From NCBI GenBank assembly GCA_001773385.1, contig MEWJ01000020.1, positions 1-57,171 of the forward strand: a stretch of 57,171 nucleotides of DNA, in the 5' to 3' direction. Position 1 is the first letter of the stretch. Each line of letters begins with the position of its first letter. The stretch comes from a candidate division WWE3 bacterium RIFOXYD1_FULL_43_17 (lineage in GTDB: Bacteria > Patescibacteriota > WWE3 > UBA101185 > UBA10185). A program made the translations under genes and the position numbers. Below are positions 1 to 57,171 of the stretch, piece after piece. A model generated the notes under the pieces. The model ran no database searches, was not told where the DNA came from, and saw only the letters and a list, made by a program, of their open reading frames with translations.

Positions 1-52
1 AACTTTATCTACTAATTTTAAATTAGTGCGGTGTATTTGGATAAAGTTTATG

Positions 53-61
53 TGCTAGAAT
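53..61 (+). promoter_or_regulatory. Extended -10 element 7 nt upstream of ATG 69
   Basis: TGcTAGAAT. No SD between it and the start codon. Confidence 0.3.
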
Positions 62-68
62 TTATGAT

Positions 69-1088
69 ATGAAGAAAATATCAATGATCATAGTAAATTA
101 CTGCACTAAGGGACTAATCGAGAAAAACATCAACACTCTTCTCGAAGCCTATGAAAACTGTGAGATAATTTTTGTAGACAACGACTCTCCGGATGGCTCG
201 GCTGAGCTTGTCGAAGAAAAATTTGGAAACAATCCAAAAGTTACTCTAATAAAAACTAAAAATAACGGCTTGGCGGCCGGTTATAATCTTGGACTTGAAA
301 AAGCTACGGGGGATTATATTTTATATCTAGGGACTGACGCATTTCCTACAAAAGAAGTCATGGACGGTCTGGTTGAGTATATGGATACTAATCATGACGT
401 AGGAGTGGCTACGGCCAGGTTATATACCAGAGACGGTAGCATAGACATAGACGCCCACAGAAGTTTTCCGACTCCTTGGATTGCAATTACGCACCTCTTG
501 ACTCTGGATAGGCTGTTTCCAAAATCAAAACTGTTTAACAAGTATTCAATGGGTTACGAGGATTTTAATACTATTCATGAGGTCGACGCGTGTATTTCCC
601 ACTTCATGTTTGTCAGACCCGAGGTGCACACACAAGTAAAGCGTTGGGATGAAGACTATTGGTTGTATGGGGAGGATATAGATTTTTGTTATAGAGTCAA
701 AAAAGCCGGTTTCAAAATAATGTATATGGGAAATCTAAGAGTTCTTCACTACAAGGGAGCGGCCGTAGGAAGAGATACGTCAAAAGACATAGATAACGCC
801 ATGAATACCGATTTTGACAGCCTGACCTTTAAAGATGAAAAAATCGAAAAAATTAAAACCGACGAACCCGCCACAACAAACGATAAAACCCAAAAAGTCA
901 GAGTTCCGAGCACCAAACTTTGGATGAAAATTAAGGTTTCAAAAGAATCCACAAAAGCCATGAGAACCTTCTACCGAAAACACTACATGAATAAATACCC
1001 GTTTGTTATAACTTGGCTGGTACTTGTCGGAATTTGGGTAAACGAAAAAATTAAGGTAACAAAGATCTGGCTGAATAACTACTTATAG
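69..1088 (+). CDS. GT2-family glycosyltransferase (rhamnosyltransferase-like) with hydrophobic C-terminal segment
   Basis: 339 aa. GT-A signatures MIIVNYCT and VDNDSPDGS, a DxD-like GTDAF, and the GEDIDFCYR motif typical of rhamnosyltransferase-type GT2. C-terminal FVITWLVLVGIWV helix. No SD upstream. Confidence 0.8.
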   Translation: MKKISMIIVNYCTKGLIEKNINTLLEAYENCEIIFVDNDSPDGSAELVEEKFGNNPKVTLIKTKNNGLAAGYNLGLEKATGDYILYLGTDAFPTKEVMDGLVEYMDTNHDVGVATARLYTRDGSIDIDAHRSFPTPWIAITHLLTLDRLFPKSKLFNKYSMGYEDFNTIHEVDACISHFMFVRPEVHTQVKRWDEDYWLYGEDIDFCYRVKKAGFKIMYMGNLRVLHYKGAAVGRDTSKDIDNAMNTDFDSLTFKDEKIEKIKTDEPATTNDKTQKVRVPSTKLWMKIKVSKESTKAMRTFYRKHYMNKYPFVITWLVLVGIWVNEKIKVTKIWLNNYL

Positions 1089-1096
1089 TTTACTAA

Positions 1097-2089
1097 CTAT
1101 TTATAGTAGGCTTTTTCCCAGTAAGACTTCAAATCTGATAGCTTGGTTTTCATCCAGTCCAGATTATCCAAGTACCATTCAACTGTATTTTTCATACCAA
1201 TTTCAAATGTAATTTCCGGTTCCCATCCAAGTTCCCTCTTTATTTTTTCCACGCTCAGTGAATATCTGAAGTCGTGTCCGGGTCTGTCTTTCACAAACTC
1301 TATTAAAGATTCTGGTTTATTCATCAAAGAAAGAATTGCTTTTACCGTATCGATATTTCTTTTTTCTTCGCCGCTTCCAATATTGTATACTTCGCCAGGT
1401 TGTCCTTTTTCAATCACGGCAAACACCGCGCCAGCACAATCCTTTACATGAAGCCATTCTCTTACATTCTGTCCTTTTCCGTAAACAGGGAGATTCTCAC
1501 CCATGTGTGCTTTAAAAATCATCACAGGTACTAGTTTTTCCGGATACTGCCAAGGTCCATAATTATTTGAAGGTCTTACTGTAATTACAGGTAGGTTGAA
1601 TGTATGAAAATACGCCCTGCCAAGCATGTCCGCGGCTGCTTTGCTCACTGAATAAGGAGAGTGCGGGTTCAAAGGGGTATTTTCCGTAAACTGACCGTCC
1701 TCACCCAACGCACCATAAACTTCATCCGTTGAGAAATTTATGAATTTACTAACACCCACTTCCTTTGCTGCGTCCAAGACAACTTGTGTCCCTCCTACGT
1801 TTGTTTCTATAAAAATCGCGGGATCTTTGATACTTCTGTCAACGTGAGTTTCTGCAGCTGTGTGGACGACAACATCCGGCTTTACCTCCAGCAATATTTT
1901 TGATATTCCTTCTCTGTTCGTAATATCCTCTTTGTAAAAAGAATATTTTTTCTCGTAACCGCGTAGCCTCTCCAGATCTCCCGCGTATGTAACTTTATCA
2001 ACAACAATTGTCTCAAAGCCTTTTTCGATAGACTGTCTTGCAATCTCACTACCTATAAACCCAAGACCTCCTGTTATTAATAGTTTCAT
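1097..2089 (-). CDS. rmlB: dTDP-glucose 4,6-dehydratase
   Basis: Frame of ORF 1097..2134. Start moved to ATG 2089 (MKLLITGGLGFIGS Rossmann loop), which removes the overlap with the rmlD stop. STDEVYG, catalytic YSVSKAAAD (YxxxK) and PGHDFRYS motifs are classic RmlB. Confidence 0.85.
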   Translation of the reverse strand: MKLLITGGLGFIGSEIARQSIEKGFETIVVDKVTYAGDLERLRGYEKKYSFYKEDITNREGISKILLEVKPDVVVHTAAETHVDRSIKDPAIFIETNVGGTQVVLDAAKEVGVSKFINFSTDEVYGALGEDGQFTENTPLNPHSPYSVSKAAADMLGRAYFHTFNLPVITVRPSNNYGPWQYPEKLVPVMIFKAHMGENLPVYGKGQNVREWLHVKDCAGAVFAVIEKGQPGEVYNIGSGEEKRNIDTVKAILSLMNKPESLIEFVKDRPGHDFRYSLSVEKIKRELGWEPEITFEIGMKNTVEWYLDNLDWMKTKLSDLKSYWEKAYYK

Positions 2090-2102
2090 ATTTTGAATTT
2101 TA

Positions 2103-2975
2103 TCACAGCTTAAAATCGAGATAGGCCTGGTCACTAATAAAGTTGCTCAGTTCATCTTCCCAACGAGGTATCTCAATTCCCAAGTCCTTTGAAATCTTTT
2201 TATTGGAAAGCGTAGAATCTTTCGGTAGCTTCGCTGTTAGCTTAAAATAACCAACCTCCACTTTTTTTACTTGCCTGTTTTCGCCGACAGCATTCAATAT
2301 CTCATTTGCCCAATCCCATCTGGAAGCTGTCCCGGAATTTACTGCGTGATACAAACCTTTTAGATTTTTCTCCAGACATTGAATAGTCAAGTCGACCAGC
2401 AATCGAGTAGAAGTGGGTGTTGCAAATTCGTCCACAACCCCAACTAGCTCCTGCCCTTCGTGACACCTTTTCAAGAACTTGTATATAAAATTCTGATTTC
2501 CTTCTCCGTAAAGCCAGGATGTTCTCAAAATAAGGTGGTTAAGCGGTAGCTTCTCTTTCACTAAATACTCCCCCGCCAACTTACTTTTTGCGTACTCGTT
2601 CAGAGGATTTGTCTTGTCTTCTTCGACATAAGGCAGCCCCTTAGTGCCGTTGAAAACATGGTTTGTCCCATAGTGGACCAGAAAACTTCCGTGTTTTTTG
2701 CACATCTCCGCGACATTTCCTACACCGTCTCTATTTACCTTATAAGCTGGTTCGGGTTCCTTTTCGGCGTTCTCAACAAGGTTATAGGCTGCACAGTTTA
2801 TTACTATCTGCGGGGGTTCTTCATCGAATACTTTACTTACTGACTGCATGTCAGTTACATCCATCTCTTCAGCATCTACGCCTTTATACTCAGCACCAAC
2901 CTCACCGAAATATTTTTCAAAGCTACGCCCCAGCTGACCTTTATTTCCTATAAGTAAATATTTTATAATCCTCAT
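2103..2975 (-). CDS. rmlD: dTDP-4-dehydrorhamnose reductase
   Basis: 290 aa. LIGNKGQLG nucleotide-binding loop, YAKSKLAGE (YxxxK) and RTSWLYG motif characteristic of RmlD. Lies immediately upstream of rmlB on the same strand. Confidence 0.8.
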   Translation of the reverse strand: MRIIKYLLIGNKGQLGRSFEKYFGEVGAEYKGVDAEEMDVTDMQSVSKVFDEEPPQIVINCAAYNLVENAEKEPEPAYKVNRDGVGNVAEMCKKHGSFLVHYGTNHVFNGTKGLPYVEEDKTNPLNEYAKSKLAGEYLVKEKLPLNHLILRTSWLYGEGNQNFIYKFLKRCHEGQELVGVVDEFATPTSTRLLVDLTIQCLEKNLKGLYHAVNSGTASRWDWANEILNAVGENRQVKKVEVGYFKLTAKLPKDSTLSNKKISKDLGIEIPRWEDELSNFISDQAYLDFKL

Positions 2976-3016
2976 TATACATCAGAAACGACGCTGTAAT
3001 TCTACTAACCTATAGT

Positions 3017-3045
3017 TTGACTAACCGGTTATTTACTGGTATTAT
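3017..3045 (+). promoter_or_regulatory. Sigma70-like promoter for the HD-domain gene
   Basis: TTGACT (3017-3022), 17-nt spacer, TATTAT (3040-3045). Gives a ~24-nt leader containing AGGAGA. Confidence 0.45.
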
Positions 3046-3075
3046 CAACGAAATCAATAAGAATAGGAGAGAATA

Positions 3076-4368
3076 ATGAGCAGTGTAAGTGTCTCGGGTA
3101 CCGGCATACTGGAGTTAAAGGCTTATGTTAACAGCCCTAACGGACAGAACACCGTCAATCAATTCATTGAATGTCTGAGAGATGAGCTAGGCAGTAGAGA
3201 AAAATATGAGTCTGTCTGCCAAAAGGCTGAACTCTCTACAGAAACCTTCAATGAAATCAATTTCAGAGAGTTTATGGAAAACCTTGTACCGTTTATGCGG
3301 GAGCTCCCGCCAGGACACGATTCAGGTCATCTTTACAGAGACTTCCTTGGATCGGCAGCATTGTTTACAGGAGACCCCGGCATCAACAAGGCGAAATACA
3401 AAAGCGACAGCATTGCCGGCCTATTTGGATTCGCACATGATATTGGAAATTCTTTAATCCATAGGTATGCCGACAAAAACATGATCGCGGGACACGCTGA
3501 GATTGGTGCCTGGGTTGTATTTAACCTTATGAGAGATCTATTCGGTCGGGAAATTTCCATGATTGCAGCTTACGGAATTGCAGCTCATGGTCACCTTACT
3601 AAAGATCTACTCACACCGGGCGGGTTTGTCAGGAAACTGTATTGGGCAGAACTTTTTGACAACAACGGCCTTGTAGGATTCGCTGCCAAAATCATGGCAC
3701 GCGGTTGCGATCGTTTGGACACCGGTGGTGGAGTCAGCCAGCTTGTCCGCGACCTTTTAGCCTCAGCCGATGCTCTTGAGCAAGGTATAAAAGGTTACGA
3801 CATAAAAGGCGGCAGCCAGGATATGGAATACTTCGAGGTCAATCGGGAATCTTTGATTACAAAATTAAAGATTGAGATCAGGCCTCAGGATGCCCGTATC
3901 GGTGGACCGACGATTCTGGAACATCTTGACGGATATGCGAACACACAAATTCAGCAGAATCCTTCAAGTGTATATAACCAGGACGACGATAAGGTTCCAT
4001 TGCTTGCTTTGTTGATAAAAGACAGAGTTGAAAGACAGTGGTTCCTAAAAAACAGAATGCTGGGGATGATGAAATCTTTGTACGCATTAGAACCCGGTGT
4101 TCCCAGTTATGTTGCGTCGTGGTTGAAATTTAAGTCGTTAGCCAGGCAAATCAGCCATGCAGATCCCTGGAAACTGGACCGAACGTTCTCCGTGCTTGAA
4201 AGAGCTTGGCAGGAACAGAATCCGGTTACTTTGGCCGCTTGGGCAGATTCTATCCCGACGATCGGAGAACTGTACAAAGCTGAGGTAGAAAGCTACGCCG
4301 CTATAATTCAGAAATCCGGAACCTTCCTTTCTGATATATCGGCAGACATCCTCAAACGTATTATTTAA
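3076..4368 (+). CDS. HD/HDIG-domain putative metal-dependent phosphohydrolase with a large unassigned C-terminal region
   Basis: 430 aa. FAHDIGNSL, GHAEIGA, AAHGH and CDRLD are spaced like the H..HD..H..D ligands of HD-superfamily enzymes. AGGAGA SD lies 6 nt upstream. Flanked by promoter 3017..3045 and terminator 4377..4421. Confidence 0.5.
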   Translation: MSSVSVSGTGILELKAYVNSPNGQNTVNQFIECLRDELGSREKYESVCQKAELSTETFNEINFREFMENLVPFMRELPPGHDSGHLYRDFLGSAALFTGDPGINKAKYKSDSIAGLFGFAHDIGNSLIHRYADKNMIAGHAEIGAWVVFNLMRDLFGREISMIAAYGIAAHGHLTKDLLTPGGFVRKLYWAELFDNNGLVGFAAKIMARGCDRLDTGGGVSQLVRDLLASADALEQGIKGYDIKGGSQDMEYFEVNRESLITKLKIEIRPQDARIGGPTILEHLDGYANTQIQQNPSSVYNQDDDKVPLLALLIKDRVERQWFLKNRMLGMMKSLYALEPGVPSYVASWLKFKSLARQISHADPWKLDRTFSVLERAWQEQNPVTLAAWADSIPTIGELYKAEVESYAAIIQKSGTFLSDISADILKRII

Positions 4369-4376
4369 TACGACTA

Positions 4377-4421
4377 GAACCGCAGACTTCTATGCAAATA
4401 GAAACTGCGGTTCATTTTTTT
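4377..4421 (+). terminator. Rho-independent terminator after the HD-domain gene
   Basis: GAACCGCAG (4377-4385) pairs with CTGCGGTTC (4405-4413). An inner TTCTAT/ATAGAA stem carries a GCAA loop, followed by ATTTTTTT. Confidence 0.7.
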
Positions 4422-4448
4422 GCTTATATTCCCCACTTTGATTAATAT
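4420..4448 (+). promoter_or_regulatory. Sigma70-like promoter placing the TSS at or next to ATG 4455
   Basis: TTGCTT (4420-4425), 17-nt spacer, TAATAT (4443-4448). 6 nt to the ATG, with no SD. Confidence 0.4.
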
Positions 4449-4454
4449 ATAAAA

Positions 4455-5615
4455 ATGGATAAGCCTAAAGTAGTTGGAATAGACGCGCGTTTCTATGGAA
4501 AAGCAGGTCCAGGCCGATACACAAAAAACATCATCAAATATCTGGAACAGATAGACAAAAAAAATAACTACATTATTTTTCTCAGAAAAGACTCGTTCGA
4601 AGATTACCTGCCTCAAAATCCAAATTTTAAAAAAGTGCTGGCTGAATACGTATGGTATTCGTGGGATGAGCAAATCAGGTTTTTGTTCAAAATTTTTCAG
4701 CAACGTTTGGACCTTTTCTATGTTCCTCACTTCAATGTACCTGTCTTGTACCCCGCGAGAATCGTTACCGCCATCCCTGATATCATAATGCATACTTTCA
4801 GCACAGAAGCCGGGACAACGTTGTGGAAACCGTATTTTAAGTTTAAAAAAATTATTTATAAAATAGTATTTTGGTGGGCGGTTAGAAGATCTTTTAAAGT
4901 CATTGTTCCTACAAAAGAGGTATTCCGTGATTTTAAGTCAATCTATCCAAGCGTTCCCGATGATAAATTTGTGGTAGCAACGGAAGGTATTGATCCCGAT
5001 CTGACATCGGCTAGAATGGATGACACACCCGCGGTTTTGAACAAATACGGGATAAAAAAGCCATTTTTGTTATACCTGAGCAGCATGTACGAACACAAAA
5101 ACGTCCCCAGGCTTTTGGAAGCTTTCAAGATCTTAACTGAGAAATACAACTTTGCCGGCTCTCTTGTTTTGGTTGGCAAAAAGGATAAATTTTCAGAACG
5201 AATTCGAGAACTTGTAAAAGAGATGAATCTTGAAGGAAGAGTCCTCATGCCCGGTATGCAAGGCTTTGTTACTGACGAAGAAACTATAGCCTTAAGAAAA
5301 GAGGCGCTAGCTTACGTTTTCCCTGCCCTAAAAGAAGGTTTCAGCCTGACCCCGCTTGAGGCACAATACTACGGTCTTCCGTGTGCGGTTTCCGACATTC
5401 CTTGTCACCGTGAGGTATACGGTGATTCGGTCTCATATTTCGATCCGCTTGATGTAAAAGATATGGCAGAAAAAATCAACCGGGTCCTAATAGACGATAG
5501 CATTAGGCAGGAACTTATAACCAAAGGGTACGAAAGAACAAAACTTTATAGCTGGCTGCATACCGCAGAAGTCACGCTAAGTGTGTTCAATAAAGCTCTG
5601 GGTGTCAAAGACTAG
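4455..5615 (+). CDS. GT4-family (GT-B, group 1) glycosyltransferase
   Basis: 386 aa. C-terminal KEGFSLTPLEAQYYGLPCAVSDIP matches the GT4 E-x7-E donor-binding motif. No SD upstream. Confidence 0.8.
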   Translation: MDKPKVVGIDARFYGKAGPGRYTKNIIKYLEQIDKKNNYIIFLRKDSFEDYLPQNPNFKKVLAEYVWYSWDEQIRFLFKIFQQRLDLFYVPHFNVPVLYPARIVTAIPDIIMHTFSTEAGTTLWKPYFKFKKIIYKIVFWWAVRRSFKVIVPTKEVFRDFKSIYPSVPDDKFVVATEGIDPDLTSARMDDTPAVLNKYGIKKPFLLYLSSMYEHKNVPRLLEAFKILTEKYNFAGSLVLVGKKDKFSERIRELVKEMNLEGRVLMPGMQGFVTDEETIALRKEALAYVFPALKEGFSLTPLEAQYYGLPCAVSDIPCHREVYGDSVSYFDPLDVKDMAEKINRVLIDDSIRQELITKGYERTKLYSWLHTAEVTLSVFNKALGVKD

Positions 5616-5648
5616 GGGATACCTCGCATTCCACTATTAAAACGAAAC

Positions 5649-5657
5649 TGATAGAAT
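5649..5657 (+). promoter_or_regulatory. Extended -10 element 6 nt upstream of GTG 5664 (flippase)
   Basis: TGaTAGAAT. No SD. Confidence 0.3.
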
Positions 5658-5663
5658 TGGCCT

Positions 5664-6908
5664 GTGCCAGCTAAATCACTGAAAAAAATCTCATTTGTAG
5701 GACTTGGAAATATATTTAACGCCGGGTTTGGGTTCTTCTTTCTGGCCGCCGTGGCGCGCACCCTTGATCTGGAAACTTTCGGCAAGTATGCCCTGTTATC
5801 TACGCTTCTTCTCACCATTTCAAAAATTGTGGATTTCGGCGCAAATTCGGTTTACGTTGCGAGGTCGATAAAGGAACAAAATAGCAAGTTATCCAGTACG
5901 TTGTTTACCCTCAAGGTTCTGCAATTTTTAATCTCGGTTCCCATTTCCTTAGTCAGCTTAAAATTACTAAATATTTTTGACGGGACAACCGCCTTAATAT
6001 TCATTCTCGGGATTCTTGCCTACACAATGAACTATCTTTTCTACGCATACTTTCAGCGTGCGGAAAAATATGCAGAGATGGTTCTTTTGAATACAATCCC
6101 TCAATTAATTAAAGGTGTTTTTGCTTTACTTTTTTTCACAGCAATTGTTACACCCAGCTTAAATTTAGCTTTCGGAGTTTTTTCGCTAACTATTTTCGCC
6201 GGAATAGTTTTATATTTCTTTTTGCCGGAAGAGAACAAAAAGTTCATATTCAATTTCCACGGAGTCGTAGAGCTTTTCAAAGAATCCTCACCGGCAGGTA
6301 TTTCTCAAATAGTTTACGAAAGTTGGGGAACCCTTAATAACGCAATCGCAAAATTTACAAAAGGTTTCGGCGACGTGGGAATTCTCTCGCTAGCCAATAA
6401 AATCTCAAATCTATTCTCTTTAGCTTCACTTTCAGTTTTTGCCGTTCTTCTACCAAAAAATGCTACGCGCAAATTAGCGGGCAAAAAATATGATTACCAG
6501 GAAACAGCATTAATAGCGGGAGCGATTATTGCCTTGGCAGCCCTAGCTATTACAGGCTCCGAGCTTTTTATTACAACTATTTTCGGTGAAAAATTCTCAG
6601 GTTCTGTAAGGCTCCTCGATATTTTAATTCTTGCAGCAGCAGTGTCAGCCATACACACGTTTATTGAAAATCTTTTCTTTGTTGAAAGTAAAACAGGGTA
6701 TATTATCGCCGCAACTGTAGTAAAACTTTCCACTTACGGATTAACCGCCGTAATTCTAGTACCGAAATTGTCTTTGTATGGAATTGCCTGGTCCAACCTG
6801 GTTTCAGCAATAGCGGGGTTAATCACAGCCCTCTATTTTGTTTCACGCTTTAGGGATTTACCGCAGCCGGAACTGCGACCTGAGCATCGTATTCCTTCTG
6901 AGATATAA
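5664..6908 (+). CDS. MOP/Wzx-type polysaccharide (lipid-linked oligosaccharide) flippase
   Basis: 414 aa with a GTG start. About 12 hydrophobic helices. N-terminus GLGNIFNAGFGFFFLAAVARTLDLETFGKYAL resembles polysaccharide-biosynthesis (MOP) proteins. Confidence 0.65.
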   Translation: MPAKSLKKISFVGLGNIFNAGFGFFFLAAVARTLDLETFGKYALLSTLLLTISKIVDFGANSVYVARSIKEQNSKLSSTLFTLKVLQFLISVPISLVSLKLLNIFDGTTALIFILGILAYTMNYLFYAYFQRAEKYAEMVLLNTIPQLIKGVFALLFFTAIVTPSLNLAFGVFSLTIFAGIVLYFFLPEENKKFIFNFHGVVELFKESSPAGISQIVYESWGTLNNAIAKFTKGFGDVGILSLANKISNLFSLASLSVFAVLLPKNATRKLAGKKYDYQETALIAGAIIALAALAITGSELFITTIFGEKFSGSVRLLDILILAAAVSAIHTFIENLFFVESKTGYIIAATVVKLSTYGLTAVILVPKLSLYGIAWSNLVSAIAGLITALYFVSRFRDLPQPELRPEHRIPSEI

Positions 6909-9711
6909 AGTACCAAAGTATCCAATCGCCGCGCTCCTCAATAACAATCGGCTTGTAATTAAACCCGACAACATTTTCACTGAACCTTCCCTTTTTTGTC
7001 AGAAGTATTGTCTGCTGAACGTACACCGGTATAGGAACACGGTCGTATCTATCAGCTCTAAAGTCCAGTACCTCAAACGGACCGTCGGTGTAGTACATCG
7101 CAAGTGGAATATCCATGCGGTCGATATAAACTTTAGTACTTACCCCGAAAGTCTTGTCTTTTAATACCAAAAGTTCGGACTCAGCCCCGGTAAGATCCGA
7201 AGTGTAAACCATACCACGGTAGTAAAAAAGATACGCCAGAGAAACGGCCACAATTAAAAAGATAGCTGACAGTTTGAACCAGAGCTTATCAAATTTCCTG
7301 AACCGTCCCATAAAATAATTAAGGAATTTGTCGATGAAGGAACCGACAATCAACGCGAGTGGGGGATACATCGGAATTACGTACCAGACAAGTTTGGATT
7401 TGGCAGCAGAGAAGAATAAAAATATAAACAAAGCCCAGACGAGTAGAAATACGTAAACCCTTCTTTTTTTGAATACTTTATAAATTGCTCCGGGTAGGGC
7501 AGCAAGCAAAACGATAAACCACAGACGCATGCTGACTTTCAAAACTATCAGGTACCAGAAGAAAGGTCTTCCCTTATCTTCAATGGAATTTACTGCCCTG
7601 TCCCAAACGTGATAGCCGAGATATTGGTTCAAAAATGCCATCCCGAACATTTTGTATGTGTAAATATGCCACGGCAAAGCTATCAGAGCCCAGCCTAATA
7701 ACATAAATAGAAACGGTTTAAGTGCTTTTACCGACAACTGCGTTTGTTTTGCTATTAAAAGGTACAGCTCGCACAAAATTATCACCGGAAATGGAATAAG
7801 CCCCACGACACCTTTCGTCATTACCGCAAACCCTGCAAATATCCCCGGGATTAGCCAAAGAAAATTCTGTTTCTTTCCCCTGACAAAAATGTAGGAAAAG
7901 AGGGAAGCCGAGATGAAAAAAGTTGCGGTCACGTCCGTCATGGCAGAGCGTGAATAGTATAAGTATTGTGTGGTTGTTAATAGAACGAGGGCGGATAAAA
8001 AGCCGGCCGTCTTGTTAAACATTTTTTTACCGGCGAAATAAACCATCATTACGGTCAAAAACCCCATAATTGCGCTTGGAAGTCTTGCGGCCAAAGGAAT
8101 TACACCCATCACCGACATGAACCCGGACATCATCCACATATATAAAGGAGGTTTCTCGTACCACACTGCCAGAGGTTTCCATTCCTGAACCAGATATTCT
8201 CCGGAACTCACCATGTTCTTGGCAATTTTGGCGTATATTGCTTCATCGTAAGGAATAAGGTGATTCTTACCGAGTCCCTGAAACATAAGTACTAGTGCCA
8301 AAACACCCAAAACCAAAGGAACGATTTTCTCTGATCTGAAAAAGTATGAAAAGACAATATTCCGGCCGAATTTTTCGTAAATTGTTCCCGCACCCCACGC
8401 GGCAATAAAAGAAAATATGAGCCAGAAAAATTCCGAATTATACGAATAAAAAATTCCCGCAGTAAGCCATCCGATAATTGTTGAAAAGAATACCGTGCTA
8501 ATTAAAAATTCTTTCTTTTTTTCTAATTTCAAAGCTCCGTAAAGTAATGCGGCAAGTATGGAGAAGGCGAATATGGTGAATGTCGTTAATCCTAAGAGGC
8601 CTGTTTCAGCCATAAGCTCGCCCCAGATAGTATGCGCCGGAACTCTTGTGTTTAAAGCGGCGGGGTCGCGGCTAAAATACGTAGGAGCTATTTTCGTGCT
8701 GCTAAAATGCTCAAAAAACGACCCATACCCTCCCCCGAGCAAAGGGTACTTCTCAAATATCTGCGTTGCTCCGGTCAAAAGCATAAAGTGCGAGTCAAAG
8801 GAATCCATTCTGTAATGGAAATATTGCTTGATACGGGCTCTGAAAGGGCTTGATTTGATGCTGTATTCCCTTAAAAAAGGCACCGAGAGCACCGCAAGTG
8901 CTATAAAAAGGTATAAAACGCCCTTTGACCCAATCTTCCTGAAAAGAAGCGTAGAAATGAAGACCAGGAAGGTAATCCCTGCCATAATCCACGCCGTGCG
9001 GCTGTTGGTAAGTAAAAGCGCCGCGAGCATTGAGATAAACATCAGAACATCAACTGCCCTACACTTTAGACTTTTGCCGGTAATTATTAAAACTCCTAAT
9101 AAAGGCAGCAAAGCCGACAATAAAGCTCCGTAATGATTCACATCCCAAAAAGTTGCGCCGACACGTGGCAAGTTTCCCGGAATGTTCCACAACGCCCCGA
9201 TTATTACACCTTTAGTTTGATACAGCCAAAACTGGAACCAGCCGAAACAAGTCAGTACGAACGCTGTGTAAATATAAAAACGCAAGTATTTAATTATCTG
9301 GTGGGGACGATTCTTGTAAGTAAAGTAAACCAGCAGGAAAGCCGCGACCGACGTCGTAAAAAATCCCAGCAAAAAAATGGAGGATTGGATATTTTTCGAG
9401 TTTATAATTGAAATCAGGCGTACTACCCAAAGAAGGACGATTGAAATTACAACCGGATCTTTCACTTTTTGGAACAATGCGGAAAAGTTTCTTTCTTTTA
9501 TTAGCCACATTACAGAACGTGTTAAAACTGCGGCAAGAAGGGCGAGCATGAACGCGCGGATTGGCATCAAGTCCCATCTATAAAAGCTAAAAAGTTCTTT
9601 GTGAAGAAGAACGGACAGTAGGATAAGCACGTACACTGCAAAATCCAGGTTACGGAGTATAAGTACGTATGAAAGAATACAAATTGTTGCTATTACTGCG
9701 ATTTCTGCCAT
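6850..9711 (-). CDS. Fusion membrane protein: N-terminal O-antigen-ligase/Wzy_C-like domain plus C-terminal ArnT/PMT_2 (GT39-like GT-C) domain
   Basis: 953 aa. Residues ~1-460 carry RVGATFWDVNHYGALL, LLTNSRTAWIMAG, YPLLGGGYGSF and PAHTIWGELMAETGLLG, the Wzy_C/WaaL-type motifs. Residues ~480-953 carry PYDEAIYAKIAKNM, WYEKPPLYMW and ARLPSAIMGFLTVMMVYF, the ArnT/PMT_2 motifs. Confidence 0.7.
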   Translation of the reverse strand: MAEIAVIATICILSYVLILRNLDFAVYVLILLSVLLHKELFSFYRWDLMPIRAFMLALLAAVLTRSVMWLIKERNFSALFQKVKDPVVISIVLLWVVRLISIINSKNIQSSIFLLGFFTTSVAAFLLVYFTYKNRPHQIIKYLRFYIYTAFVLTCFGWFQFWLYQTKGVIIGALWNIPGNLPRVGATFWDVNHYGALLSALLPLLGVLIITGKSLKCRAVDVLMFISMLAALLLTNSRTAWIMAGITFLVFISTLLFRKIGSKGVLYLFIALAVLSVPFLREYSIKSSPFRARIKQYFHYRMDSFDSHFMLLTGATQIFEKYPLLGGGYGSFFEHFSSTKIAPTYFSRDPAALNTRVPAHTIWGELMAETGLLGLTTFTIFAFSILAALLYGALKLEKKKEFLISTVFFSTIIGWLTAGIFYSYNSEFFWLIFSFIAAWGAGTIYEKFGRNIVFSYFFRSEKIVPLVLGVLALVLMFQGLGKNHLIPYDEAIYAKIAKNMVSSGEYLVQEWKPLAVWYEKPPLYMWMMSGFMSVMGVIPLAARLPSAIMGFLTVMMVYFAGKKMFNKTAGFLSALVLLTTTQYLYYSRSAMTDVTATFFISASLFSYIFVRGKKQNFLWLIPGIFAGFAVMTKGVVGLIPFPVIILCELYLLIAKQTQLSVKALKPFLFMLLGWALIALPWHIYTYKMFGMAFLNQYLGYHVWDRAVNSIEDKGRPFFWYLIVLKVSMRLWFIVLLAALPGAIYKVFKKRRVYVFLLVWALFIFLFFSAAKSKLVWYVIPMYPPLALIVGSFIDKFLNYFMGRFRKFDKLWFKLSAIFLIVAVSLAYLFYYRGMVYTSDLTGAESELLVLKDKTFGVSTKVYIDRMDIPLAMYYTDGPFEVLDFRADRYDRVPIPVYVQQTILLTKKGRFSENVVGFNYKPIVIEERGDWILWYFISQKEYDAQVAVPAAVNP

Positions 9712-10844
9712 TTGTTTAGGACTTCCTGATAAACCTCAAGCGTTTTAGCCGCGGCTTTTTCCCAAGTATATTCTTTCCTCATTTGCACTTCAATTTGAGG
9801 CCTCGGAGCCTTTAGCTGAGCTTTTACCGCTCCGGCTATAGAGTCAACACTGCCCGGGTCGCAATACGAAGCATACTCTTTAAGGTATTCTTTGGCCCTT
9901 TCACCTGCGGCCACTGCGTTCGCCCCGCAAAAAAGTGCTTCCAGACTGGTCAAACCTGTCGTTTCGAACCAGCTCGCGCTCACACCTACCTTGGCGTTTC
10001 TGTAATAATCCGGCATCTCCTGATAAGGTACTTTCTCTACATGATGGATCCACGGACATGCAGCTTTTTTGTCGTTAAACATTTTTCCATACTCGAAATG
10101 TTTTAATCCGGTCGAAACGCCTATAAGAACTAACTGTAAATCTTCACCAGTCTCGTTACGCAGTTTCTCGACGGCAGAAATTACATTCAATTGATTTTTT
10201 CTGGGTTCAATACGGCCCACGCAAATAATGTAATCACTCAGGTTGAGAGGATTTCTTTTTTGAGCCCCGGCGTCCTGTTCAATAAAATTTCTGCTTACAC
10301 CATTCGGGACTTTTACCGCATCAATTTTCACTCCGAATGTTTCTTCCAGATCTTTTGTCTCCAGGTCCGTCTGCACCAAAACCTTTTCTGACATTTCCAA
10401 AACTTCTTTCTGCATTTTTTGAAATCCGTGAGTAATACTCACAAGTGTAGGTTTAATTTTTTTAGGGTCGGTTAATGATCTGTAAACATTTTTAAAAGTG
10501 TCGCGGTGAAACTGATTGCTGAAAAGAATCTTGGAGAGTCTGCGGAAGTCGAACACGTATTCGTCGTCGAATCTTTTCACTTCCTTTATGCTGTGGTGAA
10601 TAGGCGACAAGATTATGGGTTTTTCAGCCTCATGAGCTTTTTGGGCATATAAATATGTTTCCGGTGTCCAGTCCAGTTGAAATAAGTGGATAATGTCGTA
10701 GTTCCGGGGAATAAAGTCCTCGTCGGTTTTGATTTCAACGTCTGCACCGAGAGCTCTCAACTCACGCGCCGTGTTTTCAATCTGAACTTTGTCTCCCCCA
10801 CCATGTTCCATTAAGTGATACCTTCCAAGCATTAATATTTTCAT
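9693..10844 (-). CDS. GT4-family glycosyltransferase
   Basis: 383 aa. WFETTGLTSLEALFCGANAVA is a GT-B group-1 motif. Overlaps both neighbours at stop/start. Confidence 0.75.
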   Translation of the reverse strand: MKILMLGRYHLMEHGGGDKVQIENTARELRALGADVEIKTDEDFIPRNYDIIHLFQLDWTPETYLYAQKAHEAEKPIILSPIHHSIKEVKRFDDEYVFDFRRLSKILFSNQFHRDTFKNVYRSLTDPKKIKPTLVSITHGFQKMQKEVLEMSEKVLVQTDLETKDLEETFGVKIDAVKVPNGVSRNFIEQDAGAQKRNPLNLSDYIICVGRIEPRKNQLNVISAVEKLRNETGEDLQLVLIGVSTGLKHFEYGKMFNDKKAACPWIHHVEKVPYQEMPDYYRNAKVGVSASWFETTGLTSLEALFCGANAVAAGERAKEYLKEYASYCDPGSVDSIAGAVKAQLKAPRPQIEVQMRKEYTWEKAAAKTLEVYQEVLNKWQKSQ

Positions 10845-11989
10845 TTTTTCTTCATCAGCCCTTCATAAAGTGAAACATAGCTGTCTGTAAACGACTCAAT
10901 GCTAAACATTTCGGAAACTCTTTTATTCCCCTGCAGGTGAGGACCCTGTTCGTTGTTAACATATTTTTCGTACGCTTCAATCATTTTTTCCGAAAGATCG
11001 GAAGAATCCCCGGCGCGAAAATATGTGACCGTATCGGCGGCCACTTCTTTTAACACTTCAAGATCAGAACAAATAACAGGAAGACCTGAATACATAGCTT
11101 CAATTAATACCAGCCCGAAACCTTCGGCCAGTGTCGGAAATACAAAAAAATCAAAAGCTGAGTAAAATTTCACTTTATCTTCATCTGCAAATTCCCCGGT
11201 GAATATAACTTTGTCTGAAACACCCTTTGTTACTGCCAATTGCCTGATTTCACTTTCAAGCTCCCCTCCTCCGGCAATAAACAAGACAAAATCTTTGGAA
11301 TGATACATGTCGGTTCCGAGAAATTTCTTGTAAGCCTCGAGCAGAACATCATGGCCTTTTTCCCGTGATATTCTTCCGACATTTCCGAATACAAATGCGT
11401 TCATATTTATCCCGTACTTCTTTCGTATCTCCTCTTCGTAACCGCTTTTTGTTATTGGCGAGATGGTTAGCTTGGCCGTATCCAGGCCGTTAGGTATCAC
11501 TACTATCTTGTCCTTATTAATACCTTCTTTGACTTTCACGTTCTTTTTCGACGGGGTAAGGGCGATCTCTGCGTCCGAGAAACGGTTAACGATAAAACTA
11601 TAAAAAAGGGCGTCGACCTTACGTTTGGTGGGGTTTATCTTCCACTCTGAAATCGGCGTGTGCACGTGTGTAATTTTTACCGGAGTATGAGCGGCTCTTG
11701 CAGCGGTAAGCGCGTTGGCCACGGCTTTTAGTTCGTGCGCGTGAACAACATCTATCTCTTTTTCTTTTAAAAATGCGGTGAGTTCCTCGATATAAGCGCG
11801 GTCAAAATCTGAAGAAATACTTTTTCTAAAAACCCGGGCTCCTGCTTCTTCATAAATATCAGCGGGTATTCCGACAGGGCACCAGACAAAAACTTCATTT
11901 CCTACACTTAACATTCCTTTAATAAGGTCTAAAACGTGCTGCTCCATGCCTCCCTGTTTTGATGAGTTGTGTATGTATAGAATTTTCAT
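10841..11989 (-). CDS. GT4-family glycosyltransferase
   Basis: 382 aa. PTLAEGFGLVLIEAMYSGLPVICSDL is the canonical E-x7-E motif. ATGA overlaps at both ends. Confidence 0.8.
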   Translation of the reverse strand: MKILYIHNSSKQGGMEQHVLDLIKGMLSVGNEVFVWCPVGIPADIYEEAGARVFRKSISSDFDRAYIEELTAFLKEKEIDVVHAHELKAVANALTAARAAHTPVKITHVHTPISEWKINPTKRKVDALFYSFIVNRFSDAEIALTPSKKNVKVKEGINKDKIVVIPNGLDTAKLTISPITKSGYEEEIRKKYGINMNAFVFGNVGRISREKGHDVLLEAYKKFLGTDMYHSKDFVLFIAGGGELESEIRQLAVTKGVSDKVIFTGEFADEDKVKFYSAFDFFVFPTLAEGFGLVLIEAMYSGLPVICSDLEVLKEVAADTVTYFRAGDSSDLSEKMIEAYEKYVNNEQGPHLQGNKRVSEMFSIESFTDSYVSLYEGLMKKK

Positions 11990-13203
11990 TTTTTGAGTAA
12001 GTCGCCTATGATCCTCAGCATTCTTTCGACCTTTCCATCCCAGTCGTTACTTTTTGCAACTTTTTGTCTGGCCATTCTTCTTTCAAGGCTGTCGTCTTCC
12101 AGAGCTTTTCTCACAAACTGAGAAAATTCGTTGTAGCTTTTTGCAATGTAACAAACATCCGCGAACGGGGCGTACGCCGGAAGATCGGTAACAATCGTCG
12201 GAAGTCCTGCGGCTAGCCCCTCATGAAATTTTACGGGGAAACACCCGCCAACCGTGTAATCATTAAGTCTGTAAGGGATTATGGTCGCGTCAAAAGCGGC
12301 AACGTAATTATGTATTTCGGAAAACGGCTTGGTGCCTAGATAGTGGAGGTTCGGCAGTCCGCCTAATCCCAACTCCTCCAAAGAACCTTCTCTGTCCTTC
12401 AAAGCAATCGGTCCGATAATTACAAAAGAATATTTCGGGTAGTCCGTCACAATCTTTTTCATAAGCTCCCTGTCGAACTTATAATTATCGACCGCCCCGT
12501 AAAATCCTACGATCGGGTGCGGAATGGATTTTATGTCTTCGGGATAGTTTCTTATGCGTGCTTTAATATCAAAAAACTTAGGGTAGTCACCGACGTTGGG
12601 CGTGAAATAAACATTAGAATTAAATTTCTTAAGTTTTTCGACTAGTCCCGGCGCTGTTGAAAACACAACATTGGCTCTCATCGCAAGACCCTGTTCTTTT
12701 TTATTTATCGCATCTTTTTTCTCCGGAGTGCTGTATTTGGGGAAACCCGCGTAATTGTCCACGCAATCGTAAACTAAAAAGTCATGTTCAATGTATTTTA
12801 GATATTGGTCAAGTCCTGCGATCTCAACGTGATAGATCCAAAGAATTGTGTTGCGGTCGGGGTTAAAAAATTTCTTCGTAGCATTTTGAATAGCTTTTGC
12901 ATGAAGCTCGGCATGTTTTTCATGAGCGGGAGAAAAATCCAAAGGAGAAAATACGAGTACGTTTCCCATCTTCTGTGTTTTCGTAAGAAGTTTCAGCGGG
13001 CTCCATTTTCCCTGTAAAATCTGGCGCATAAACAAGCGTCCGGTGTTAATAGGAGGGTCGACAAACAATACATTGTGTCCCAGCTTCTCGAGCCTTGTCA
13101 TGACATGCTTTTTATTCGTCCAAAGTGGATAGTCCCAAAGTTGGTTCGAAAGACAGATTATGTTGTATTTTTCACCTTGCAGATGCATATCCGGATTCCG
13201 CAC
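11986..13203 (-). CDS. GT-B glycosyltransferase, TuaH-like/GT4-like
   Basis: 405 aa. N-terminus IICLSNQLWDYPLWTNKKHVMTRL resembles TuaH-type enzymes. C-terminal FHEGLAAGLPTIVTDL. The track start is GTG 13203; ATG 13188 (MHLQGEKYN) is more likely. Confidence 0.6.
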   Translation of the reverse strand: MRNPDMHLQGEKYNIICLSNQLWDYPLWTNKKHVMTRLEKLGHNVLFVDPPINTGRLFMRQILQGKWSPLKLLTKTQKMGNVLVFSPLDFSPAHEKHAELHAKAIQNATKKFFNPDRNTILWIYHVEIAGLDQYLKYIEHDFLVYDCVDNYAGFPKYSTPEKKDAINKKEQGLAMRANVVFSTAPGLVEKLKKFNSNVYFTPNVGDYPKFFDIKARIRNYPEDIKSIPHPIVGFYGAVDNYKFDRELMKKIVTDYPKYSFVIIGPIALKDREGSLEELGLGGLPNLHYLGTKPFSEIHNYVAAFDATIIPYRLNDYTVGGCFPVKFHEGLAAGLPTIVTDLPAYAPFADVCYIAKSYNEFSQFVRKALEDDSLERRMARQKVAKSNDWDGKVERMLRIIGDLLKK

Positions 13204-13272
13204 AATATCCTATCATTATTAGATAATTCAGTCTAACGGGCGTTGAAGTCATTTTATCCTCTTTTGTTCCGA

Positions 13273-14646
13273 CTATAAACACTTTGGACACGCCGAAACC
13301 AGTAAACCAAGTTTTACCAGCACCCGCCTGACATCAAATAAAAACTGGGAGTCCTTAATTGACCATAACCACGAGGTATTTTCGTAACCGAGGTCGTAAG
13401 CGGCGTGCCAGATTCCGTCAAAAAAGAAAAGTCCGTAAATCTCTATGAAAACCGACAGTCCGAAAAGAATGAAAAATATTTTCTTGGTCTTTTCAAAGGC
13501 CGCAGAATTAATGTAGGGGATTAATAAAAATATAAAATATGGGAGAACATCGCTCGACATTCTGTACCCGAACGACCAGCCTCCATACCAATGCTTCCAT
13601 AAACTTATAACAAGTGTGTGCAGGAGGATGATAACTGCAAATATCTTATATAACCCGGCCTTTTCAATTTTACCTTTTACTGCCAGATACAAACCGTAGA
13701 AAGAAAAGATTAGGACCGGAGAGAAAATTAGTATTCCTTTACTCGGCGAAAGCCAAACTCCCAAAAAGCTTATTGGAAACGGCGAAAGCCACGAACGGAA
13801 CAGCTGGTCCGAGTATCCCTGGTTTTGAATATCGTAATAGTAAACGGAGTTGTACCAGAGGAAGAACGAAGCAGCTATAACCAAACCCGAAGTAAAGGTA
13901 ACAGCCGACTTAAACAAATTGTCGGTTTTATGAAGATTAGTAAAAACTAAATAAAGTTCAATTAATAAAATGGGAAGGCCGGCGGTTGGTCTGGATAAAA
14001 ACGCGAACCCGAAAAAGAGACCTGACAGTAACATATTTAAATAAGCACTTTGGTTCTTCTGGTGCTTGAGGAAAAAGTAGATTCCCAAAATAGAAAGCAG
14101 CTGTAAGGTACCGTGCTGCCACATCGCCTGAGAAAGCATCGCAAAGTTAACGGTGGCGAATAAATAAACCGCCGTGAGAATTGTGGACTTTTTTTCTTCC
14201 AGTCCGAATCCTTCGCGCAGAGTTTTGAATAGAAACAATCCGGCCAAGGCCATGACCAGAGCACCTGATAAATGATTTAACAACGCAAGGTTATCCCAAG
14301 TTATAGGCATGTTGAAAATCAGGGGCAACACAAAAACCGGAACCGACAGGATAGAAGTAATAATTGGAAACGCCGTAATATAATGCCCGCCAACTTTTCT
14401 TAAATAAAAGGGCGTCAAATCTTTTTGAAAATCCTTATCGTCCGGGTGAGGATAACGGTCACGCATCATCACATAATATTTATCCAGGTAAAGCGTGCGG
14501 TCTTTAATAATTGAAACAGTTGTGAAAATAGAAGGCACCGTATCTTCGCTTTGAATGATCAGAGAATTAATGTTACGGAAGCCGGGGATTATAAATGGAA
14601 CAAAAAATACCGCGAGAGAAATTAAAAATACTTTAAGCTGAGACAT
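13273..14646 (-). CDS. Polytopic membrane protein, possible GT-C-type glycosyltransferase
   Basis: 457 aa with at least 10 hydrophobic helices. Acidic early loops (QSEDTVPS, PHPDDKDF) as in GT-C enzymes. No motif-level family assignment; the function is inference. Confidence 0.45.
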   Translation of the reverse strand: MSQLKVFLISLAVFFVPFIIPGFRNINSLIIQSEDTVPSIFTTVSIIKDRTLYLDKYYVMMRDRYPHPDDKDFQKDLTPFYLRKVGGHYITAFPIITSILSVPVFVLPLIFNMPITWDNLALLNHLSGALVMALAGLFLFKTLREGFGLEEKKSTILTAVYLFATVNFAMLSQAMWQHGTLQLLSILGIYFFLKHQKNQSAYLNMLLSGLFFGFAFLSRPTAGLPILLIELYLVFTNLHKTDNLFKSAVTFTSGLVIAASFFLWYNSVYYYDIQNQGYSDQLFRSWLSPFPISFLGVWLSPSKGILIFSPVLIFSFYGLYLAVKGKIEKAGLYKIFAVIILLHTLVISLWKHWYGGWSFGYRMSSDVLPYFIFLLIPYINSAAFEKTKKIFFILFGLSVFIEIYGLFFFDGIWHAAYDLGYENTSWLWSIKDSQFLFDVRRVLVKLGLLVSACPKCL

Positions 14647-14655
14647 CGTAGTCTT

Positions 14656-14666
14656 ATTATATAGCA
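14656..14666 (-). promoter_or_regulatory. Extended -10 element 9 nt upstream of ATG 14646
   Basis: The minus strand reads TGCTATATAAT. Lies just downstream of hairpin 14685..14716. No SD. Confidence 0.3.
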
Positions 14667-14684
14667 GGAAAATAGTAAAGATAT

Positions 14685-14716
14685 GGGGCTAAAAGAATGG
14701 ATAAACTTTTAGCCCC
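14685..14716 (-). terminator. Putative terminator after the small Zn-finger-like gene
   Basis: 11-bp stem GGGGCTAAAAG/CTTTTAGCCCC with a 10-nt loop. On the minus strand it is followed by AUAUCUUUAC, only moderately U-rich. Confidence 0.4.
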
Positions 14717-14766
14717 TGGTGCCGAGGAAAGGAAATATAGGGAGGAACCCCGGCGAAGAAAGCAAA

Positions 14767-14940
14767 CTAAAATCCGGGAAGTTTTGGTTGTACTTTCCGC
14801 TGGTTCTGCTGCTTCTTAAAATTCGCTTTGGTAATGCAGTGACCATCCAAGTGCCGGCGGAGTTCCTGAAGTGAAAGAGTTCCCGGAAGTCTTTCACGAC
14901 AATTAGGACAAAATTCTACTACTACTCCGTATTCGTCCAT
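14767..14940 (-). CDS. Small (57 aa) CxxC...HxxxH zinc-finger-like protein with basic tail
   Basis: Sub-ORF of 14767..14982, starting at ATG 14940, which is preceded by GGAGAG 6 nt upstream. Sequence FCPNCRERLPGTLSLQELRRHLDGHC followed by KANFKKQQNQRKVQPK. Has its own promoter-like and terminator-like elements. Confidence 0.4.
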   Translation of the reverse strand: MDEYGVVVEFCPNCRERLPGTLSLQELRRHLDGHCITKANFKKQQNQRKVQPKLPGF

Positions 14941-14972
14941 TTCTTTCTCTCCAGTCTGATTAGGATATTTGA

Positions 14973-15001
14973 ATAGTATCACAACGCCTTGCGCTGTTCA
15001 A
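14973..15001 (-). promoter_or_regulatory. Sigma70-like promoter for the small Zn-finger-like gene
   Basis: The minus strand reads TTGAAC (15001-14996), 17-nt spacer, TACTAT (14978-14973). Gives a ~26-nt leader with GGAGAG. Confidence 0.4.
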
Positions 15002-15002
15002 A

Positions 15003-16166
15003 CTATGGGTTTGTGCCCAGAATAAGGGATAATTCGGTGTCCGCAATCTTATCCCAACTGTACTTTTTGACAAATTCTTTGGCTTTTTGGGCCATTTTTG
15101 CCCTTTCAGCGTCGTTTTCCAGTAGGCGGGTAACTTTGTCCAATAAGTCCTTTTTATCGCCTGTTTTGGCGTATATCACGTTGTCTTCCCAAACTGCCAT
15201 TAATTCCTTCAAATCGTAACAAACAACCGGAATACCCACAGCCATAGCCTCGCCGATAACAATCGCCCAATTCTCCTCATATGAAGGTAATATGAAGATT
15301 TTGGACTGCGCTAGGAGCTTGAATTTTCTGGCCGGGTCGTAAATAACGCCCGCGAGCTCGATATTACGCTCTAAACCCATCTCTGAAGTCATTTTGCGTG
15401 CCTCTCCCCCGTCTATTCCTTCCCCGATAATTAGTAAGTTAGCTTCAGGCTTACTTTTAACAAGCTCCGCCCACATTTCTACCAGGTCAAAAATTCCTTT
15501 AGTCCGTTGTAACCGTTTCATAAACACAGCGTCATATTTCTTTTCACCGCTGCCCGATACAGAAGAATTTATTTCTTCAAGATTGACGCCGCACAAAACA
15601 AAATGCGCCGGGCGTCTGTTAAATATAGACCGTCTAAGATCCTGCAAAGTATCCTCGGAAACAGGAAGTAAGACATCGGCGTTTATATTTGCGAAAAATA
15701 AACCGAGTCTCTCGCTGATTAAAAACATAAGAGAGTAAAGAAAGTTAGAGTTTCTTCTTTGCCAAAAAAGTATGGGAGGCAACCAGTGAGTAGCCACTCC
15801 AAATCTTATTTTCGACGGGTGGAATAGTTTTAGAAAAAATCCGGGCAAAACATCGTAAACCTGTTCGCTGCCCGAGTACACAATTCCTTCTTTAAAAGAA
15901 GATAGAAGTCCGGATAAGTGGAAAAGCATTTTGAAAAACCTTAACGTTATTTCCAACCTACCGACACCGGTACCATTGGAAATGTTATGTAAAATTACCG
16001 GCAAGCCCATCCTCTCACACAATATTTTTCCGCCCTTCCCCGACATCAGGTGTATTTCATATCCTTTTTTCCTCCAACATTTCGCAAGTTCAATAAATCT
16101 GCTTTCTCCTCCGGTAACTCCGGGCTCATCTCCGACTATAGAATTTGCAACGATAAGTATTTTCAT
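15003..16166 (-). CDS. GT4-family glycosyltransferase
   Basis: 387 aa. PSYEENWAIVIGEAMAVGIPVVCYDL E-x7-E motif. Confidence 0.8.
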   Translation of the reverse strand: MKILIVANSIVGDEPGVTGGESRFIELAKCWRKKGYEIHLMSGKGGKILCERMGLPVILHNISNGTGVGRLEITLRFFKMLFHLSGLLSSFKEGIVYSGSEQVYDVLPGFFLKLFHPSKIRFGVATHWLPPILFWQRRNSNFLYSLMFLISERLGLFFANINADVLLPVSEDTLQDLRRSIFNRRPAHFVLCGVNLEEINSSVSGSGEKKYDAVFMKRLQRTKGIFDLVEMWAELVKSKPEANLLIIGEGIDGGEARKMTSEMGLERNIELAGVIYDPARKFKLLAQSKIFILPSYEENWAIVIGEAMAVGIPVVCYDLKELMAVWEDNVIYAKTGDKKDLLDKVTRLLENDAERAKMAQKAKEFVKKYSWDKIADTELSLILGTNP

Positions 16167-16840
16167 TTTTCGACAACTGCTTTCAGAATAAGCGATCTTC
16201 CCAGTGCCGGAAACAGTCTTGCAAGAAACGAGGAGGAAATGGAACCGGAAAAATTCACAACATCAGACGTTCTTACAGAAATACTAAATCCGTGCAGCTT
16301 TAAAAAATCCCGCAGCAGGTCATAAGTAAAATACCTCAGATGTCCCGCAGCAACTTCTCCGGGGTGTGTGTACGATGCTTCGAAAAACGGATTTCTTCCC
16401 AGGAATAATAACGCTCTCCTGGCTAACGATGCTGTGTTGGGGGTAGTAAGAACCAAAAAACCGTCCTTTTTTAAAATTCTTTTGAGCTCTTCGATAAAAC
16501 CATCGGTATTCACAAGGTGCTCTATAACCTCTCCGGCGAATACAACATCAAACATACTATCTACGTAAGGTAACTTTTCTTCGATGTTTACTTTTGCAAA
16601 TTGAATTCCTGCTCCGGTAAATTCACCTGCAAATGCGTCTGTTGCATCAGCTGCCCAAACTTCGTTTCCCAACTCTTTTATTTTTTTACTTATTTTTCCG
16701 TTATAGGCTCCGATGTCCAATACTTTTTTATTTTTGCCGATCAGTTCTAAGGCTGTAGCAATTCTTATATTTTCGGGTTTTGAAATTCCCGCCCAACGCG
16801 CATCGGAATATTTCATTTCGGAAAAAGTTCCTGAGTTCAT
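16163..16840 (-). CDS. Class I SAM-dependent methyltransferase
   Basis: 225 aa. VLDIGAYNGKIS (motif I) and FDVVFAGEVIEHL, then LKKDGFLVLTTPN. Confidence 0.8.
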   Translation of the reverse strand: MNSGTFSEMKYSDARWAGISKPENIRIATALELIGKNKKVLDIGAYNGKISKKIKELGNEVWAADATDAFAGEFTGAGIQFAKVNIEEKLPYVDSMFDVVFAGEVIEHLVNTDGFIEELKRILKKDGFLVLTTPNTASLARRALLFLGRNPFFEASYTHPGEVAAGHLRYFTYDLLRDFLKLHGFSISVRTSDVVNFSGSISSSFLARLFPALGRSLILKAVVEK

Positions 16841-17706
16841 TTTTTTACTCCTTTTAATGCCACGGCCATTGTTGATTTAGTCAATGCAAATTTTTTGTCG
16901 TTAAAACTGTCTACCCTCTTTAGAAAGTTGAACCCTGTATTTAGTATAAAAGAAGAAAGGCTTCGGTGTTTTTCAGGCTCTCCTCTCCACTCGAATTTTT
17001 CCATCGCTCTTTTAACGTCTTCGGGAACGGGTAGTTTTGTGTACAGGTTTTTACCCAGCCAAAGAATTAAATGATTAAAGGGGACGCCGAAGTGAGTTAA
17101 AACCCTCAAATCTTCCGTTAAAAAACCCGCGTTTTCAGCCAAACCCCGCAACTCCGAAGGAAGGTACAGGCGCTTGTGGTCCTTTGCCCAAATCCCGCCC
17201 CAAAAACCGCTCATGGGGCTGAAGTGCCCCAATCCAAGGCTTTCGCGGACCTTATTCAGCGGATCCCATAATAAAGGATAGTTTTTGTTGGGCACTGTTA
17301 TAGCAATGACGCCGCCCGGCTTTAAAACACGGTAAAGTTCTTTTATTGCGGTCTTATCATCATCTATGTGCTCCAATACTTCGGTACAAACAATTTTATC
17401 GAAAGAGCTATCGGGAAACCTTAATTTTGTTATGTCCCCCTGCTCGAGAGTGACATTGCTTCTTCCGTCCAGCCATTTGTGGGCGAGGGCAAGAATTTCC
17501 GGATCAAAGTCGACAGCAGTGATTTTGCAATCGTACAAATTGTCTAAAACCATAGAATAAAATCCTTCTCCGCACCCCATATCCAGAATGTTATCTCCCG
17601 GCTGTATGTCTGAATAATCAAGCATGGTTATAACACGGCGTTTAAAATTTAAATCTCCGGTCTTTGATAAAATCTTCTGAAGTTTAGTGTCTATTTCTTT
17701 ATTCAT
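16837..17706 (-). CDS. Class I SAM-dependent methyltransferase
   Basis: 289 aa. ILDMGCGEGFYS, FDKIVCTEVLEHIDD and LKPGGVIAITVPN. Confidence 0.8.
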   Translation of the reverse strand: MNKEIDTKLQKILSKTGDLNFKRRVITMLDYSDIQPGDNILDMGCGEGFYSMVLDNLYDCKITAVDFDPEILALAHKWLDGRSNVTLEQGDITKLRFPDSSFDKIVCTEVLEHIDDDKTAIKELYRVLKPGGVIAITVPNKNYPLLWDPLNKVRESLGLGHFSPMSGFWGGIWAKDHKRLYLPSELRGLAENAGFLTEDLRVLTHFGVPFNHLILWLGKNLYTKLPVPEDVKRAMEKFEWRGEPEKHRSLSSFILNTGFNFLKRVDSFNDKKFALTKSTMAVALKGVKK

Positions 17707-18892
17707 CTTCTTTGTAGGCGTCAGTTATTATTTTGGCATTAGAAAATCCAAGATATTTCAACGCGTACTCTCTACAATTCTTAATACTATCTTCATCTTT
17801 AGGATGGGAAAGTAAACCCTGCAAAGTATTTATTAAAATTTCTTCATTTATAACTGCAGGCATGTAATGAGCTACCTCTTTAGTTAAAAAAGTCGGAGGC
17901 GAACCGCGCTCGGGTATTACAGGCACAGTACCTGACGCAACGGATTCACAAAGAGTTATTGAGTAACCCTCGTCGTACAAGTAAGGTGAAACGAAGTAAT
18001 CTGCGAGGGAATAGAGGTCCAGCATGGTTGAGCACTGTTTGGGGTCACTTTGGTTCAATATTCCCATATACTCTACATTTGCACTTTTTGAAACTAGAGA
18101 ATCTACTTCATGCTGAAGCTGACCCGCCCCTACCAGATAAAAATTCGCCTCTTTTATTTTTTCAGCAGCCTTTAAATATAGAAGGACACCTTTTTTCTCT
18201 ATAAATCTTGAAATCATTAAGAAATTTATTTTCTTGTCCGAAGTTATAGAAAGTTTTTGACGGTCGCGTGGTTTGAATACATCGGTGTCTACCCAATTTC
18301 TGAATGCCTCAATCTTTCTTGCGGGCAACCCGATTTTAATTAACTCCTGCTTAGAAACCTCAGACACCGCGAGAATTTTGTCGTAAAAAAATAATATCCC
18401 CGCCACTAATAATTTCAGTAAACGTTTTCTGTTCTCAAACGAATATATGGCGTGCGTGCTTACAACCATTCTTTTGTTGACGAATAATTTACAAAACAAT
18501 CCGATAGTCGCGGCAACCAATCCGTGGGCGTGAATAACATCTATGTGCTTATGATTTACCATATAAAAAAGCATGGATTTGATAAAAAGGCCGGGGAATA
18601 CATAGGTGAATACCAAAGGAAATTTTGTCTCAAGCTGCTCGAATAAACCAGTGCCAAACCACTGCAAACGGTGAACTTCGAAATTTTCGCCATATTCTCT
18701 TCTTGCACCCTTTGTTTTTGACGCAAGAGGCTGATAAGTGAGCACAATGGAGTAATAATCATTCTTCCCCAGGTATTCTATTAAACGGTCAAGATGGGTT
18801 TCAACTCCTCCGATATTAGGTCTAAAAAACGGACAGATTATAAGTACGTTTTTTTTCTTCTTTTTAAGCGTTTCTTTTTGCTCCGGTTCCAC
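17699..18892 (-). CDS. GT4-family glycosyltransferase
   Basis: 397 aa with a GTG start. LIICPFFRPNIGGVETH N-terminus and YDEGYSITLCESVASGTVPVI C-terminal motif. Confidence 0.75.
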   Translation of the reverse strand: MEPEQKETLKKKKKNVLIICPFFRPNIGGVETHLDRLIEYLGKNDYYSIVLTYQPLASKTKGARREYGENFEVHRLQWFGTGLFEQLETKFPLVFTYVFPGLFIKSMLFYMVNHKHIDVIHAHGLVAATIGLFCKLFVNKRMVVSTHAIYSFENRKRLLKLLVAGILFFYDKILAVSEVSKQELIKIGLPARKIEAFRNWVDTDVFKPRDRQKLSITSDKKINFLMISRFIEKKGVLLYLKAAEKIKEANFYLVGAGQLQHEVDSLVSKSANVEYMGILNQSDPKQCSTMLDLYSLADYFVSPYLYDEGYSITLCESVASGTVPVIPERGSPPTFLTKEVAHYMPAVINEEILINTLQGLLSHPKDEDSIKNCREYALKYLGFSNAKIITDAYKEDE

Positions 18893-18899
18893 TGAGGAA

Positions 18900-18905
18900 A
18901 TTATA
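18900..18905 (-). promoter_or_regulatory. Perfect -10 hexamer 7 nt upstream of GTG 18892
   Basis: The minus strand reads TATAAT then TTCCTCA then GTG. No SD. Confidence 0.3.
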
Positions 18906-18939
18906 CATTAGGGCGCAATGGGTGATTTTTAAACACCCG

Positions 18940-18948
18940 TGATATATT
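18940..18948 (+). promoter_or_regulatory. Extended -10 element 9 nt upstream of ATG 18958
   Basis: TGaTATATT. No SD. Back-to-back with the 18900 element in a 65-nt divergent spacer. Confidence 0.3.
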
Positions 18949-18957
18949 TTAAACACG

Positions 18958-19791
18958 ATGATAAATTTCAGCGATGGCGTGGAAGCCAAAATCGAAAATT
19001 ATTTAAAGGACGCATACAAAAATGTGGCAGCCGGAGAAAAGCAGTTTGAAAGTTTTGTAAAATCAGCGCTTTCCGAAAATAACTCGGTTACGCAGATAAA
19101 ATGGTTGAGGGACAACGTGGGTTTAAAGAAGGAGCACGCTGTGCTTGACTACGGATCGGGAACGGCAAATCTGGTTGTTACCGGGAATATTGATGGCTAC
19201 AAGTTCCGGGGATTCGAAGTAGATGAAAGACTTTACGATATCGGAAGAACGCTTTGTGCTGGTAACGGTGTGGACCCGGACTCTATTTCATTTGAAACCC
19301 ACGGGATGCTGCCTTACGAAGATAATACTTTCGACTTAGTATCTTCGTTTTTTGTGTATGAACATGTGATGGATACTAGAACATATTTGGAACAGGGAGT
19401 TAGAGTGTTAAAAAAAGGCGGAAAGTTTGTAATCTTCACATGCAATTATCAACTGATGTATGAATTCCATTACGGCTTGTTTCTTCCCTTGTTCAGCAAA
19501 GTATTCACTAAATTTATTCTGAGAGTATTGGGAAGAAACCCGGAGTTTATTGACGGGATAAATATGGTTACTCCGGATAAGTTTTTAAAAAATATTGGAG
19601 AATTACACGGAGTGGATATTAAAACCGACAATATCGGAATAAGAGAGTATGTTCCGAATCTTACTAATAAAGAGCAACACGGGGGTTTATTTATTAGAGT
19701 TGCCTCCGTTTTGCAAACGCTCGGGTTGCTGAGTTTTTTAGCCAAACTGGGATTTTATAACCCGCTGATTTACGTTATTACGAAAAACTAG
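18958..19791 (+). CDS. Class I SAM-dependent methyltransferase
   Basis: 277 aa. VLDYGSGTANL, FDLVSSFFVYEHV and LKKGGKFVIFT. Confidence 0.7.
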   Translation: MINFSDGVEAKIENYLKDAYKNVAAGEKQFESFVKSALSENNSVTQIKWLRDNVGLKKEHAVLDYGSGTANLVVTGNIDGYKFRGFEVDERLYDIGRTLCAGNGVDPDSISFETHGMLPYEDNTFDLVSSFFVYEHVMDTRTYLEQGVRVLKKGGKFVIFTCNYQLMYEFHYGLFLPLFSKVFTKFILRVLGRNPEFIDGINMVTPDKFLKNIGELHGVDIKTDNIGIREYVPNLTNKEQHGGLFIRVASVLQTLGLLSFLAKLGFYNPLIYVITKN

Positions 19792-19793
19792 AG

Positions 19794-21980
19794 TTACCTC
19801 TGTATCACTTCTATTCCCTGATCGGTCCAGATTATGAAGGGATTGTTAAGAACGCCCATTTTCATGAGCTCGTTGATAGGGGCGCTTAGATCAAAACCTT
19901 CTTCGGTTGTTTTTACGTCGATGGGAAATTCTTTTTCTACATCGGCTGAGTATGAGGTGATAAATTTTGCAGTTCCGGGTGTTTGATACAGGATTGAGTA
20001 TTTATTTTCGTTTAGTATGTCTTTGTTGAGGAATGTTAGGGGGATTTCGGTGTCTCCGGTCACCAACTTTACCTCTAAAAAAATACTAGGTTCTGTACCC
20101 ACAACCCTCGCAATAACAAAATTTTCATGCAGCGGAGGCATACCTAAAGGTACTTCGAATATTTTTGTACCGTCACTACTTGAACAGCCGGGGAATTTAA
20201 GAATCTCGATCGATTCCGTAATTATTGCATTTTGTTCAGCCTCGTCACGTCCCAAACTGTAGATTTCCAAATTTATTGTTGCGGGTTCTGGGTTCGCGGT
20301 ACAGATTATTGCCAACTCTATTCTCGGCGCCTGCTGGCCTGCAAAGTCTGCAAAACTGAATATTGTAGAGAACGAGTTACTCTGGATGAGGGGTAGTATT
20401 CCTGGATTTCTTAACAAAATTTCAATCGTAGGCTCGATTTTGCCAGAAATAATAGCGAAATTTCCACTATCTTCGAACGCACTTAATGGACGATTGATAA
20501 TCTTCTGAGCCCCCTGATTATACGTCAAGTAACCGTCGGCAAATACTTTAGAAATACCATTGTAAAAATGAGGGCGAAATAGAACGTTTTTCCCCCATTT
20601 CTTGCTATATGGAAATAGTACTATCTCCTTATTTAGCCCTATCAAAGGTTCATGAGAATATTTTATCGGCGTACCGTTTAAATAAATCGGGTAAGTAATG
20701 TTAAGGGTAAGGGTTAAAACCATAGACGCAATTATTATGCTTCCTTCTTTTTTGTTGAACAACGTGACAAGAACTATTTTTCTATTTCTCATATATACCA
20801 GAGAAAGCATTAAGAAAGACAAGCTCCCTATCAAAAAACTGATCATGTTTTCAACCTCCACGAAGGCTAGCAGGGCGGTGGTAACCCACATTACTGCAAC
20901 CACTGCCCACTTGATAAAATCATTTTTTAGACTAAATGCCCTAAATTTATTAACGGAATTTCCGATAATTGAAATAAAACTCGGAAGAGTTACTAAAACT
21001 GCAAATATCCCTAAAATATAGTTGTAACCCAGAAAACCTAGCTTAAAGATATTCTTCGACATTACAACTTGAGGAAAATTTGTCGGGTTTAGTGTGTTTA
21101 ATATATAGCTAGCTGCATACCCAGAGTCACCCATTAATGCCCCCCTTACGCCCAATGCGTAGATAATAGGTATATAAAGTGTCGAGATAATAAAAAATAT
21201 AAAAATAATAACGTCAAAGTTTTTTCTAATAAAATTAAGGGGGCGGCGGTACACCACTACGAAGAGTTCTTTTGTAAAATTGCTTCTCGATCTTGAACCT
21301 AAAAGAACTAACAACCTCCCAGCTAGAAGCACAACAGTTAATAATGCAAACGCATAAATAGAACCCTCTAGTATTGAAGAATTTCTAAGTTTGTCTACAG
21401 TATCAAATACTGGCGTTTTTGATAAAGCGCCGCCACGCTCCAGAGTTACTTTATCCGCATCAGCCAATGCTTTAAAATAATTACCAAGTTTTAAGCGGTA
21501 CTCTGGAGTGACAAGAAGAATCTCCGGAACAACATAATAAGTAACTCCTCCGACAACAACCGGCCTAATTACCTCACCCAATATATTGGATGTAATAGAT
21601 TCATCGGGCTTTAACAAAGAAAAATTTATGTCTCTCAACGTGGTATAAGTGCATGGCGCAGGTAGCGCGGAGTTTAACAAATCGTCAGTGTCACATATTA
21701 ATATGATATTGCGATATGAGAACCCCGGAGAAAGTTTTTGCGAAGATAGCAGAAGAAGATAGCTGTCAGCACCAATAGTATTAACATTCTCTGGGGGCTC
21801 TACAACATAATTAATCCCGGCAGTATCTTCCTGAGTCTCAATTGTATCGATGGTAAGATTCCAAGACCTGAACAGCTCTTTGTAGTAGTCTACGGAGTTG
21901 CTTGCCATTGTACCGGAACTCAAAAATGCAATTCCCAAAAGAGCAAAAAATAGTGTAAATTTCGTAATACTTTTATTCAT
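19794..21980 (-). CDS. Large membrane protein of unknown function (signal-like N-terminus, central multi-TM block, soluble C-terminal domain)
   Basis: 728 aa. FTLFFALLGIAFLSSG signal-like segment, then ~200 aa soluble, ~8 helices and a ~270-aa soluble C-terminus. No recognisable motif. Confidence 0.5.
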   Translation of the reverse strand: MNKSITKFTLFFALLGIAFLSSGTMASNSVDYYKELFRSWNLTIDTIETQEDTAGINYVVEPPENVNTIGADSYLLLLSSQKLSPGFSYRNIILICDTDDLLNSALPAPCTYTTLRDINFSLLKPDESITSNILGEVIRPVVVGGVTYYVVPEILLVTPEYRLKLGNYFKALADADKVTLERGGALSKTPVFDTVDKLRNSSILEGSIYAFALLTVVLLAGRLLVLLGSRSRSNFTKELFVVVYRRPLNFIRKNFDVIIFIFFIISTLYIPIIYALGVRGALMGDSGYAASYILNTLNPTNFPQVVMSKNIFKLGFLGYNYILGIFAVLVTLPSFISIIGNSVNKFRAFSLKNDFIKWAVVAVMWVTTALLAFVEVENMISFLIGSLSFLMLSLVYMRNRKIVLVTLFNKKEGSIIIASMVLTLTLNITYPIYLNGTPIKYSHEPLIGLNKEIVLFPYSKKWGKNVLFRPHFYNGISKVFADGYLTYNQGAQKIINRPLSAFEDSGNFAIISGKIEPTIEILLRNPGILPLIQSNSFSTIFSFADFAGQQAPRIELAIICTANPEPATINLEIYSLGRDEAEQNAIITESIEILKFPGCSSSDGTKIFEVPLGMPPLHENFVIARVVGTEPSIFLEVKLVTGDTEIPLTFLNKDILNENKYSILYQTPGTAKFITSYSADVEKEFPIDVKTTEEGFDLSAPINELMKMGVLNNPFIIWTDQGIEVIQR

Positions 21981-22380
21981 CTACAATCCTATCGTAAAAC
22001 ACATCTTTAAACGCTCCTAGAGCTAAGCATAGGTACACGAGCGTGGCAAAAAACTCAGCAATTTTATTAATTCCGAGAACGTGAAATAAAATGCAAGAAA
22101 CAAATAAAATTATGGCAAGAATATAAATGTGTTTTCGCTGAGACAGGAACCCATAAAAAAAAGCCCACAAACCTGCGAACGTCAGTGCTGCATATATAAC
22201 ACCAATAATACCGGATTTAATCATTACAAGTAAAAAAATTACTATTAATAAAAGGGGCGGTAATGTGGTACTAAACTTTTTCGCGCCAACGACACGCACA
22301 AAGAAAGTATCTATCGGAAGAAACAGTAAGATAAAGAAGACTAAATAAAGTATGTAAATAAGCGCGTTAAACGACATCAT
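21973..22380 (-). CDS. Small 4-helix membrane protein, unknown function
   Basis: 135 aa, almost entirely hydrophobic. 8-nt overlap with the start of the downstream gene. Confidence 0.5.
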   Translation of the reverse strand: MMSFNALIYILYLVFFILLFLPIDTFFVRVVGAKKFSTTLPPLLLIVIFLLVMIKSGIIGVIYAALTFAGLWAFFYGFLSQRKHIYILAIILFVSCILFHVLGINKIAEFFATLVYLCLALGAFKDVFYDRIVDE

Positions 22381-22413
22381 AGGTATGTTATCACAAGTTG
22401 AAGACGCCTCTGG

Positions 22414-24099
22414 TCATTCAACTTCCGTTCCAAATATTATTACACCGCCCTGAGAATACAAAGGGACACCTAAATGAGCGATAAAGAATCTGTATATATC
22501 CTCCCTCGAACTGATCCCCGGGTTTATCTCCTTAATACTTTCTAAAGAATCGTCGGAAATTTTATTAGAATAATAAATAAGATACTTTGGTCTGTTATTT
22601 AAAAACTCCTTTAGCCCTTCGTCTGAAATCAGACCACGTGAAAAGACATTGGTTTCGAAACCTGTCTCAAAATTTACTAAGTCCACTGGATTCATCAATA
22701 TATCCTCGTGGGATAATATCCAAAATATCGAGTAGAAGTCACCTTTAGGATACACCGCATAAGAAACACTGGTGGGAAATTTTTCCTTCACAAACGCAAT
22801 TTCGCTGGGCGGTTTATTTATATTTATAACTGGAATTTTTACCGTGAAAATAACAAAGTTTATAGCTATAAACAAGACAATGAAGAGAGTCTTTTGCCAT
22901 GTTTTTCCCGCCAAACTATATAAGTCCTGGACTAAGAATGAGTTGACTACCAGAATACAAAGGTATATTAATACCGACCACCTAACCAGTGTCCTGAACA
23001 CCGGTACTAAGTAATATAAGATATACGTAGGCGTGTAAATTTCTACACCGTTTACCGTAAACGATGGAGGTCCGGATATTAAAAGTATGCAAAGGATTAA
23101 AAAAAGACTGCGATAGATTGTAACCCTGTTAGCATAAACAGAATTGAATAATCCAAATTCCTTGTGTTTAAATTTTCTCATCAGTAAAAGCCACACAACT
23201 AGTGCGGCTCCGAAAATAAAATGCCAACCTAAGTAACTTCCAGCCATCTCTTGCTCTGTATAGTCGTCTGCAAGATAATATTTCGTGATTTCGATTTTCT
23301 TATGTACGTCTTCAGACAACTTTCCAAAAAATAGGGACTCCTTAGGGGGAATAAAGAAATACCACGGTCTAAAAGACAGGTTATACCAGTCTTCTACAGG
23401 CCTGAACACAACTTGCTTTTTTACAACAATCTCAGCATTCTGTACATCTTCGTAGTTTCCAAACAATGGAGTATTTACAAGGAACTGTTTCCCATAGACC
23501 GCTAAAAGCAAAGTCAAGATTGGGAGAACCAAGCAGATGGAATTGATGATAAATGATCTTACTGCGCGTTTGTATTCAACCCCAGCCAACATAATATTGA
23601 AGGCATTTAATAGAAGCGACACTATTAATGCAAAGAAACCGTAGTAATTGCTTATCATGAAAGAGGTGGCTACGAACAACCCGATCACAAGGGGTTTTGT
23701 GGCGCGCATGTAGAGAAAAAATGTAGCAGGAATAATAAATGTCATGTATAAAGCTGGCGTAACGGACTCTACCCTGTATATAAAATATATTGATGCGGAG
23801 TACAGCAAAGAAAATATTACTTGTAGGCTTCGGTGAATATTAAGTTTTCTGAACAACAAGTAACAAGCCGCAAAAGCTAAGAAGAATGCAACAATTACCA
23901 ACATATTATTTATGCAAACCGGATGCATGTATCTGTGCAAGAGACTGAATATAGTTTGAATTACAAAATCCGCATTTTTATCGGAAAGGTATATGTCGTC
24001 AGCGGGTCTAATTAAATTTGAGAAATACTTAAAATGGTATGCCAGAGTGTGGGCACTGTCGTTATACTGAAAGATAATGAACTGACAAACTTTATACAT
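22414..24099 (-). CDS. Polytopic membrane protein, GT-C/YfhO-like architecture, unassigned
   Basis: 561 aa. About 10 helices followed by a ~130-aa soluble C-terminus. The call rests on architecture only. Confidence 0.45.
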   Translation of the reverse strand: MYKVCQFIIFQYNDSAHTLAYHFKYFSNLIRPADDIYLSDKNADFVIQTIFSLLHRYMHPVCINNMLVIVAFFLAFAACYLLFRKLNIHRSLQVIFSLLYSASIYFIYRVESVTPALYMTFIIPATFFLYMRATKPLVIGLFVATSFMISNYYGFFALIVSLLLNAFNIMLAGVEYKRAVRSFIINSICLVLPILTLLLAVYGKQFLVNTPLFGNYEDVQNAEIVVKKQVVFRPVEDWYNLSFRPWYFFIPPKESLFFGKLSEDVHKKIEITKYYLADDYTEQEMAGSYLGWHFIFGAALVVWLLLMRKFKHKEFGLFNSVYANRVTIYRSLFLILCILLISGPPSFTVNGVEIYTPTYILYYLVPVFRTLVRWSVLIYLCILVVNSFLVQDLYSLAGKTWQKTLFIVLFIAINFVIFTVKIPVININKPPSEIAFVKEKFPTSVSYAVYPKGDFYSIFWILSHEDILMNPVDLVNFETGFETNVFSRGLISDEGLKEFLNNRPKYLIYYSNKISDDSLESIKEINPGISSREDIYRFFIAHLGVPLYSQGGVIIFGTEVE

Positions 24100-24115
24100 T
24101 TGGTATTTTTGCGTT

Positions 24116-26392
24116 TTATCCTTTTTTTAATAATTTTCCTTGAACAAGCTTTTCTCTAATAGAATATGAAATTAAAGCTATGAAAACGCCCGCCCAGACT
24201 ACTAAACCCACGTAAAGATATGACTGAGATCTATAGTAAAGTATAAGGTTAATATCGGTTCCCCCACTTTCATTGGTACTAATACAATCCTGGCACGTAT
24301 CTTTTAATTGTAGAGGGTCAATTATCCACCCGTTAGCATACTCATTCGCCACGAAGTGAGTATCGTTGAGAGTAGGTTTAGTGAACGCATACGTTAAATC
24401 GCGGGCATCAAAAAAATCGTTTGTAGAAATTGTGCCACTGTCGTAAGACTTTTTATCAGGAAATAAGAGCCAATCCTTGTCGTAATTTTTCAAAAAAACA
24501 AGTTCGGACTCATAATTCAGATTTTTTATTTGTATTTTGTATTTCAATGGTCCGATTTTATGAAATTCAATTACACCAAAATTTAAATATAGTAACGGCT
24601 TGGTACATTCTTCACGTAAGCTGTATAAAGATATAGCCCCGTTCTCAGTCTCAAAAGTATGAGCCTCCGAGATATCGTAATTTCTACTCAGTAAATCCTT
24701 GTATAACGAAGTAGGGATATCAGATTCTACATCTTCCCTTACAGCTATGTGGGTAACGCCCAAATCCCGCGCGTCACTGCAAATAGACGTTCCAGAGGTT
24801 ATGATGTCCTTATACAAATTTTCTCCAATACCACGGTAAGGAAGATTCGGTCCAATACCTTTTCTTAACGGCGACAATATGGAGTATCCCCAAACATTAG
24901 GTAAAAAGTCAGTTCCCAAATAATTGTTCAGTGCTGCATTAAACTTGTATTTACTCCCATTATTGGGAGCAGGGATCATAAAAATATTGCCTACGGTATC
25001 CCCATCTAAATAAGCTTTAGACTCAAAATAGTATTTTGGTATGTTTAAACCTTCCCATAACGGTCTGTACATAACAAAAGAGTAAGCTGAAAGTACTAAC
25101 GCAAAAAGGTAAATCATGTTCGTGGCCAAGCTAAATAGTCTGCTTTTACTTGACATAATTAGTGCGCCCAAGTAACTCAGAGTCACGGTGCTAAAAACAA
25201 AAACACCATAATACTTAGAAATAGGTCTTCTAAAAACTTTAAACCCAAAAACGTTATCATAAAACCAGTTAAACATTGCCGGAAGTGGGTAATTGGTACC
25301 TTTAGAAATGTATATGGAAATTATTAAAAGGGATAAAAATAAAATTAAATATTTACCTCGTTTTGCAATTAAGCCAATTAATGAAAAAATTATTAAGATT
25401 GGAAAAATTGTTAGATACGCAAATGAAACATAGTTTCGTGACTCCCCCACAGAATTGATTTGTCCTGACAAAATACTCAAGATAGACGCATTTTTCGACG
25501 CCACCTCTAACCCGGAAGTAAGGCTAGTCAAATCGTTCAAGTTGGCATAAATGGGTAGTATTGGCAAAAACGATAATATCCACCAACTGTTGGATAAAAA
25601 AAGTAGCAAAAAAACTAAAAACATTTTACTCACAAACTGTCGTATATCTTTTCTAAAAATTGCTGAGAATATTATCCCATATAGAAAAATTGTTATTAGG
25701 TTAACGTAGAAAACTCCCACATTAGAAAAAGATGGTGATGTTAGCGTAAAAATGCAAAACAACGCAAAAACATCTTTATACACAACCTTTCTGTCTTCTA
25801 AAACCTTATCGACTAACATAATAATTGCTGGTAACAAAGAGTAATTTATCAAGGCGTCAACGTGACCAGGAGAAATTAGCGACAAAAAAAATGGGGATGT
25901 GGCATAAAGTACGCAGCTTCCTACTAATATAAAACTATCGCCGGAACTTCTTTTGTTAAGTTTGAATCCTAGGTATCTTAACAGTGAGAACAAGCTAATC
26001 TGTGAAACAAATACAAGGATTGAAATATAAATGGCCGCACTCAAAGGACCATTAAGTCCTACTGCACTAAATGCAAGAAAAAGTAGACCTTTAGGAAATA
26101 AGGATGCTACCGAGAAAGATGAGTACCACCCATTATAAGTATTTATATCGTATACAGAAAATTGAGAGAAAAATGATCGCTTGACGTCGAAGAATGTTAC
26201 AAAGTCCCCCCTACCCACAATATCGTACTTCAGTTGACTTTGAAACCAGAGTAGGGGCGCTAATGCAACAACTAAAAATATCGTATACCTGATTATTAAA
26301 CTTTTGTTTCTGCGGCAAAATAACAATAACATTTTTTGATAATGACCTATCATATCCCCGCTGCTACTTTCTACATGTAATATACAGACCAC
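24116..26392 (-). CDS. Polytopic membrane protein with large extracytoplasmic domain, GT-C-like architecture, unassigned
   Basis: 758 aa. About 14 helices, a ~280-aa soluble region and a terminal anchor YVGLVVWAGVFIALISY. The track GTG start overlaps the upstream stop by 29 nt; ATG 26353 (MIGHYQK) is an alternative. Confidence 0.45.
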   Translation of the reverse strand: MVCILHVESSSGDMIGHYQKMLLLFCRRNKSLIIRYTIFLVVALAPLLWFQSQLKYDIVGRGDFVTFFDVKRSFFSQFSVYDINTYNGWYSSFSVASLFPKGLLFLAFSAVGLNGPLSAAIYISILVFVSQISLFSLLRYLGFKLNKRSSGDSFILVGSCVLYATSPFFLSLISPGHVDALINYSLLPAIIMLVDKVLEDRKVVYKDVFALFCIFTLTSPSFSNVGVFYVNLITIFLYGIIFSAIFRKDIRQFVSKMFLVFLLLFLSNSWWILSFLPILPIYANLNDLTSLTSGLEVASKNASILSILSGQINSVGESRNYVSFAYLTIFPILIIFSLIGLIAKRGKYLILFLSLLIISIYISKGTNYPLPAMFNWFYDNVFGFKVFRRPISKYYGVFVFSTVTLSYLGALIMSSKSRLFSLATNMIYLFALVLSAYSFVMYRPLWEGLNIPKYYFESKAYLDGDTVGNIFMIPAPNNGSKYKFNAALNNYLGTDFLPNVWGYSILSPLRKGIGPNLPYRGIGENLYKDIITSGTSICSDARDLGVTHIAVREDVESDIPTSLYKDLLSRNYDISEAHTFETENGAISLYSLREECTKPLLYLNFGVIEFHKIGPLKYKIQIKNLNYESELVFLKNYDKDWLLFPDKKSYDSGTISTNDFFDARDLTYAFTKPTLNDTHFVANEYANGWIIDPLQLKDTCQDCISTNESGGTDINLILYYRSQSYLYVGLVVWAGVFIALISYSIREKLVQGKLLKKG

Positions 26393-27089
26393 GAGAGAAT
26401 GCGGGGCCTAGCAACCGGTAAAGTACCTCTTCGAGCACCACATAGAGTCTAAGAAGCTTCTCGTTACTAGTCACGTAATACATAATATCTGGCATTTTGA
26501 AGCCCCTTTCTATATGTACGTCTCTAAAACCCAGGTCTTTCAAAACTGATCTTATACCCTTAATAGTGGTACCGTGCATTGGTAGTTTCCCTCTAGAAAA
26601 ATAGTTTAGTGAGCACCTGTTAGGAAGGGTAAATACTAACGTACCGTCTTTGCTTAACACTCTGTATATATCCCCCAGTATCCATTTCCAATTGCTATTA
26701 TACTTAAGCACTCTTATGCAGCTTATAAAATCAAATTTATCTGCCTCATATTCTATACCCTTCGAGATATCGTTGGTTTTAACTTCTCTAAAGCCGGGGT
26801 ATCCCGTGAGACTTTCTTTTACTACCGACACCATAGTGTCCGCTATGTCGACTCCATAATAACTAACGGAATCAAAAGAAATTAAGTTTTTCGAAATTCT
26901 TCCCGAACCCACACCAATATCTAACACACACACCTTGTTAGGATGCATCTCTTCAACAACTCCCTCTAACGTTTTTCTTACAAACGTTTCCTCGAAGTTG
27001 CTGATAACCTTCATTCCAGGGTTAACCCAGCCTTTTGAGTATTCCCCTCCAAGCTCATTATAAAATTTCTTTATAGAACTATTATTCAT
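26364..27089 (-). CDS. Class I SAM-dependent methyltransferase
   Basis: 241 aa. VLDIGVGSGRIS, FDFISCIRVLKY and LSKDGTLVFTLPN. Confidence 0.75.
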   Translation of the reverse strand: MNNSSIKKFYNELGGEYSKGWVNPGMKVISNFEETFVRKTLEGVVEEMHPNKVCVLDIGVGSGRISKNLISFDSVSYYGVDIADTMVSVVKESLTGYPGFREVKTNDISKGIEYEADKFDFISCIRVLKYNSNWKWILGDIYRVLSKDGTLVFTLPNRCSLNYFSRGKLPMHGTTIKGIRSVLKDLGFRDVHIERGFKMPDIMYYVTSNEKLLRLYVVLEEVLYRLLGPAFSRGLYITCRK

Positions 27090-28047
27090 AAGTGACTCCT
27101 GCTAAATTATTTACATACCTTAGGAGCTGATCAACATGCGTAAACTGAACTTTTCCAAAACTACCTACTTTATTTAGATTAAGACTGCTGTACCAATCAG
27201 ACACAGAATTAGAGTTTTCTAGTAGCTGGAGCGCATTTAGTGCCCAGCCGTTTCCTAAAAAATTTAAAACATTGTATAAATTCAGGTAATTATTTATTTC
27301 ATCTTCCTGTAAATTTTTTGTCTCCAGATAACAATCTCCCAATGTAGCAAAGATGACATGGTCAATACGACTTTCCGTTTCTGGCTTAAAAGGCAACTTT
27401 ACATCGTTGTTAAAAGGAGGCACAAAAAATGAGGTACAACTCCTTATTACTACCTTGTCTCCTGATATGTAAAAACCTCCGTATTTTAAGACACTATTTA
27501 ACAAGGGCGTTTTAAAATTACCGCCGGGTGCAAATATGCAAAAGGTCTTATTATTTACTTTGAATGAAATTCCATGAAAAATGCCAAAACCCTGCTTTTG
27601 CAAATCGTACGTAATAAAATTTGATAGTATTTTTCCTGTAGGCCAAATATTACCAATTTCAAATCTAATCAGTAAATGGTAGAAAAAGTTTACTAACATT
27701 TTTCTGGTTTTATAGTTATATTGAAGTTTGAGAGGTATGCCTAAAAATTTCCTAAAATAGTAGACGCAACAATTGTCTACAAGAAACCATCTGTATTTTA
27801 TTTTAAAACTATTAGGAATAATAATTTTATTAGAGACCTCGTAGGTATACTTACTTTGCATTGAATGCGTATTACGAGCAACGTCGTCGTAATTAGCGAT
27901 GCTATCTTTATCGACATCGAAAAAATAAAAACCGTTAATTCGCCCAGATTTTGTGCTCAATTCGAATAGATTTGGTGCAAAAAAGTTCATATATATTTTT
28001 TTGGTACGCCCAAATAATAGAATACGCAAAGTATAACCTAATAGCAA
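27082..28047 (-). CDS. Hypothetical protein with HPr-kinase-like core and degenerate P-loop
   Basis: 321 aa with a TTG start in the track; ATG 27990 (MNFFAPN) is likelier. FHGISFKVNNKTFCIFAPGGNFKTPLLNSVLKYGGFYISGDKVVI aligns by eye with the HprK catalytic segment HG..V.....L..G.SG.GKS..AL.L...G..L..DD.V.I. Confidence 0.35.
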   Translation of the reverse strand: MLLGYTLRILLFGRTKKIYMNFFAPNLFELSTKSGRINGFYFFDVDKDSIANYDDVARNTHSMQSKYTYEVSNKIIIPNSFKIKYRWFLVDNCCVYYFRKFLGIPLKLQYNYKTRKMLVNFFYHLLIRFEIGNIWPTGKILSNFITYDLQKQGFGIFHGISFKVNNKTFCIFAPGGNFKTPLLNSVLKYGGFYISGDKVVIRSCTSFFVPPFNNDVKLPFKPETESRIDHVIFATLGDCYLETKNLQEDEINNYLNLYNVLNFLGNGWALNALQLLENSNSVSDWYSSLNLNKVGSFGKVQFTHVDQLLRYVNNLAGVTYE

Positions 28048-28113
28048 ACAAATATGGCTATATTGTCAGCTAGACAAAATTATCCTGATTACGTAACCAG
28101 TTAGCTGTTGTAA

Positions 28114-29103
28114 TTATTTTTTTGAAAAGACGTCGAGCACGAACTTAGAAAACAACAGCTTTATTAAATACAAGATCTTCTTAAGGAACACCCCAATGCT
28201 ATTTAAAATCGAATAGTCCTGCTTGTACCTGTTAAGAAAAGAAAGCACTTCTTCCGGCTTTATTACGGAAATGCTAACAGCGTTATTCTGTCTACGGGGA
28301 TCCTTAGATACCACAAAGCATAGAAAGTCTGAGTCTGAGTACGCCACTACACTGCAGCCACACTTTTCAATCAACAGTTTTAAAGTATGTGCCGAAAAAT
28401 TTTGCAAATGTTCGTAATACAAGAAATTAGTAAGACTGAACCCTCCGGATGGTTTAAGTATGTTAGGAACCTCAATATAAAAAAGGCCGTTCTCGCCTAA
28501 TAATTTAATCGCCTTATTAATAAAAACTACCGGGTCCGCCACATGTTCTAATACGTGGCTACAAATAATAACATCATATTTAACACCCCTGTCACTAAAC
28601 GCTTCCAGGCTAGTATTGATAATATCAATACCGAACATCTTTTTTCCAAGTGACGATGCCTCTTTTGAAGGTTCCAGTCCGTATACGTCACACTTATAAA
28701 GCTCTCTCAATACGTATAAATTTTCACCATACCCACATCCAATATCTATAACTCTCTTGCCGAAAATGTCGATATTAAGTTTGGAAAGTATCTTATTAAT
28801 ATGCGCTCTTCCAAGACTGCGAAACATCGACCTGCTAACAAATCTACTTCTTGCAGAAAGGTTTGGAGATTTCTTGAAGTACCCGTCTTTCATATAGTAG
28901 TTCTCTAAATAGTTATTACCTCTTGGTATGAAAACAAGACCGCATTTGTTACACAAATAATTGTGGGTGCTGCAAAATTTAGGAAATAATTGAGAAAAAT
29001 CCGATTCGTTTCCGCATAAGAAACAGGTGGGGTTTTTAAAACTTTTCACGCTCGTGTACCTCCTTGAACTGTCTGCAAGTAGCGCGCACCCACCCATCTT
29101 CAA
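28114..29103 (-). CDS. SAM-dependent methyltransferase with N-terminal four-Cys zinc ribbon
   Basis: 329 aa. CFLCGN...CNKCGLVF ribbon, then VIDIGCGYGENL and YDVIICSHVLEHV. The track start overlaps the upstream gene by 68 nt; GTG 29049 is an alternative. Confidence 0.75.
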   Translation of the reverse strand: MKMGGCALLADSSRRYTSVKSFKNPTCFLCGNESDFSQLFPKFCSTHNYLCNKCGLVFIPRGNNYLENYYMKDGYFKKSPNLSARSRFVSRSMFRSLGRAHINKILSKLNIDIFGKRVIDIGCGYGENLYVLRELYKCDVYGLEPSKEASSLGKKMFGIDIINTSLEAFSDRGVKYDVIICSHVLEHVADPVVFINKAIKLLGENGLFYIEVPNILKPSGGFSLTNFLYYEHLQNFSAHTLKLLIEKCGCSVVAYSDSDFLCFVVSKDPRRQNNAVSISVIKPEEVLSFLNRYKQDYSILNSIGVFLKKILYLIKLLFSKFVLDVFSKK

Positions 29104-30073
29104 ACCAGTTGCTAAGAAAATTTTGATTGTCTAACAGCCTATCAATGCTGTCTAAATACTTATTATAAGTTTCCTCGTCAATTGAATTTAAAAAACTGAT
29201 CAAGCCTTCTAGGCTTTTAAATTTCCGATAATCAATGAAGCAGGTGGACGGAATAAAATTCTCTACGTTAGTAGCACCATAATATATTGGAACACAACGT
29301 GCCTTGAGGCAATCGAATATCTTCTCACTGATGTAGCCATCCAAATCCGTCGAATTTTCAAAGCACAGACAAAACTTAAATTTTGATAACAAATCGAGCT
29401 TATCATGCACTTCTCCCCTGTAACACTTGTATATCTTAAAACCAAAAATAGACTCTTTTAGCGAATATTTCTTTACTTTGTTCCATCCTTTACCCCAAAG
29501 TTCAAAAAGATTTAAAAGGTTTTTTTCAAAATAATCTATTGCACGAATTCTTTCAGAATATATTTCTTTTCCCATAGTAGATAATAAGGTAAAAGGCAAG
29601 AAAGGAAGTTTGTTTCCGTTGATAACACACAAAAACTTTTTATCGGAAAACGCATGTTCTTCTATTTGCTCGACCAAATCGGCTTGCTGGGTGTAAAACT
29701 TGAAATATCTCCTGTTGTCTACGAGTGAATCATCCCATGTAAAAACCGCATCAAAAAAACGGTGGAATATTTTGAAGTAGTTAAATGGGTTAATAATTGG
29801 AGGCTCATATAGATAGAGAATTTTTTTCACTTTAGAAAATATTAATTTTATGAAAAGCATTGGCTCTGTATAGGGAATGTCATGAATAACTATCAAATCG
29901 GTATTTTTTGCGGTACCAACGTCAAGCGTACTTAGCGATACTCCTTCTTTTATTAAGTACTCTCTTAGCTTGGCAAAACACGATAAATTGGGATCAATTG
30001 TTACATTAAACAAACCGTTATTTTTAAGTCGTTTGTCGTTAGACTTGTATATTAGAATATTTTTTATCGGCAC
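29036..30073 (-). CDS. GT10-like glycosyltransferase (alpha-1,3/4-fucosyltransferase family motif)
   Basis: 345 aa. FCLCFENSTDLDGYISEKIFDCLKARCVPIYYG matches the conserved GT10 motif F.L.FENS....Y.TEK.......VP.Y.G. Confidence 0.65.
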   Translation of the reverse strand: MPIKNILIYKSNDKRLKNNGLFNVTIDPNLSCFAKLREYLIKEGVSLSTLDVGTAKNTDLIVIHDIPYTEPMLFIKLIFSKVKKILYLYEPPIINPFNYFKIFHRFFDAVFTWDDSLVDNRRYFKFYTQQADLVEQIEEHAFSDKKFLCVINGNKLPFLPFTLLSTMGKEIYSERIRAIDYFEKNLLNLFELWGKGWNKVKKYSLKESIFGFKIYKCYRGEVHDKLDLLSKFKFCLCFENSTDLDGYISEKIFDCLKARCVPIYYGATNVENFIPSTCFIDYRKFKSLEGLISFLNSIDEETYNKYLDSIDRLLDNQNFLSNWFEDGWVRATCRQFKEVHEREKF

Positions 30074-30954
30074 TATTTTTTAACCCCGGAAACCAAGTAA
30101 AGAGCGGTGGTATATTTGTTACGTTGTAAATACATGTATATTCTACGCAAAATTTTATTCTTAAGTTTTTTACTCGTCGGGGGGATGACAAACGGAGTCA
30201 CTTTAATTTCTGAAAACCCAGAGTTTGCGTGCAGATTTCTTAAGAATTTTGGTGTAAAACTCAGCTCGTAACCAAAAAACTTATTCAAAACAACACTTTT
30301 AAGCAACTTCAAATGAACATACTCAAATATCTTCTTAAGAATTGGTAAAGACGGTATGTTTCTGAAAGAATTTAGAATCCACCAGAATGTGAAAGCCGGA
30401 ACAGTATTTAAAGATACTCCACCACGCTTTAGAATCCTATAAGATTCCCGGACAACCTCACCTGTGTCGGGTAGGTGTTCTATAACTCCTCCCCCGTATA
30501 TGAAATCCACTGTGTTGCTTAATAATGGTATGCTGCGGATATCACCGTGTATAAGAATATAGTTTTTTACACCATTTGAATCAAAGTATTCCTTAAGGAC
30601 CTGTAACATTGGGTAATTTATATCTATACCTACAAAGCTGCATTTATACTTGCTAACTATGTGATTACCTACAAATGACGGACCGCAGCCTATCTCCAAA
30701 TACACAGTGTCAGCAGAAAACTTATATGCTTGATCAAGGTAAAACATGTGCGATTGGAGTTTTTCTTCTTCAAATTCTTTAAGACTATTAGTTAAGTCGG
30801 AAAATGAATAGTTATAAATACTGCCCCATACTTTCACCGAGTCTCTACTTTTCATGTCATCAACGTTATCAACATTTAATAAGTGGTATATTCCGTCTTT
30901 TCCAAGCACTGTTTTAGAGAAATCGATTATTTTAGTTAAGTCAGATATCGTCAT
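30073..30954 (-). CDS. Class I SAM-dependent methyltransferase
   Basis: 293 aa. YLEIGCGPSFVG, VDFIYGGGVIEHL and LKRGGVSLNTVP. Confidence 0.7.
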   Translation of the reverse strand: MTISDLTKIIDFSKTVLGKDGIYHLLNVDNVDDMKSRDSVKVWGSIYNYSFSDLTNSLKEFEEEKLQSHMFYLDQAYKFSADTVYLEIGCGPSFVGNHIVSKYKCSFVGIDINYPMLQVLKEYFDSNGVKNYILIHGDIRSIPLLSNTVDFIYGGGVIEHLPDTGEVVRESYRILKRGGVSLNTVPAFTFWWILNSFRNIPSLPILKKIFEYVHLKLLKSVVLNKFFGYELSFTPKFLRNLHANSGFSEIKVTPFVIPPTSKKLKNKILRRIYMYLQRNKYTTALYLVSGVKK

Positions 30955-32084
30955 AAGTTCAGTTCCGCAAAAATTGTGTTGTAGTCAAATGACTTTGAGA
31001 ATTCAACACAGTTATTTCTATAATCCGAGTTTATTGCGGCACTCATAAGAAAAAGTAGCTCCTTCACAAAATCTTTGTAATTTATAATTACACCGCACCT
31101 TCGTTCAGAGATAATTTGGGCATTCCAAGGTACATCCGTTACTAGCACCGGTACACCGCAGGCAATATACTTCTTTAGCTTCCCTGGATCTGCATAATAA
31201 GTCCAAGTATCGAGCTCTCTAATATAAGGAGCTATGGCGACACACGATTTTGCGATTTCATTCTCAAGGTCAACGTCGTTCTCTATCTTCCCTGTGAAAG
31301 TGCAATACTCAAACACATTTAATTTCTTAGCCAGATTGACAAGCTCTTGCTTGTAACTACCATCTCCTATTATCTTAAAATTAAAATTTGGGATAGCATT
31401 ACGCAGTTTCGAAATCATGCTAATCACATACTGAACACCTTGCTTTTCAAGTAGATGCCCCATGAACACTAACGTGTATTTTTCACAATCACCGTAGTTG
31501 AACCTTGTAATCCTCTCAGCCCAAACCCCATACGGTACTACTTTATGGCTCTTGTACTCGCTTTCATGAATACCTAGATACGCTTCTCGCGCCTGAGCCA
31601 TTCTTGGCGACAAATCCCACATTTCATCGGCATTTTTGTAGCCTATTTTATTTACAAAATGATAGAAATAATTTTTAAAGATACTTTTGAATCTGCTTTT
31701 AGGCACAAAATCTACGGCCCAGTAGACGGTTCGGTCTACTTTATGTAACAGTCTAAAAAATAGACAAAAAATATTGCACAAGCCATCCATAGATATTGAA
31801 ACTGTCCAACTAGTTTTAGATTTAATCACCCAATAAGCTGTAAATATAAATTCTTTAACGTATAAGAAAAATTCCGGAAACTTGCTGTAATCACGAGAGC
31901 TGTACTCCTGGTATAAAACTCCTAATTTATACCACCTACAAGAACTTGTCCTTGTGGGAGCATCAGAAAAATCGTGAATGATGTGCATCACGTTATCAAA
32001 CTTTTCCCTGTTTAAGTAAATTACTAAGTCGTCGTCTGGTTGTGTCAAAAACTTATGAGCTACTATTAATATATTTTTTGCCAT
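30951..32084 (-). CDS. GT-B (GT4-like) glycosyltransferase, divergent N-terminal half
   Basis: 377 aa. VFMGHLLEKQGVQYVI, FKIIGDGSYKQEL and KKYIACGVPVLVTDV. Confidence 0.6.
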   Translation of the reverse strand: MAKNILIVAHKFLTQPDDDLVIYLNREKFDNVMHIIHDFSDAPTRTSSCRWYKLGVLYQEYSSRDYSKFPEFFLYVKEFIFTAYWVIKSKTSWTVSISMDGLCNIFCLFFRLLHKVDRTVYWAVDFVPKSRFKSIFKNYFYHFVNKIGYKNADEMWDLSPRMAQAREAYLGIHESEYKSHKVVPYGVWAERITRFNYGDCEKYTLVFMGHLLEKQGVQYVISMISKLRNAIPNFNFKIIGDGSYKQELVNLAKKLNVFEYCTFTGKIENDVDLENEIAKSCVAIAPYIRELDTWTYYADPGKLKKYIACGVPVLVTDVPWNAQIISERRCGVIINYKDFVKELLFLMSAAINSDYRNNCVEFSKSFDYNTIFAELNL

Positions 32085-32135
32085 ACCAAAAAGTTACCTA
32101 TTAGTGCAATAAACAAAATTAACACATCCAAAAAC

Positions 32136-32966
32136 CTATATAATTTTACGGTTTCTCAGAAAATTGAACAATCTAACTCTAGTTGAAGAATTCATCAGGT
32201 GCATAGATAAAAACTGTAAAATATTATAAACAACATCAACCGGACCTACACTGTAGCCCAACTTAGCTACCGCGTTCAGCCGCATCTTAAAAGTAAGCAG
32301 CTCTACCCTCCTTAAACTTTTGTTGCTCGTAGAATTCAAAAAAACTCTATATTTCAATAATCCCTTAGGTATGGACTTAAAATCATATTTCATCCCTAAT
32401 CTAAACCACATGTCTACATCTTCAGAAGGCGATTTAGTCTTGTCATAGTCCCCAACCTCTTTTATACACGCTGCTCTAATCAATACTGTCGGGTGAGCAA
32501 ACGGGCTGTATCTAAAAATTACTCTTTTTAGTGATTTTGAATCTGTGGGGTAGTGCCTATAGCCAATAACAACGCCGCTCTCATTAATAAGTTGAATGTC
32601 ATTTCCAACAACCGCCACTTGAGGATTTTCGCTCATAACTTTGGCCTGCATTTCCAGCCTTTCCGGGAGAGCAATGTCGTCAGCATCCATACGCGCTATA
32701 AACGTACCTTTCGCAACAGATATTCCTCTATTCAAAGAGCCGGCGATATTTAAGTTATTTTCGTTAACTAAGACTACAATCCTGCTATCTTTTTCTGCAT
32801 AAGATTTTATTATGTTGCCTGTGGAGTCCGTTGAGGCATCGTTTACTATGATCAATTCAAAATCTTTTAGAGTTTGATTCAAAATACTATCAATCGCCTC
32901 ACCGATATACTTTTCAGCATTATAAGCGGGCATTATTACAGAAATTAACGGTGCTTTGTCTGTCAT
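32136..32966 (-). CDS. GT2-family glycosyltransferase
   Basis: 276 aa. ISVIMPAYNAEKYIGEAIDSILNQT, IVNDASTDST and MDADDIALPERL. Confidence 0.8.
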   Translation of the reverse strand: MTDKAPLISVIMPAYNAEKYIGEAIDSILNQTLKDFELIIVNDASTDSTGNIIKSYAEKDSRIVVLVNENNLNIAGSLNRGISVAKGTFIARMDADDIALPERLEMQAKVMSENPQVAVVGNDIQLINESGVVIGYRHYPTDSKSLKRVIFRYSPFAHPTVLIRAACIKEVGDYDKTKSPSEDVDMWFRLGMKYDFKSIPKGLLKYRVFLNSTSNKSLRRVELLTFKMRLNAVAKLGYSVGPVDVVYNILQFLSMHLMNSSTRVRLFNFLRNRKII

Positions 32967-33006
32967 AATAGTGTCCGGTTTATTTTACCACCGGAAAAAG
33001 AAATCA

Positions 33007-34068
33007 TTACTGCCCCCATCCATCCCTACTCAACTCCGCTGCATTAAAAAGTCCTCCAACGACCCTGCCCCACCCATACACCCACAACGTAATCCAACAA
33101 GCTACAGGATGAAAAAACCACGCAACATCATTCTTTTTTAAAAACCCGGCAAAACTCTGCACCACCACCGGCACAATCAAAACAGTAAACACCACAAACT
33201 TCACCATCCCCCACGGCTTCTTTCCACCCAAATCCAAATCGCCCCATCCGAACTCCCTGTCGCGACTTTTCAAATGAAACAGATAGTCTTTCACACGCCT
33301 TCTCTGTTTTCTCGCAAACTTTCCCACGTCACTTCCGCAAAAAGTATGGATAATTCCATTTTTAACTTTAATAAACTTCACGGAACCTTTTTCCTTAATT
33401 TCCTTAGCCAATATATCTATGTCGAACAAGTAATCGCCTTTAACCCTGCTTTTTAAAAATTCTGTTCTGAACACAGTTCCGTTTGCGCCGATTGTAGGTA
33501 CTCCTCTTTTGTCCAAACCCAGCAACAAATAATCTCCGAAATCTTTCTCATCGTGTTCAACCCCGGTCCATTTACCGGTTAACAAATTAACTCTGTCGTA
33601 ATTACCCAAAAACATCACAAGCGGATCGTTCATTCCGATTAGAGCGCAGTATCTGTCTATAAATCCGTCTTCTTTTCTCCAAACATATTTCCAGGGTTCG
33701 CTGCCCGCAGCTTCAGTATGTTTCAACAAAGGTCCCACCATCTGCCACAACCAACCACTATCGGGCAAAATATTATCCGAGTCAATAAGCGCAACAAATT
33801 CTCCGTGCGCAACACTTAGAGCAACGGCCTTTCCGGCCTCTCCCGTTTTTAATTTATTCTCAACAACAACTGCCTCATACTTTTTTGCAATTTCTAACGT
33901 TCCGTCTGTAGAGCCACCGTCAGCTACAATAATTTCAATTTTTTCTTTGGGATAGTTTTGCATTTTCACTGATTCCAGACAGTTTTTTAAAACTGAAGAT
34001 GCATTTAGAGTCGGTATTAATATGGATATTGTGGGGGTTCCGGACGTTTCTTCAGACTTGATTTCCAT
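33007..34068 (-). CDS. GT2-family glycosyltransferase with C-terminal helices
   Basis: 353 aa. ISILIPTLNAS, VADGGSTDGT and IDSDNILP. Hydrophobic C-terminus. Confidence 0.8.
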   Translation of the reverse strand: MEIKSEETSGTPTISILIPTLNASSVLKNCLESVKMQNYPKEKIEIIVADGGSTDGTLEIAKKYEAVVVENKLKTGEAGKAVALSVAHGEFVALIDSDNILPDSGWLWQMVGPLLKHTEAAGSEPWKYVWRKEDGFIDRYCALIGMNDPLVMFLGNYDRVNLLTGKWTGVEHDEKDFGDYLLLGLDKRGVPTIGANGTVFRTEFLKSRVKGDYLFDIDILAKEIKEKGSVKFIKVKNGIIHTFCGSDVGKFARKQRRRVKDYLFHLKSRDREFGWGDLDLGGKKPWGMVKFVVFTVLIVPVVVQSFAGFLKKNDVAWFFHPVACWITLWVYGWGRVVGGLFNAAELSRDGWGQ

Positions 34069-34072
34069 TTTT

Positions 34073-34732
34073 TTATTGTACTACAACGGTGGGCTTTTCA
34101 GCCTTTGCCACAAGAGTTTGGCTTAAAAAGGAAATAAAGTGGGGCGGTTGGGCAATTCTGTATTTAACCGTCACCGGATGGTAAAGACCTAACCAAAAAC
34201 CTTTTACCTGAGCTTTGGAAAATCCGGATTTACTAAAAAGCGTTTCGATAGACCGCTTTGTGTACTCCCTTAAATGAATACAGTCACCGAGAAGTTCATC
34301 TTTTCCAAGTAACATGGGAAACTCCGGAAATTTTCCGGTAGCCAAAGTCCGCAGCCATCTTCCTATCCTGAATAAATTGGGCGTAAAGACGTAGGCTGTA
34401 CCCCCGGGCTTTAATACGCGGTACATTTCGTTTACAAAGGTTAGGTCGTCCTCAACATGTTCCAGCACGTCAAAATTTATAACAATGTCAAAGGAGTTAT
34501 CAGGAAAACTTAAATTGTCCTTTTTCGTAATGTTAAAAGAAAATGAATTTTTGTTTCCGGGCTTTCTTCCGTCAATGATGTCGCAGGCCGAAACCTTTGC
34601 TCCGCGTTTTACCAACTCCGAAGTGGTATCTCCGCTGCCGCATCCTATATCTAAAACATTTTTGTTCTTGAAATCTATTTTGTCTAAAAATTTGAGAAAA
34701 TCCAGATAGTAGTAATCGGTCTTCATTTCCAT
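34073..34732 (-). CDS. Class I SAM-dependent methyltransferase
   Basis: 219 aa. VLDIGCGSGDTT, FDIVINFDVLEHV and LKPGGTAYVFTPN. First gene of the 34732-to-19794 minus-strand run. Confidence 0.8.
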   Translation of the reverse strand: MEMKTDYYYLDFLKFLDKIDFKNKNVLDIGCGSGDTTSELVKRGAKVSACDIIDGRKPGNKNSFSFNITKKDNLSFPDNSFDIVINFDVLEHVEDDLTFVNEMYRVLKPGGTAYVFTPNLFRIGRWLRTLATGKFPEFPMLLGKDELLGDCIHLREYTKRSIETLFSKSGFSKAQVKGFWLGLYHPVTVKYRIAQPPHFISFLSQTLVAKAEKPTVVVQ

Positions 34733-34738
34733 TTTTCC

Positions 34739-34744
34739 ATTGTA
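34739..34744 (-). promoter_or_regulatory. -10-like hexamer 6 nt upstream of ATG 34732
   Basis: The minus strand reads TACAAT then GGAAAA then ATG. The -35 is poor. Overlaps the plus-strand -35 of the island promoter. Confidence 0.25.
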
Positions 34745-34769
34745 CTACCGTACCCGCTTTTGCTATACT
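34740..34769 (+). promoter_or_regulatory. Sigma70-like promoter for the first island unit
   Basis: TTGTAC (34740-34745), 18-nt spacer, TATACT (34764-34769). Gives a ~28-nt leader to ATG 34804. Confidence 0.3.
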
Positions 34770-34803
34770 ACAGGCATAAAAATCGGAATGAAAGGGAGGG
34801 CGA

Positions 34804-35049
34804 ATGTACGATTTTTTCTTCTTTACGTTAGAGGCATTTTGTATAGCACTGGAACGACTGCGCAAGAGCGACCGGAGTTGGTACCACTGCTCCGAAAAGC
34901 TCATTATCAGCTTTCACGAGGGCTGTGACGCCGATTTCCTGATAGGCGAGCTTGCATTATCGGGAGTATCGGGTTGCTCTTACAGACTTGAACGTCCGGA
35001 CAGGAAGAAGGGAGGAACTGAATTCAAGGGTCACGTACGGATCGAGTAA
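34804..35049 (+). CDS. Hypothetical 81-aa protein (island ORF A); the region could instead be a non-coding leader
   Basis: ATG preceded by AAGGGAGGG 3 nt upstream. No recognisable motif. Overlaps the upstream TTG-start extension (34952..35098) of the 35099 reading frame. Confidence 0.3.
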   Translation: MYDFFFFTLEAFCIALERLRKSDRSWYHCSEKLIISFHEGCDADFLIGELALSGVSGCSYRLERPDRKKGGTEFKGHVRIE

Positions 35050-35098
35050 TGCATCTCCTTTTTCAGGCACTTTACTGCACAGAAAGGCAAGGGAGGAA

Positions 35099-35320
35099 AT
35101 GTATTTATATTTTGGTTCGCCCGATGATTTGCGCAGAGCAATGAAAGTCGGGGAAAAGGTGCACGTGTTTGAAAGTCAGCACTACACCGTAGACGCGGAA
35201 AAAAACCGGATAACTTTTGACTGTGATTATCCGGAAAAAGTCCGCGCCTTTATAGCAGCTCTGAAGCACGTTAACTCCTGCCCTGACAGGCAGCCCATCT
35301 GCTTTAACCCGGCTCACTAG
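35099..35320 (+). CDS. Hypothetical 73-aa protein (island ORF B)
   Basis: Internal ATG of ORF 34952..35320, directly preceded by AAGGGAGGAA. Followed by strong terminator 35345..35381. No recognisable motif. Confidence 0.45.
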   Translation: MYLYFGSPDDLRRAMKVGEKVHVFESQHYTVDAEKNRITFDCDYPEKVRAFIAALKHVNSCPDRQPICFNPAH

Positions 35321-35344
35321 TAATATTTTATTAATTGAGCGTAA

Positions 35345-35381
35345 GCCCGTTGTTTTTACCAAAATACAACGGGCCTTTTTT
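35345..35381 (+). terminator. Rho-independent terminator ending the first island transcription unit
   Basis: GCCCGTTGT (35345-35353) pairs with ACAACGGGC (35366-35374), followed by CTTTTTT. Confidence 0.7.
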
Positions 35382-35402
35382 GTCCGCACGGATCCGTATG
35401 AT

Positions 35403-35431
35403 TTGAAAATACCCCACCATGCTGTTAGAAT
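35403..35431 (+). promoter_or_regulatory. Near-consensus sigma70-like promoter for the second island unit
   Basis: TTGAAA (35403-35408), 17-nt spacer ending in TGt, TAGAAT (35426-35431). Gives a ~33-nt leader with an SD before ATG 35471. Confidence 0.5.
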
Positions 35432-35470
35432 CCCATGAAGAAAGATAATCCACAAAAAGGAGAGAAAAAT

Positions 35471-35779
35471 ATGGACGGTGTAATCAGGCTGTTGAGAGAC
35501 GGCGAGTTCGGCTATATCCGCGGACAAGAAATCTGTAAAAGCAGCGACTGTGAGTTTTATGTAAACAGAACCACAGTATGTTACCAAAACCAAACTGATA
35601 CCCACAATATTATGGTTAAACGGTGCGGAGAGTATCTTCACGCAGCGACATCCGATATCGACGATGCTGCTTGTGCCGAAGTGACGCCGGAACAACTCTT
35701 AACCAGGGACTATATTCCGGTAATAAAGGACGACGGATATCTATCCAAAGGGTTCGAACCATACATAACAAGGGGGTGA
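35471..35779 (+). CDS. Hypothetical 102-aa Cys-containing protein (island ORF C)
   Basis: Internal ATG of ORF 35435..35779, preceded by AAGGAGAG 6 nt upstream. Lies downstream of the predicted promoter 35403..35431, so ATG 35435 would fall upstream of the TSS. N-terminus GVIRLLRDGEFGYIRG. Confidence 0.5.
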   Translation: MDGVIRLLRDGEFGYIRGQEICKSSDCEFYVNRTTVCYQNQTDTHNIMVKRCGEYLHAATSDIDDAACAEVTPEQLLTRDYIPVIKDDGYLSKGFEPYITRG

Positions 35780-35780
35780 C

Positions 35781-36023
35781 ATGAAACACTTTTTGTCCCG
35801 CGATAATGCGCTGACTGCCAAAGAGCATGTTCTTAAACTACTCAGAACTGAAGGATACAAAACAGAGTGTCTGGAAATCACTATTATTAAGGACAGGCAG
35901 GGGTTCTTCATCGAAGCATTGTCTGAAACAGACCCGCAAATGGTGAACCGCTTCAGGCACCTGTTCCGTGAATACATAAGAACGCTCAGGTCACGGATAA
36001 CAGTTCAGGTCGACGAAGGATGA
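35781..36023 (+). CDS. Hypothetical 80-aa protein (island ORF D)
   Basis: ATG lies 1 nt after the ORF C stop, with GGGGG 4 nt upstream. No recognisable motif. Confidence 0.55.
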   Translation: MKHFLSRDNALTAKEHVLKLLRTEGYKTECLEITIIKDRQGFFIEALSETDPQMVNRFRHLFREYIRTLRSRITVQVDEG

Positions 36024-36026
36024 GCC

Positions 36027-36320
36027 ATGAAATACAAGCTGAAGGACCTTCCCAGGAATACTGTGGCGTTCGCTTCTCCCAAAGCGTTGCTGGTCTACAA
36101 AGGTGGCTTGTACATAAACGTTAAAGCGGAAGTGACCCTGACATGTAACCCGGCAACCGGAAAAACAATGCGGGTAAGAGTTATGGACAAGAAAGCGATA
36201 ATCGCCAGCTGCACCATACCTCACGACCTTGAGGTTCCGGTACTCGATAACTGGGTCATAGTAGGCATGAGTTTCTGTCCGGCTGAGATAGAAAAAAGCG
36301 ATGTCGGATATTCAAACTAG
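36027..36320 (+). CDS. Hypothetical 97-aa protein (island ORF E), paralog of ORF F
   Basis: ATG lies 3 nt after the ORF D stop, with a GAAGGA SD. Shares LP.N...F.SP.......G.L.IN and V.VG..F.P.AE blocks with 36337..36645. Confidence 0.55.
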   Translation: MKYKLKDLPRNTVAFASPKALLVYKGGLYINVKAEVTLTCNPATGKTMRVRVMDKKAIIASCTIPHDLEVPVLDNWVIVGMSFCPAEIEKSDVGYSN

Positions 36321-36336
36321 GGGAAAGGAGGAAAAA

Positions 36337-36645
36337 ATGACGGACAGGCCAAGTGTTAGGATGTCTCTATTAGAGCTACCTACAAATTGGAGGGTTTTCG
36401 TTTCACCGGGGTCGTTTTATAAGAGTGGTGGCAGATTGTTTATAAATCCCAACTCTCAAATAAACGTTAAACCTGATCGAAACTGCGTTGTTCAAGTTAC
36501 CCGCCTGGAACAAGGTTTTTTGGTAAATATGAGCACATTGCCAAGGAATCTGAGGTACATGGAAGTCACCGAAAAAGTCACCGTCGGAAATAACTTCATA
36601 CCGCTGGCTGAAGAGGGGTTATTTAAGATTGTCGACTCCTTGTGA
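36337..36645 (+). CDS. Hypothetical 102-aa protein (island ORF F), paralog of ORF E
   Basis: Internal ATG of ORF 36301..36645, with a perfect AGGAGG 5 nt upstream and no overlap with the ORF E stop. Followed by hairpin 36655..36689 and a T-tract. Confidence 0.55.
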   Translation: MTDRPSVRMSLLELPTNWRVFVSPGSFYKSGGRLFINPNSQINVKPDRNCVVQVTRLEQGFLVNMSTLPRNLRYMEVTEKVTVGNNFIPLAEEGLFKIVDSL

Positions 36646-36654
36646 AAATGCTCA

Positions 36655-36696
36655 GAGCCGCGACGTTTAATAAAATAAACCCGCGGCTTACTTTTT
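36655..36696 (+). terminator. Putative terminator ending the second island transcription unit
   Basis: GAGCCGCG (36655-36662) pairs with CGCGGCTT (36682-36689, terminal G-U). The 19-nt A/T-rich loop is long. Followed by ACTTTTT. Confidence 0.45.
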
Positions 36697-36699
36697 ACT

Positions 36700-36792
36700 A
36701 AATGCGTATTCTACTTTTGTACTCAAATGCGTACTCTACTTTTGTACTCAAATGAGCACCACTTTTTCTAAATGAGTGCTCTACTCTTTTTT
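36700..36792. repeat. Four head-to-tail 20-25-nt direct repeats in the convergent intergenic region
   Basis: Units: AAATGCGTATTCTACTTTTGTACTC (36700-36724), AAATGCGTACTCTACTTTTGTACTC (36725-36749, 1 mismatch), AAATGAGCACCACTTTTTCT (36750-36769), AAATGAGTGCTCTACTCTTTTTT (36770-36792). The last unit overlaps the radical SAM stop codon. GAGCAC (36754) and GTGCTC (36776) form an inverted pair. Confidence 0.6.
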
Positions 36793-38391
36793 AGCAGCAG
36801 CACTTCCGAACATACTCTTGATTGCGTTTCCCCAAAACTTCGGAGAGATCCAATTAACGCGTGTTTGTTCTTTATCAAAGTCCAGTAAGTGCCCTATTAA
36901 CTTCCACGCAGAATAACCTAAAAATTTGATGTCACTCCAATTTCTTATAGACAATATTTTTCTAAAAATATACTGAGGAGTAAAAAAAGAAGAATACAAA
37001 GATTGGGTCAACTCGTACAACCGTTCGTTTGAAAAAGGTATTTTCATAACCGGAGCTCTCATATCAAACTTCTCGTAGTCCTTCGCACCGACCTGCAACC
37101 AATCATTTTCCAAACACTCTTTGTATAAAGGAGTTCCGGGATAAGGAATCACGATTGTTGCCTGCATGGTATCTACATAGCCTTTTTTAAATAAGTCTTT
37201 CGCCAAATCTATGGTGTTCTGAGCCATTTCTTCGGTTTCCCACGGATACCCAAGCATTACCGTAACATGAGGCTCCAATCCTGCCTTTTTGGCCATTTTG
37301 GCACCTTCTGCAATCTCTTCTACCAGTAAGCCCTTATCCAGCCTATCCAAAGTGACCTGGTTCGCCGACTCCATCCCGTACAAAATAAATCTAAAGTTGG
37401 CTTTGCCCATTAAGTCATAATATTCTGAGGTAAGTGCGTTCAAACGCATATTACATCCGAAAACAACTTTTTTGTTATACCCGGACTCAATTAACAGCTC
37501 GCAGAACTTTTTCAAAGGTGGGCCGATGAATAAAGTTCCCGCGTCATCAAATATTTCTTTTACTCCGTAGTTGTCGACGACATGTTTTACCTCGGCAAAA
37601 AGTCTTTCAGGAGAAAATCTTCTGTAAAATCCTTTGGGATTTAAAGTATGATCCCAAACACAAAATGTACATCTGTTCCACCAACAATCTCTGCCTGAAT
37701 ACATGTAGGTCGCCGGTGTGTATTTATAATTCCCGTTCGCATACGCGTAAAGTTTCCATTTCGTAAGGTCGCGGTCAACAAATGGAAGATCATCGAGGTT
37801 GTGCTGTAACTCCAAAGGACCGCTCTGGAAGTACGCTTCTTCTCCGGTTATTCCGGATTTGTGCAGTTTTAGCCACTTAGGATCTACCGATACTTTCGGG
37901 TCTCCTTTTCTTCCGTAAATTCCTCCGGGTAAGTAGCTATTGTTCTTTATCGCATCGGCCATGTCGCTTAAAAGAAAATCGTAATCACCACCTGTGATTA
38001 TGTAGTCGACCTTACAGGCATCCAGCGTTTCTATGGGGTTCCATGTAACGTGGTCCCCTACCAAAATCACCGCCATCTCCGGAAATTTTTCTTTTAGTTC
38101 GTCGATAATTTTCCAGTGAAACTTCAAAACCGGTGCTTTGGTCTCCATCATCAGATAATCGGGCTTTTCTTTTTCCAGCTCTGACAGCCATTCCGTGTAA
38201 GTTTTCTTCTCGGCTATACCGTCACTCCAGACCACGTCGTATCCGCGTTCTTTGGCCAGAGAGGCCGCGTACGCCGGAACCATGGGGTAAATGTATGTGG
38301 GAGCGTTGAAATACTGAAACTGCCTGTTCTGGGATAATAAAGGAACTCCTTTGTACTGGTCTATTGGAGGATACCCGATAAGAATTTTCAC
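36781..38391 (-). CDS. B12-binding-domain radical SAM enzyme (class B type)
   Basis: 536 aa with a GTG start. N-terminal Rossmann-like cobalamin-binding-type region (DYLMMETK, VILVGDHVTWNP, IITGGDYDF). Cluster motif SGRDCWWNRCTFCVW. Downstream IFDDAGTLF and FILYGMESANQ resemble the radical SAM core. Confidence 0.75.
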   Translation of the reverse strand: MKILIGYPPIDQYKGVPLLSQNRQFQYFNAPTYIYPMVPAYAASLAKERGYDVVWSDGIAEKKTYTEWLSELEKEKPDYLMMETKAPVLKFHWKIIDELKEKFPEMAVILVGDHVTWNPIETLDACKVDYIITGGDYDFLLSDMADAIKNNSYLPGGIYGRKGDPKVSVDPKWLKLHKSGITGEEAYFQSGPLELQHNLDDLPFVDRDLTKWKLYAYANGNYKYTPATYMYSGRDCWWNRCTFCVWDHTLNPKGFYRRFSPERLFAEVKHVVDNYGVKEIFDDAGTLFIGPPLKKFCELLIESGYNKKVVFGCNMRLNALTSEYYDLMGKANFRFILYGMESANQVTLDRLDKGLLVEEIAEGAKMAKKAGLEPHVTVMLGYPWETEEMAQNTIDLAKDLFKKGYVDTMQATIVIPYPGTPLYKECLENDWLQVGAKDYEKFDMRAPVMKIPFSNERLYELTQSLYSSFFTPQYIFRKILSIRNWSDIKFLGYSAWKLIGHLLDFDKEQTRVNWISPKFWGNAIKSMFGSAAAKKE

Positions 38392-38397
38392 CTGTTT

Positions 38398-38403
38398 AGT
38401 ATA
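38398..38403 (-). promoter_or_regulatory. -10-like hexamer 6 nt upstream of GTG 38391 (radical SAM gene)
   Basis: The minus strand reads TATACT then AAACAG then GTG. It sits in a 47-nt gap after the ferredoxin stop. Confidence 0.25.
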
Positions 38404-38438
38404 TATAAAGGGACGCCCAATCTCAAAGTTGAGGTAAA

Positions 38439-38696
38439 TTATTTCTTCTCAGGATAGAGTACGTTGCCTTCCAGATCTTCAACAATTATCGCAGTAGTGG
38501 GACAGGACTTCGCCCCTTTTATAATTTTTTCAGCTTCATCCCACGTACCTTCTTTCGCGTACACAATTCCATCGGAGTCGAGGTCAAAAGTTTCGGGCGC
38601 GTGAATTATGCAGGTCGCCGCACTTATGCACAGCTCATTTATAACTTTAATAATTACTTTCGAGTTTGGATTTTTATATGTAACTACTTCTTTCAT
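38439..38696 (-). CDS. Small single-cluster ferredoxin (3Fe-4S/4Fe-4S type)
   Basis: 85 aa. CISAATCIIHAPETFDLDSDG ... SCPTTAI fits the C-x5-C...CP pattern of small ferredoxins that serve as redox partners. Confidence 0.7.
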   Translation of the reverse strand: MKEVVTYKNPNSKVIIKVINELCISAATCIIHAPETFDLDSDGIVYAKEGTWDEAEKIIKGAKSCPTTAIIVEDLEGNVLYPEKK

Positions 38697-38697
38697 A

Positions 38698-39711
38698 TCA
38701 ACCTCCTAAATAATTTCCCGTAGTTTTATCAACACGTCTAAGTTTCAATTTTGGTTTGTGAGGAAATCCTATAATGAAGTTGCCGCCGTAAACAATATGT
38801 GTGAGGAAAATTCCTACCACAACGTAAGCTGCCCCAAGAATTGTTTTGTCTTTTTTATAAGCTCTGTAACCTTCAGAGATCAAGAATAATAAGTATAAAG
38901 CTAATCCGCCGAAATATAAGTTCCATAAAAACGGAAAGGCTGACGCAAAAATAGGACCGAAGATTAGGCTCACCAGAAATATTGAAGGTACAAAAAAAAT
39001 AGGTAAACGCGAAGTTTCGGGGTAAATACGTGCAAATTGTCCCCTGTGACGTCCGTATCTCGATATTTGCTTTAGATAAGGGATAAACAGCTTCCTTCGG
39101 TGATGGTAGACGACAGGGGACGGGTCGTAATTAAACTTCCTTCCGTGTGATTTTACGAGTTCCAGGCATAGTTTGGTGTCTTCTCCGGGCCAAAATTCTA
39201 TAGGGAACCCCCCTGCCCTTTCAAAAGATGCCTTCCGTACAAACAGGTTAACGGTGGGGTAGTCAGATATTTCCATACTTTTTCCGGGTTTATGCCTGAA
39301 AACTGTTCCCGCACCCGACATCCAAGACTCCAGCACTCTTCCGGACATCTTTTCCAGTAAACCCGCATCTTTGGGGGTAACTGCAGGTCCGCCCAGTGCA
39401 TACACTTCGGTGTTTTCAAAAATTTCAACTGCCCTGTCCAACCAGTCTCTTTCCGGATAAGCGTCGTCGTCCAAAAAGGCGAGAATATCTCCGGTAGATT
39501 TAGCGGCTCCGTAATTTCTTTTTTCTCCCGGACCTATGGGACCCGAATGTATCAAAATAAATCTGGTGTCCTGAAAATCAAACTTTTCTTCCTCGTCGGT
39601 AATAATTATCACTTCAAAATTTTGATAAGTTAGCTCTTTAAGGTGTGTTATATTTTCCTTCAAGAACTCATTTATTTTTCTGACGGGAATAATAATGCTG
39701 AACTTAGTCAT
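38698..39711 (-). CDS. GT2-family glycosyltransferase with C-terminal membrane helices
   Basis: 337 aa. FSIIIPVRKINEF, GPGEKRNYGA and FLDDDAYP, followed by 3-4 helices. Confidence 0.8.
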   Translation of the reverse strand: MTKFSIIIPVRKINEFLKENITHLKELTYQNFEVIIITDEEEKFDFQDTRFILIHSGPIGPGEKRNYGAAKSTGDILAFLDDDAYPERDWLDRAVEIFENTEVYALGGPAVTPKDAGLLEKMSGRVLESWMSGAGTVFRHKPGKSMEISDYPTVNLFVRKASFERAGGFPIEFWPGEDTKLCLELVKSHGRKFNYDPSPVVYHHRRKLFIPYLKQISRYGRHRGQFARIYPETSRLPIFFVPSIFLVSLIFGPIFASAFPFLWNLYFGGLALYLLFLISEGYRAYKKDKTILGAAYVVVGIFLTHIVYGGNFIIGFPHKPKLKLRRVDKTTGNYLGG

Positions 39712-40537
39712 TATTTAGTTCTCCGGTGTTTACCCTCATTTGAAGTTCTTCATCGTAGATCCATTTCCGCTTACTGGAGTCGTCGTAATATTTTAATATC
39801 TTTAATCTGTAAAAAACAGCTAAGGTGTCCATAACCATATTTCTTATGTGTTTATCAAAAAGAAACTTAGGAGAAAACATAGACTTGCCAAACTCAACGG
39901 TTACATAAACGGGAGCTTCATATATTTTTTTGAAACCAAGATAATTAGCAACTGTCAGCAGCTCGATATCAAATGCAAATTTTTTAATAGCTAATCTGGG
40001 TAAAACTTTAACAAGAACTTCTCTTTTCATCACTTTTAGTCCTGTTTGTGTGTCTCCTAATTTAAGCCCGAAAAGCATTCTTACCAAGGTGTGGTACCCC
40101 CAGCTATAAATCTTCCTCACAAAAGGATAATTAACCTTAGACACCGGGTGCTTCTTGCTCCCGACAATAATGTCCGCTCCGTACCACTCCATGTGCTCCA
40201 ACAACATTGAAATCCCGTTTGGATTTATATCCATTCCCGCGTCGATGAAAGAAACATAGTCACCTTCGGCTCTTGCCATTCCGTATCTTATTGCGTAGCC
40301 CTTGCCTTTGTTTGTCTCATACCCGAATACTTTTAGTTTTTTATTTTCCAGAGATTTCGCAATGTCATATGTTTTATCGAGCAAACCGTCGACGACAACA
40401 ATTATTTCAAAATCCCATCTTGTCTGAAGCAACGTGTCCAGAATATTTTCAAGATCTTGTTTGATTGTTTTTTCTTGTTTATAGGCAGGGACAATTATTG
40501 AAACAAGTTTTTCAGATTTCGTTTGCTCTTTTTCCAT
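39704..40537 (-). CDS. GT2-family glycosyltransferase, polyprenyl-phosphate glycosyltransferase-like
   Basis: 277 aa. VSIIVPAYKQEKTI, VVVDGLLDKT, NKGKGYAIRYG and FIDAGMD. Confidence 0.75.
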   Translation of the reverse strand: MEKEQTKSEKLVSIIVPAYKQEKTIKQDLENILDTLLQTRWDFEIIVVVDGLLDKTYDIAKSLENKKLKVFGYETNKGKGYAIRYGMARAEGDYVSFIDAGMDINPNGISMLLEHMEWYGADIIVGSKKHPVSKVNYPFVRKIYSWGYHTLVRMLFGLKLGDTQTGLKVMKREVLVKVLPRLAIKKFAFDIELLTVANYLGFKKIYEAPVYVTVEFGKSMFSPKFLFDKHIRNMVMDTLAVFYRLKILKYYDDSSKRKWIYDEELQMRVNTGELNND

Positions 40538-41789
40538 TGTTACCTACTATAAAGAATACAGTAAGAAGTACTAAGCTGATTATACCAGCATATATGTCCG
40601 CCCTGATTATGTCATACAAGGTTGAGTGATTTGAGGTTATTAGAAAGTACTGAACTGCTAGACCCGGTAGTAACAACAAAAACACGGAGGTTCTGCTGAC
40701 GGCCAAAAAGAAAAGAATGAGAAAGTTTATGACTATATAAAGTCCGATGAAAAGAGAGAACATGGGAAGGTACTCTACCGAATTCATAAACCTAACTCCG
40801 AAAAATAATCTGGTAAGAAAAGAGGGAAAAACGGAAAAGGCTACGAGTCCTCCTGCAACCAATAATAATTGTAAAGATAAAAATTTAAAAAACGCCCGGC
40901 CGTAATTTAAACCGCGCACAGCCAAAGAAGAGATTGTAGGAAACATCACGGTAGTTACAGCACCTGCGCCGAATAAAAAAATCTTTCCCAAGGTTACAGT
41001 TCCTGCGTAATACCCTGCCATCTCAGGATCAAAATATTTCTTCACAAGGATTAGGTCGATATTATTTAAAAACATGAGTCCAAAATTCACAAACATTACC
41101 GGCAAGCTAAACGCAGCCAATCTTTTGTAATCCTGCACCAGGCTAATATTTTCAAAAACGGTGAGGTTTTTGCGTAATATAAAAAACCCGGTAATCATCG
41201 CCAGCACACCGGCAACGAACATTCCTCCGAATGCTCCGGCCAGCTTAAATCCCAAAAAAATAGCAATTGCTGAAAAGGCAAAGCGGTACACACTTGCTAC
41301 TACGTGATAAAACGCGTAAGCACGGTATCTCAATAATCCCTGAAGATATGCAGGAGGAATTGCACCTACAAAAGTTAATCCCATTAAAGTGCCGAATAGT
41401 GCAATAATTCCCGTATCGCTAATCTGCAGCTGCTCTGAAATACGGAATCTTAATATATAAACTGCCAGGGAAATTCCCGCTCCGACTAGAAGGGACAGCA
41501 AAAGTAATTTCCAGTATAGTGCCGTAAGTTTTTTAGAATCCTGCCTCGAAGAAAGTTCCGAAACATATTTTACCAGCGACACGCCGAACACCCCCGCCGG
41601 AACGCCAACCAGATAGGAAAGTGATATTAAAACATTAAACGTTCCAAAGTCTGCTACAGGAAGAGTTCTTCCTAAAACAAACTGGACAAGATACGAAAAA
41701 ACCGCTGCAAAAACACTGCCCGATCCTATGTACACAGTTCCCATTAAATATCTGTTACTCTTCACTTTTTGTATAAACGCACCGATCAT
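40512..41789 (-). CDS. MOP/Wzx-type flippase
   Basis: 425 aa with ~12-14 hydrophobic helices. Composition and length are typical of polysaccharide-biosynthesis (MOP) proteins. Confidence 0.6.
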   Translation of the reverse strand: MIGAFIQKVKSNRYLMGTVYIGSGSVFAAVFSYLVQFVLGRTLPVADFGTFNVLISLSYLVGVPAGVFGVSLVKYVSELSSRQDSKKLTALYWKLLLLSLLVGAGISLAVYILRFRISEQLQISDTGIIALFGTLMGLTFVGAIPPAYLQGLLRYRAYAFYHVVASVYRFAFSAIAIFLGFKLAGAFGGMFVAGVLAMITGFFILRKNLTVFENISLVQDYKRLAAFSLPVMFVNFGLMFLNNIDLILVKKYFDPEMAGYYAGTVTLGKIFLFGAGAVTTVMFPTISSLAVRGLNYGRAFFKFLSLQLLLVAGGLVAFSVFPSFLTRLFFGVRFMNSVEYLPMFSLFIGLYIVINFLILFFLAVSRTSVFLLLLPGLAVQYFLITSNHSTLYDIIRADIYAGIISLVLLTVFFIVGNNGKRANEI

Positions 41790-43381
41790 AAAGAAGTTCT
41801 CTCGTAGACTTTATAAACTTCAACCCCGCGCACAAAAATACTATCCACATATCTGAGACCAAATCTTTTCTCTTCCACCGAGATATCGTCCCAAACAGGA
41901 TATACAAAATACCTTGTTTTCACGGCAAAAGGTGATAAATCCTCGATAACGGCAAATCCTCCTATTTCGCGGAAAAACGGGTGTATCTGGGTATAATATT
42001 TTTCCTGAAACGCGACGGTGAGTGTTTTCTGGTAATCAGTTCCGTTCATAATTTTTTCCAGTGAGGTGTCTCCGTAAACAGGAACCGTCCCGTCCACAAT
42101 CATTTTATTTTTGAAATAACTGAGCACTTCTCTCTCCCCGATTAGCCATTTAGGTTCCAATACATTTATTCCTCTTTTAAGGCCGCCGAACATCTGGTTG
42201 TAATACGACATGTAATCAGGATGAAGATACAGTACCGGTATGGCAGCAACGACTATCAAAGGAATAAATTTGAGAAAACTTCTACCCTTGATTTTTTCCA
42301 ACAGCCAAATCCAAAATAAAGACGTGATTAAAGACAACATCATAATGTTCGGCAAAATGTACCTATCCAGTTTTTTTGTCGGGATTATTAACTGAGCAAA
42401 ATAAAACACTACGAAAAGCAGGGTGTAGCATAAAAATTTGCGGTGTCCCTCACTAAATATTTTTTTCCAGAAGACTGCGGTTCCGATTAAGCCCAAAATT
42501 AACAGGTACGATGACCTTAGGCCCAAAACAACAAAGTAGTAAAAAAAGCCCGGGTCTTCGACCAATTTTCCGAAGTAGAACTGAATATGCTCCCTTTCTA
42601 TTCCTATCTCCGAAACCCCACGGTACAACGCTGCAAGTGCCTGCCCCGGAAATGCCCACATAGCGGGCCATCCGGCCATAAATACGCCCAGAAACACCAG
42701 TAGCCACAGTCCGATTTTGGGTAAAGCAGACACGATGTTTTTACGCGCCTCTATCAATAAGACTAGTCCCGCGTAAGGAAACATAAACAGTGCCGAAGTC
42801 TTGGTTAAAAAGGCCAGACCCGCAAACACGGCAGAAACAACAAGGCGTTTCTTATTACCGGGTTCGAGCGTGTAATAGTAGAGCCACAAGAACGAGGCTA
42901 ACATGAAGGTCGACATCAAACCTTCCAAATGAAACTCACGTGTCAAAGCAATGTAGAACGGTTCCAATGAAAGTAGTGCGGCAACAAGTAAAGCTTTTCT
43001 TGTCCCAAACAATTTTCTGAGCACAAAAAACGATAGTCCTAACGTAACGCCAATCGCTATTACAACAAAAAGTTTCTGCACAAAATGAAGCTGAAAAATC
43101 ATCTCAATACTATTTTCGGCGGGATTACTCTCGGCATAAAAGTTATATACTTTGATTGCAGCAGTACCGAGCCACATCAAAGTAACACCCGGGTGATATT
43201 TTTGAATTGTCTTCTCCAAATCCCAGGTGAAAACGCCGGTTCCAAAATCGTAACTCCGCGCCTTCCATTTCCATACGTCGGTGTTGAATGTATCGTGGCC
43301 CAAATCGGGCAACCGCGACACAATAAATAAAAGGACAAAAAGTATTTCAAATATGTATTTTTTTATAATTTTCAGCATCAA
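41786..43381 (-). CDS. ArnT/PMT_2-like GT-C membrane glycosyltransferase
   Basis: 531 aa with ~11 helices. YHPGVTLMWL, LEPFY, FLTKTSALF and PTKKLDRYILP blocks are shared with 44861..46435. Confidence 0.6.
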   Translation of the reverse strand: MMLKIIKKYIFEILFVLLFIVSRLPDLGHDTFNTDVWKWKARSYDFGTGVFTWDLEKTIQKYHPGVTLMWLGTAAIKVYNFYAESNPAENSIEMIFQLHFVQKLFVVIAIGVTLGLSFFVLRKLFGTRKALLVAALLSLEPFYIALTREFHLEGLMSTFMLASFLWLYYYTLEPGNKKRLVVSAVFAGLAFLTKTSALFMFPYAGLVLLIEARKNIVSALPKIGLWLLVFLGVFMAGWPAMWAFPGQALAALYRGVSEIGIEREHIQFYFGKLVEDPGFFYYFVVLGLRSSYLLILGLIGTAVFWKKIFSEGHRKFLCYTLLFVVFYFAQLIIPTKKLDRYILPNIMMLSLITSLFWIWLLEKIKGRSFLKFIPLIVVAAIPVLYLHPDYMSYYNQMFGGLKRGINVLEPKWLIGEREVLSYFKNKMIVDGTVPVYGDTSLEKIMNGTDYQKTLTVAFQEKYYTQIHPFFREIGGFAVIEDLSPFAVKTRYFVYPVWDDISVEEKRFGLRYVDSIFVRGVEVYKVYERTSL

Positions 43382-44904
43382 CGGATCATCTCCTCGACAG
43401 TGATATACGGGCCTATCCTGCCCTTATTTGAAACTTCAAAAATAGCCCGGCCCGAGGAAACACCTTTGTTTAATTCTATGTAATAATACCTCGTTCCTTT
43501 CGGTAATTTTGTTGGATCCTTTGTCGCGTTATTAAACACGTACTTTGAAACCGACTCCGCGTCCGAACTTCCGTAAACTACTCTCGTGCCTAAAGGAACT
43601 TCCGTTTCTAAGAATTTTTTCAGGTCAAGACGGGTGTCGTTTCTCAAAAATCTTACAGCGTTAAAAACCGAAAAATAGAACGGCGGTAAAAATAGTAAAA
43701 GCGCTATCGGAAAATAAAGAGGCTTCATTCCCAAACTCACTTTGTTCATTGCCCACACGGAAAAGTATCCGAATATTATTGAGACGAACGGATACATGAC
43801 GAAATAGTATTGTGAGCGGCTTTTTTCAAATCCGGAAATATAGTAGATAAGCGCGTACGCCGGAATTATTAAAAACATGAGTGAAACGTCAAATCTCGAG
43901 AATGTCCCTTTCAAAAATCTTATTAGTACAATACCTGATGTTAAAAATAGAGCAGCTAGAATCGTATAACCCAGATCGTCCGCTATTTTAAAACTCATAT
44001 CGGTGAAAAACTTATTTACGTGCTGAGCAAAATCCACGGACCCGACATTGGCAAACTGCCAAAACGCTCCCACTGCAGTGTCTTTCCGGCTGAAAGTTTC
44101 ATAATCCAGCGCCGCGTACGGGGTACCCAATAAAAACCCCAAAAAGGCAAAAATCCCGGATAAAAAGAGGTTCAAAATTGTCTTAAAATAGGGAAAATCC
44201 CCCCTTGTTTCCGATAACCGCATTTTCACCAATACCCAGCGTAAAAACGCGGCCAGAGGCACTGTAACGGCTCCCAGACCCCCATTATATTTGTTCGAGG
44301 CTGCTATTCCTATAAACAGCCCTGACAACATGTAGTCTATGGGGTATCCCTGAGTGATAATACGCGCGGCAAAGTAAATTCCCCAGGACAGGAAAAAAAG
44401 CATCGGCGCATCGGGCAGCGAATAGTGCGAGTGCCAGACATGAAATGGAATCACGGCAAAAGCCAGGGCCGAGAGCAGACCCACCTTTTCGCCGAACAGA
44501 ACCTTTCCTGTTTTGTATATCGGAATGACAGTTAGCGCCCCAAGTACTGCTGCAAAAACGCGCGTAATAAAATAGAAAACGACGGTGTCATCCCACATTA
44601 ACGGAAATATCTTAATCATAAAATTCTGAAAATTGTAATCGATGGCAAGTTCTCGGATCTTAGCGAATGCCAGAAAAACAAAATAGTTAGCGTAAATAAA
44701 AAAGTGGGGCCAATCGAAATGCCCGGGATTCGGTTCAAACCTTACTCCAAGAGCCGATTGAACAATTGTAGATTCGTCCGGGTGAAAAATAAAAGGAAAG
44801 CCGTGACTTATTCCTGCCAGTCTTAATATTAGGGCAAGAAATATTATCAGGTAGATGAGACTACTTGTCTTCCTTGACATATATTCTCCAATATTCCAAT
44901 CCAT
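43378..44904 (-). CDS. GT39-like (ArnT/PMT_2) GT-C membrane glycosyltransferase
   Basis: 508 aa. First-loop HPDESTIV, then YKTGKVLFGEKVGLLSALAFAVIP, typical of GT39. An alternative ATG at 44880 would shorten the overlap. Confidence 0.65.
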   Translation of the reverse strand: MDWNIGEYMSRKTSSLIYLIIFLALILRLAGISHGFPFIFHPDESTIVQSALGVRFEPNPGHFDWPHFFIYANYFVFLAFAKIRELAIDYNFQNFMIKIFPLMWDDTVVFYFITRVFAAVLGALTVIPIYKTGKVLFGEKVGLLSALAFAVIPFHVWHSHYSLPDAPMLFFLSWGIYFAARIITQGYPIDYMLSGLFIGIAASNKYNGGLGAVTVPLAAFLRWVLVKMRLSETRGDFPYFKTILNLFLSGIFAFLGFLLGTPYAALDYETFSRKDTAVGAFWQFANVGSVDFAQHVNKFFTDMSFKIADDLGYTILAALFLTSGIVLIRFLKGTFSRFDVSLMFLIIPAYALIYYISGFEKSRSQYYFVMYPFVSIIFGYFSVWAMNKVSLGMKPLYFPIALLLFLPPFYFSVFNAVRFLRNDTRLDLKKFLETEVPLGTRVVYGSSDAESVSKYVFNNATKDPTKLPKGTRYYYIELNKGVSSGRAIFEVSNKGRIGPYITVEEMIR

Positions 44905-46435
44905 TAACGTAAAGTGAAGAATCTTTTCTGAACCTTGTACCGCTTTCCAGAACTTTTTCCGGAATTTCCTCGTTTATTCCTAATACCAGGAGTTCGTAAT
45001 CGCTTACCCCGTTGACCCTTATATCTGCAACCTTAGAGTTTGAGTAGATGGCTTTCATGGGTTTTGTGTCTATAAAACCAAGTTCCGGCTCGTTGCCGTA
45101 CCTATTGATTATGTAGTCTTTAAGGGCGGGAACTGCTATGCCGAAAGGCTTTTGGGCAATAATAGTGTTGGCCGAGTTAGCCGTACCGAACAAAGGGCTC
45201 GTGTAAGTAAAGTAATAAGGAAAGTCCGTGATGGCAGGCACGATGTAAAAAAGTGTAAACATGAAAAGGGCGACGCTCATAAAAACCTTTTTTGATTTTG
45301 AGGTTTTCAGGAATGAGTAAAATCTTATGATTCCGTACGATGCTAATAGGGTTAAAAATGGATAGAGGGGAAGCATGTACCTGTCGAGTTTTTTAGAAGG
45401 ATAGAACATGATAAAAAAATATCCGAGATAGAACAAAGCGAGATAAATATACGGATTGTGATATTTAGCCTTAATATTTTTCAACACGTTGGAAAAAGAG
45501 TTTACACATCTCATGAGACAAAGAATCAAACCCGCAATAAGAAACGGCGTCGATTTAATAAGTAACACTAATGGATAAAATAATAATCCGGCGTCCTGAG
45601 TTGTTTCTCCGAACACTATTTGCTCGTGTCCTTTTCTTATACCTACTCTTTCGGACTCGGCAAAAATTTCGGACAGGTAGTAAACCGGTCTTACCCACAA
45701 CGCGGGAAAGAGTACGAAGGTTGTTACGATAAATGAGCCGAGTATTGTGAAAAAATAGTTTAGGAGCCCCTTTAAATCTTTTTTATTTGCAAAATAAGCA
45801 GTAGAAAAAAGAAGAACAAAAAAGAGTGCCCCTATTCCAATGCTTTTAGTTAAAAACGAAAGCGATAGAAAAACGCCGGCTAATATCGACTGCTTGTAAC
45901 TAAAACTTTTCAGGTTCAACCAGCTAATCAACAAACCTATAAGTACAAACAAGGCCAATAAGACGTCCATGTGGTAAAGGCGCGAATTTCCCATAAAAAA
46001 AGGCTCGAGAGAGAACAAAAATACCGAAAAGTAGGCAATTTTGAACCCCACGACTTTGGAAAGGTAGTACAAAAGAATAAAGGTCAGAACCAGCTGCGCT
46101 AACACTACCGAATATTTGGCTACGGTATTGAAGGCTATAAAATTGTACTGATCGTAAGTGGTTACACCGGTAATCTGTTTATATATTTCTATGGGCACAC
46201 CGGTAAGCCACATTAAGGTCACGCCCGGATGGTAGTGCTGATAAGTGCGTTCAAAGTCTCCTGATTTTAACCCAACAATAAATTGCTGAGACCTGTAATG
46301 CCAATTAACTCCGTCGGGATTTATCTCATCGGGACCCAACATAATGAAACGAGTCAGACCGAATACGATAATAAAAAAAACGAGAGCTACAGACCTGTTT
46401 TTAAAAAGAGCCGCCAGGCGTTCCAATACTTTCAT
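44861..46435 (-). CDS. ArnT/PMT_2-like GT-C membrane glycosyltransferase (paralog of 41786..43381)
   Basis: 524 aa. YHPGVTLMWL, LEPFF, FLTKSIGIG and PSKKLDRYMLP blocks occur in the same order as in the paralog. Confidence 0.6.
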   Translation of the reverse strand: MKVLERLAALFKNRSVALVFFIIVFGLTRFIMLGPDEINPDGVNWHYRSQQFIVGLKSGDFERTYQHYHPGVTLMWLTGVPIEIYKQITGVTTYDQYNFIAFNTVAKYSVVLAQLVLTFILLYYLSKVVGFKIAYFSVFLFSLEPFFMGNSRLYHMDVLLALFVLIGLLISWLNLKSFSYKQSILAGVFLSLSFLTKSIGIGALFFVLLFSTAYFANKKDLKGLLNYFFTILGSFIVTTFVLFPALWVRPVYYLSEIFAESERVGIRKGHEQIVFGETTQDAGLLFYPLVLLIKSTPFLIAGLILCLMRCVNSFSNVLKNIKAKYHNPYIYLALFYLGYFFIMFYPSKKLDRYMLPLYPFLTLLASYGIIRFYSFLKTSKSKKVFMSVALFMFTLFYIVPAITDFPYYFTYTSPLFGTANSANTIIAQKPFGIAVPALKDYIINRYGNEPELGFIDTKPMKAIYSNSKVADIRVNGVSDYELLVLGINEEIPEKVLESGTRFRKDSSLYVNGLEYWRIYVKEDK

Positions 46436-46436
46436 A

Positions 46437-47906
46437 TTATTTCTTTAAAGCCCTGACAAATTTCTTCGCGTAATTTACACCGCTGATAACTTCACTTTTG
46501 GTCAGATAGCCCGGAATGAAAAATGCCCAGATAAGCATCCCGAATACGACCACGAAAAACGGTATTTTAATATAGAGCGGTAAAAACGAAACCATTGAGA
46601 TTGCGAATGCCTGTCCTAAAATCGCGAGGTGATCGATATTGAAAAAACTGAACTTTAATTTTTTACTTATTGCGATATTTATATATATAAAGGACGCCGT
46701 AGCGCCGAAAGCCATTCCCCAGGCCATCCCGGGAAGTGCTCCGAGTGCGTGGTAACTTGCGAAAAAGAACGCGGCCGTTCCCGCTAAAAGAAGTACGAAA
46801 CTTATGATCATATGCTTGACCATTTTTGCAGGAATAAGGACGCTGGATTTCACAATATTTATAAAGGAGTAAAGAATGAAGGCGAAAATAACCGGCGGAA
46901 TAAGAGTATAGGACTTGTCATATTTATCTCCTCCCACCACCAAACTAACTATTTCCGGTGCCCAGTATGAGGCGAAAGCTGCTGCCGCTATAACACTGAT
47001 GAATATCTTGTCGAAATTCCTGGTGAAAAGTTTTTTGAAGTCGGCAAAGTCTTTAACATATTTTTCTGAAAGGACCGGGAGATTTACGTCGGTCACGGCG
47101 TCCGAAATACTCATTAACTTTTTCGCGTACAAAAGTGCGAATGCAAAAATGGCCACTACCTCAGGAGAGTTGAAGAGTCCCAGTGCATTGCTTCCGAACT
47201 TTTCCCAGTTGGTGTAGATAATCTTCACAAGATAGATAGCCATACTAATAGAAAATATTTCTTTGAACAGCCGCCTGAAGTCTGCGTTGCTCGGCCACTT
47301 CATACTTCCTCTTAAGGGTTTGAAAGCGATATAGGATAATACGACAGAACTTAGTGCGTTAAACATGAAGAACGCGTAGAAGTAACCGTTAACCCTGTAT
47401 GTTAAAACCAGCGGTATAAAAATAACCACGCTAGCTGCGGCAATAGCAATCTGATATAGAAAAAGCTGTTTAAATCTTTTCGTTCCGGAAATCACCGAAT
47501 TCAAAATGCTTTGAACCCCCTGAAAAATTAAAGTCAGGGCATATATTTTAATAGGAAGGACGAGAATTTCGTTTTTATAGATGTCGACCGCAACGTATCT
47601 CGCCGCAAAAAATAGCCCGATAGCAATAGGAATTGTGATGGCGTAACGTATCACTGCCGAAGTTATGAATATTTTGAAAACTTCTTTATCATCTTCCGCC
47701 GAGGAAATTTCCCGCGTACTGGCCGAAGCAAGTCCGAGGTGCTGGTAAATACCCAAGGCGCCTCCTATTGATATTGCCAGTTGTATAACTCCCCACTCCC
47801 CCACACTTAGTACCCGGATTATTACGAACGTCTGTACCAGTCCCAAAAGCATGGCCATAGATCTGGATGCAAAGCTAATTATTTGCCATTTTCCGAGTTC
47901 CTTCAT
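46437..47906 (-). CDS. MOP/Wzx-type flippase
   Basis: 489 aa with ~14 helices. N-terminal SRSMAMLLGLVQTFVIIRVLSVGEWGV resembles the MOP family. Confidence 0.65.
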   Translation of the reverse strand: MKELGKWQIISFASRSMAMLLGLVQTFVIIRVLSVGEWGVIQLAISIGGALGIYQHLGLASASTREISSAEDDKEVFKIFITSAVIRYAITIPIAIGLFFAARYVAVDIYKNEILVLPIKIYALTLIFQGVQSILNSVISGTKRFKQLFLYQIAIAAASVVIFIPLVLTYRVNGYFYAFFMFNALSSVVLSYIAFKPLRGSMKWPSNADFRRLFKEIFSISMAIYLVKIIYTNWEKFGSNALGLFNSPEVVAIFAFALLYAKKLMSISDAVTDVNLPVLSEKYVKDFADFKKLFTRNFDKIFISVIAAAAFASYWAPEIVSLVVGGDKYDKSYTLIPPVIFAFILYSFINIVKSSVLIPAKMVKHMIISFVLLLAGTAAFFFASYHALGALPGMAWGMAFGATASFIYINIAISKKLKFSFFNIDHLAILGQAFAISMVSFLPLYIKIPFFVVVFGMLIWAFFIPGYLTKSEVISGVNYAKKFVRALKK

Positions 47907-47910
47907 ATTT

Positions 47911-50019
47911 CTATTTAATAAGTATATTCCCTAAGTATAAATTTCGGGTCTTCACTTTATTGGACATACCCACGAAAACTCTGTAGTCACCGGGTTCCAA
48001 AAAGGACGGGAAATTAACGTTCAGGTCCTCGACATAATAGCGGTCTGAATCCCAATCGGCCGGTTGTATAAGGGAGAAAGAGGGAAGATTGGCTATTTCA
48101 TATAACTTTCCGGTCTTGTCATTCATAAAGGTCATGTACATAACAAATCCGTTCAGAGAATCGCTTTCTCTTTTGAAAAACACGAGTCTGAAATTTTCTG
48201 CTACACCTCTTGTTGCTTCTTTAGGATAATCAAAATCGGCAATTTCGGTTCCGAATAATATGTCGTACGCGTATTTTGCGGTGTAGCTAAATTTTTCTTG
48301 CATTGGTAATAAGTCGGTTTTTTCATGCACCCCCACTTTTTTGAAAACAAACAAGTTTCCGCACCCGGTCAGCAGTTCATAATCTTTGCTTTTAATAATG
48401 TCGGCGGTGACGTCACGCACCAGACTTGTCTCAACATCTAATATAGTTAGAATTTTGCGGGAGAAAACATCGACTATCACATAATCCGCACTTGTGTAGA
48501 GCGCCGGAAATATCGCGTAAGTTTCTCTTAAAGATAAATGAGCTCCCAGGTAATCCGGTCCGGTGACGGAAGCTCCGTCGGGAATCAACCCAACAATCTT
48601 TTCGGCACACTCGACATCTTTGTTATCCAAATCCGGCAGTTTTACAACATCCCCCACTTTTAGTTTGCTTTTCCACACAGCATCCGGATCCGACTCTGCC
48701 AAAACTCTTTTTCGGACTGCCTGGTCTATCCAAAGGTAAACGGGGTTATTAAAAACGTACGACGTGTGTATACCAGCAATAACCATCGCTAATCCAAAAA
48801 ATATCTGAACGCCTTTTATAACGCGGGGCCGTCTCTTTTTAAAGTTCCCCAAAGTATCCGCGAGCATTCCTATGGCGTAAATAGACGAAATGAAAAGAAC
48901 AGGAATTATCATGGATATTCTGTGGTTTGTTATCTCAGCCGTACCGACACCGTCGGCTGAAGTCAGGTAGTTTATTAAAAAGTCGGGCGCTGCTACTAAC
49001 AATATCTGCGGATATGCTAAAGGCAAAAATAAAACAGGGTCGAAAGTTTTTCTCAAATTATCTATCCTGTCGCCTCCGAAAAATATTCTAATCGCCTTTT
49101 GATGGTCCATAACCATTCCTACAAGAACATCGGTATAGGATTCGCCGAAGGCATCATACCTGCTTAAAAAATAGTTGGGTTTTGACACGTCACGTGTGGT
49201 GTCCCCCGCAATACCTATTTCACGCGCGAATTTGTTGTATCCCGCAACTCTATACTGGGAATAAGCCGGAATAATTATAAAGAATGCGGTTATAAACCAA
49301 ACCGTAGCTACTGCAAACATGGACAGAGCAAGTTTTCCGGTAACTGTCTGATAAAATTTCTTCCCTTCTTCTTTTAGTGGTCTGAAGAAAAGTATAAACA
49401 GCGAATACATCACAACATATAAAGGAAGCTGTTCTTTTCCGGCCATCGTAATGATAAGAAGCACCCAAAATATAATTAAGTTCTTTTTGCTGAAGTTTTT
49501 CTCTTTGTACATTTTCTCGAAAACATAGAATGCTCCGAAAAAGAAAGGAACTGCTGCCGTAACTCCGTGAAAGCCGGTCCATGCATTCAAGTATCCGAGT
49601 GCCGGATATAAAAGGTACGCGACGCCGAGCATCGCTGAAGCCGCTTTGGAGCCCAGTCTCAGATAAGCTATCTTGTAAACCAAAAAGGCTGCCAGGATGA
49701 GGATTACGAACTGCGAGATCACCAGCGTAAGCGGGTGCTGAAATACTGCAAATAAAGGAAGAAACAACAGTAATATAGGGTCGACGTGGCTCATTGCCCA
49801 TCTCGGCAGGTTAGTCCCGAAATAGTCGGTAAGGTACATAAAGTTCCCGTGCATCGTATTCCAAAGCATCTGGGACATGTTCCCGAGGTCAAACTTTCCG
49901 AAATCGAAATTATTGTACCGGAAAACATTAATCCGGATATTTACAGCGATATTTACCGCAACAAACGCGGTTAGTAACAAAATGAATCTATTCTCTCTAA
50001 TAAGCTTTATGATTTTCAT
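47911..50019 (-). CDS. DUF2079-type polytopic membrane protein (GT-C-like) with C-terminal soluble domain
   Basis: 702 aa. FDFGKFDLGNMSQMLWNTMHG ... SHVDPILLLFLPLF matches the DUF2079 N-terminal signature. Confidence 0.6.
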   Translation of the reverse strand: MKIIKLIRENRFILLLTAFVAVNIAVNIRINVFRYNNFDFGKFDLGNMSQMLWNTMHGNFMYLTDYFGTNLPRWAMSHVDPILLLFLPLFAVFQHPLTLVISQFVILILAAFLVYKIAYLRLGSKAASAMLGVAYLLYPALGYLNAWTGFHGVTAAVPFFFGAFYVFEKMYKEKNFSKKNLIIFWVLLIITMAGKEQLPLYVVMYSLFILFFRPLKEEGKKFYQTVTGKLALSMFAVATVWFITAFFIIIPAYSQYRVAGYNKFAREIGIAGDTTRDVSKPNYFLSRYDAFGESYTDVLVGMVMDHQKAIRIFFGGDRIDNLRKTFDPVLFLPLAYPQILLVAAPDFLINYLTSADGVGTAEITNHRISMIIPVLFISSIYAIGMLADTLGNFKKRRPRVIKGVQIFFGLAMVIAGIHTSYVFNNPVYLWIDQAVRKRVLAESDPDAVWKSKLKVGDVVKLPDLDNKDVECAEKIVGLIPDGASVTGPDYLGAHLSLRETYAIFPALYTSADYVIVDVFSRKILTILDVETSLVRDVTADIIKSKDYELLTGCGNLFVFKKVGVHEKTDLLPMQEKFSYTAKYAYDILFGTEIADFDYPKEATRGVAENFRLVFFKRESDSLNGFVMYMTFMNDKTGKLYEIANLPSFSLIQPADWDSDRYYVEDLNVNFPSFLEPGDYRVFVGMSNKVKTRNLYLGNILIK

Positions 50020-50027
50020 TTTTACCG

Positions 50028-50714
50028 TCAGTCGATAAATCTGTATTTTATCAACGTGAACAATGCGTGTATCCCGTCTCTCCAGGTTATTTTTTTACCT
50101 TCGCTGTGGGTGCGGCCTCTGTATGAGATTGGGACTTCTCTTATCTTTAGCCCCGACTTTAGTATTTTTGCCGTTATTTCAGGTTCAAAATCGAATCTTT
50201 CGGATTTTATATTTACATTTCTCACAAAGTCACCAGGCATTAATTTGTAACAGGTTTCCATATCGGTAAGCATTACTCCGAAGAAAACATTCGTAATTAA
50301 TGTCAGTAATTTGTTACCGAAGTAATGCAAAGTAGACATATCCTCGTAACTTCCGGAGAATCTACTTCCATATATAACCTGGGCGTTGTGTTCGTCTAAA
50401 GCGCGTATAAGTTTGTGGTAATCATTGGGGTCATACTCAAGATCGGCGTCCTGAACAATTACATAATCGCCGGTTGTATGCTCAAACCCGAGCTTTAACG
50501 TGTGCCCTTTACCTCTGTTCTTCTCCTTATAATAGAAACTGACGTCGGGGTGCACGGCCTCAAGCCTCTTTAAAATGTCGGTCGTACCGTCGGTAGAGGC
50601 ATCATCCACTACAACAATTTCTTTATCCAAACCTTCAACGGCTTTGATCTCGTCCAAAATTTTCTCAATCGTGTTTTTTTCGTTGTACACGGGAACAACA
50701 ATAGATAGCTTCAT
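50028..50714 (-). CDS. GT2 polyprenyl-phosphate glycosyltransferase (DPM1/ArnC-like)
   Basis: 228 aa. LSIVVPVYNEKNTI, VVVDDASTDGT, NRGKGHTLK and VQDADLEYDP. Confidence 0.8.
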   Translation of the reverse strand: MKLSIVVPVYNEKNTIEKILDEIKAVEGLDKEIVVVDDASTDGTTDILKRLEAVHPDVSFYYKEKNRGKGHTLKLGFEHTTGDYVIVQDADLEYDPNDYHKLIRALDEHNAQVIYGSRFSGSYEDMSTLHYFGNKLLTLITNVFFGVMLTDMETCYKLMPGDFVRNVNIKSERFDFEPEITAKILKSGLKIREVPISYRGRTHSEGKKITWRDGIHALFTLIKYRFID

Positions 50715-50716
50715 GT

Positions 50717-52252
50717 TTAATCCTTCCGTTCAAACCTTACTATTTTAGCAAAAAACTCCGCTCCGTTTACATTATAACTAAAATCTTTCACAGGAGTCAG
50801 GTATGGTCGTGAGTCAAGGTCGAGCTCCATTTCAGTGTTGTGTTCGTTGGTTATAAGAAAGTAGTCGGCTCCGGTCTTCTGAAGGGCTTCGTATGTTAAG
50901 TTTTTCTTGCTTTCAGTATTGTAGTAAAAACCTGAAACCTTGGGAGTATCCAGGACATTTAAGTAAAAGTCGGACACGCTGCTTACGTCGTTGTAAGCAA
51001 CTTTTCCCTCAAGGTTACGCACCGCGTAGTCGGCAGCGTTCTTTACGGAAATGAATATATCCTTATGCAATTTAATTACCGAACCTGACCAGAGAGATGT
51101 GATTACCGCTAAAGTAACAACCGTAGCCCAAAATTTCTTTTTGTATATGAAAAATACTGTTGCGGCTTGTAAAACAAATAACACCCCGAGTAGTGCTTTA
51201 TCCAAAACGAGAAACTGCAGTTTAAGAAAATATTGGGAACCTAAATAGAAGAGTAAAAGTGCCCCCGCAAGAACTAAGATGTTTTTGTTCTCTTTCCCGT
51301 TTTCCCACCATTTTTCCAGACTTAAAGTTAGGATAAGAATTAACAAAGGAACAACTGCCACAAAAAGTCTTGGAATAGCTGCCGGCCACAAGAGTATTAA
51401 TAAAAGTTCCAAAAAAAGAAAAATTGAAACTTGTGCATTATTTTTTAAAAACTTCCAGACGTCCTTTTTAATAAACGCAAATGCCGGGACGGATCCATAA
51501 ATAGCCAGTAAACTCGCAACGTAAATCCAGACCATTTTTAGGTCGTACGCCCTTCCTGCCGGCTCATCGAGGTATTTAGAACCGAGCGGGTTTCTGTACA
51601 AAAACCATGGTAAGACTATAAGCAGGGCGCCTAGCCCAAAATAAATGTAAGGCGTCAGTTTTTTTAAATCCAACTTTTTTCCGTGGTCTATAAATAAAGA
51701 CAGAAATAATGACCCGGCCAATATATATCCTTCAAATCTGGTTAAAATAGAAAGTCCGGACACGATGCCGAGTACGAATAAACGTTTAAAACTCCAACTG
51801 TCCTTCCATAATTTATATAAATAAATCGCGAGAAGAGCTAAAAGCGCGAACGGAACATCCGCCATAACTCTTATCGACCAGTACAAAAAATCCGGATTAA
51901 ACAAAAGGAGGAGCATTCCTAAAAAGACAAAGCGTTCGTCCTTAATATACTGTTTTAAAAACTTTCCGAACAAAAACATTCCGGCCAGACCTGTCACGAG
52001 CATAAAGCCCCTGGCCCAAAGTACGGGGTCCGCTGCCTCCGGTCTTGCGGCTAATACAATAGAGTACAAAGGAGGTCTTTTTTCGTCCTGCGGGTAACTC
52101 CCTTTTCTTATATGTTCCGAAGCTCTTAAAATTCTGTAAGAATCCCCCCACTCTGCCGTATTCACATTCAGCAAAAAAAAGTGTACGAGAATAAACAAAA
52201 CATAGGGTAGGAACTTAAATATAGTTTTTGGTTGCAAAGTCATATATTTCAT
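50717..52252 (-). CDS. ArnT-like GT-C membrane glycosyltransferase
   Basis: 511 aa. Early-loop EWGDSYR and EKRPPLYSIVL (the ArnT eKPPL-type motif). About 11 helices and a soluble C-terminus. 38-nt overlap with the upstream gene. Confidence 0.55.
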   Translation of the reverse strand: MKYMTLQPKTIFKFLPYVLFILVHFFLLNVNTAEWGDSYRILRASEHIRKGSYPQDEKRPPLYSIVLAARPEAADPVLWARGFMLVTGLAGMFLFGKFLKQYIKDERFVFLGMLLLLFNPDFLYWSIRVMADVPFALLALLAIYLYKLWKDSWSFKRLFVLGIVSGLSILTRFEGYILAGSLFLSLFIDHGKKLDLKKLTPYIYFGLGALLIVLPWFLYRNPLGSKYLDEPAGRAYDLKMVWIYVASLLAIYGSVPAFAFIKKDVWKFLKNNAQVSIFLFLELLLILLWPAAIPRLFVAVVPLLILILTLSLEKWWENGKENKNILVLAGALLLFYLGSQYFLKLQFLVLDKALLGVLFVLQAATVFFIYKKKFWATVVTLAVITSLWSGSVIKLHKDIFISVKNAADYAVRNLEGKVAYNDVSSVSDFYLNVLDTPKVSGFYYNTESKKNLTYEALQKTGADYFLITNEHNTEMELDLDSRPYLTPVKDFSYNVNGAEFFAKIVRFERKD

Positions 52253-53408
52253 CTATAGCCTCAATTTTCTTGTTCCACGAATATTTTGATCTGATGAGCT
52301 GAATATCTACATCTCTCGGTTTATCCGTGATCTCAATTATTTTATCCGCTATGGCTTGAGGCTCCAGGTTATCCAGATAGAATACTCCGCGGATATCCTC
52401 GGATATTTTAAATCCGGAAACGAGGCAGGGAATTCCGCACGAGAGTCCCTGCATAACAGCTTTGGGAAGCCCTTCCCAGGATGACGGCAACACAAATAAA
52501 TCCGCTACCTGATACGCTATCGGAACGTGGGGATACGGAGTGTAACCTGTTTTAATAATTCTATGTTCGACTTTTTTTTGTTTCATCTGCTCATTTAATT
52601 TTTCCACATAAGTGGGGTCGCCCGAACCCGATAATAAAAGTTTGAAGTCTTCGGGAAGAAGAGCCAATGCATCAATTAAAATGTGGATGTTTTTTCTCTC
52701 ATTCATTACACCGTGGTTTAGTATAACTTTATCGAATCTGTCGAAACCTATTTCTTTGCGGGATTTTTCCTTTTCCTCTTCGCCGACAGGAACGAACATT
52801 TCGGTGTTCACTCCGGTCTCTATAAGAAAACATTTGTTCGGATTTACTCCGTAATACTCCTGAGCTTCTTTTTTATTCTCTTCGCTTACGAAAATACATG
52901 CAGACGCGGCTTTTACCGCCATCCTGTCCGAAAATACGGCCATGGGCCAACCCAGCATCTTAGACATAGGTTTGATGGGCTTTCCCTGCTTCTCGAACGT
53001 AACCCATCTGCCTTTCGCGGTATTGTGAAAGTGAACCACCAAAGGTATCTTAAGTTCTTTTGCCCAGGGAAAATGTTTTTTCAAAAATACTCTGTAAGCG
53101 TAAAGCCATATAGCAAAATGCCCGTGGCAGTGAATAACGTCCGGCTTATGTGTTTTTCTGTATTTTAAATAGCGGTAAAAAAGCACAACGCTGCTTGTGA
53201 AAAAAATTGTGTCCGGATATGGTTCACGGTCGATTGCATTTATCTCCAAACCATCAAGTTTTACAGGGCCGCCCGAGTTTGGCCACTGTCCGCAGAACAA
53301 TGTTACTTTGTGACCCTGTCTCAGCTGTGCCGCGGTAATTTCGTATGGATGGGGAGCCAGTCCCTGCCAGGGATTAGGCCAGTCGTAGACTATTCTCAAG
53401 ATATTCAT
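52215..53408 (-). CDS. GT4-family glycosyltransferase
   Basis: 397 aa. PSSWEGLPKAVMQGLSCGIPCLVS motif. Confidence 0.75.
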   Translation of the reverse strand: MNILRIVYDWPNPWQGLAPHPYEITAAQLRQGHKVTLFCGQWPNSGGPVKLDGLEINAIDREPYPDTIFFTSSVVLFYRYLKYRKTHKPDVIHCHGHFAIWLYAYRVFLKKHFPWAKELKIPLVVHFHNTAKGRWVTFEKQGKPIKPMSKMLGWPMAVFSDRMAVKAASACIFVSEENKKEAQEYYGVNPNKCFLIETGVNTEMFVPVGEEEKEKSRKEIGFDRFDKVILNHGVMNERKNIHILIDALALLPEDFKLLLSGSGDPTYVEKLNEQMKQKKVEHRIIKTGYTPYPHVPIAYQVADLFVLPSSWEGLPKAVMQGLSCGIPCLVSGFKISEDIRGVFYLDNLEPQAIADKIIEITDKPRDVDIQLIRSKYSWNKKIEAIDEIYDFATKNYI

Positions 53409-54598
53409 GATTTTAATTCCTTAAATATTCCCTCATAAGAGTCTAGCATTTTATCAAGTGTAAATCTCTCCGTTGCCTTATTTAAGGCATTAACGCCCAG
53501 CTTCCTTGCCAACTCCGGATCACTTTTCAGCCCGTTCAGTTTGCTCTTAAATACGAAGAATTTTCCCGGGGTCACAAGATAACCGGTCTCCCCATCGGTT
53601 ACAGCGTCCGATACTCCGCCCAGGTCAAAGGCTACGACAGGAAGTTGACCGAACATCGCCTCAACTAAAACCATGGGAAATCCTTCCAGCCTTGAAGTCG
53701 GAAAAACAAATGCGTCAAATCTTGCGGGATTGTACATGCGTAAAACTTCGGCGTAATCCAATTTTCCCCTCAAAGTTATTCTTCCTTCGCTTTTACCTGA
53801 AATCGCGCCCAACTCTTCTTGCAAATCTCCCGCTCCGACAATATCCAAAGTAAAATCTTTCATGTCTTCTCCGGCAACAATTTCAGCAAGTTTTCCTATG
53901 CCTTTTGAACGGATTAACTGACCAACGTAGAGTAAGCGGAACTTTCCTACAGCACCTCTTTCTCCATCAACAGTTTCAACTTTTAAAGGTTTTATTCCGT
54001 TATTAATAACCCTAACTTTGGCGTCCTCGACAAAGGTTTCATCGATTAATGCTTTTTTTACTGAGTTGGACACCGCTACGACGACATCGGAACCGTGCAC
54101 AAATTCTCTTTGGACCGTAAAGAAATTTTTCAAAACGTGAGGAAGGTCGAGAGCGGCTCTTAATAAACCTTTTATTGATGAGTCACTTTTAAACTTCGTT
54201 TGAAGCTCCCCGATTTTTGTACCGTGTGAAATAGAGACGATAGGCAATCCGAACTCTTCTTTATGTCTGATTACACCTACCGCGCCGGAACTTTGTCCTA
54301 AAATTAATTCGAATTCTTCTGTCTTTTGTAGTTCACGGAAAACCTCGTATGATTTTTCTACCCAGCCGTCTTTTTTTGAAACGGTTACAGAACTGTAGTG
54401 TGCTGTTTTGCAGTCTACAAAAATGTATTTAACACCGTTCTCTACCGCCTGCTCTTTTTCTTTTGCAAATCTAGGGGTAAAAACCGTAACTTTATGACCG
54501 CGTGAAACCAGCCCCTCACACAAAAGTTTATTTTGAGTTTCTAATCCGCCGTAAGAACCACTGAAGGTCGTAGATTTTATAAATACGGCAATTTTCAT
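53405..54598 (-). CDS. GT4-family glycosyltransferase
   Basis: 397 aa. PTSRLEGFPMVLVEAMFGQLPVVAFDLGG motif. Confidence 0.8.
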   Translation of the reverse strand: MKIAVFIKSTTFSGSYGGLETQNKLLCEGLVSRGHKVTVFTPRFAKEKEQAVENGVKYIFVDCKTAHYSSVTVSKKDGWVEKSYEVFRELQKTEEFELILGQSSGAVGVIRHKEEFGLPIVSISHGTKIGELQTKFKSDSSIKGLLRAALDLPHVLKNFFTVQREFVHGSDVVVAVSNSVKKALIDETFVEDAKVRVINNGIKPLKVETVDGERGAVGKFRLLYVGQLIRSKGIGKLAEIVAGEDMKDFTLDIVGAGDLQEELGAISGKSEGRITLRGKLDYAEVLRMYNPARFDAFVFPTSRLEGFPMVLVEAMFGQLPVVAFDLGGVSDAVTDGETGYLVTPGKFFVFKSKLNGLKSDPELARKLGVNALNKATERFTLDKMLDSYEGIFKELKS

Positions 54599-55804
54599 TT
54601 AGAGGGACTCCTTTATAATAAGATCTTCCATCAGGGCAACATTTGTTTCTATATTAAATTCCGCAGAAACTTTCTTGTGTGCTTCTTCCGCTAACCTCCT
54701 TGCAAGTTCTTTATCATTTAAAACACGTTTAAGGCCGTCTGCCAAAGCTAAGGGGTCTTTTTGAGGCACTATTACACCGCTCTCTTCATTTTCCAGAAAC
54801 TCTTTTGTACTTCCTGAGTCCGTGGCAACTATCGGCAAACGTGAGGCAGCGGCTTCAAGCAGAACATTCGCGATACCGTCGGCGTCCCCTTCCTCCGTGT
54901 TGATGCCTGAAAATACGAACACGTTGCTTGTAGAGTAATACTTGCTGGTTTCAGAAAATGGGAGACCGGCACCCTCGCCCAATATTTCAACCTGACCGGA
55001 AAGCCCTAAATCCGAAATCTGTTTGCTAAGTTCTGCATATAAACTTCCGGGACCGATTAACAATAGTTTGAACTGCACACCTTCGTCATAAAGGATTCTT
55101 GCAGCTTCCAACAAATATTTTTGACCTTTTTTTTCTTCAAGACGCCCGATGTTAAGTATTACAGGTACGTCGTACTTCCTTCCGGCATTTCCAAACTTTG
55201 CCAGATCTAGCCCGTGGTATTTTAATAAAATTTTGTGGGAGTAATCACCGTCAACCGTACTAACACAATTTTCATACGCGTGTTTGTTGCAGATCAAAAC
55301 AAAGGCCGCGTTCTCGGATTTTTCTTTCATGCAGTGAGGACTGACCGTTACATCTTTAGCGTGAGCAGATATTGCGTAAGGGACACCGAGCACTATTGAA
55401 GCCACCATTACGATTGTGCTAGATTCAGACATAAAGTGCGCAAGTATAAAGTCCGGTTTGGAGGATGAAAAGATCTGCGCGTAACCCATACCTTTAAGCA
55501 GTGTATAGTACTCATTTTTACACCCCCTAAGGATGCGCAAGGCTTTGGAGATATTTTTTCCTGCGCTGAAGAAAAACCTCAACGACAGAATAAGGTCCGA
55601 AATGGAAAGTCTTTTATATTTAACAAGAGGTTCGAGAACGGAGCTCACCTCACCGGACCCTCTACGCAAAGATAGTATGGAAAGGTCCAGGTTTCCTCTT
55701 TCGGCTATTTTCGCGAGCTCGCGTTCAATAAAAGTCTCCGTCAGCACCGGAAATTCCGGAACGAAGATAATGACTTTCTTTTTAGTGCTGCCCGGTTGAA
55801 CCAT
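54599..55804 (-). CDS. GT4-family glycosyltransferase
   Basis: 401 aa. EEGDADGIANVLLEAAASRLPIVATDSG motif. Confidence 0.75.
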   Translation of the reverse strand: MVQPGSTKKKVIIFVPEFPVLTETFIERELAKIAERGNLDLSILSLRRGSGEVSSVLEPLVKYKRLSISDLILSLRFFFSAGKNISKALRILRGCKNEYYTLLKGMGYAQIFSSSKPDFILAHFMSESSTIVMVASIVLGVPYAISAHAKDVTVSPHCMKEKSENAAFVLICNKHAYENCVSTVDGDYSHKILLKYHGLDLAKFGNAGRKYDVPVILNIGRLEEKKGQKYLLEAARILYDEGVQFKLLLIGPGSLYAELSKQISDLGLSGQVEILGEGAGLPFSETSKYYSTSNVFVFSGINTEEGDADGIANVLLEAAASRLPIVATDSGSTKEFLENEESGVIVPQKDPLALADGLKRVLNDKELARRLAEEAHKKVSAEFNIETNVALMEDLIIKESL

Positions 55805-57167
55805 TGGTGTTAAGTAGTACCGTCTGATACAGATTCCTTGTATCTATTTTAACCATACCGTTAGTCCTTTTACCAACAGCAAAATATGTGAAGCCCATAC
55901 CTTCAACCTTTGAGCGGTCCAACAGATTTCTTCCGTCGAATATAACGGGTGATTTCAACATTGATTTCACTTTATCTAATTCGATTGTCGCGAATTCCTG
56001 CCACTCGGTGAGTACGAACAAAGCATCCGCACCCTGCATGGTTTCGTATTTATCCAAACAATATTCGACGTTTACCGAACCTAAAACCTGTTTGGCGTTG
56101 TACATTGCTTCGGGATCGTAAACTCTCAGTGTTGCTCCCAGTCCGCGCAACTTTTTGCACAGTTCTATTGAGACTGAGTCTCTTATGTCGTCGGTGTTCC
56201 CTTTGAAAGCAAGTCCCAATATAGCAAATGTTCTTCCGGAAAGATTTTTCCCGAAATGTCTGAGTACTTTATTCGCGAAGTTCTCTCTTTGGGCGATGTT
56301 GACTTCCATAACACTTCTTAAAAGCTTGAAATCATAGTCCTGGTCGGTTGATGTTTTGTAAAGTGCGGCAACATCTTTCGGAAAGCAGCTTCCGCCGTAC
56401 CCGATACCTGCATTAAGAAACGCTGCACCGACTCTTTTATCCAATCCCATGCCTTTTGCAACTACTGTAACGTCGGCTCCTGCTCTTTCACAAATCTGAG
56501 CTATTTCATTGATAAATGATATTTTTGCAGCTAAAAATCCGTTTGAAGCGTATTTAATCATTTCTGCTGATCTGAGATCGCATTCAACGATAGGAGTATT
56601 CAGGTGTTCATAAAGTCTTCTCATTACAGAGTGCGCTTTTTCTGTTTCCGCTCCAACAACAGTTCTGTCGGGCTTGGCCATATCTTCAACTGAAGAACCT
56701 TCTCTTAAAAACTCGGGGTTTGATGCGACGTCAAATTCGATCTGCTGGTTAGCAAGATTTTCTTTGATGATCATTTTTACTTTTTCATTAGTTCCTACAG
56801 GAACCGTACTTTTTGTAACAATAACTTTGTATCCGTTCATATTCTTACCGATGTCTTTTGCAACTTCCCACACTTGTGAGAGATCTGCCGCACCTGTGTC
56901 GCTTTGGGGAGTACCGACACAGATAAAAACAATTTCGGCGTCTTTAATACCATCTGCAATTGAAGTTGTGAACGAAAGCCTGTTTTGTGAAATATTTCTT
57001 AAAACGATTTCCGACAGACCGGGTTCGTAAATGGGCATTTCGCCTTTTTGTATTCGCGCGATCTTTTCGGTATCAATGTCGACACCGACTACATCATTGC
57101 CCCAATCTGAAAAAATTGCTGCTCCTACCAAACCTACATAACCTGTACCTATAACGCATAGTTTCAT
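55782..57167 (-). CDS. ugd: UDP-glucose 6-dehydrogenase / nucleotide-sugar dehydrogenase
   Basis: 461 aa. VIGTGYVGLVGAA Rossmann loop, NPEFLREG and catalytic GGSCFPKD motif. Confidence 0.85.
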   Translation of the reverse strand: MKLCVIGTGYVGLVGAAIFSDWGNDVVGVDIDTEKIARIQKGEMPIYEPGLSEIVLRNISQNRLSFTTSIADGIKDAEIVFICVGTPQSDTGAADLSQVWEVAKDIGKNMNGYKVIVTKSTVPVGTNEKVKMIIKENLANQQIEFDVASNPEFLREGSSVEDMAKPDRTVVGAETEKAHSVMRRLYEHLNTPIVECDLRSAEMIKYASNGFLAAKISFINEIAQICERAGADVTVVAKGMGLDKRVGAAFLNAGIGYGGSCFPKDVAALYKTSTDQDYDFKLLRSVMEVNIAQRENFANKVLRHFGKNLSGRTFAILGLAFKGNTDDIRDSVSIELCKKLRGLGATLRVYDPEAMYNAKQVLGSVNVEYCLDKYETMQGADALFVLTEWQEFATIELDKVKSMLKSPVIFDGRNLLDRSKVEGMGFTYFAVGKRTNGMVKIDTRNLYQTVLLNTNGSTGQH

Positions 57168-57171
57168 AGTT

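Follow-up and report, generated by a model that had tools for sequence, protein, structure and literature searches.

The gene array at 40512-52252 of a contig from a WWE3 bacterium (the window, analysed over its whole length of 57,171 nucleotides) is probably the core of a long conserved operon encoding a multiplied ‘multi-component transmembrane glycosylation’ system that builds or extends a conserved surface glycan, a reading to which we assign a probability of roughly 60%. The minus-strand genes of the array encode, by ascending coordinate, WzxA, C1, C2, C3, WzxB, a DUF2079 protein, GT2p and C4, that is, four PMT_2/ArnT-type GT-C enzymes, a DUF2079 protein with a predicted GT-C fold and two Wzx-like MOP proteins, besides GT2p (Table 1). 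The gene order and coordinates given in the first-pass annotation agree with the list of open reading frames. The evidence comprises the families and folds of the components, acidic residues in the first outer loop of the transferases, the packing of the operon, and the far-reaching conservation of both gene order and GT-C orthogroups. The parts of the array are of known kind, but the arrangement itself is so far uncharacterised.

Table 1. Glycan-related features of the window (bit scores from Pfam unless a TIGR or LA_3751/2 family is named)
Feature	Position	Strand	Assignment
RmlB	1097-2134	-	dTDP-glucose 4,6-dehydratase; TIGR01181 421 bits, above curated cut-off
RmlD	2103-2975	-	dTDP-4-dehydrorhamnose reductase; TIGR01214 258 bits, above curated cut-off
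WzxC	5664..6908	+	Third Wzx-like protein of the window; Polysacc_synt 64.5 bits
6850 fusion	6850..9711	-	Wzy_C (WaaL/Wzy-like)-PMT_2/ArnT-like fusion; Wzy_C 44, PMT_2 77.8, PMT 58.8 bits
C5	13273..14646	-	Further PMT_2-type GT-C; PMT_2 41 bits, LA_3751/2 family 52 bits
728-aa protein	19794..21980	-	Membrane protein; four invariant cysteines, in two outer domains
561-aa protein	22414..24099	-	Orphan polytopic protein, GT-C fold (AF2 pLDDT 79.6), no Pfam match; in variable cassette
758-aa protein	24116..26392	-	Polytopic protein, probably AftD-type GT-C; in variable cassette
GT2m	38698..39711	-	GT2, last glyco gene of the operon; Glycos_transf_2 62.6 bits
GT2a	39704..40537	-	Candidate polyprenyl-phosphate sugar synthase, DPMS/ArnC/GtrB class; soluble, 277 aa; GT2 86.7 bits
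WzxA	40512..41789	-	Wzx-like MOP-family flippase candidate, ~12 TM; Polysacc_synt 67.5, Polysacc_synt_3 39 bits
C1	41786..43381	-	PMT_2/ArnT-type GT-C, YHPGVTLMW motif; PMT_2 49.3 bits
C2	43378..44904	-	PMT_2-type GT-C; PMT_2 53 bits
C3	44861..46435	-	GT-C paralogue of C1; PMT_2 23.3 bits, just below 26.1 cut-off
WzxB	46437..47906	-	Wzx-like MOP-family flippase candidate, ~12 TM; Polysacc_synt_3 61.8, Polysacc_synt 57.7 bits
DUF2079 protein	47911..50019	-	DUF2079 123.6 bits
GT2p	50028..50714	-	DPMS/DPM1-like candidate polyprenyl-phosphate sugar synthase; soluble, 228 aa; GT2 123 bits
C4	50717..52252	-	PMT_2/PMT-type GT-C; PMT_2 39, PMT 33.7 bits
GT4a	52215-53408	-	Cytoplasmic GT4, GT-B fold; Glycos_transf_1, Glyco_transf_4
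GT4b	53405-54598	-	Cytoplasmic GT4, GT-B fold; Glycos_transf_1, Glyco_transf_4
GT4c	54599-55804	-	Cytoplasmic GT4, GT-B fold; Glycos_transf_1, Glyco_transf_4
UGDH	55782..57167	-	UDP-glucose 6-dehydrogenase; three UDPG_MGDP_dh domains

The operon comprises at least 16 genes. From UGDH to GT2m, 14 genes follow one another with intergenic gaps of -44 to +8 nt, and terminator-like sites show no enrichment. The start codon of UGDH, which scores 561 bits against TuaD and 472 bits against the NDP-sugar dehydrogenase subfamily, lies 4 nt from the contig end. Because orthologues of the last two genes of another contig (C7) sit directly upstream of UGDH in the complete genome G001, the operon is taken to run off the contig end onto contig C7.

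All five membrane transferases of the array are GT-C by family or fold, as the first-pass annotation had proposed; its own refuting outcome, an HMM annotation placing most of these membrane proteins outside GT-C, was not borne out by Pfam. C2 carries an HPDE motif after TM1, with D43 and E44 conserved in 23 orthologues; its earlier label ‘GT39’ lacks specific support, as the protein matches PMT_2 only and not PF02366. C1 and C3 share 30% identity over 426 aa (E 1.8e-40) and form sister clades at 100/100 in the tree, confirming their proposed paralogy, and all four blocks cited for it (YHPGVTLMWL, LEPF[YF], FLTK and P[TS]KKLDRY[IM]LP) occur in both in identical order. C4 also matches the LA_3751/LA_3752 family (37 bits) and the C1 profile (93% probability in hhalign). 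An acidic residue of catalytic type is kept in the first loop after TM1 of all five enzymes: D35 of C1 (first outer loop) is invariant among orthologues, D41 of C3 is conserved, C4 conserves E34, D37 and E57 (>=95%) with D56 nearly so, and the DUF2079 protein has D44. C1 to C4 form separate supported orthogroups (100/99 for C2) and the C1/C3 split is older than all sampled species, which argues for distinct roles.

The best PDB match of the C1 orthologue profile is ArnT (5EZM; E 1.1e-6), the enzyme that places aminoarabinose onto lipid A. Together with the early position of Ugd in the operon and an ArnC-like GT2 adjoining an ArnT-like GT-C, this match would suit GT-C enzymes that modify membrane lipids or glycolipids rather than a polymer or protein, and CPR bacteria, which would scavenge lipids, might tailor them. 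Such a role is nevertheless very unlikely. Equivalents of ArnA, ArnB and ArnD are absent from the window, and GT2 and GT-C scores, including those against the ArnT and ArnC equivalogs, all fall far under the curated cut-offs. Five distinct transferases, alongside GT4 enzymes, point to a product made of several sugars. Moreover, CPR bacteria are believed to have neither an outer membrane nor LPS (PMC6744442). For the same reason the ‘periplasmic-face’ glycosylation of the first-pass annotation, although sound as to capacity, is better described as located at the outer face of the cytoplasmic membrane.

GT2a and GT2p, which share 33% identity, resemble polyprenyl-phosphate sugar synthases across their whole catalytic domain, in keeping with the pair proposed earlier from sequence. 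Pyrococcus PfDPMS (5MLZ), a dolichol-phosphate mannose synthase, is the best PDB match of both, at E 3.3e-14 for GT2a (residues 11-228 against 24-238) and E 9.5e-18 for GT2p, where ArnC and GtrB follow. GT2a aligns with ArnC at full length, and the best curated-family match of GT2p is AglJ (116.7 bits), with PgfS at 71 bits and PpgS at 48.4 bits over its full length. Neither protein has a membrane segment, and among the array genes there is none for a GacJ- or DPM3-like partner. Two more GT2 enzymes of the DPMS/ArnC/GtrB class, one of full-length membrane-bound DPMS type, lie just upstream on contig C7, bringing the DPMS-class count in the operon to four. The DPMS-like enzyme on C7, from one of the two genes with orthologues beside UGDH in G001, matches PfDPMS at full length (E 1.7e-38) and is fused to the sole GtrA domain found. 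GT2m has about three C-terminal TM helices (segments at 238-309) and its PDB matches are to generic GT2 only.

In the AF2 model of the DUF2079 protein (pLDDT 87.1), a membrane domain with a predicted GT-C fold precedes a C-terminal extracytoplasmic beta-sandwich (~residues 545-702). Its Foldseek matches are AglB (3WAK; 1.6e-6), STT3, DPY19, PglB, ArnT, AftA and EmbB, and its invariant residues include D44, D65 and D80. For the C-terminal domain, Foldseek gives a likeness to the carbohydrate-binding (O-antigen-binding) domain of Wzt (2R5O; E 3.5e-3), which is modest and shared by generic beta-sandwiches such as NPC2 and RhoGDI. It is assumed that large GT-C enzymes bind their polymer acceptors by domains of this type (PMC8035078), and the modelled domain likewise hints at glycan binding. 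Among ~20 Chloroflexota and ‘Gammaproteobacteria’-labelled loci with an upstream flank, 8 have a GT2p-like gene as the immediate upstream neighbour of DUF2079 and 3 more have it one gene away.

STT3/AglB, PglB and DPY19, to which the models of the DUF2079 and 561-aa proteins are nearest, glycosylate proteins. The array enzymes could accordingly have surface proteins as acceptors, for instance S-layer proteins, pilins or adhesins, after the manner of actinobacterial Pmt, Streptococcus mutans Pgf or the final-mannose step of Haloferax AglD/AglR/AglS, the last of which employs a Wzx-like protein (PMC3871713). Their membership in the PMT_2/PMT family and the AglJ and PgfS scores of GT2p are consistent with this. 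However, Foldseek rank among GT-C folds at TM 0.35-0.44 cannot tell acceptor type. Pfam gave no PMT_4TMC match, scored PF02366 above its cut-off in just two proteins, C4 and the 6850 fusion, and revealed neither pilin nor S-layer genes in the window. O-mannosylation is known with one or two GT-C enzymes, whereas one operon here combines five conserved, non-redundant ones with three GT4 enzymes, and protein acceptors therefore appear doubtful.

The window, 6.6% of the 863-kb genome, encodes nine GT-C-type proteins (~20 genome-wide), or ten modules if the Wzy_C half of the 6850 fusion is counted too. With the three Wzx-like proteins, this matches the earlier estimate of about ten candidate transferases and three flippases, and the proposal of more glycosylation capacity than in an ordinary O-antigen or capsule locus is supported. 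Three of four polytopic proteins previously left unassigned can now be placed. C5 carries PMT_2; the modelled 561-aa protein matches STT3 (6EZN; 2.6e-4), DPY19, AglB, PglB, AftD, ALG9 and Pmt4 in Foldseek; and the 758-aa protein is probably of AftD type, its own faint match to GT-C_AftD (E 0.0056) being joined by PF11847 in three of four homologues. The 728-aa protein stays unassigned after Pfam, PDB and profile comparison: its family of 82 cluster representatives gave no Pfam match in 30 members scanned, no PDB match and nothing in a profile comparison with the other orphan family. The 6850 fusion, at 101.6 bits, is below the ArnT equivalog cut-off, and is contiguous with the GT-C array in the class-level relatives G028, G031 and G040. 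Among lipid-carrier and priming enzymes, the rest of the genome encodes UppS, MraY, a PglC-like transferase and a second Glycos_transf_4 protein; it also has a fourth Polysacc_synt gene (contig C59).

This content also recalls an ordinary Wzx/Wzy repeat-unit pathway, in which GT4 and GT2 enzymes would assemble diphosphate-linked oligosaccharides for Wzx proteins to flip, the Wzy_C fusion would polymerise or ligate them, and GT-C enzymes would add only optional gtr-type side chains. The three Wzx-like proteins, at least 10 GT4 and several GT2 genes, the Wzy_C domain, RmlB and RmlD would all fit, as would a low-GC variable cassette at 19.8-32 kb that differs among species of one genus and resembles O-antigen loci. 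The GT-C genes, however, belong to the conserved core and not to the variable part. The comparison across related genomes proposed in the first-pass annotation showed the array order to be shared by ~35 Patescibacteria species at 40-70% identity, with a reduced core persisting at ~30%; GT4a-GT4c are collinear in ~35 relatives and GT2m keeps its position. Every GT-C orthogroup is retained across the ~35 species, unlike optional gtr-type decoration. Four DPMS-class GT2 enzymes per operon exceed the usual side-chain need, and neither an initiating phosphoglycosyl transferase nor a stand-alone Wzy was found in the window. A pathway of this kind is thus unlikely.

For a multiplied transmembrane system, we infer the lipid and sugar donors, the cargo of each flippase, the step order and the acceptor as follows. 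On the cytoplasmic side, GT2p, GT2a and the two C7 GT2 enzymes would use nucleotide sugars to charge polyprenyl phosphate with single sugars, with UGDH and RmlB/RmlD providing sugar precursors and UppS encoded in the genome. The three GT4 enzymes of the operon probably make a lipid-linked primer. The two Wzx-like proteins would move lipid-linked sugars to the outer face, where C1, C2, C3, C4 and the DUF2079 protein would each form one specific linkage and thereby lengthen or branch a conserved surface glycan. The usual substrates of Wzx-type proteins are diphosphate-linked oligosaccharides, and a part in moving monophosphate sugars is assigned to them here only by analogy, with GacK (PMC8035078) and AglR (PMC3871713) as precedents.

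Several characterised systems share this logic. In Streptococcus pyogenes, GacI/GacJ/GacK/GacL of the group A carbohydrate represent the variant that combines a cytoplasmic GT-A enzyme with a Wzx-type flippase and a GT-C: a GT2 charges polyprenyl phosphate with the sugar, a member of the Wzx family has been proposed to flip it, and a GT-C carries out the transfer on the outer side. Their genes share a single operon with rhamnose-pathway genes and cytoplasmic glycosyltransferases (PMC8035078). Gac has one of each component, whereas the WWE3 operon has five GT-C, four DPMS-class GT2 and two Wzx-like proteins; the array lacks a GacJ-like partner and an ABC exporter, its GT-C families differ, being YHPGVTLMW-type PMT_2 and DUF2079, and all sequence scores are far under family cut-offs. 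GtrA/GtrB/GtrC and CsbB/GtcA/YfhO follow the same three steps, some with PMT_2-type GT-C enzymes (GtlB, GttB), but add optional decorations by way of a small GtrA-type flippase and a membrane-anchored GT2 (PMC8035078). Here, in contrast, GtrA occurs only in the C7 fusion and the GT-C genes form part of the conserved core. In Haloferax volcanii AglD/AglR/AglS, a hexose carried on polyprenyl phosphate is the product of a DPMS-like GT2, its delivery across the membrane requires a Wzx-like protein, and a membrane transferase then attaches it on the outer side, although the acceptor of its one final mannose is the N-linked glycan of an S-layer protein (PMC3871713). AglJ is the top curated-family match of GT2p, yet neither an oligosaccharyltransferase motif nor an S-layer gene was identified in the WWE3 window.

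Many different GT-C enzymes acting in series at the outer face are also a feature of mycobacterial and corynebacterial lipomannan/LAM and arabinogalactan assembly. There, Ppm1 operates with PimE, MptA/B/C, EmbA/B/C and AftA-D, each GT-C forming one linkage with polyprenyl-monophosphate sugars from a DPM1-like GT2. Those genes are dispersed rather than gathered in a single operon and the enzyme families are unlike, only the 758-aa protein being faintly AftD-related, while the 0.86-Mb WWE3 genome belongs to an organism without a mycolate envelope. The product of the WWE3 operon would most likely be a wall-associated or lipid-anchored polymer, and its making appears to resemble streptococcal GacI/GacK/GacL side-chain addition and the serial GT-C assembly of mycobacterial lipomannan/LAM. 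Among forty relatives, PMT_2 matches number 1-25 per genome; the GT-C expansion is lineage-typical and not special to this genome.

The array is best explained as a multiplied, multi-component system for glycosylation across the membrane. In this 863-kb assembly, which is 93.6% complete and of which the window is one full contig of 57,171 bp, ORF listing and Pfam matches reproduce the gene order claimed by the first-pass annotation across 12 kb of the minus strand (Table). The proteins C1, C2 and C4 pass the Pfam cut-off for PMT_2. C3 is counted as GT-C because it is paralogous to C1 in both identity and tree. This paralogy, already proposed from the sequence, holds at 30% identity across 426 aa (E 1.8e-40), and the four motifs quoted for it all recur in the same order in both proteins. 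A profile of C1 orthologs matches ArnT (5EZM) with an E of 1.1e-6. The C4 profile aligns to that of C1 with 93% probability, and its search against the PDB gave no meaningful match.

The label 'GT39' given to C2 is not supported, as the protein has no PF02366 match. C4 passes that family with 33.7 bits, while C1 (20.2) and C3 (18.1) lie under the cut-off of 22.7. The PMT_4TMC module, which with PF02366 would identify a GT39 PMT, is absent from the Pfam matches of C1-C4. The window does not match the pathway of ArnT-type aminoarabinose transfer either: the best ArnT equivalog score, 101.6 bits from the Wzy_C-PMT_2 fusion protein, falls short of the 567 set as cut-off, the ArnC equivalog score is 56 bits against 529, and ArnA, ArnB and ArnD were not found among the window's proteins. 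That the GT-C enzymes serve to modify lipids, for which the ArnT match of C1 could be cited, is considered very improbable.

The fifth member of the array is a single-copy DUF2079 protein that matches PF09852 over residues 35-510 (cut-off 28.2 bits). Its closest named ortholog, at 92% identity, is labeled 'candidate division WWE3'; the lineage is assigned from such named homologs, as the assembly gave no match to 16S rRNA. Of 151 Patescibacteria genomes sampled, 31 have the gene. Profile search against the PDB gave no meaningful match. An AlphaFold2 model built with 20 orthologs as input (pLDDT 87.1) has its best structural matches exclusively among GT-C enzymes, namely AglB, STT3, DPY19, PglB, ArnT, AftA and EmbB, and the protein is thus predicted to adopt the GT-C fold. 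The expectation that would have undone the first-pass proposal, that most of these membrane proteins are something other than GT-C enzymes, is not borne out by annotation and fold, which place all five array proteins in this class. Homologs of the DUF2079 protein are solely close, unfused orthologs among the matches listed, and a literature search on DUF2079 found no paper.

Each of the five GT-C orthogroups contains a candidate catalytic aspartate. Acidic residues lie in the loop following TM1 at D35 in C1, D43-E44 (an HPDE motif) in C2, D41 in C3, and D37 and D56-E57 in C4; those in the first loop of the DUF2079 protein are D44, D65 and D80. Scored over 17-27 orthologs, each of these positions is either invariant or at least 95% conserved. 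The K/R-rich N-termini of the GT-C proteins suggest that the first loop faces outward.

The GT2 enzymes adjoining the array's GT-C genes resemble the class expected of lipid-linked donor synthesis. GT2p and GT2a lack TM segments, and the best PDB match of both is the Pyrococcus dolichol-phosphate mannose synthase PfDPMS (5MLZ) across the entire catalytic domain (E 9.5e-18 and 3.3e-14), followed by ArnC and GtrB. GT2p also matches AglJ with 117 bits and PpgS along its full length. As all scores fall under the curated equivalog cut-offs, they support membership of the DPMS/ArnC/GtrB class without specifying a sugar, and the two proteins are candidate polyprenyl-phosphate sugar synthases. GT2m has TM helices at its C-terminus and is otherwise a generic GT2. 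Candidate flippases of the Wzx and the GtrA type are both represented: two Wzx-type (Polysacc_synt) genes lie inside the array, and a GtrA/DPMS_TM domain is fused to a GT2 on contig C7 of the same genome.

This latter enzyme probably belongs to the same operon. The 14 genes from UDP-glucose dehydrogenase (UGDH) to GT2m are separated by gaps of -44 to +8 nt, and promoter- or terminator-like matches are not commoner than in shuffled sequence. Only 4 nt of contig remain upstream of the start codon of UGDH. In G001, a complete genome of the same genus, orthologs of the last two genes of C7 (87% and 91% identity) sit directly upstream of the UGDH ortholog, an arrangement repeated in other relatives, which indicates that the operon continues onto C7. 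One of the pair is a soluble GT2; the other is a 375-aa GT2 with the GtrA/DPMS_TM domain, a full-length match to PfDPMS (E 1.7e-38) that scores under the curated cut-offs. Since these genes belong upstream, the operon would total four DPMS-class GT2, five GT-C, two Wzx-like proteins, three GT4, UDP-glucose dehydrogenase and GT2m. The same end of C7 encodes a CAP-domain membrane protein and an 86-aa membrane protein; one might speculate that the latter is a GacJ/DPM3-like helper.

Comparison across related genomes, as proposed at first pass, shows that the array is conserved in gene order. Genomes of the same genus are collinear over 38.7-57.2 kb at 73-98% amino acid identity. With DUF2079 as seed, a search gave 65 loci, the close ones all from Patescibacteria MAGs. 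In about 35 Patescibacteria species the strict order UGDH, GT4c, GT4b, GT4a, C4, GT2p, DUF2079, WzxB, C3, C2, C1, WzxA, GT2a, GT2m is kept at 40-70% identity, and farther loci retain a reduced core at about 30%. In a maximum-likelihood tree each of C1, C2, C3 and C4 is a supported orthogroup of its own; C1 is sister to C3 (100/100), and the split between them is older than all sampled species. The paralogs are therefore old and individually kept, which argues for distinct, non-redundant reactions. In most relatives an additional, separate gene lies between WzxB and C3 and codes for a 'flippase-like' protein of the MprF type (LPG_synthase_TM, 139 bits). It is missing from this position in the window's genus and its two nearest relatives (L039, L063), and none occurs anywhere in the window's genome.

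The pairing of DUF2079 with a GT2 extends beyond the phylum. Among loci labeled Chloroflexota or 'Gammaproteobacteria' and counted where they include an upstream flank, 8 have a GT2p-like gene immediately upstream of DUF2079, and in another 3 it is one gene removed. The two genes thus look like a conserved pair, and its independent occurrence across phyla supports a DUF2079 protein that would consume the product of the paired GT2.

Together, these components fit a known scheme that starts with a polyprenyl-phosphate sugar synthesized by a GT-A enzyme. Once a flippase has brought this product across the membrane, the sugar is transferred outside by a GT-C enzyme (PMC8035078). A variant in the same review combines a cytoplasmic GT-A with GacK, a flippase of the Wzx type, and with GacL as the GT-C (PMC8035078). 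Haloferax AglD/AglR/AglS is another known case in which a Wzx-like protein takes part in such a step (PMC3871713). Two sub-modules can be told apart in the array, C4-GT2p-DUF2079-WzxB and C3-C2-C1-WzxA-GT2a. Each combines two or three GT-C with a single DPMS-like GT2 and a single Wzx-like protein, and each Wzx-like protein would serve the neighboring synthase.

The first-pass interpretation, decoration of a surface polymer or protein O-glycosylation from several single-sugar lipid donors, is supported for enzyme classes and donor logic, with polymer and protein both candidates for the acceptor. Glycosylation of proteins by the GT-C enzymes is unlikely, although it ranks first among the alternatives. 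Five conserved, distinct GT-C and three GT4 fit single-sugar protein mannosylation less well and favor the serial building of a defined glycan. Because serial construction fits better, the nearest functional analog for the multiplicity is mycobacterial LM/LAM assembly. The C-terminal ~160 aa of the DUF2079 protein are predicted to form a beta-sandwich similar to the domain with which Wzt, a subunit of an ABC transporter, binds O-antigen (2R5O, E 3.5e-3, TM 0.5), and also to generic lipid- and sugar-binding sandwiches such as NPC2 and RhoGDI. The resemblance to Wzt gives a weak hint of a polymer as acceptor.

A Wzx/Wzy pathway in which GT-C enzymes add decorations only is somewhat less likely again than protein glycosylation. 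The window encodes three Wzx-like proteins and has Wzy_C solely as one part of the fusion protein, and initiating transferases lie on contigs C6 and C8. RmlB and RmlD score above curated cut-offs, and other contigs encode UppS, MraY, a second Glycos_transf_4 protein and a PglC-like transferase. A soluble protein of 430 aa, encoded between the rhamnose genes and a GT4 gene, matches neither Pfam nor NCBIfam and lacks a homolog in the compared relatives.

Four further polytopic proteins had been suggested as transferases, and three of them find support. C5 is another PMT_2 protein by Pfam. The 561-aa orphan has a model (pLDDT 79.6) whose top Foldseek matches are STT3, DPY19, AglB, PglB, AftD, ALG9 and Pmt4, and is predicted to have the GT-C fold. 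For the 758-aa protein, three of four homologs carry GT-C_AftD. Aligned to the PMT_2 profile with hhalign, these last two and the DUF2079 protein gave an uninformative 0.3-15% probability; structure prediction decided two of the three. The fourth candidate, of 728 aa, is unassigned: it has four invariant cysteines, and its family, found by exhaustive HMMER search, gave no Pfam, PDB or profile match.

The 728-, 561- and 758-aa proteins are encoded in a stretch of low GC content (35-38%, compared with 40-43% elsewhere) that is not conserved even between species of the genus. A GT10-like enzyme and several methyltransferases are encoded there too. Between the orthologs of C5 and of the gene at 33007, G001 and G002 carry different, distantly related membrane proteins. 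The stretch appears to be a variable cassette of the kind found in O-antigen loci, and the differences resemble serotype-type variation. In the class-level relatives G028, G031 and G040 the array adjoins the GT4 block and the Wzy_C-PMT_2 fusion. The window's two conserved parts thus belong together, and in its genus inserted material has come to split them.

Table. Coordinates of the array genes and of other features (window positions unless a contig or locus is named).
Feature	Position	Strand	Annotation
GT2a	39704	-	First in claimed gene order; 277 aa
WzxA	40512	-	Polysacc_synt
C1	41786	-	PMT_2 49 bits
C2	43378	-	PMT_2 53 bits
C3	44861	-	PMT_2 23 bits, slightly under cut-off
WzxB	46437	-	Polysacc_synt_3
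DUF2079 protein	47911	-	DUF2079 (PF09852) 123.6 bits
Predicted C-terminal sandwich of DUF2079 protein	47911-48385	-	
GT2p	50028	-	GT2 enzyme, 228 aa
C4	50717	-	PMT_2 39 bits + PMT 34 bits
GT2m	38698		GT2
UGDH	57167		UDP-glucose dehydrogenase
Contig end, predicted operon continuation	57167-57171		
Predicted operon continuation on C7	C7:11481-14618		
Soluble protein	3076-4368		430 aa
Fusion protein	6850		Wzy_C + PMT_2
GT4 block and fusion	6.8-13.2 kb		
C5	13273		PMT_2
728-aa protein	19794		
561-aa protein	22414		Predicted GT-C fold
758-aa protein	24116		GT-C_AftD in homologs
Low-GC stretch	19794-32084		Putative variable cassette
Tandem PMT_2 paralogs, four	C55:26877-33670		
Tandem PMT_2 paralogs, two	C46:23111-26162		
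MprF-type gene, example in a relative	L019:13617-14558		LPG_synthase_TM
GT2p- or GT2a-like gene directly upstream of DUF2079	L057, L059, L064-L066, L068, L070, L078		Chloroflexota and 'Gammaproteobacteria'-labeled MAGs

The genome as a whole is rich in GT-C genes. It has 17 PMT_2 matches, one of them on a probably co-binned 1.4-kb fragment. Once the DUF2079, 561-aa and 758-aa proteins and a C5 paralog on C55 are added, GT-C-type genes number about 20, a share of ~2% in a genome with roughly 830 ORFs of at least 80 aa. The 1.4-kb fragment, contig C30, carries a C2-C1 junction that was rejected as a second locus: it has 85-88% amino acid identity to the window copy and no megablast DNA match, and most likely is a co-binned piece from a related strain or species. 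Tandem PMT_2 paralogs on C55 and C46 form their own clade in the tree. Among 40 relatives, genomes of 0.6-1.4 Mb hold 1-25 PMT_2 matches, and in a phylum-wide sample (E <= 1e-5) the family occurs in 105 of 121 genomes, mostly in 1-5 copies, with 6-16 in the window's class and 18-27 in a few other families. GT-C density is high against ordinary bacteria, yet it is a lineage trait and not a peculiarity of this genome. Literature searches on GT-C expansion and on GT39 in CPR found no paper.

The system is an uncharacterized, lineage-typical version of a known glycosylation logic. It reveals no new principle, the route from donor through flippase to GT-C being already well known. The conserved operon, with its five orthogroups, is a defined and testable gene set that would open DUF2079 to functional study for the first time. 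Much of bacterial diversity falls within CPR/Patescibacteria, which live attached to other cells with hardly any biosynthetic capacity. The glycan island takes up 6.6% of this genome's DNA, and because a biosynthesis-poor genome devotes so much DNA and so many genes to it and to GT-C enzymes, the surface glycan is likely to play a central part in attachment, host recognition or resistance to phages. A bolder reading, tentatively given a probability of about 0.3, is that WWE3 and related CPR build their main conserved surface glycan almost wholly outside the cell, from three or four different polyprenyl-monophosphate sugars, with five linkage-specific GT-C, among them the hitherto unstudied DUF2079 family, and with Wzx-type flippases for monophosphate sugars. 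Such a mycobacterium-like assembly would have arisen independently in a 0.86-Mb genome and may be essential for episymbiosis.
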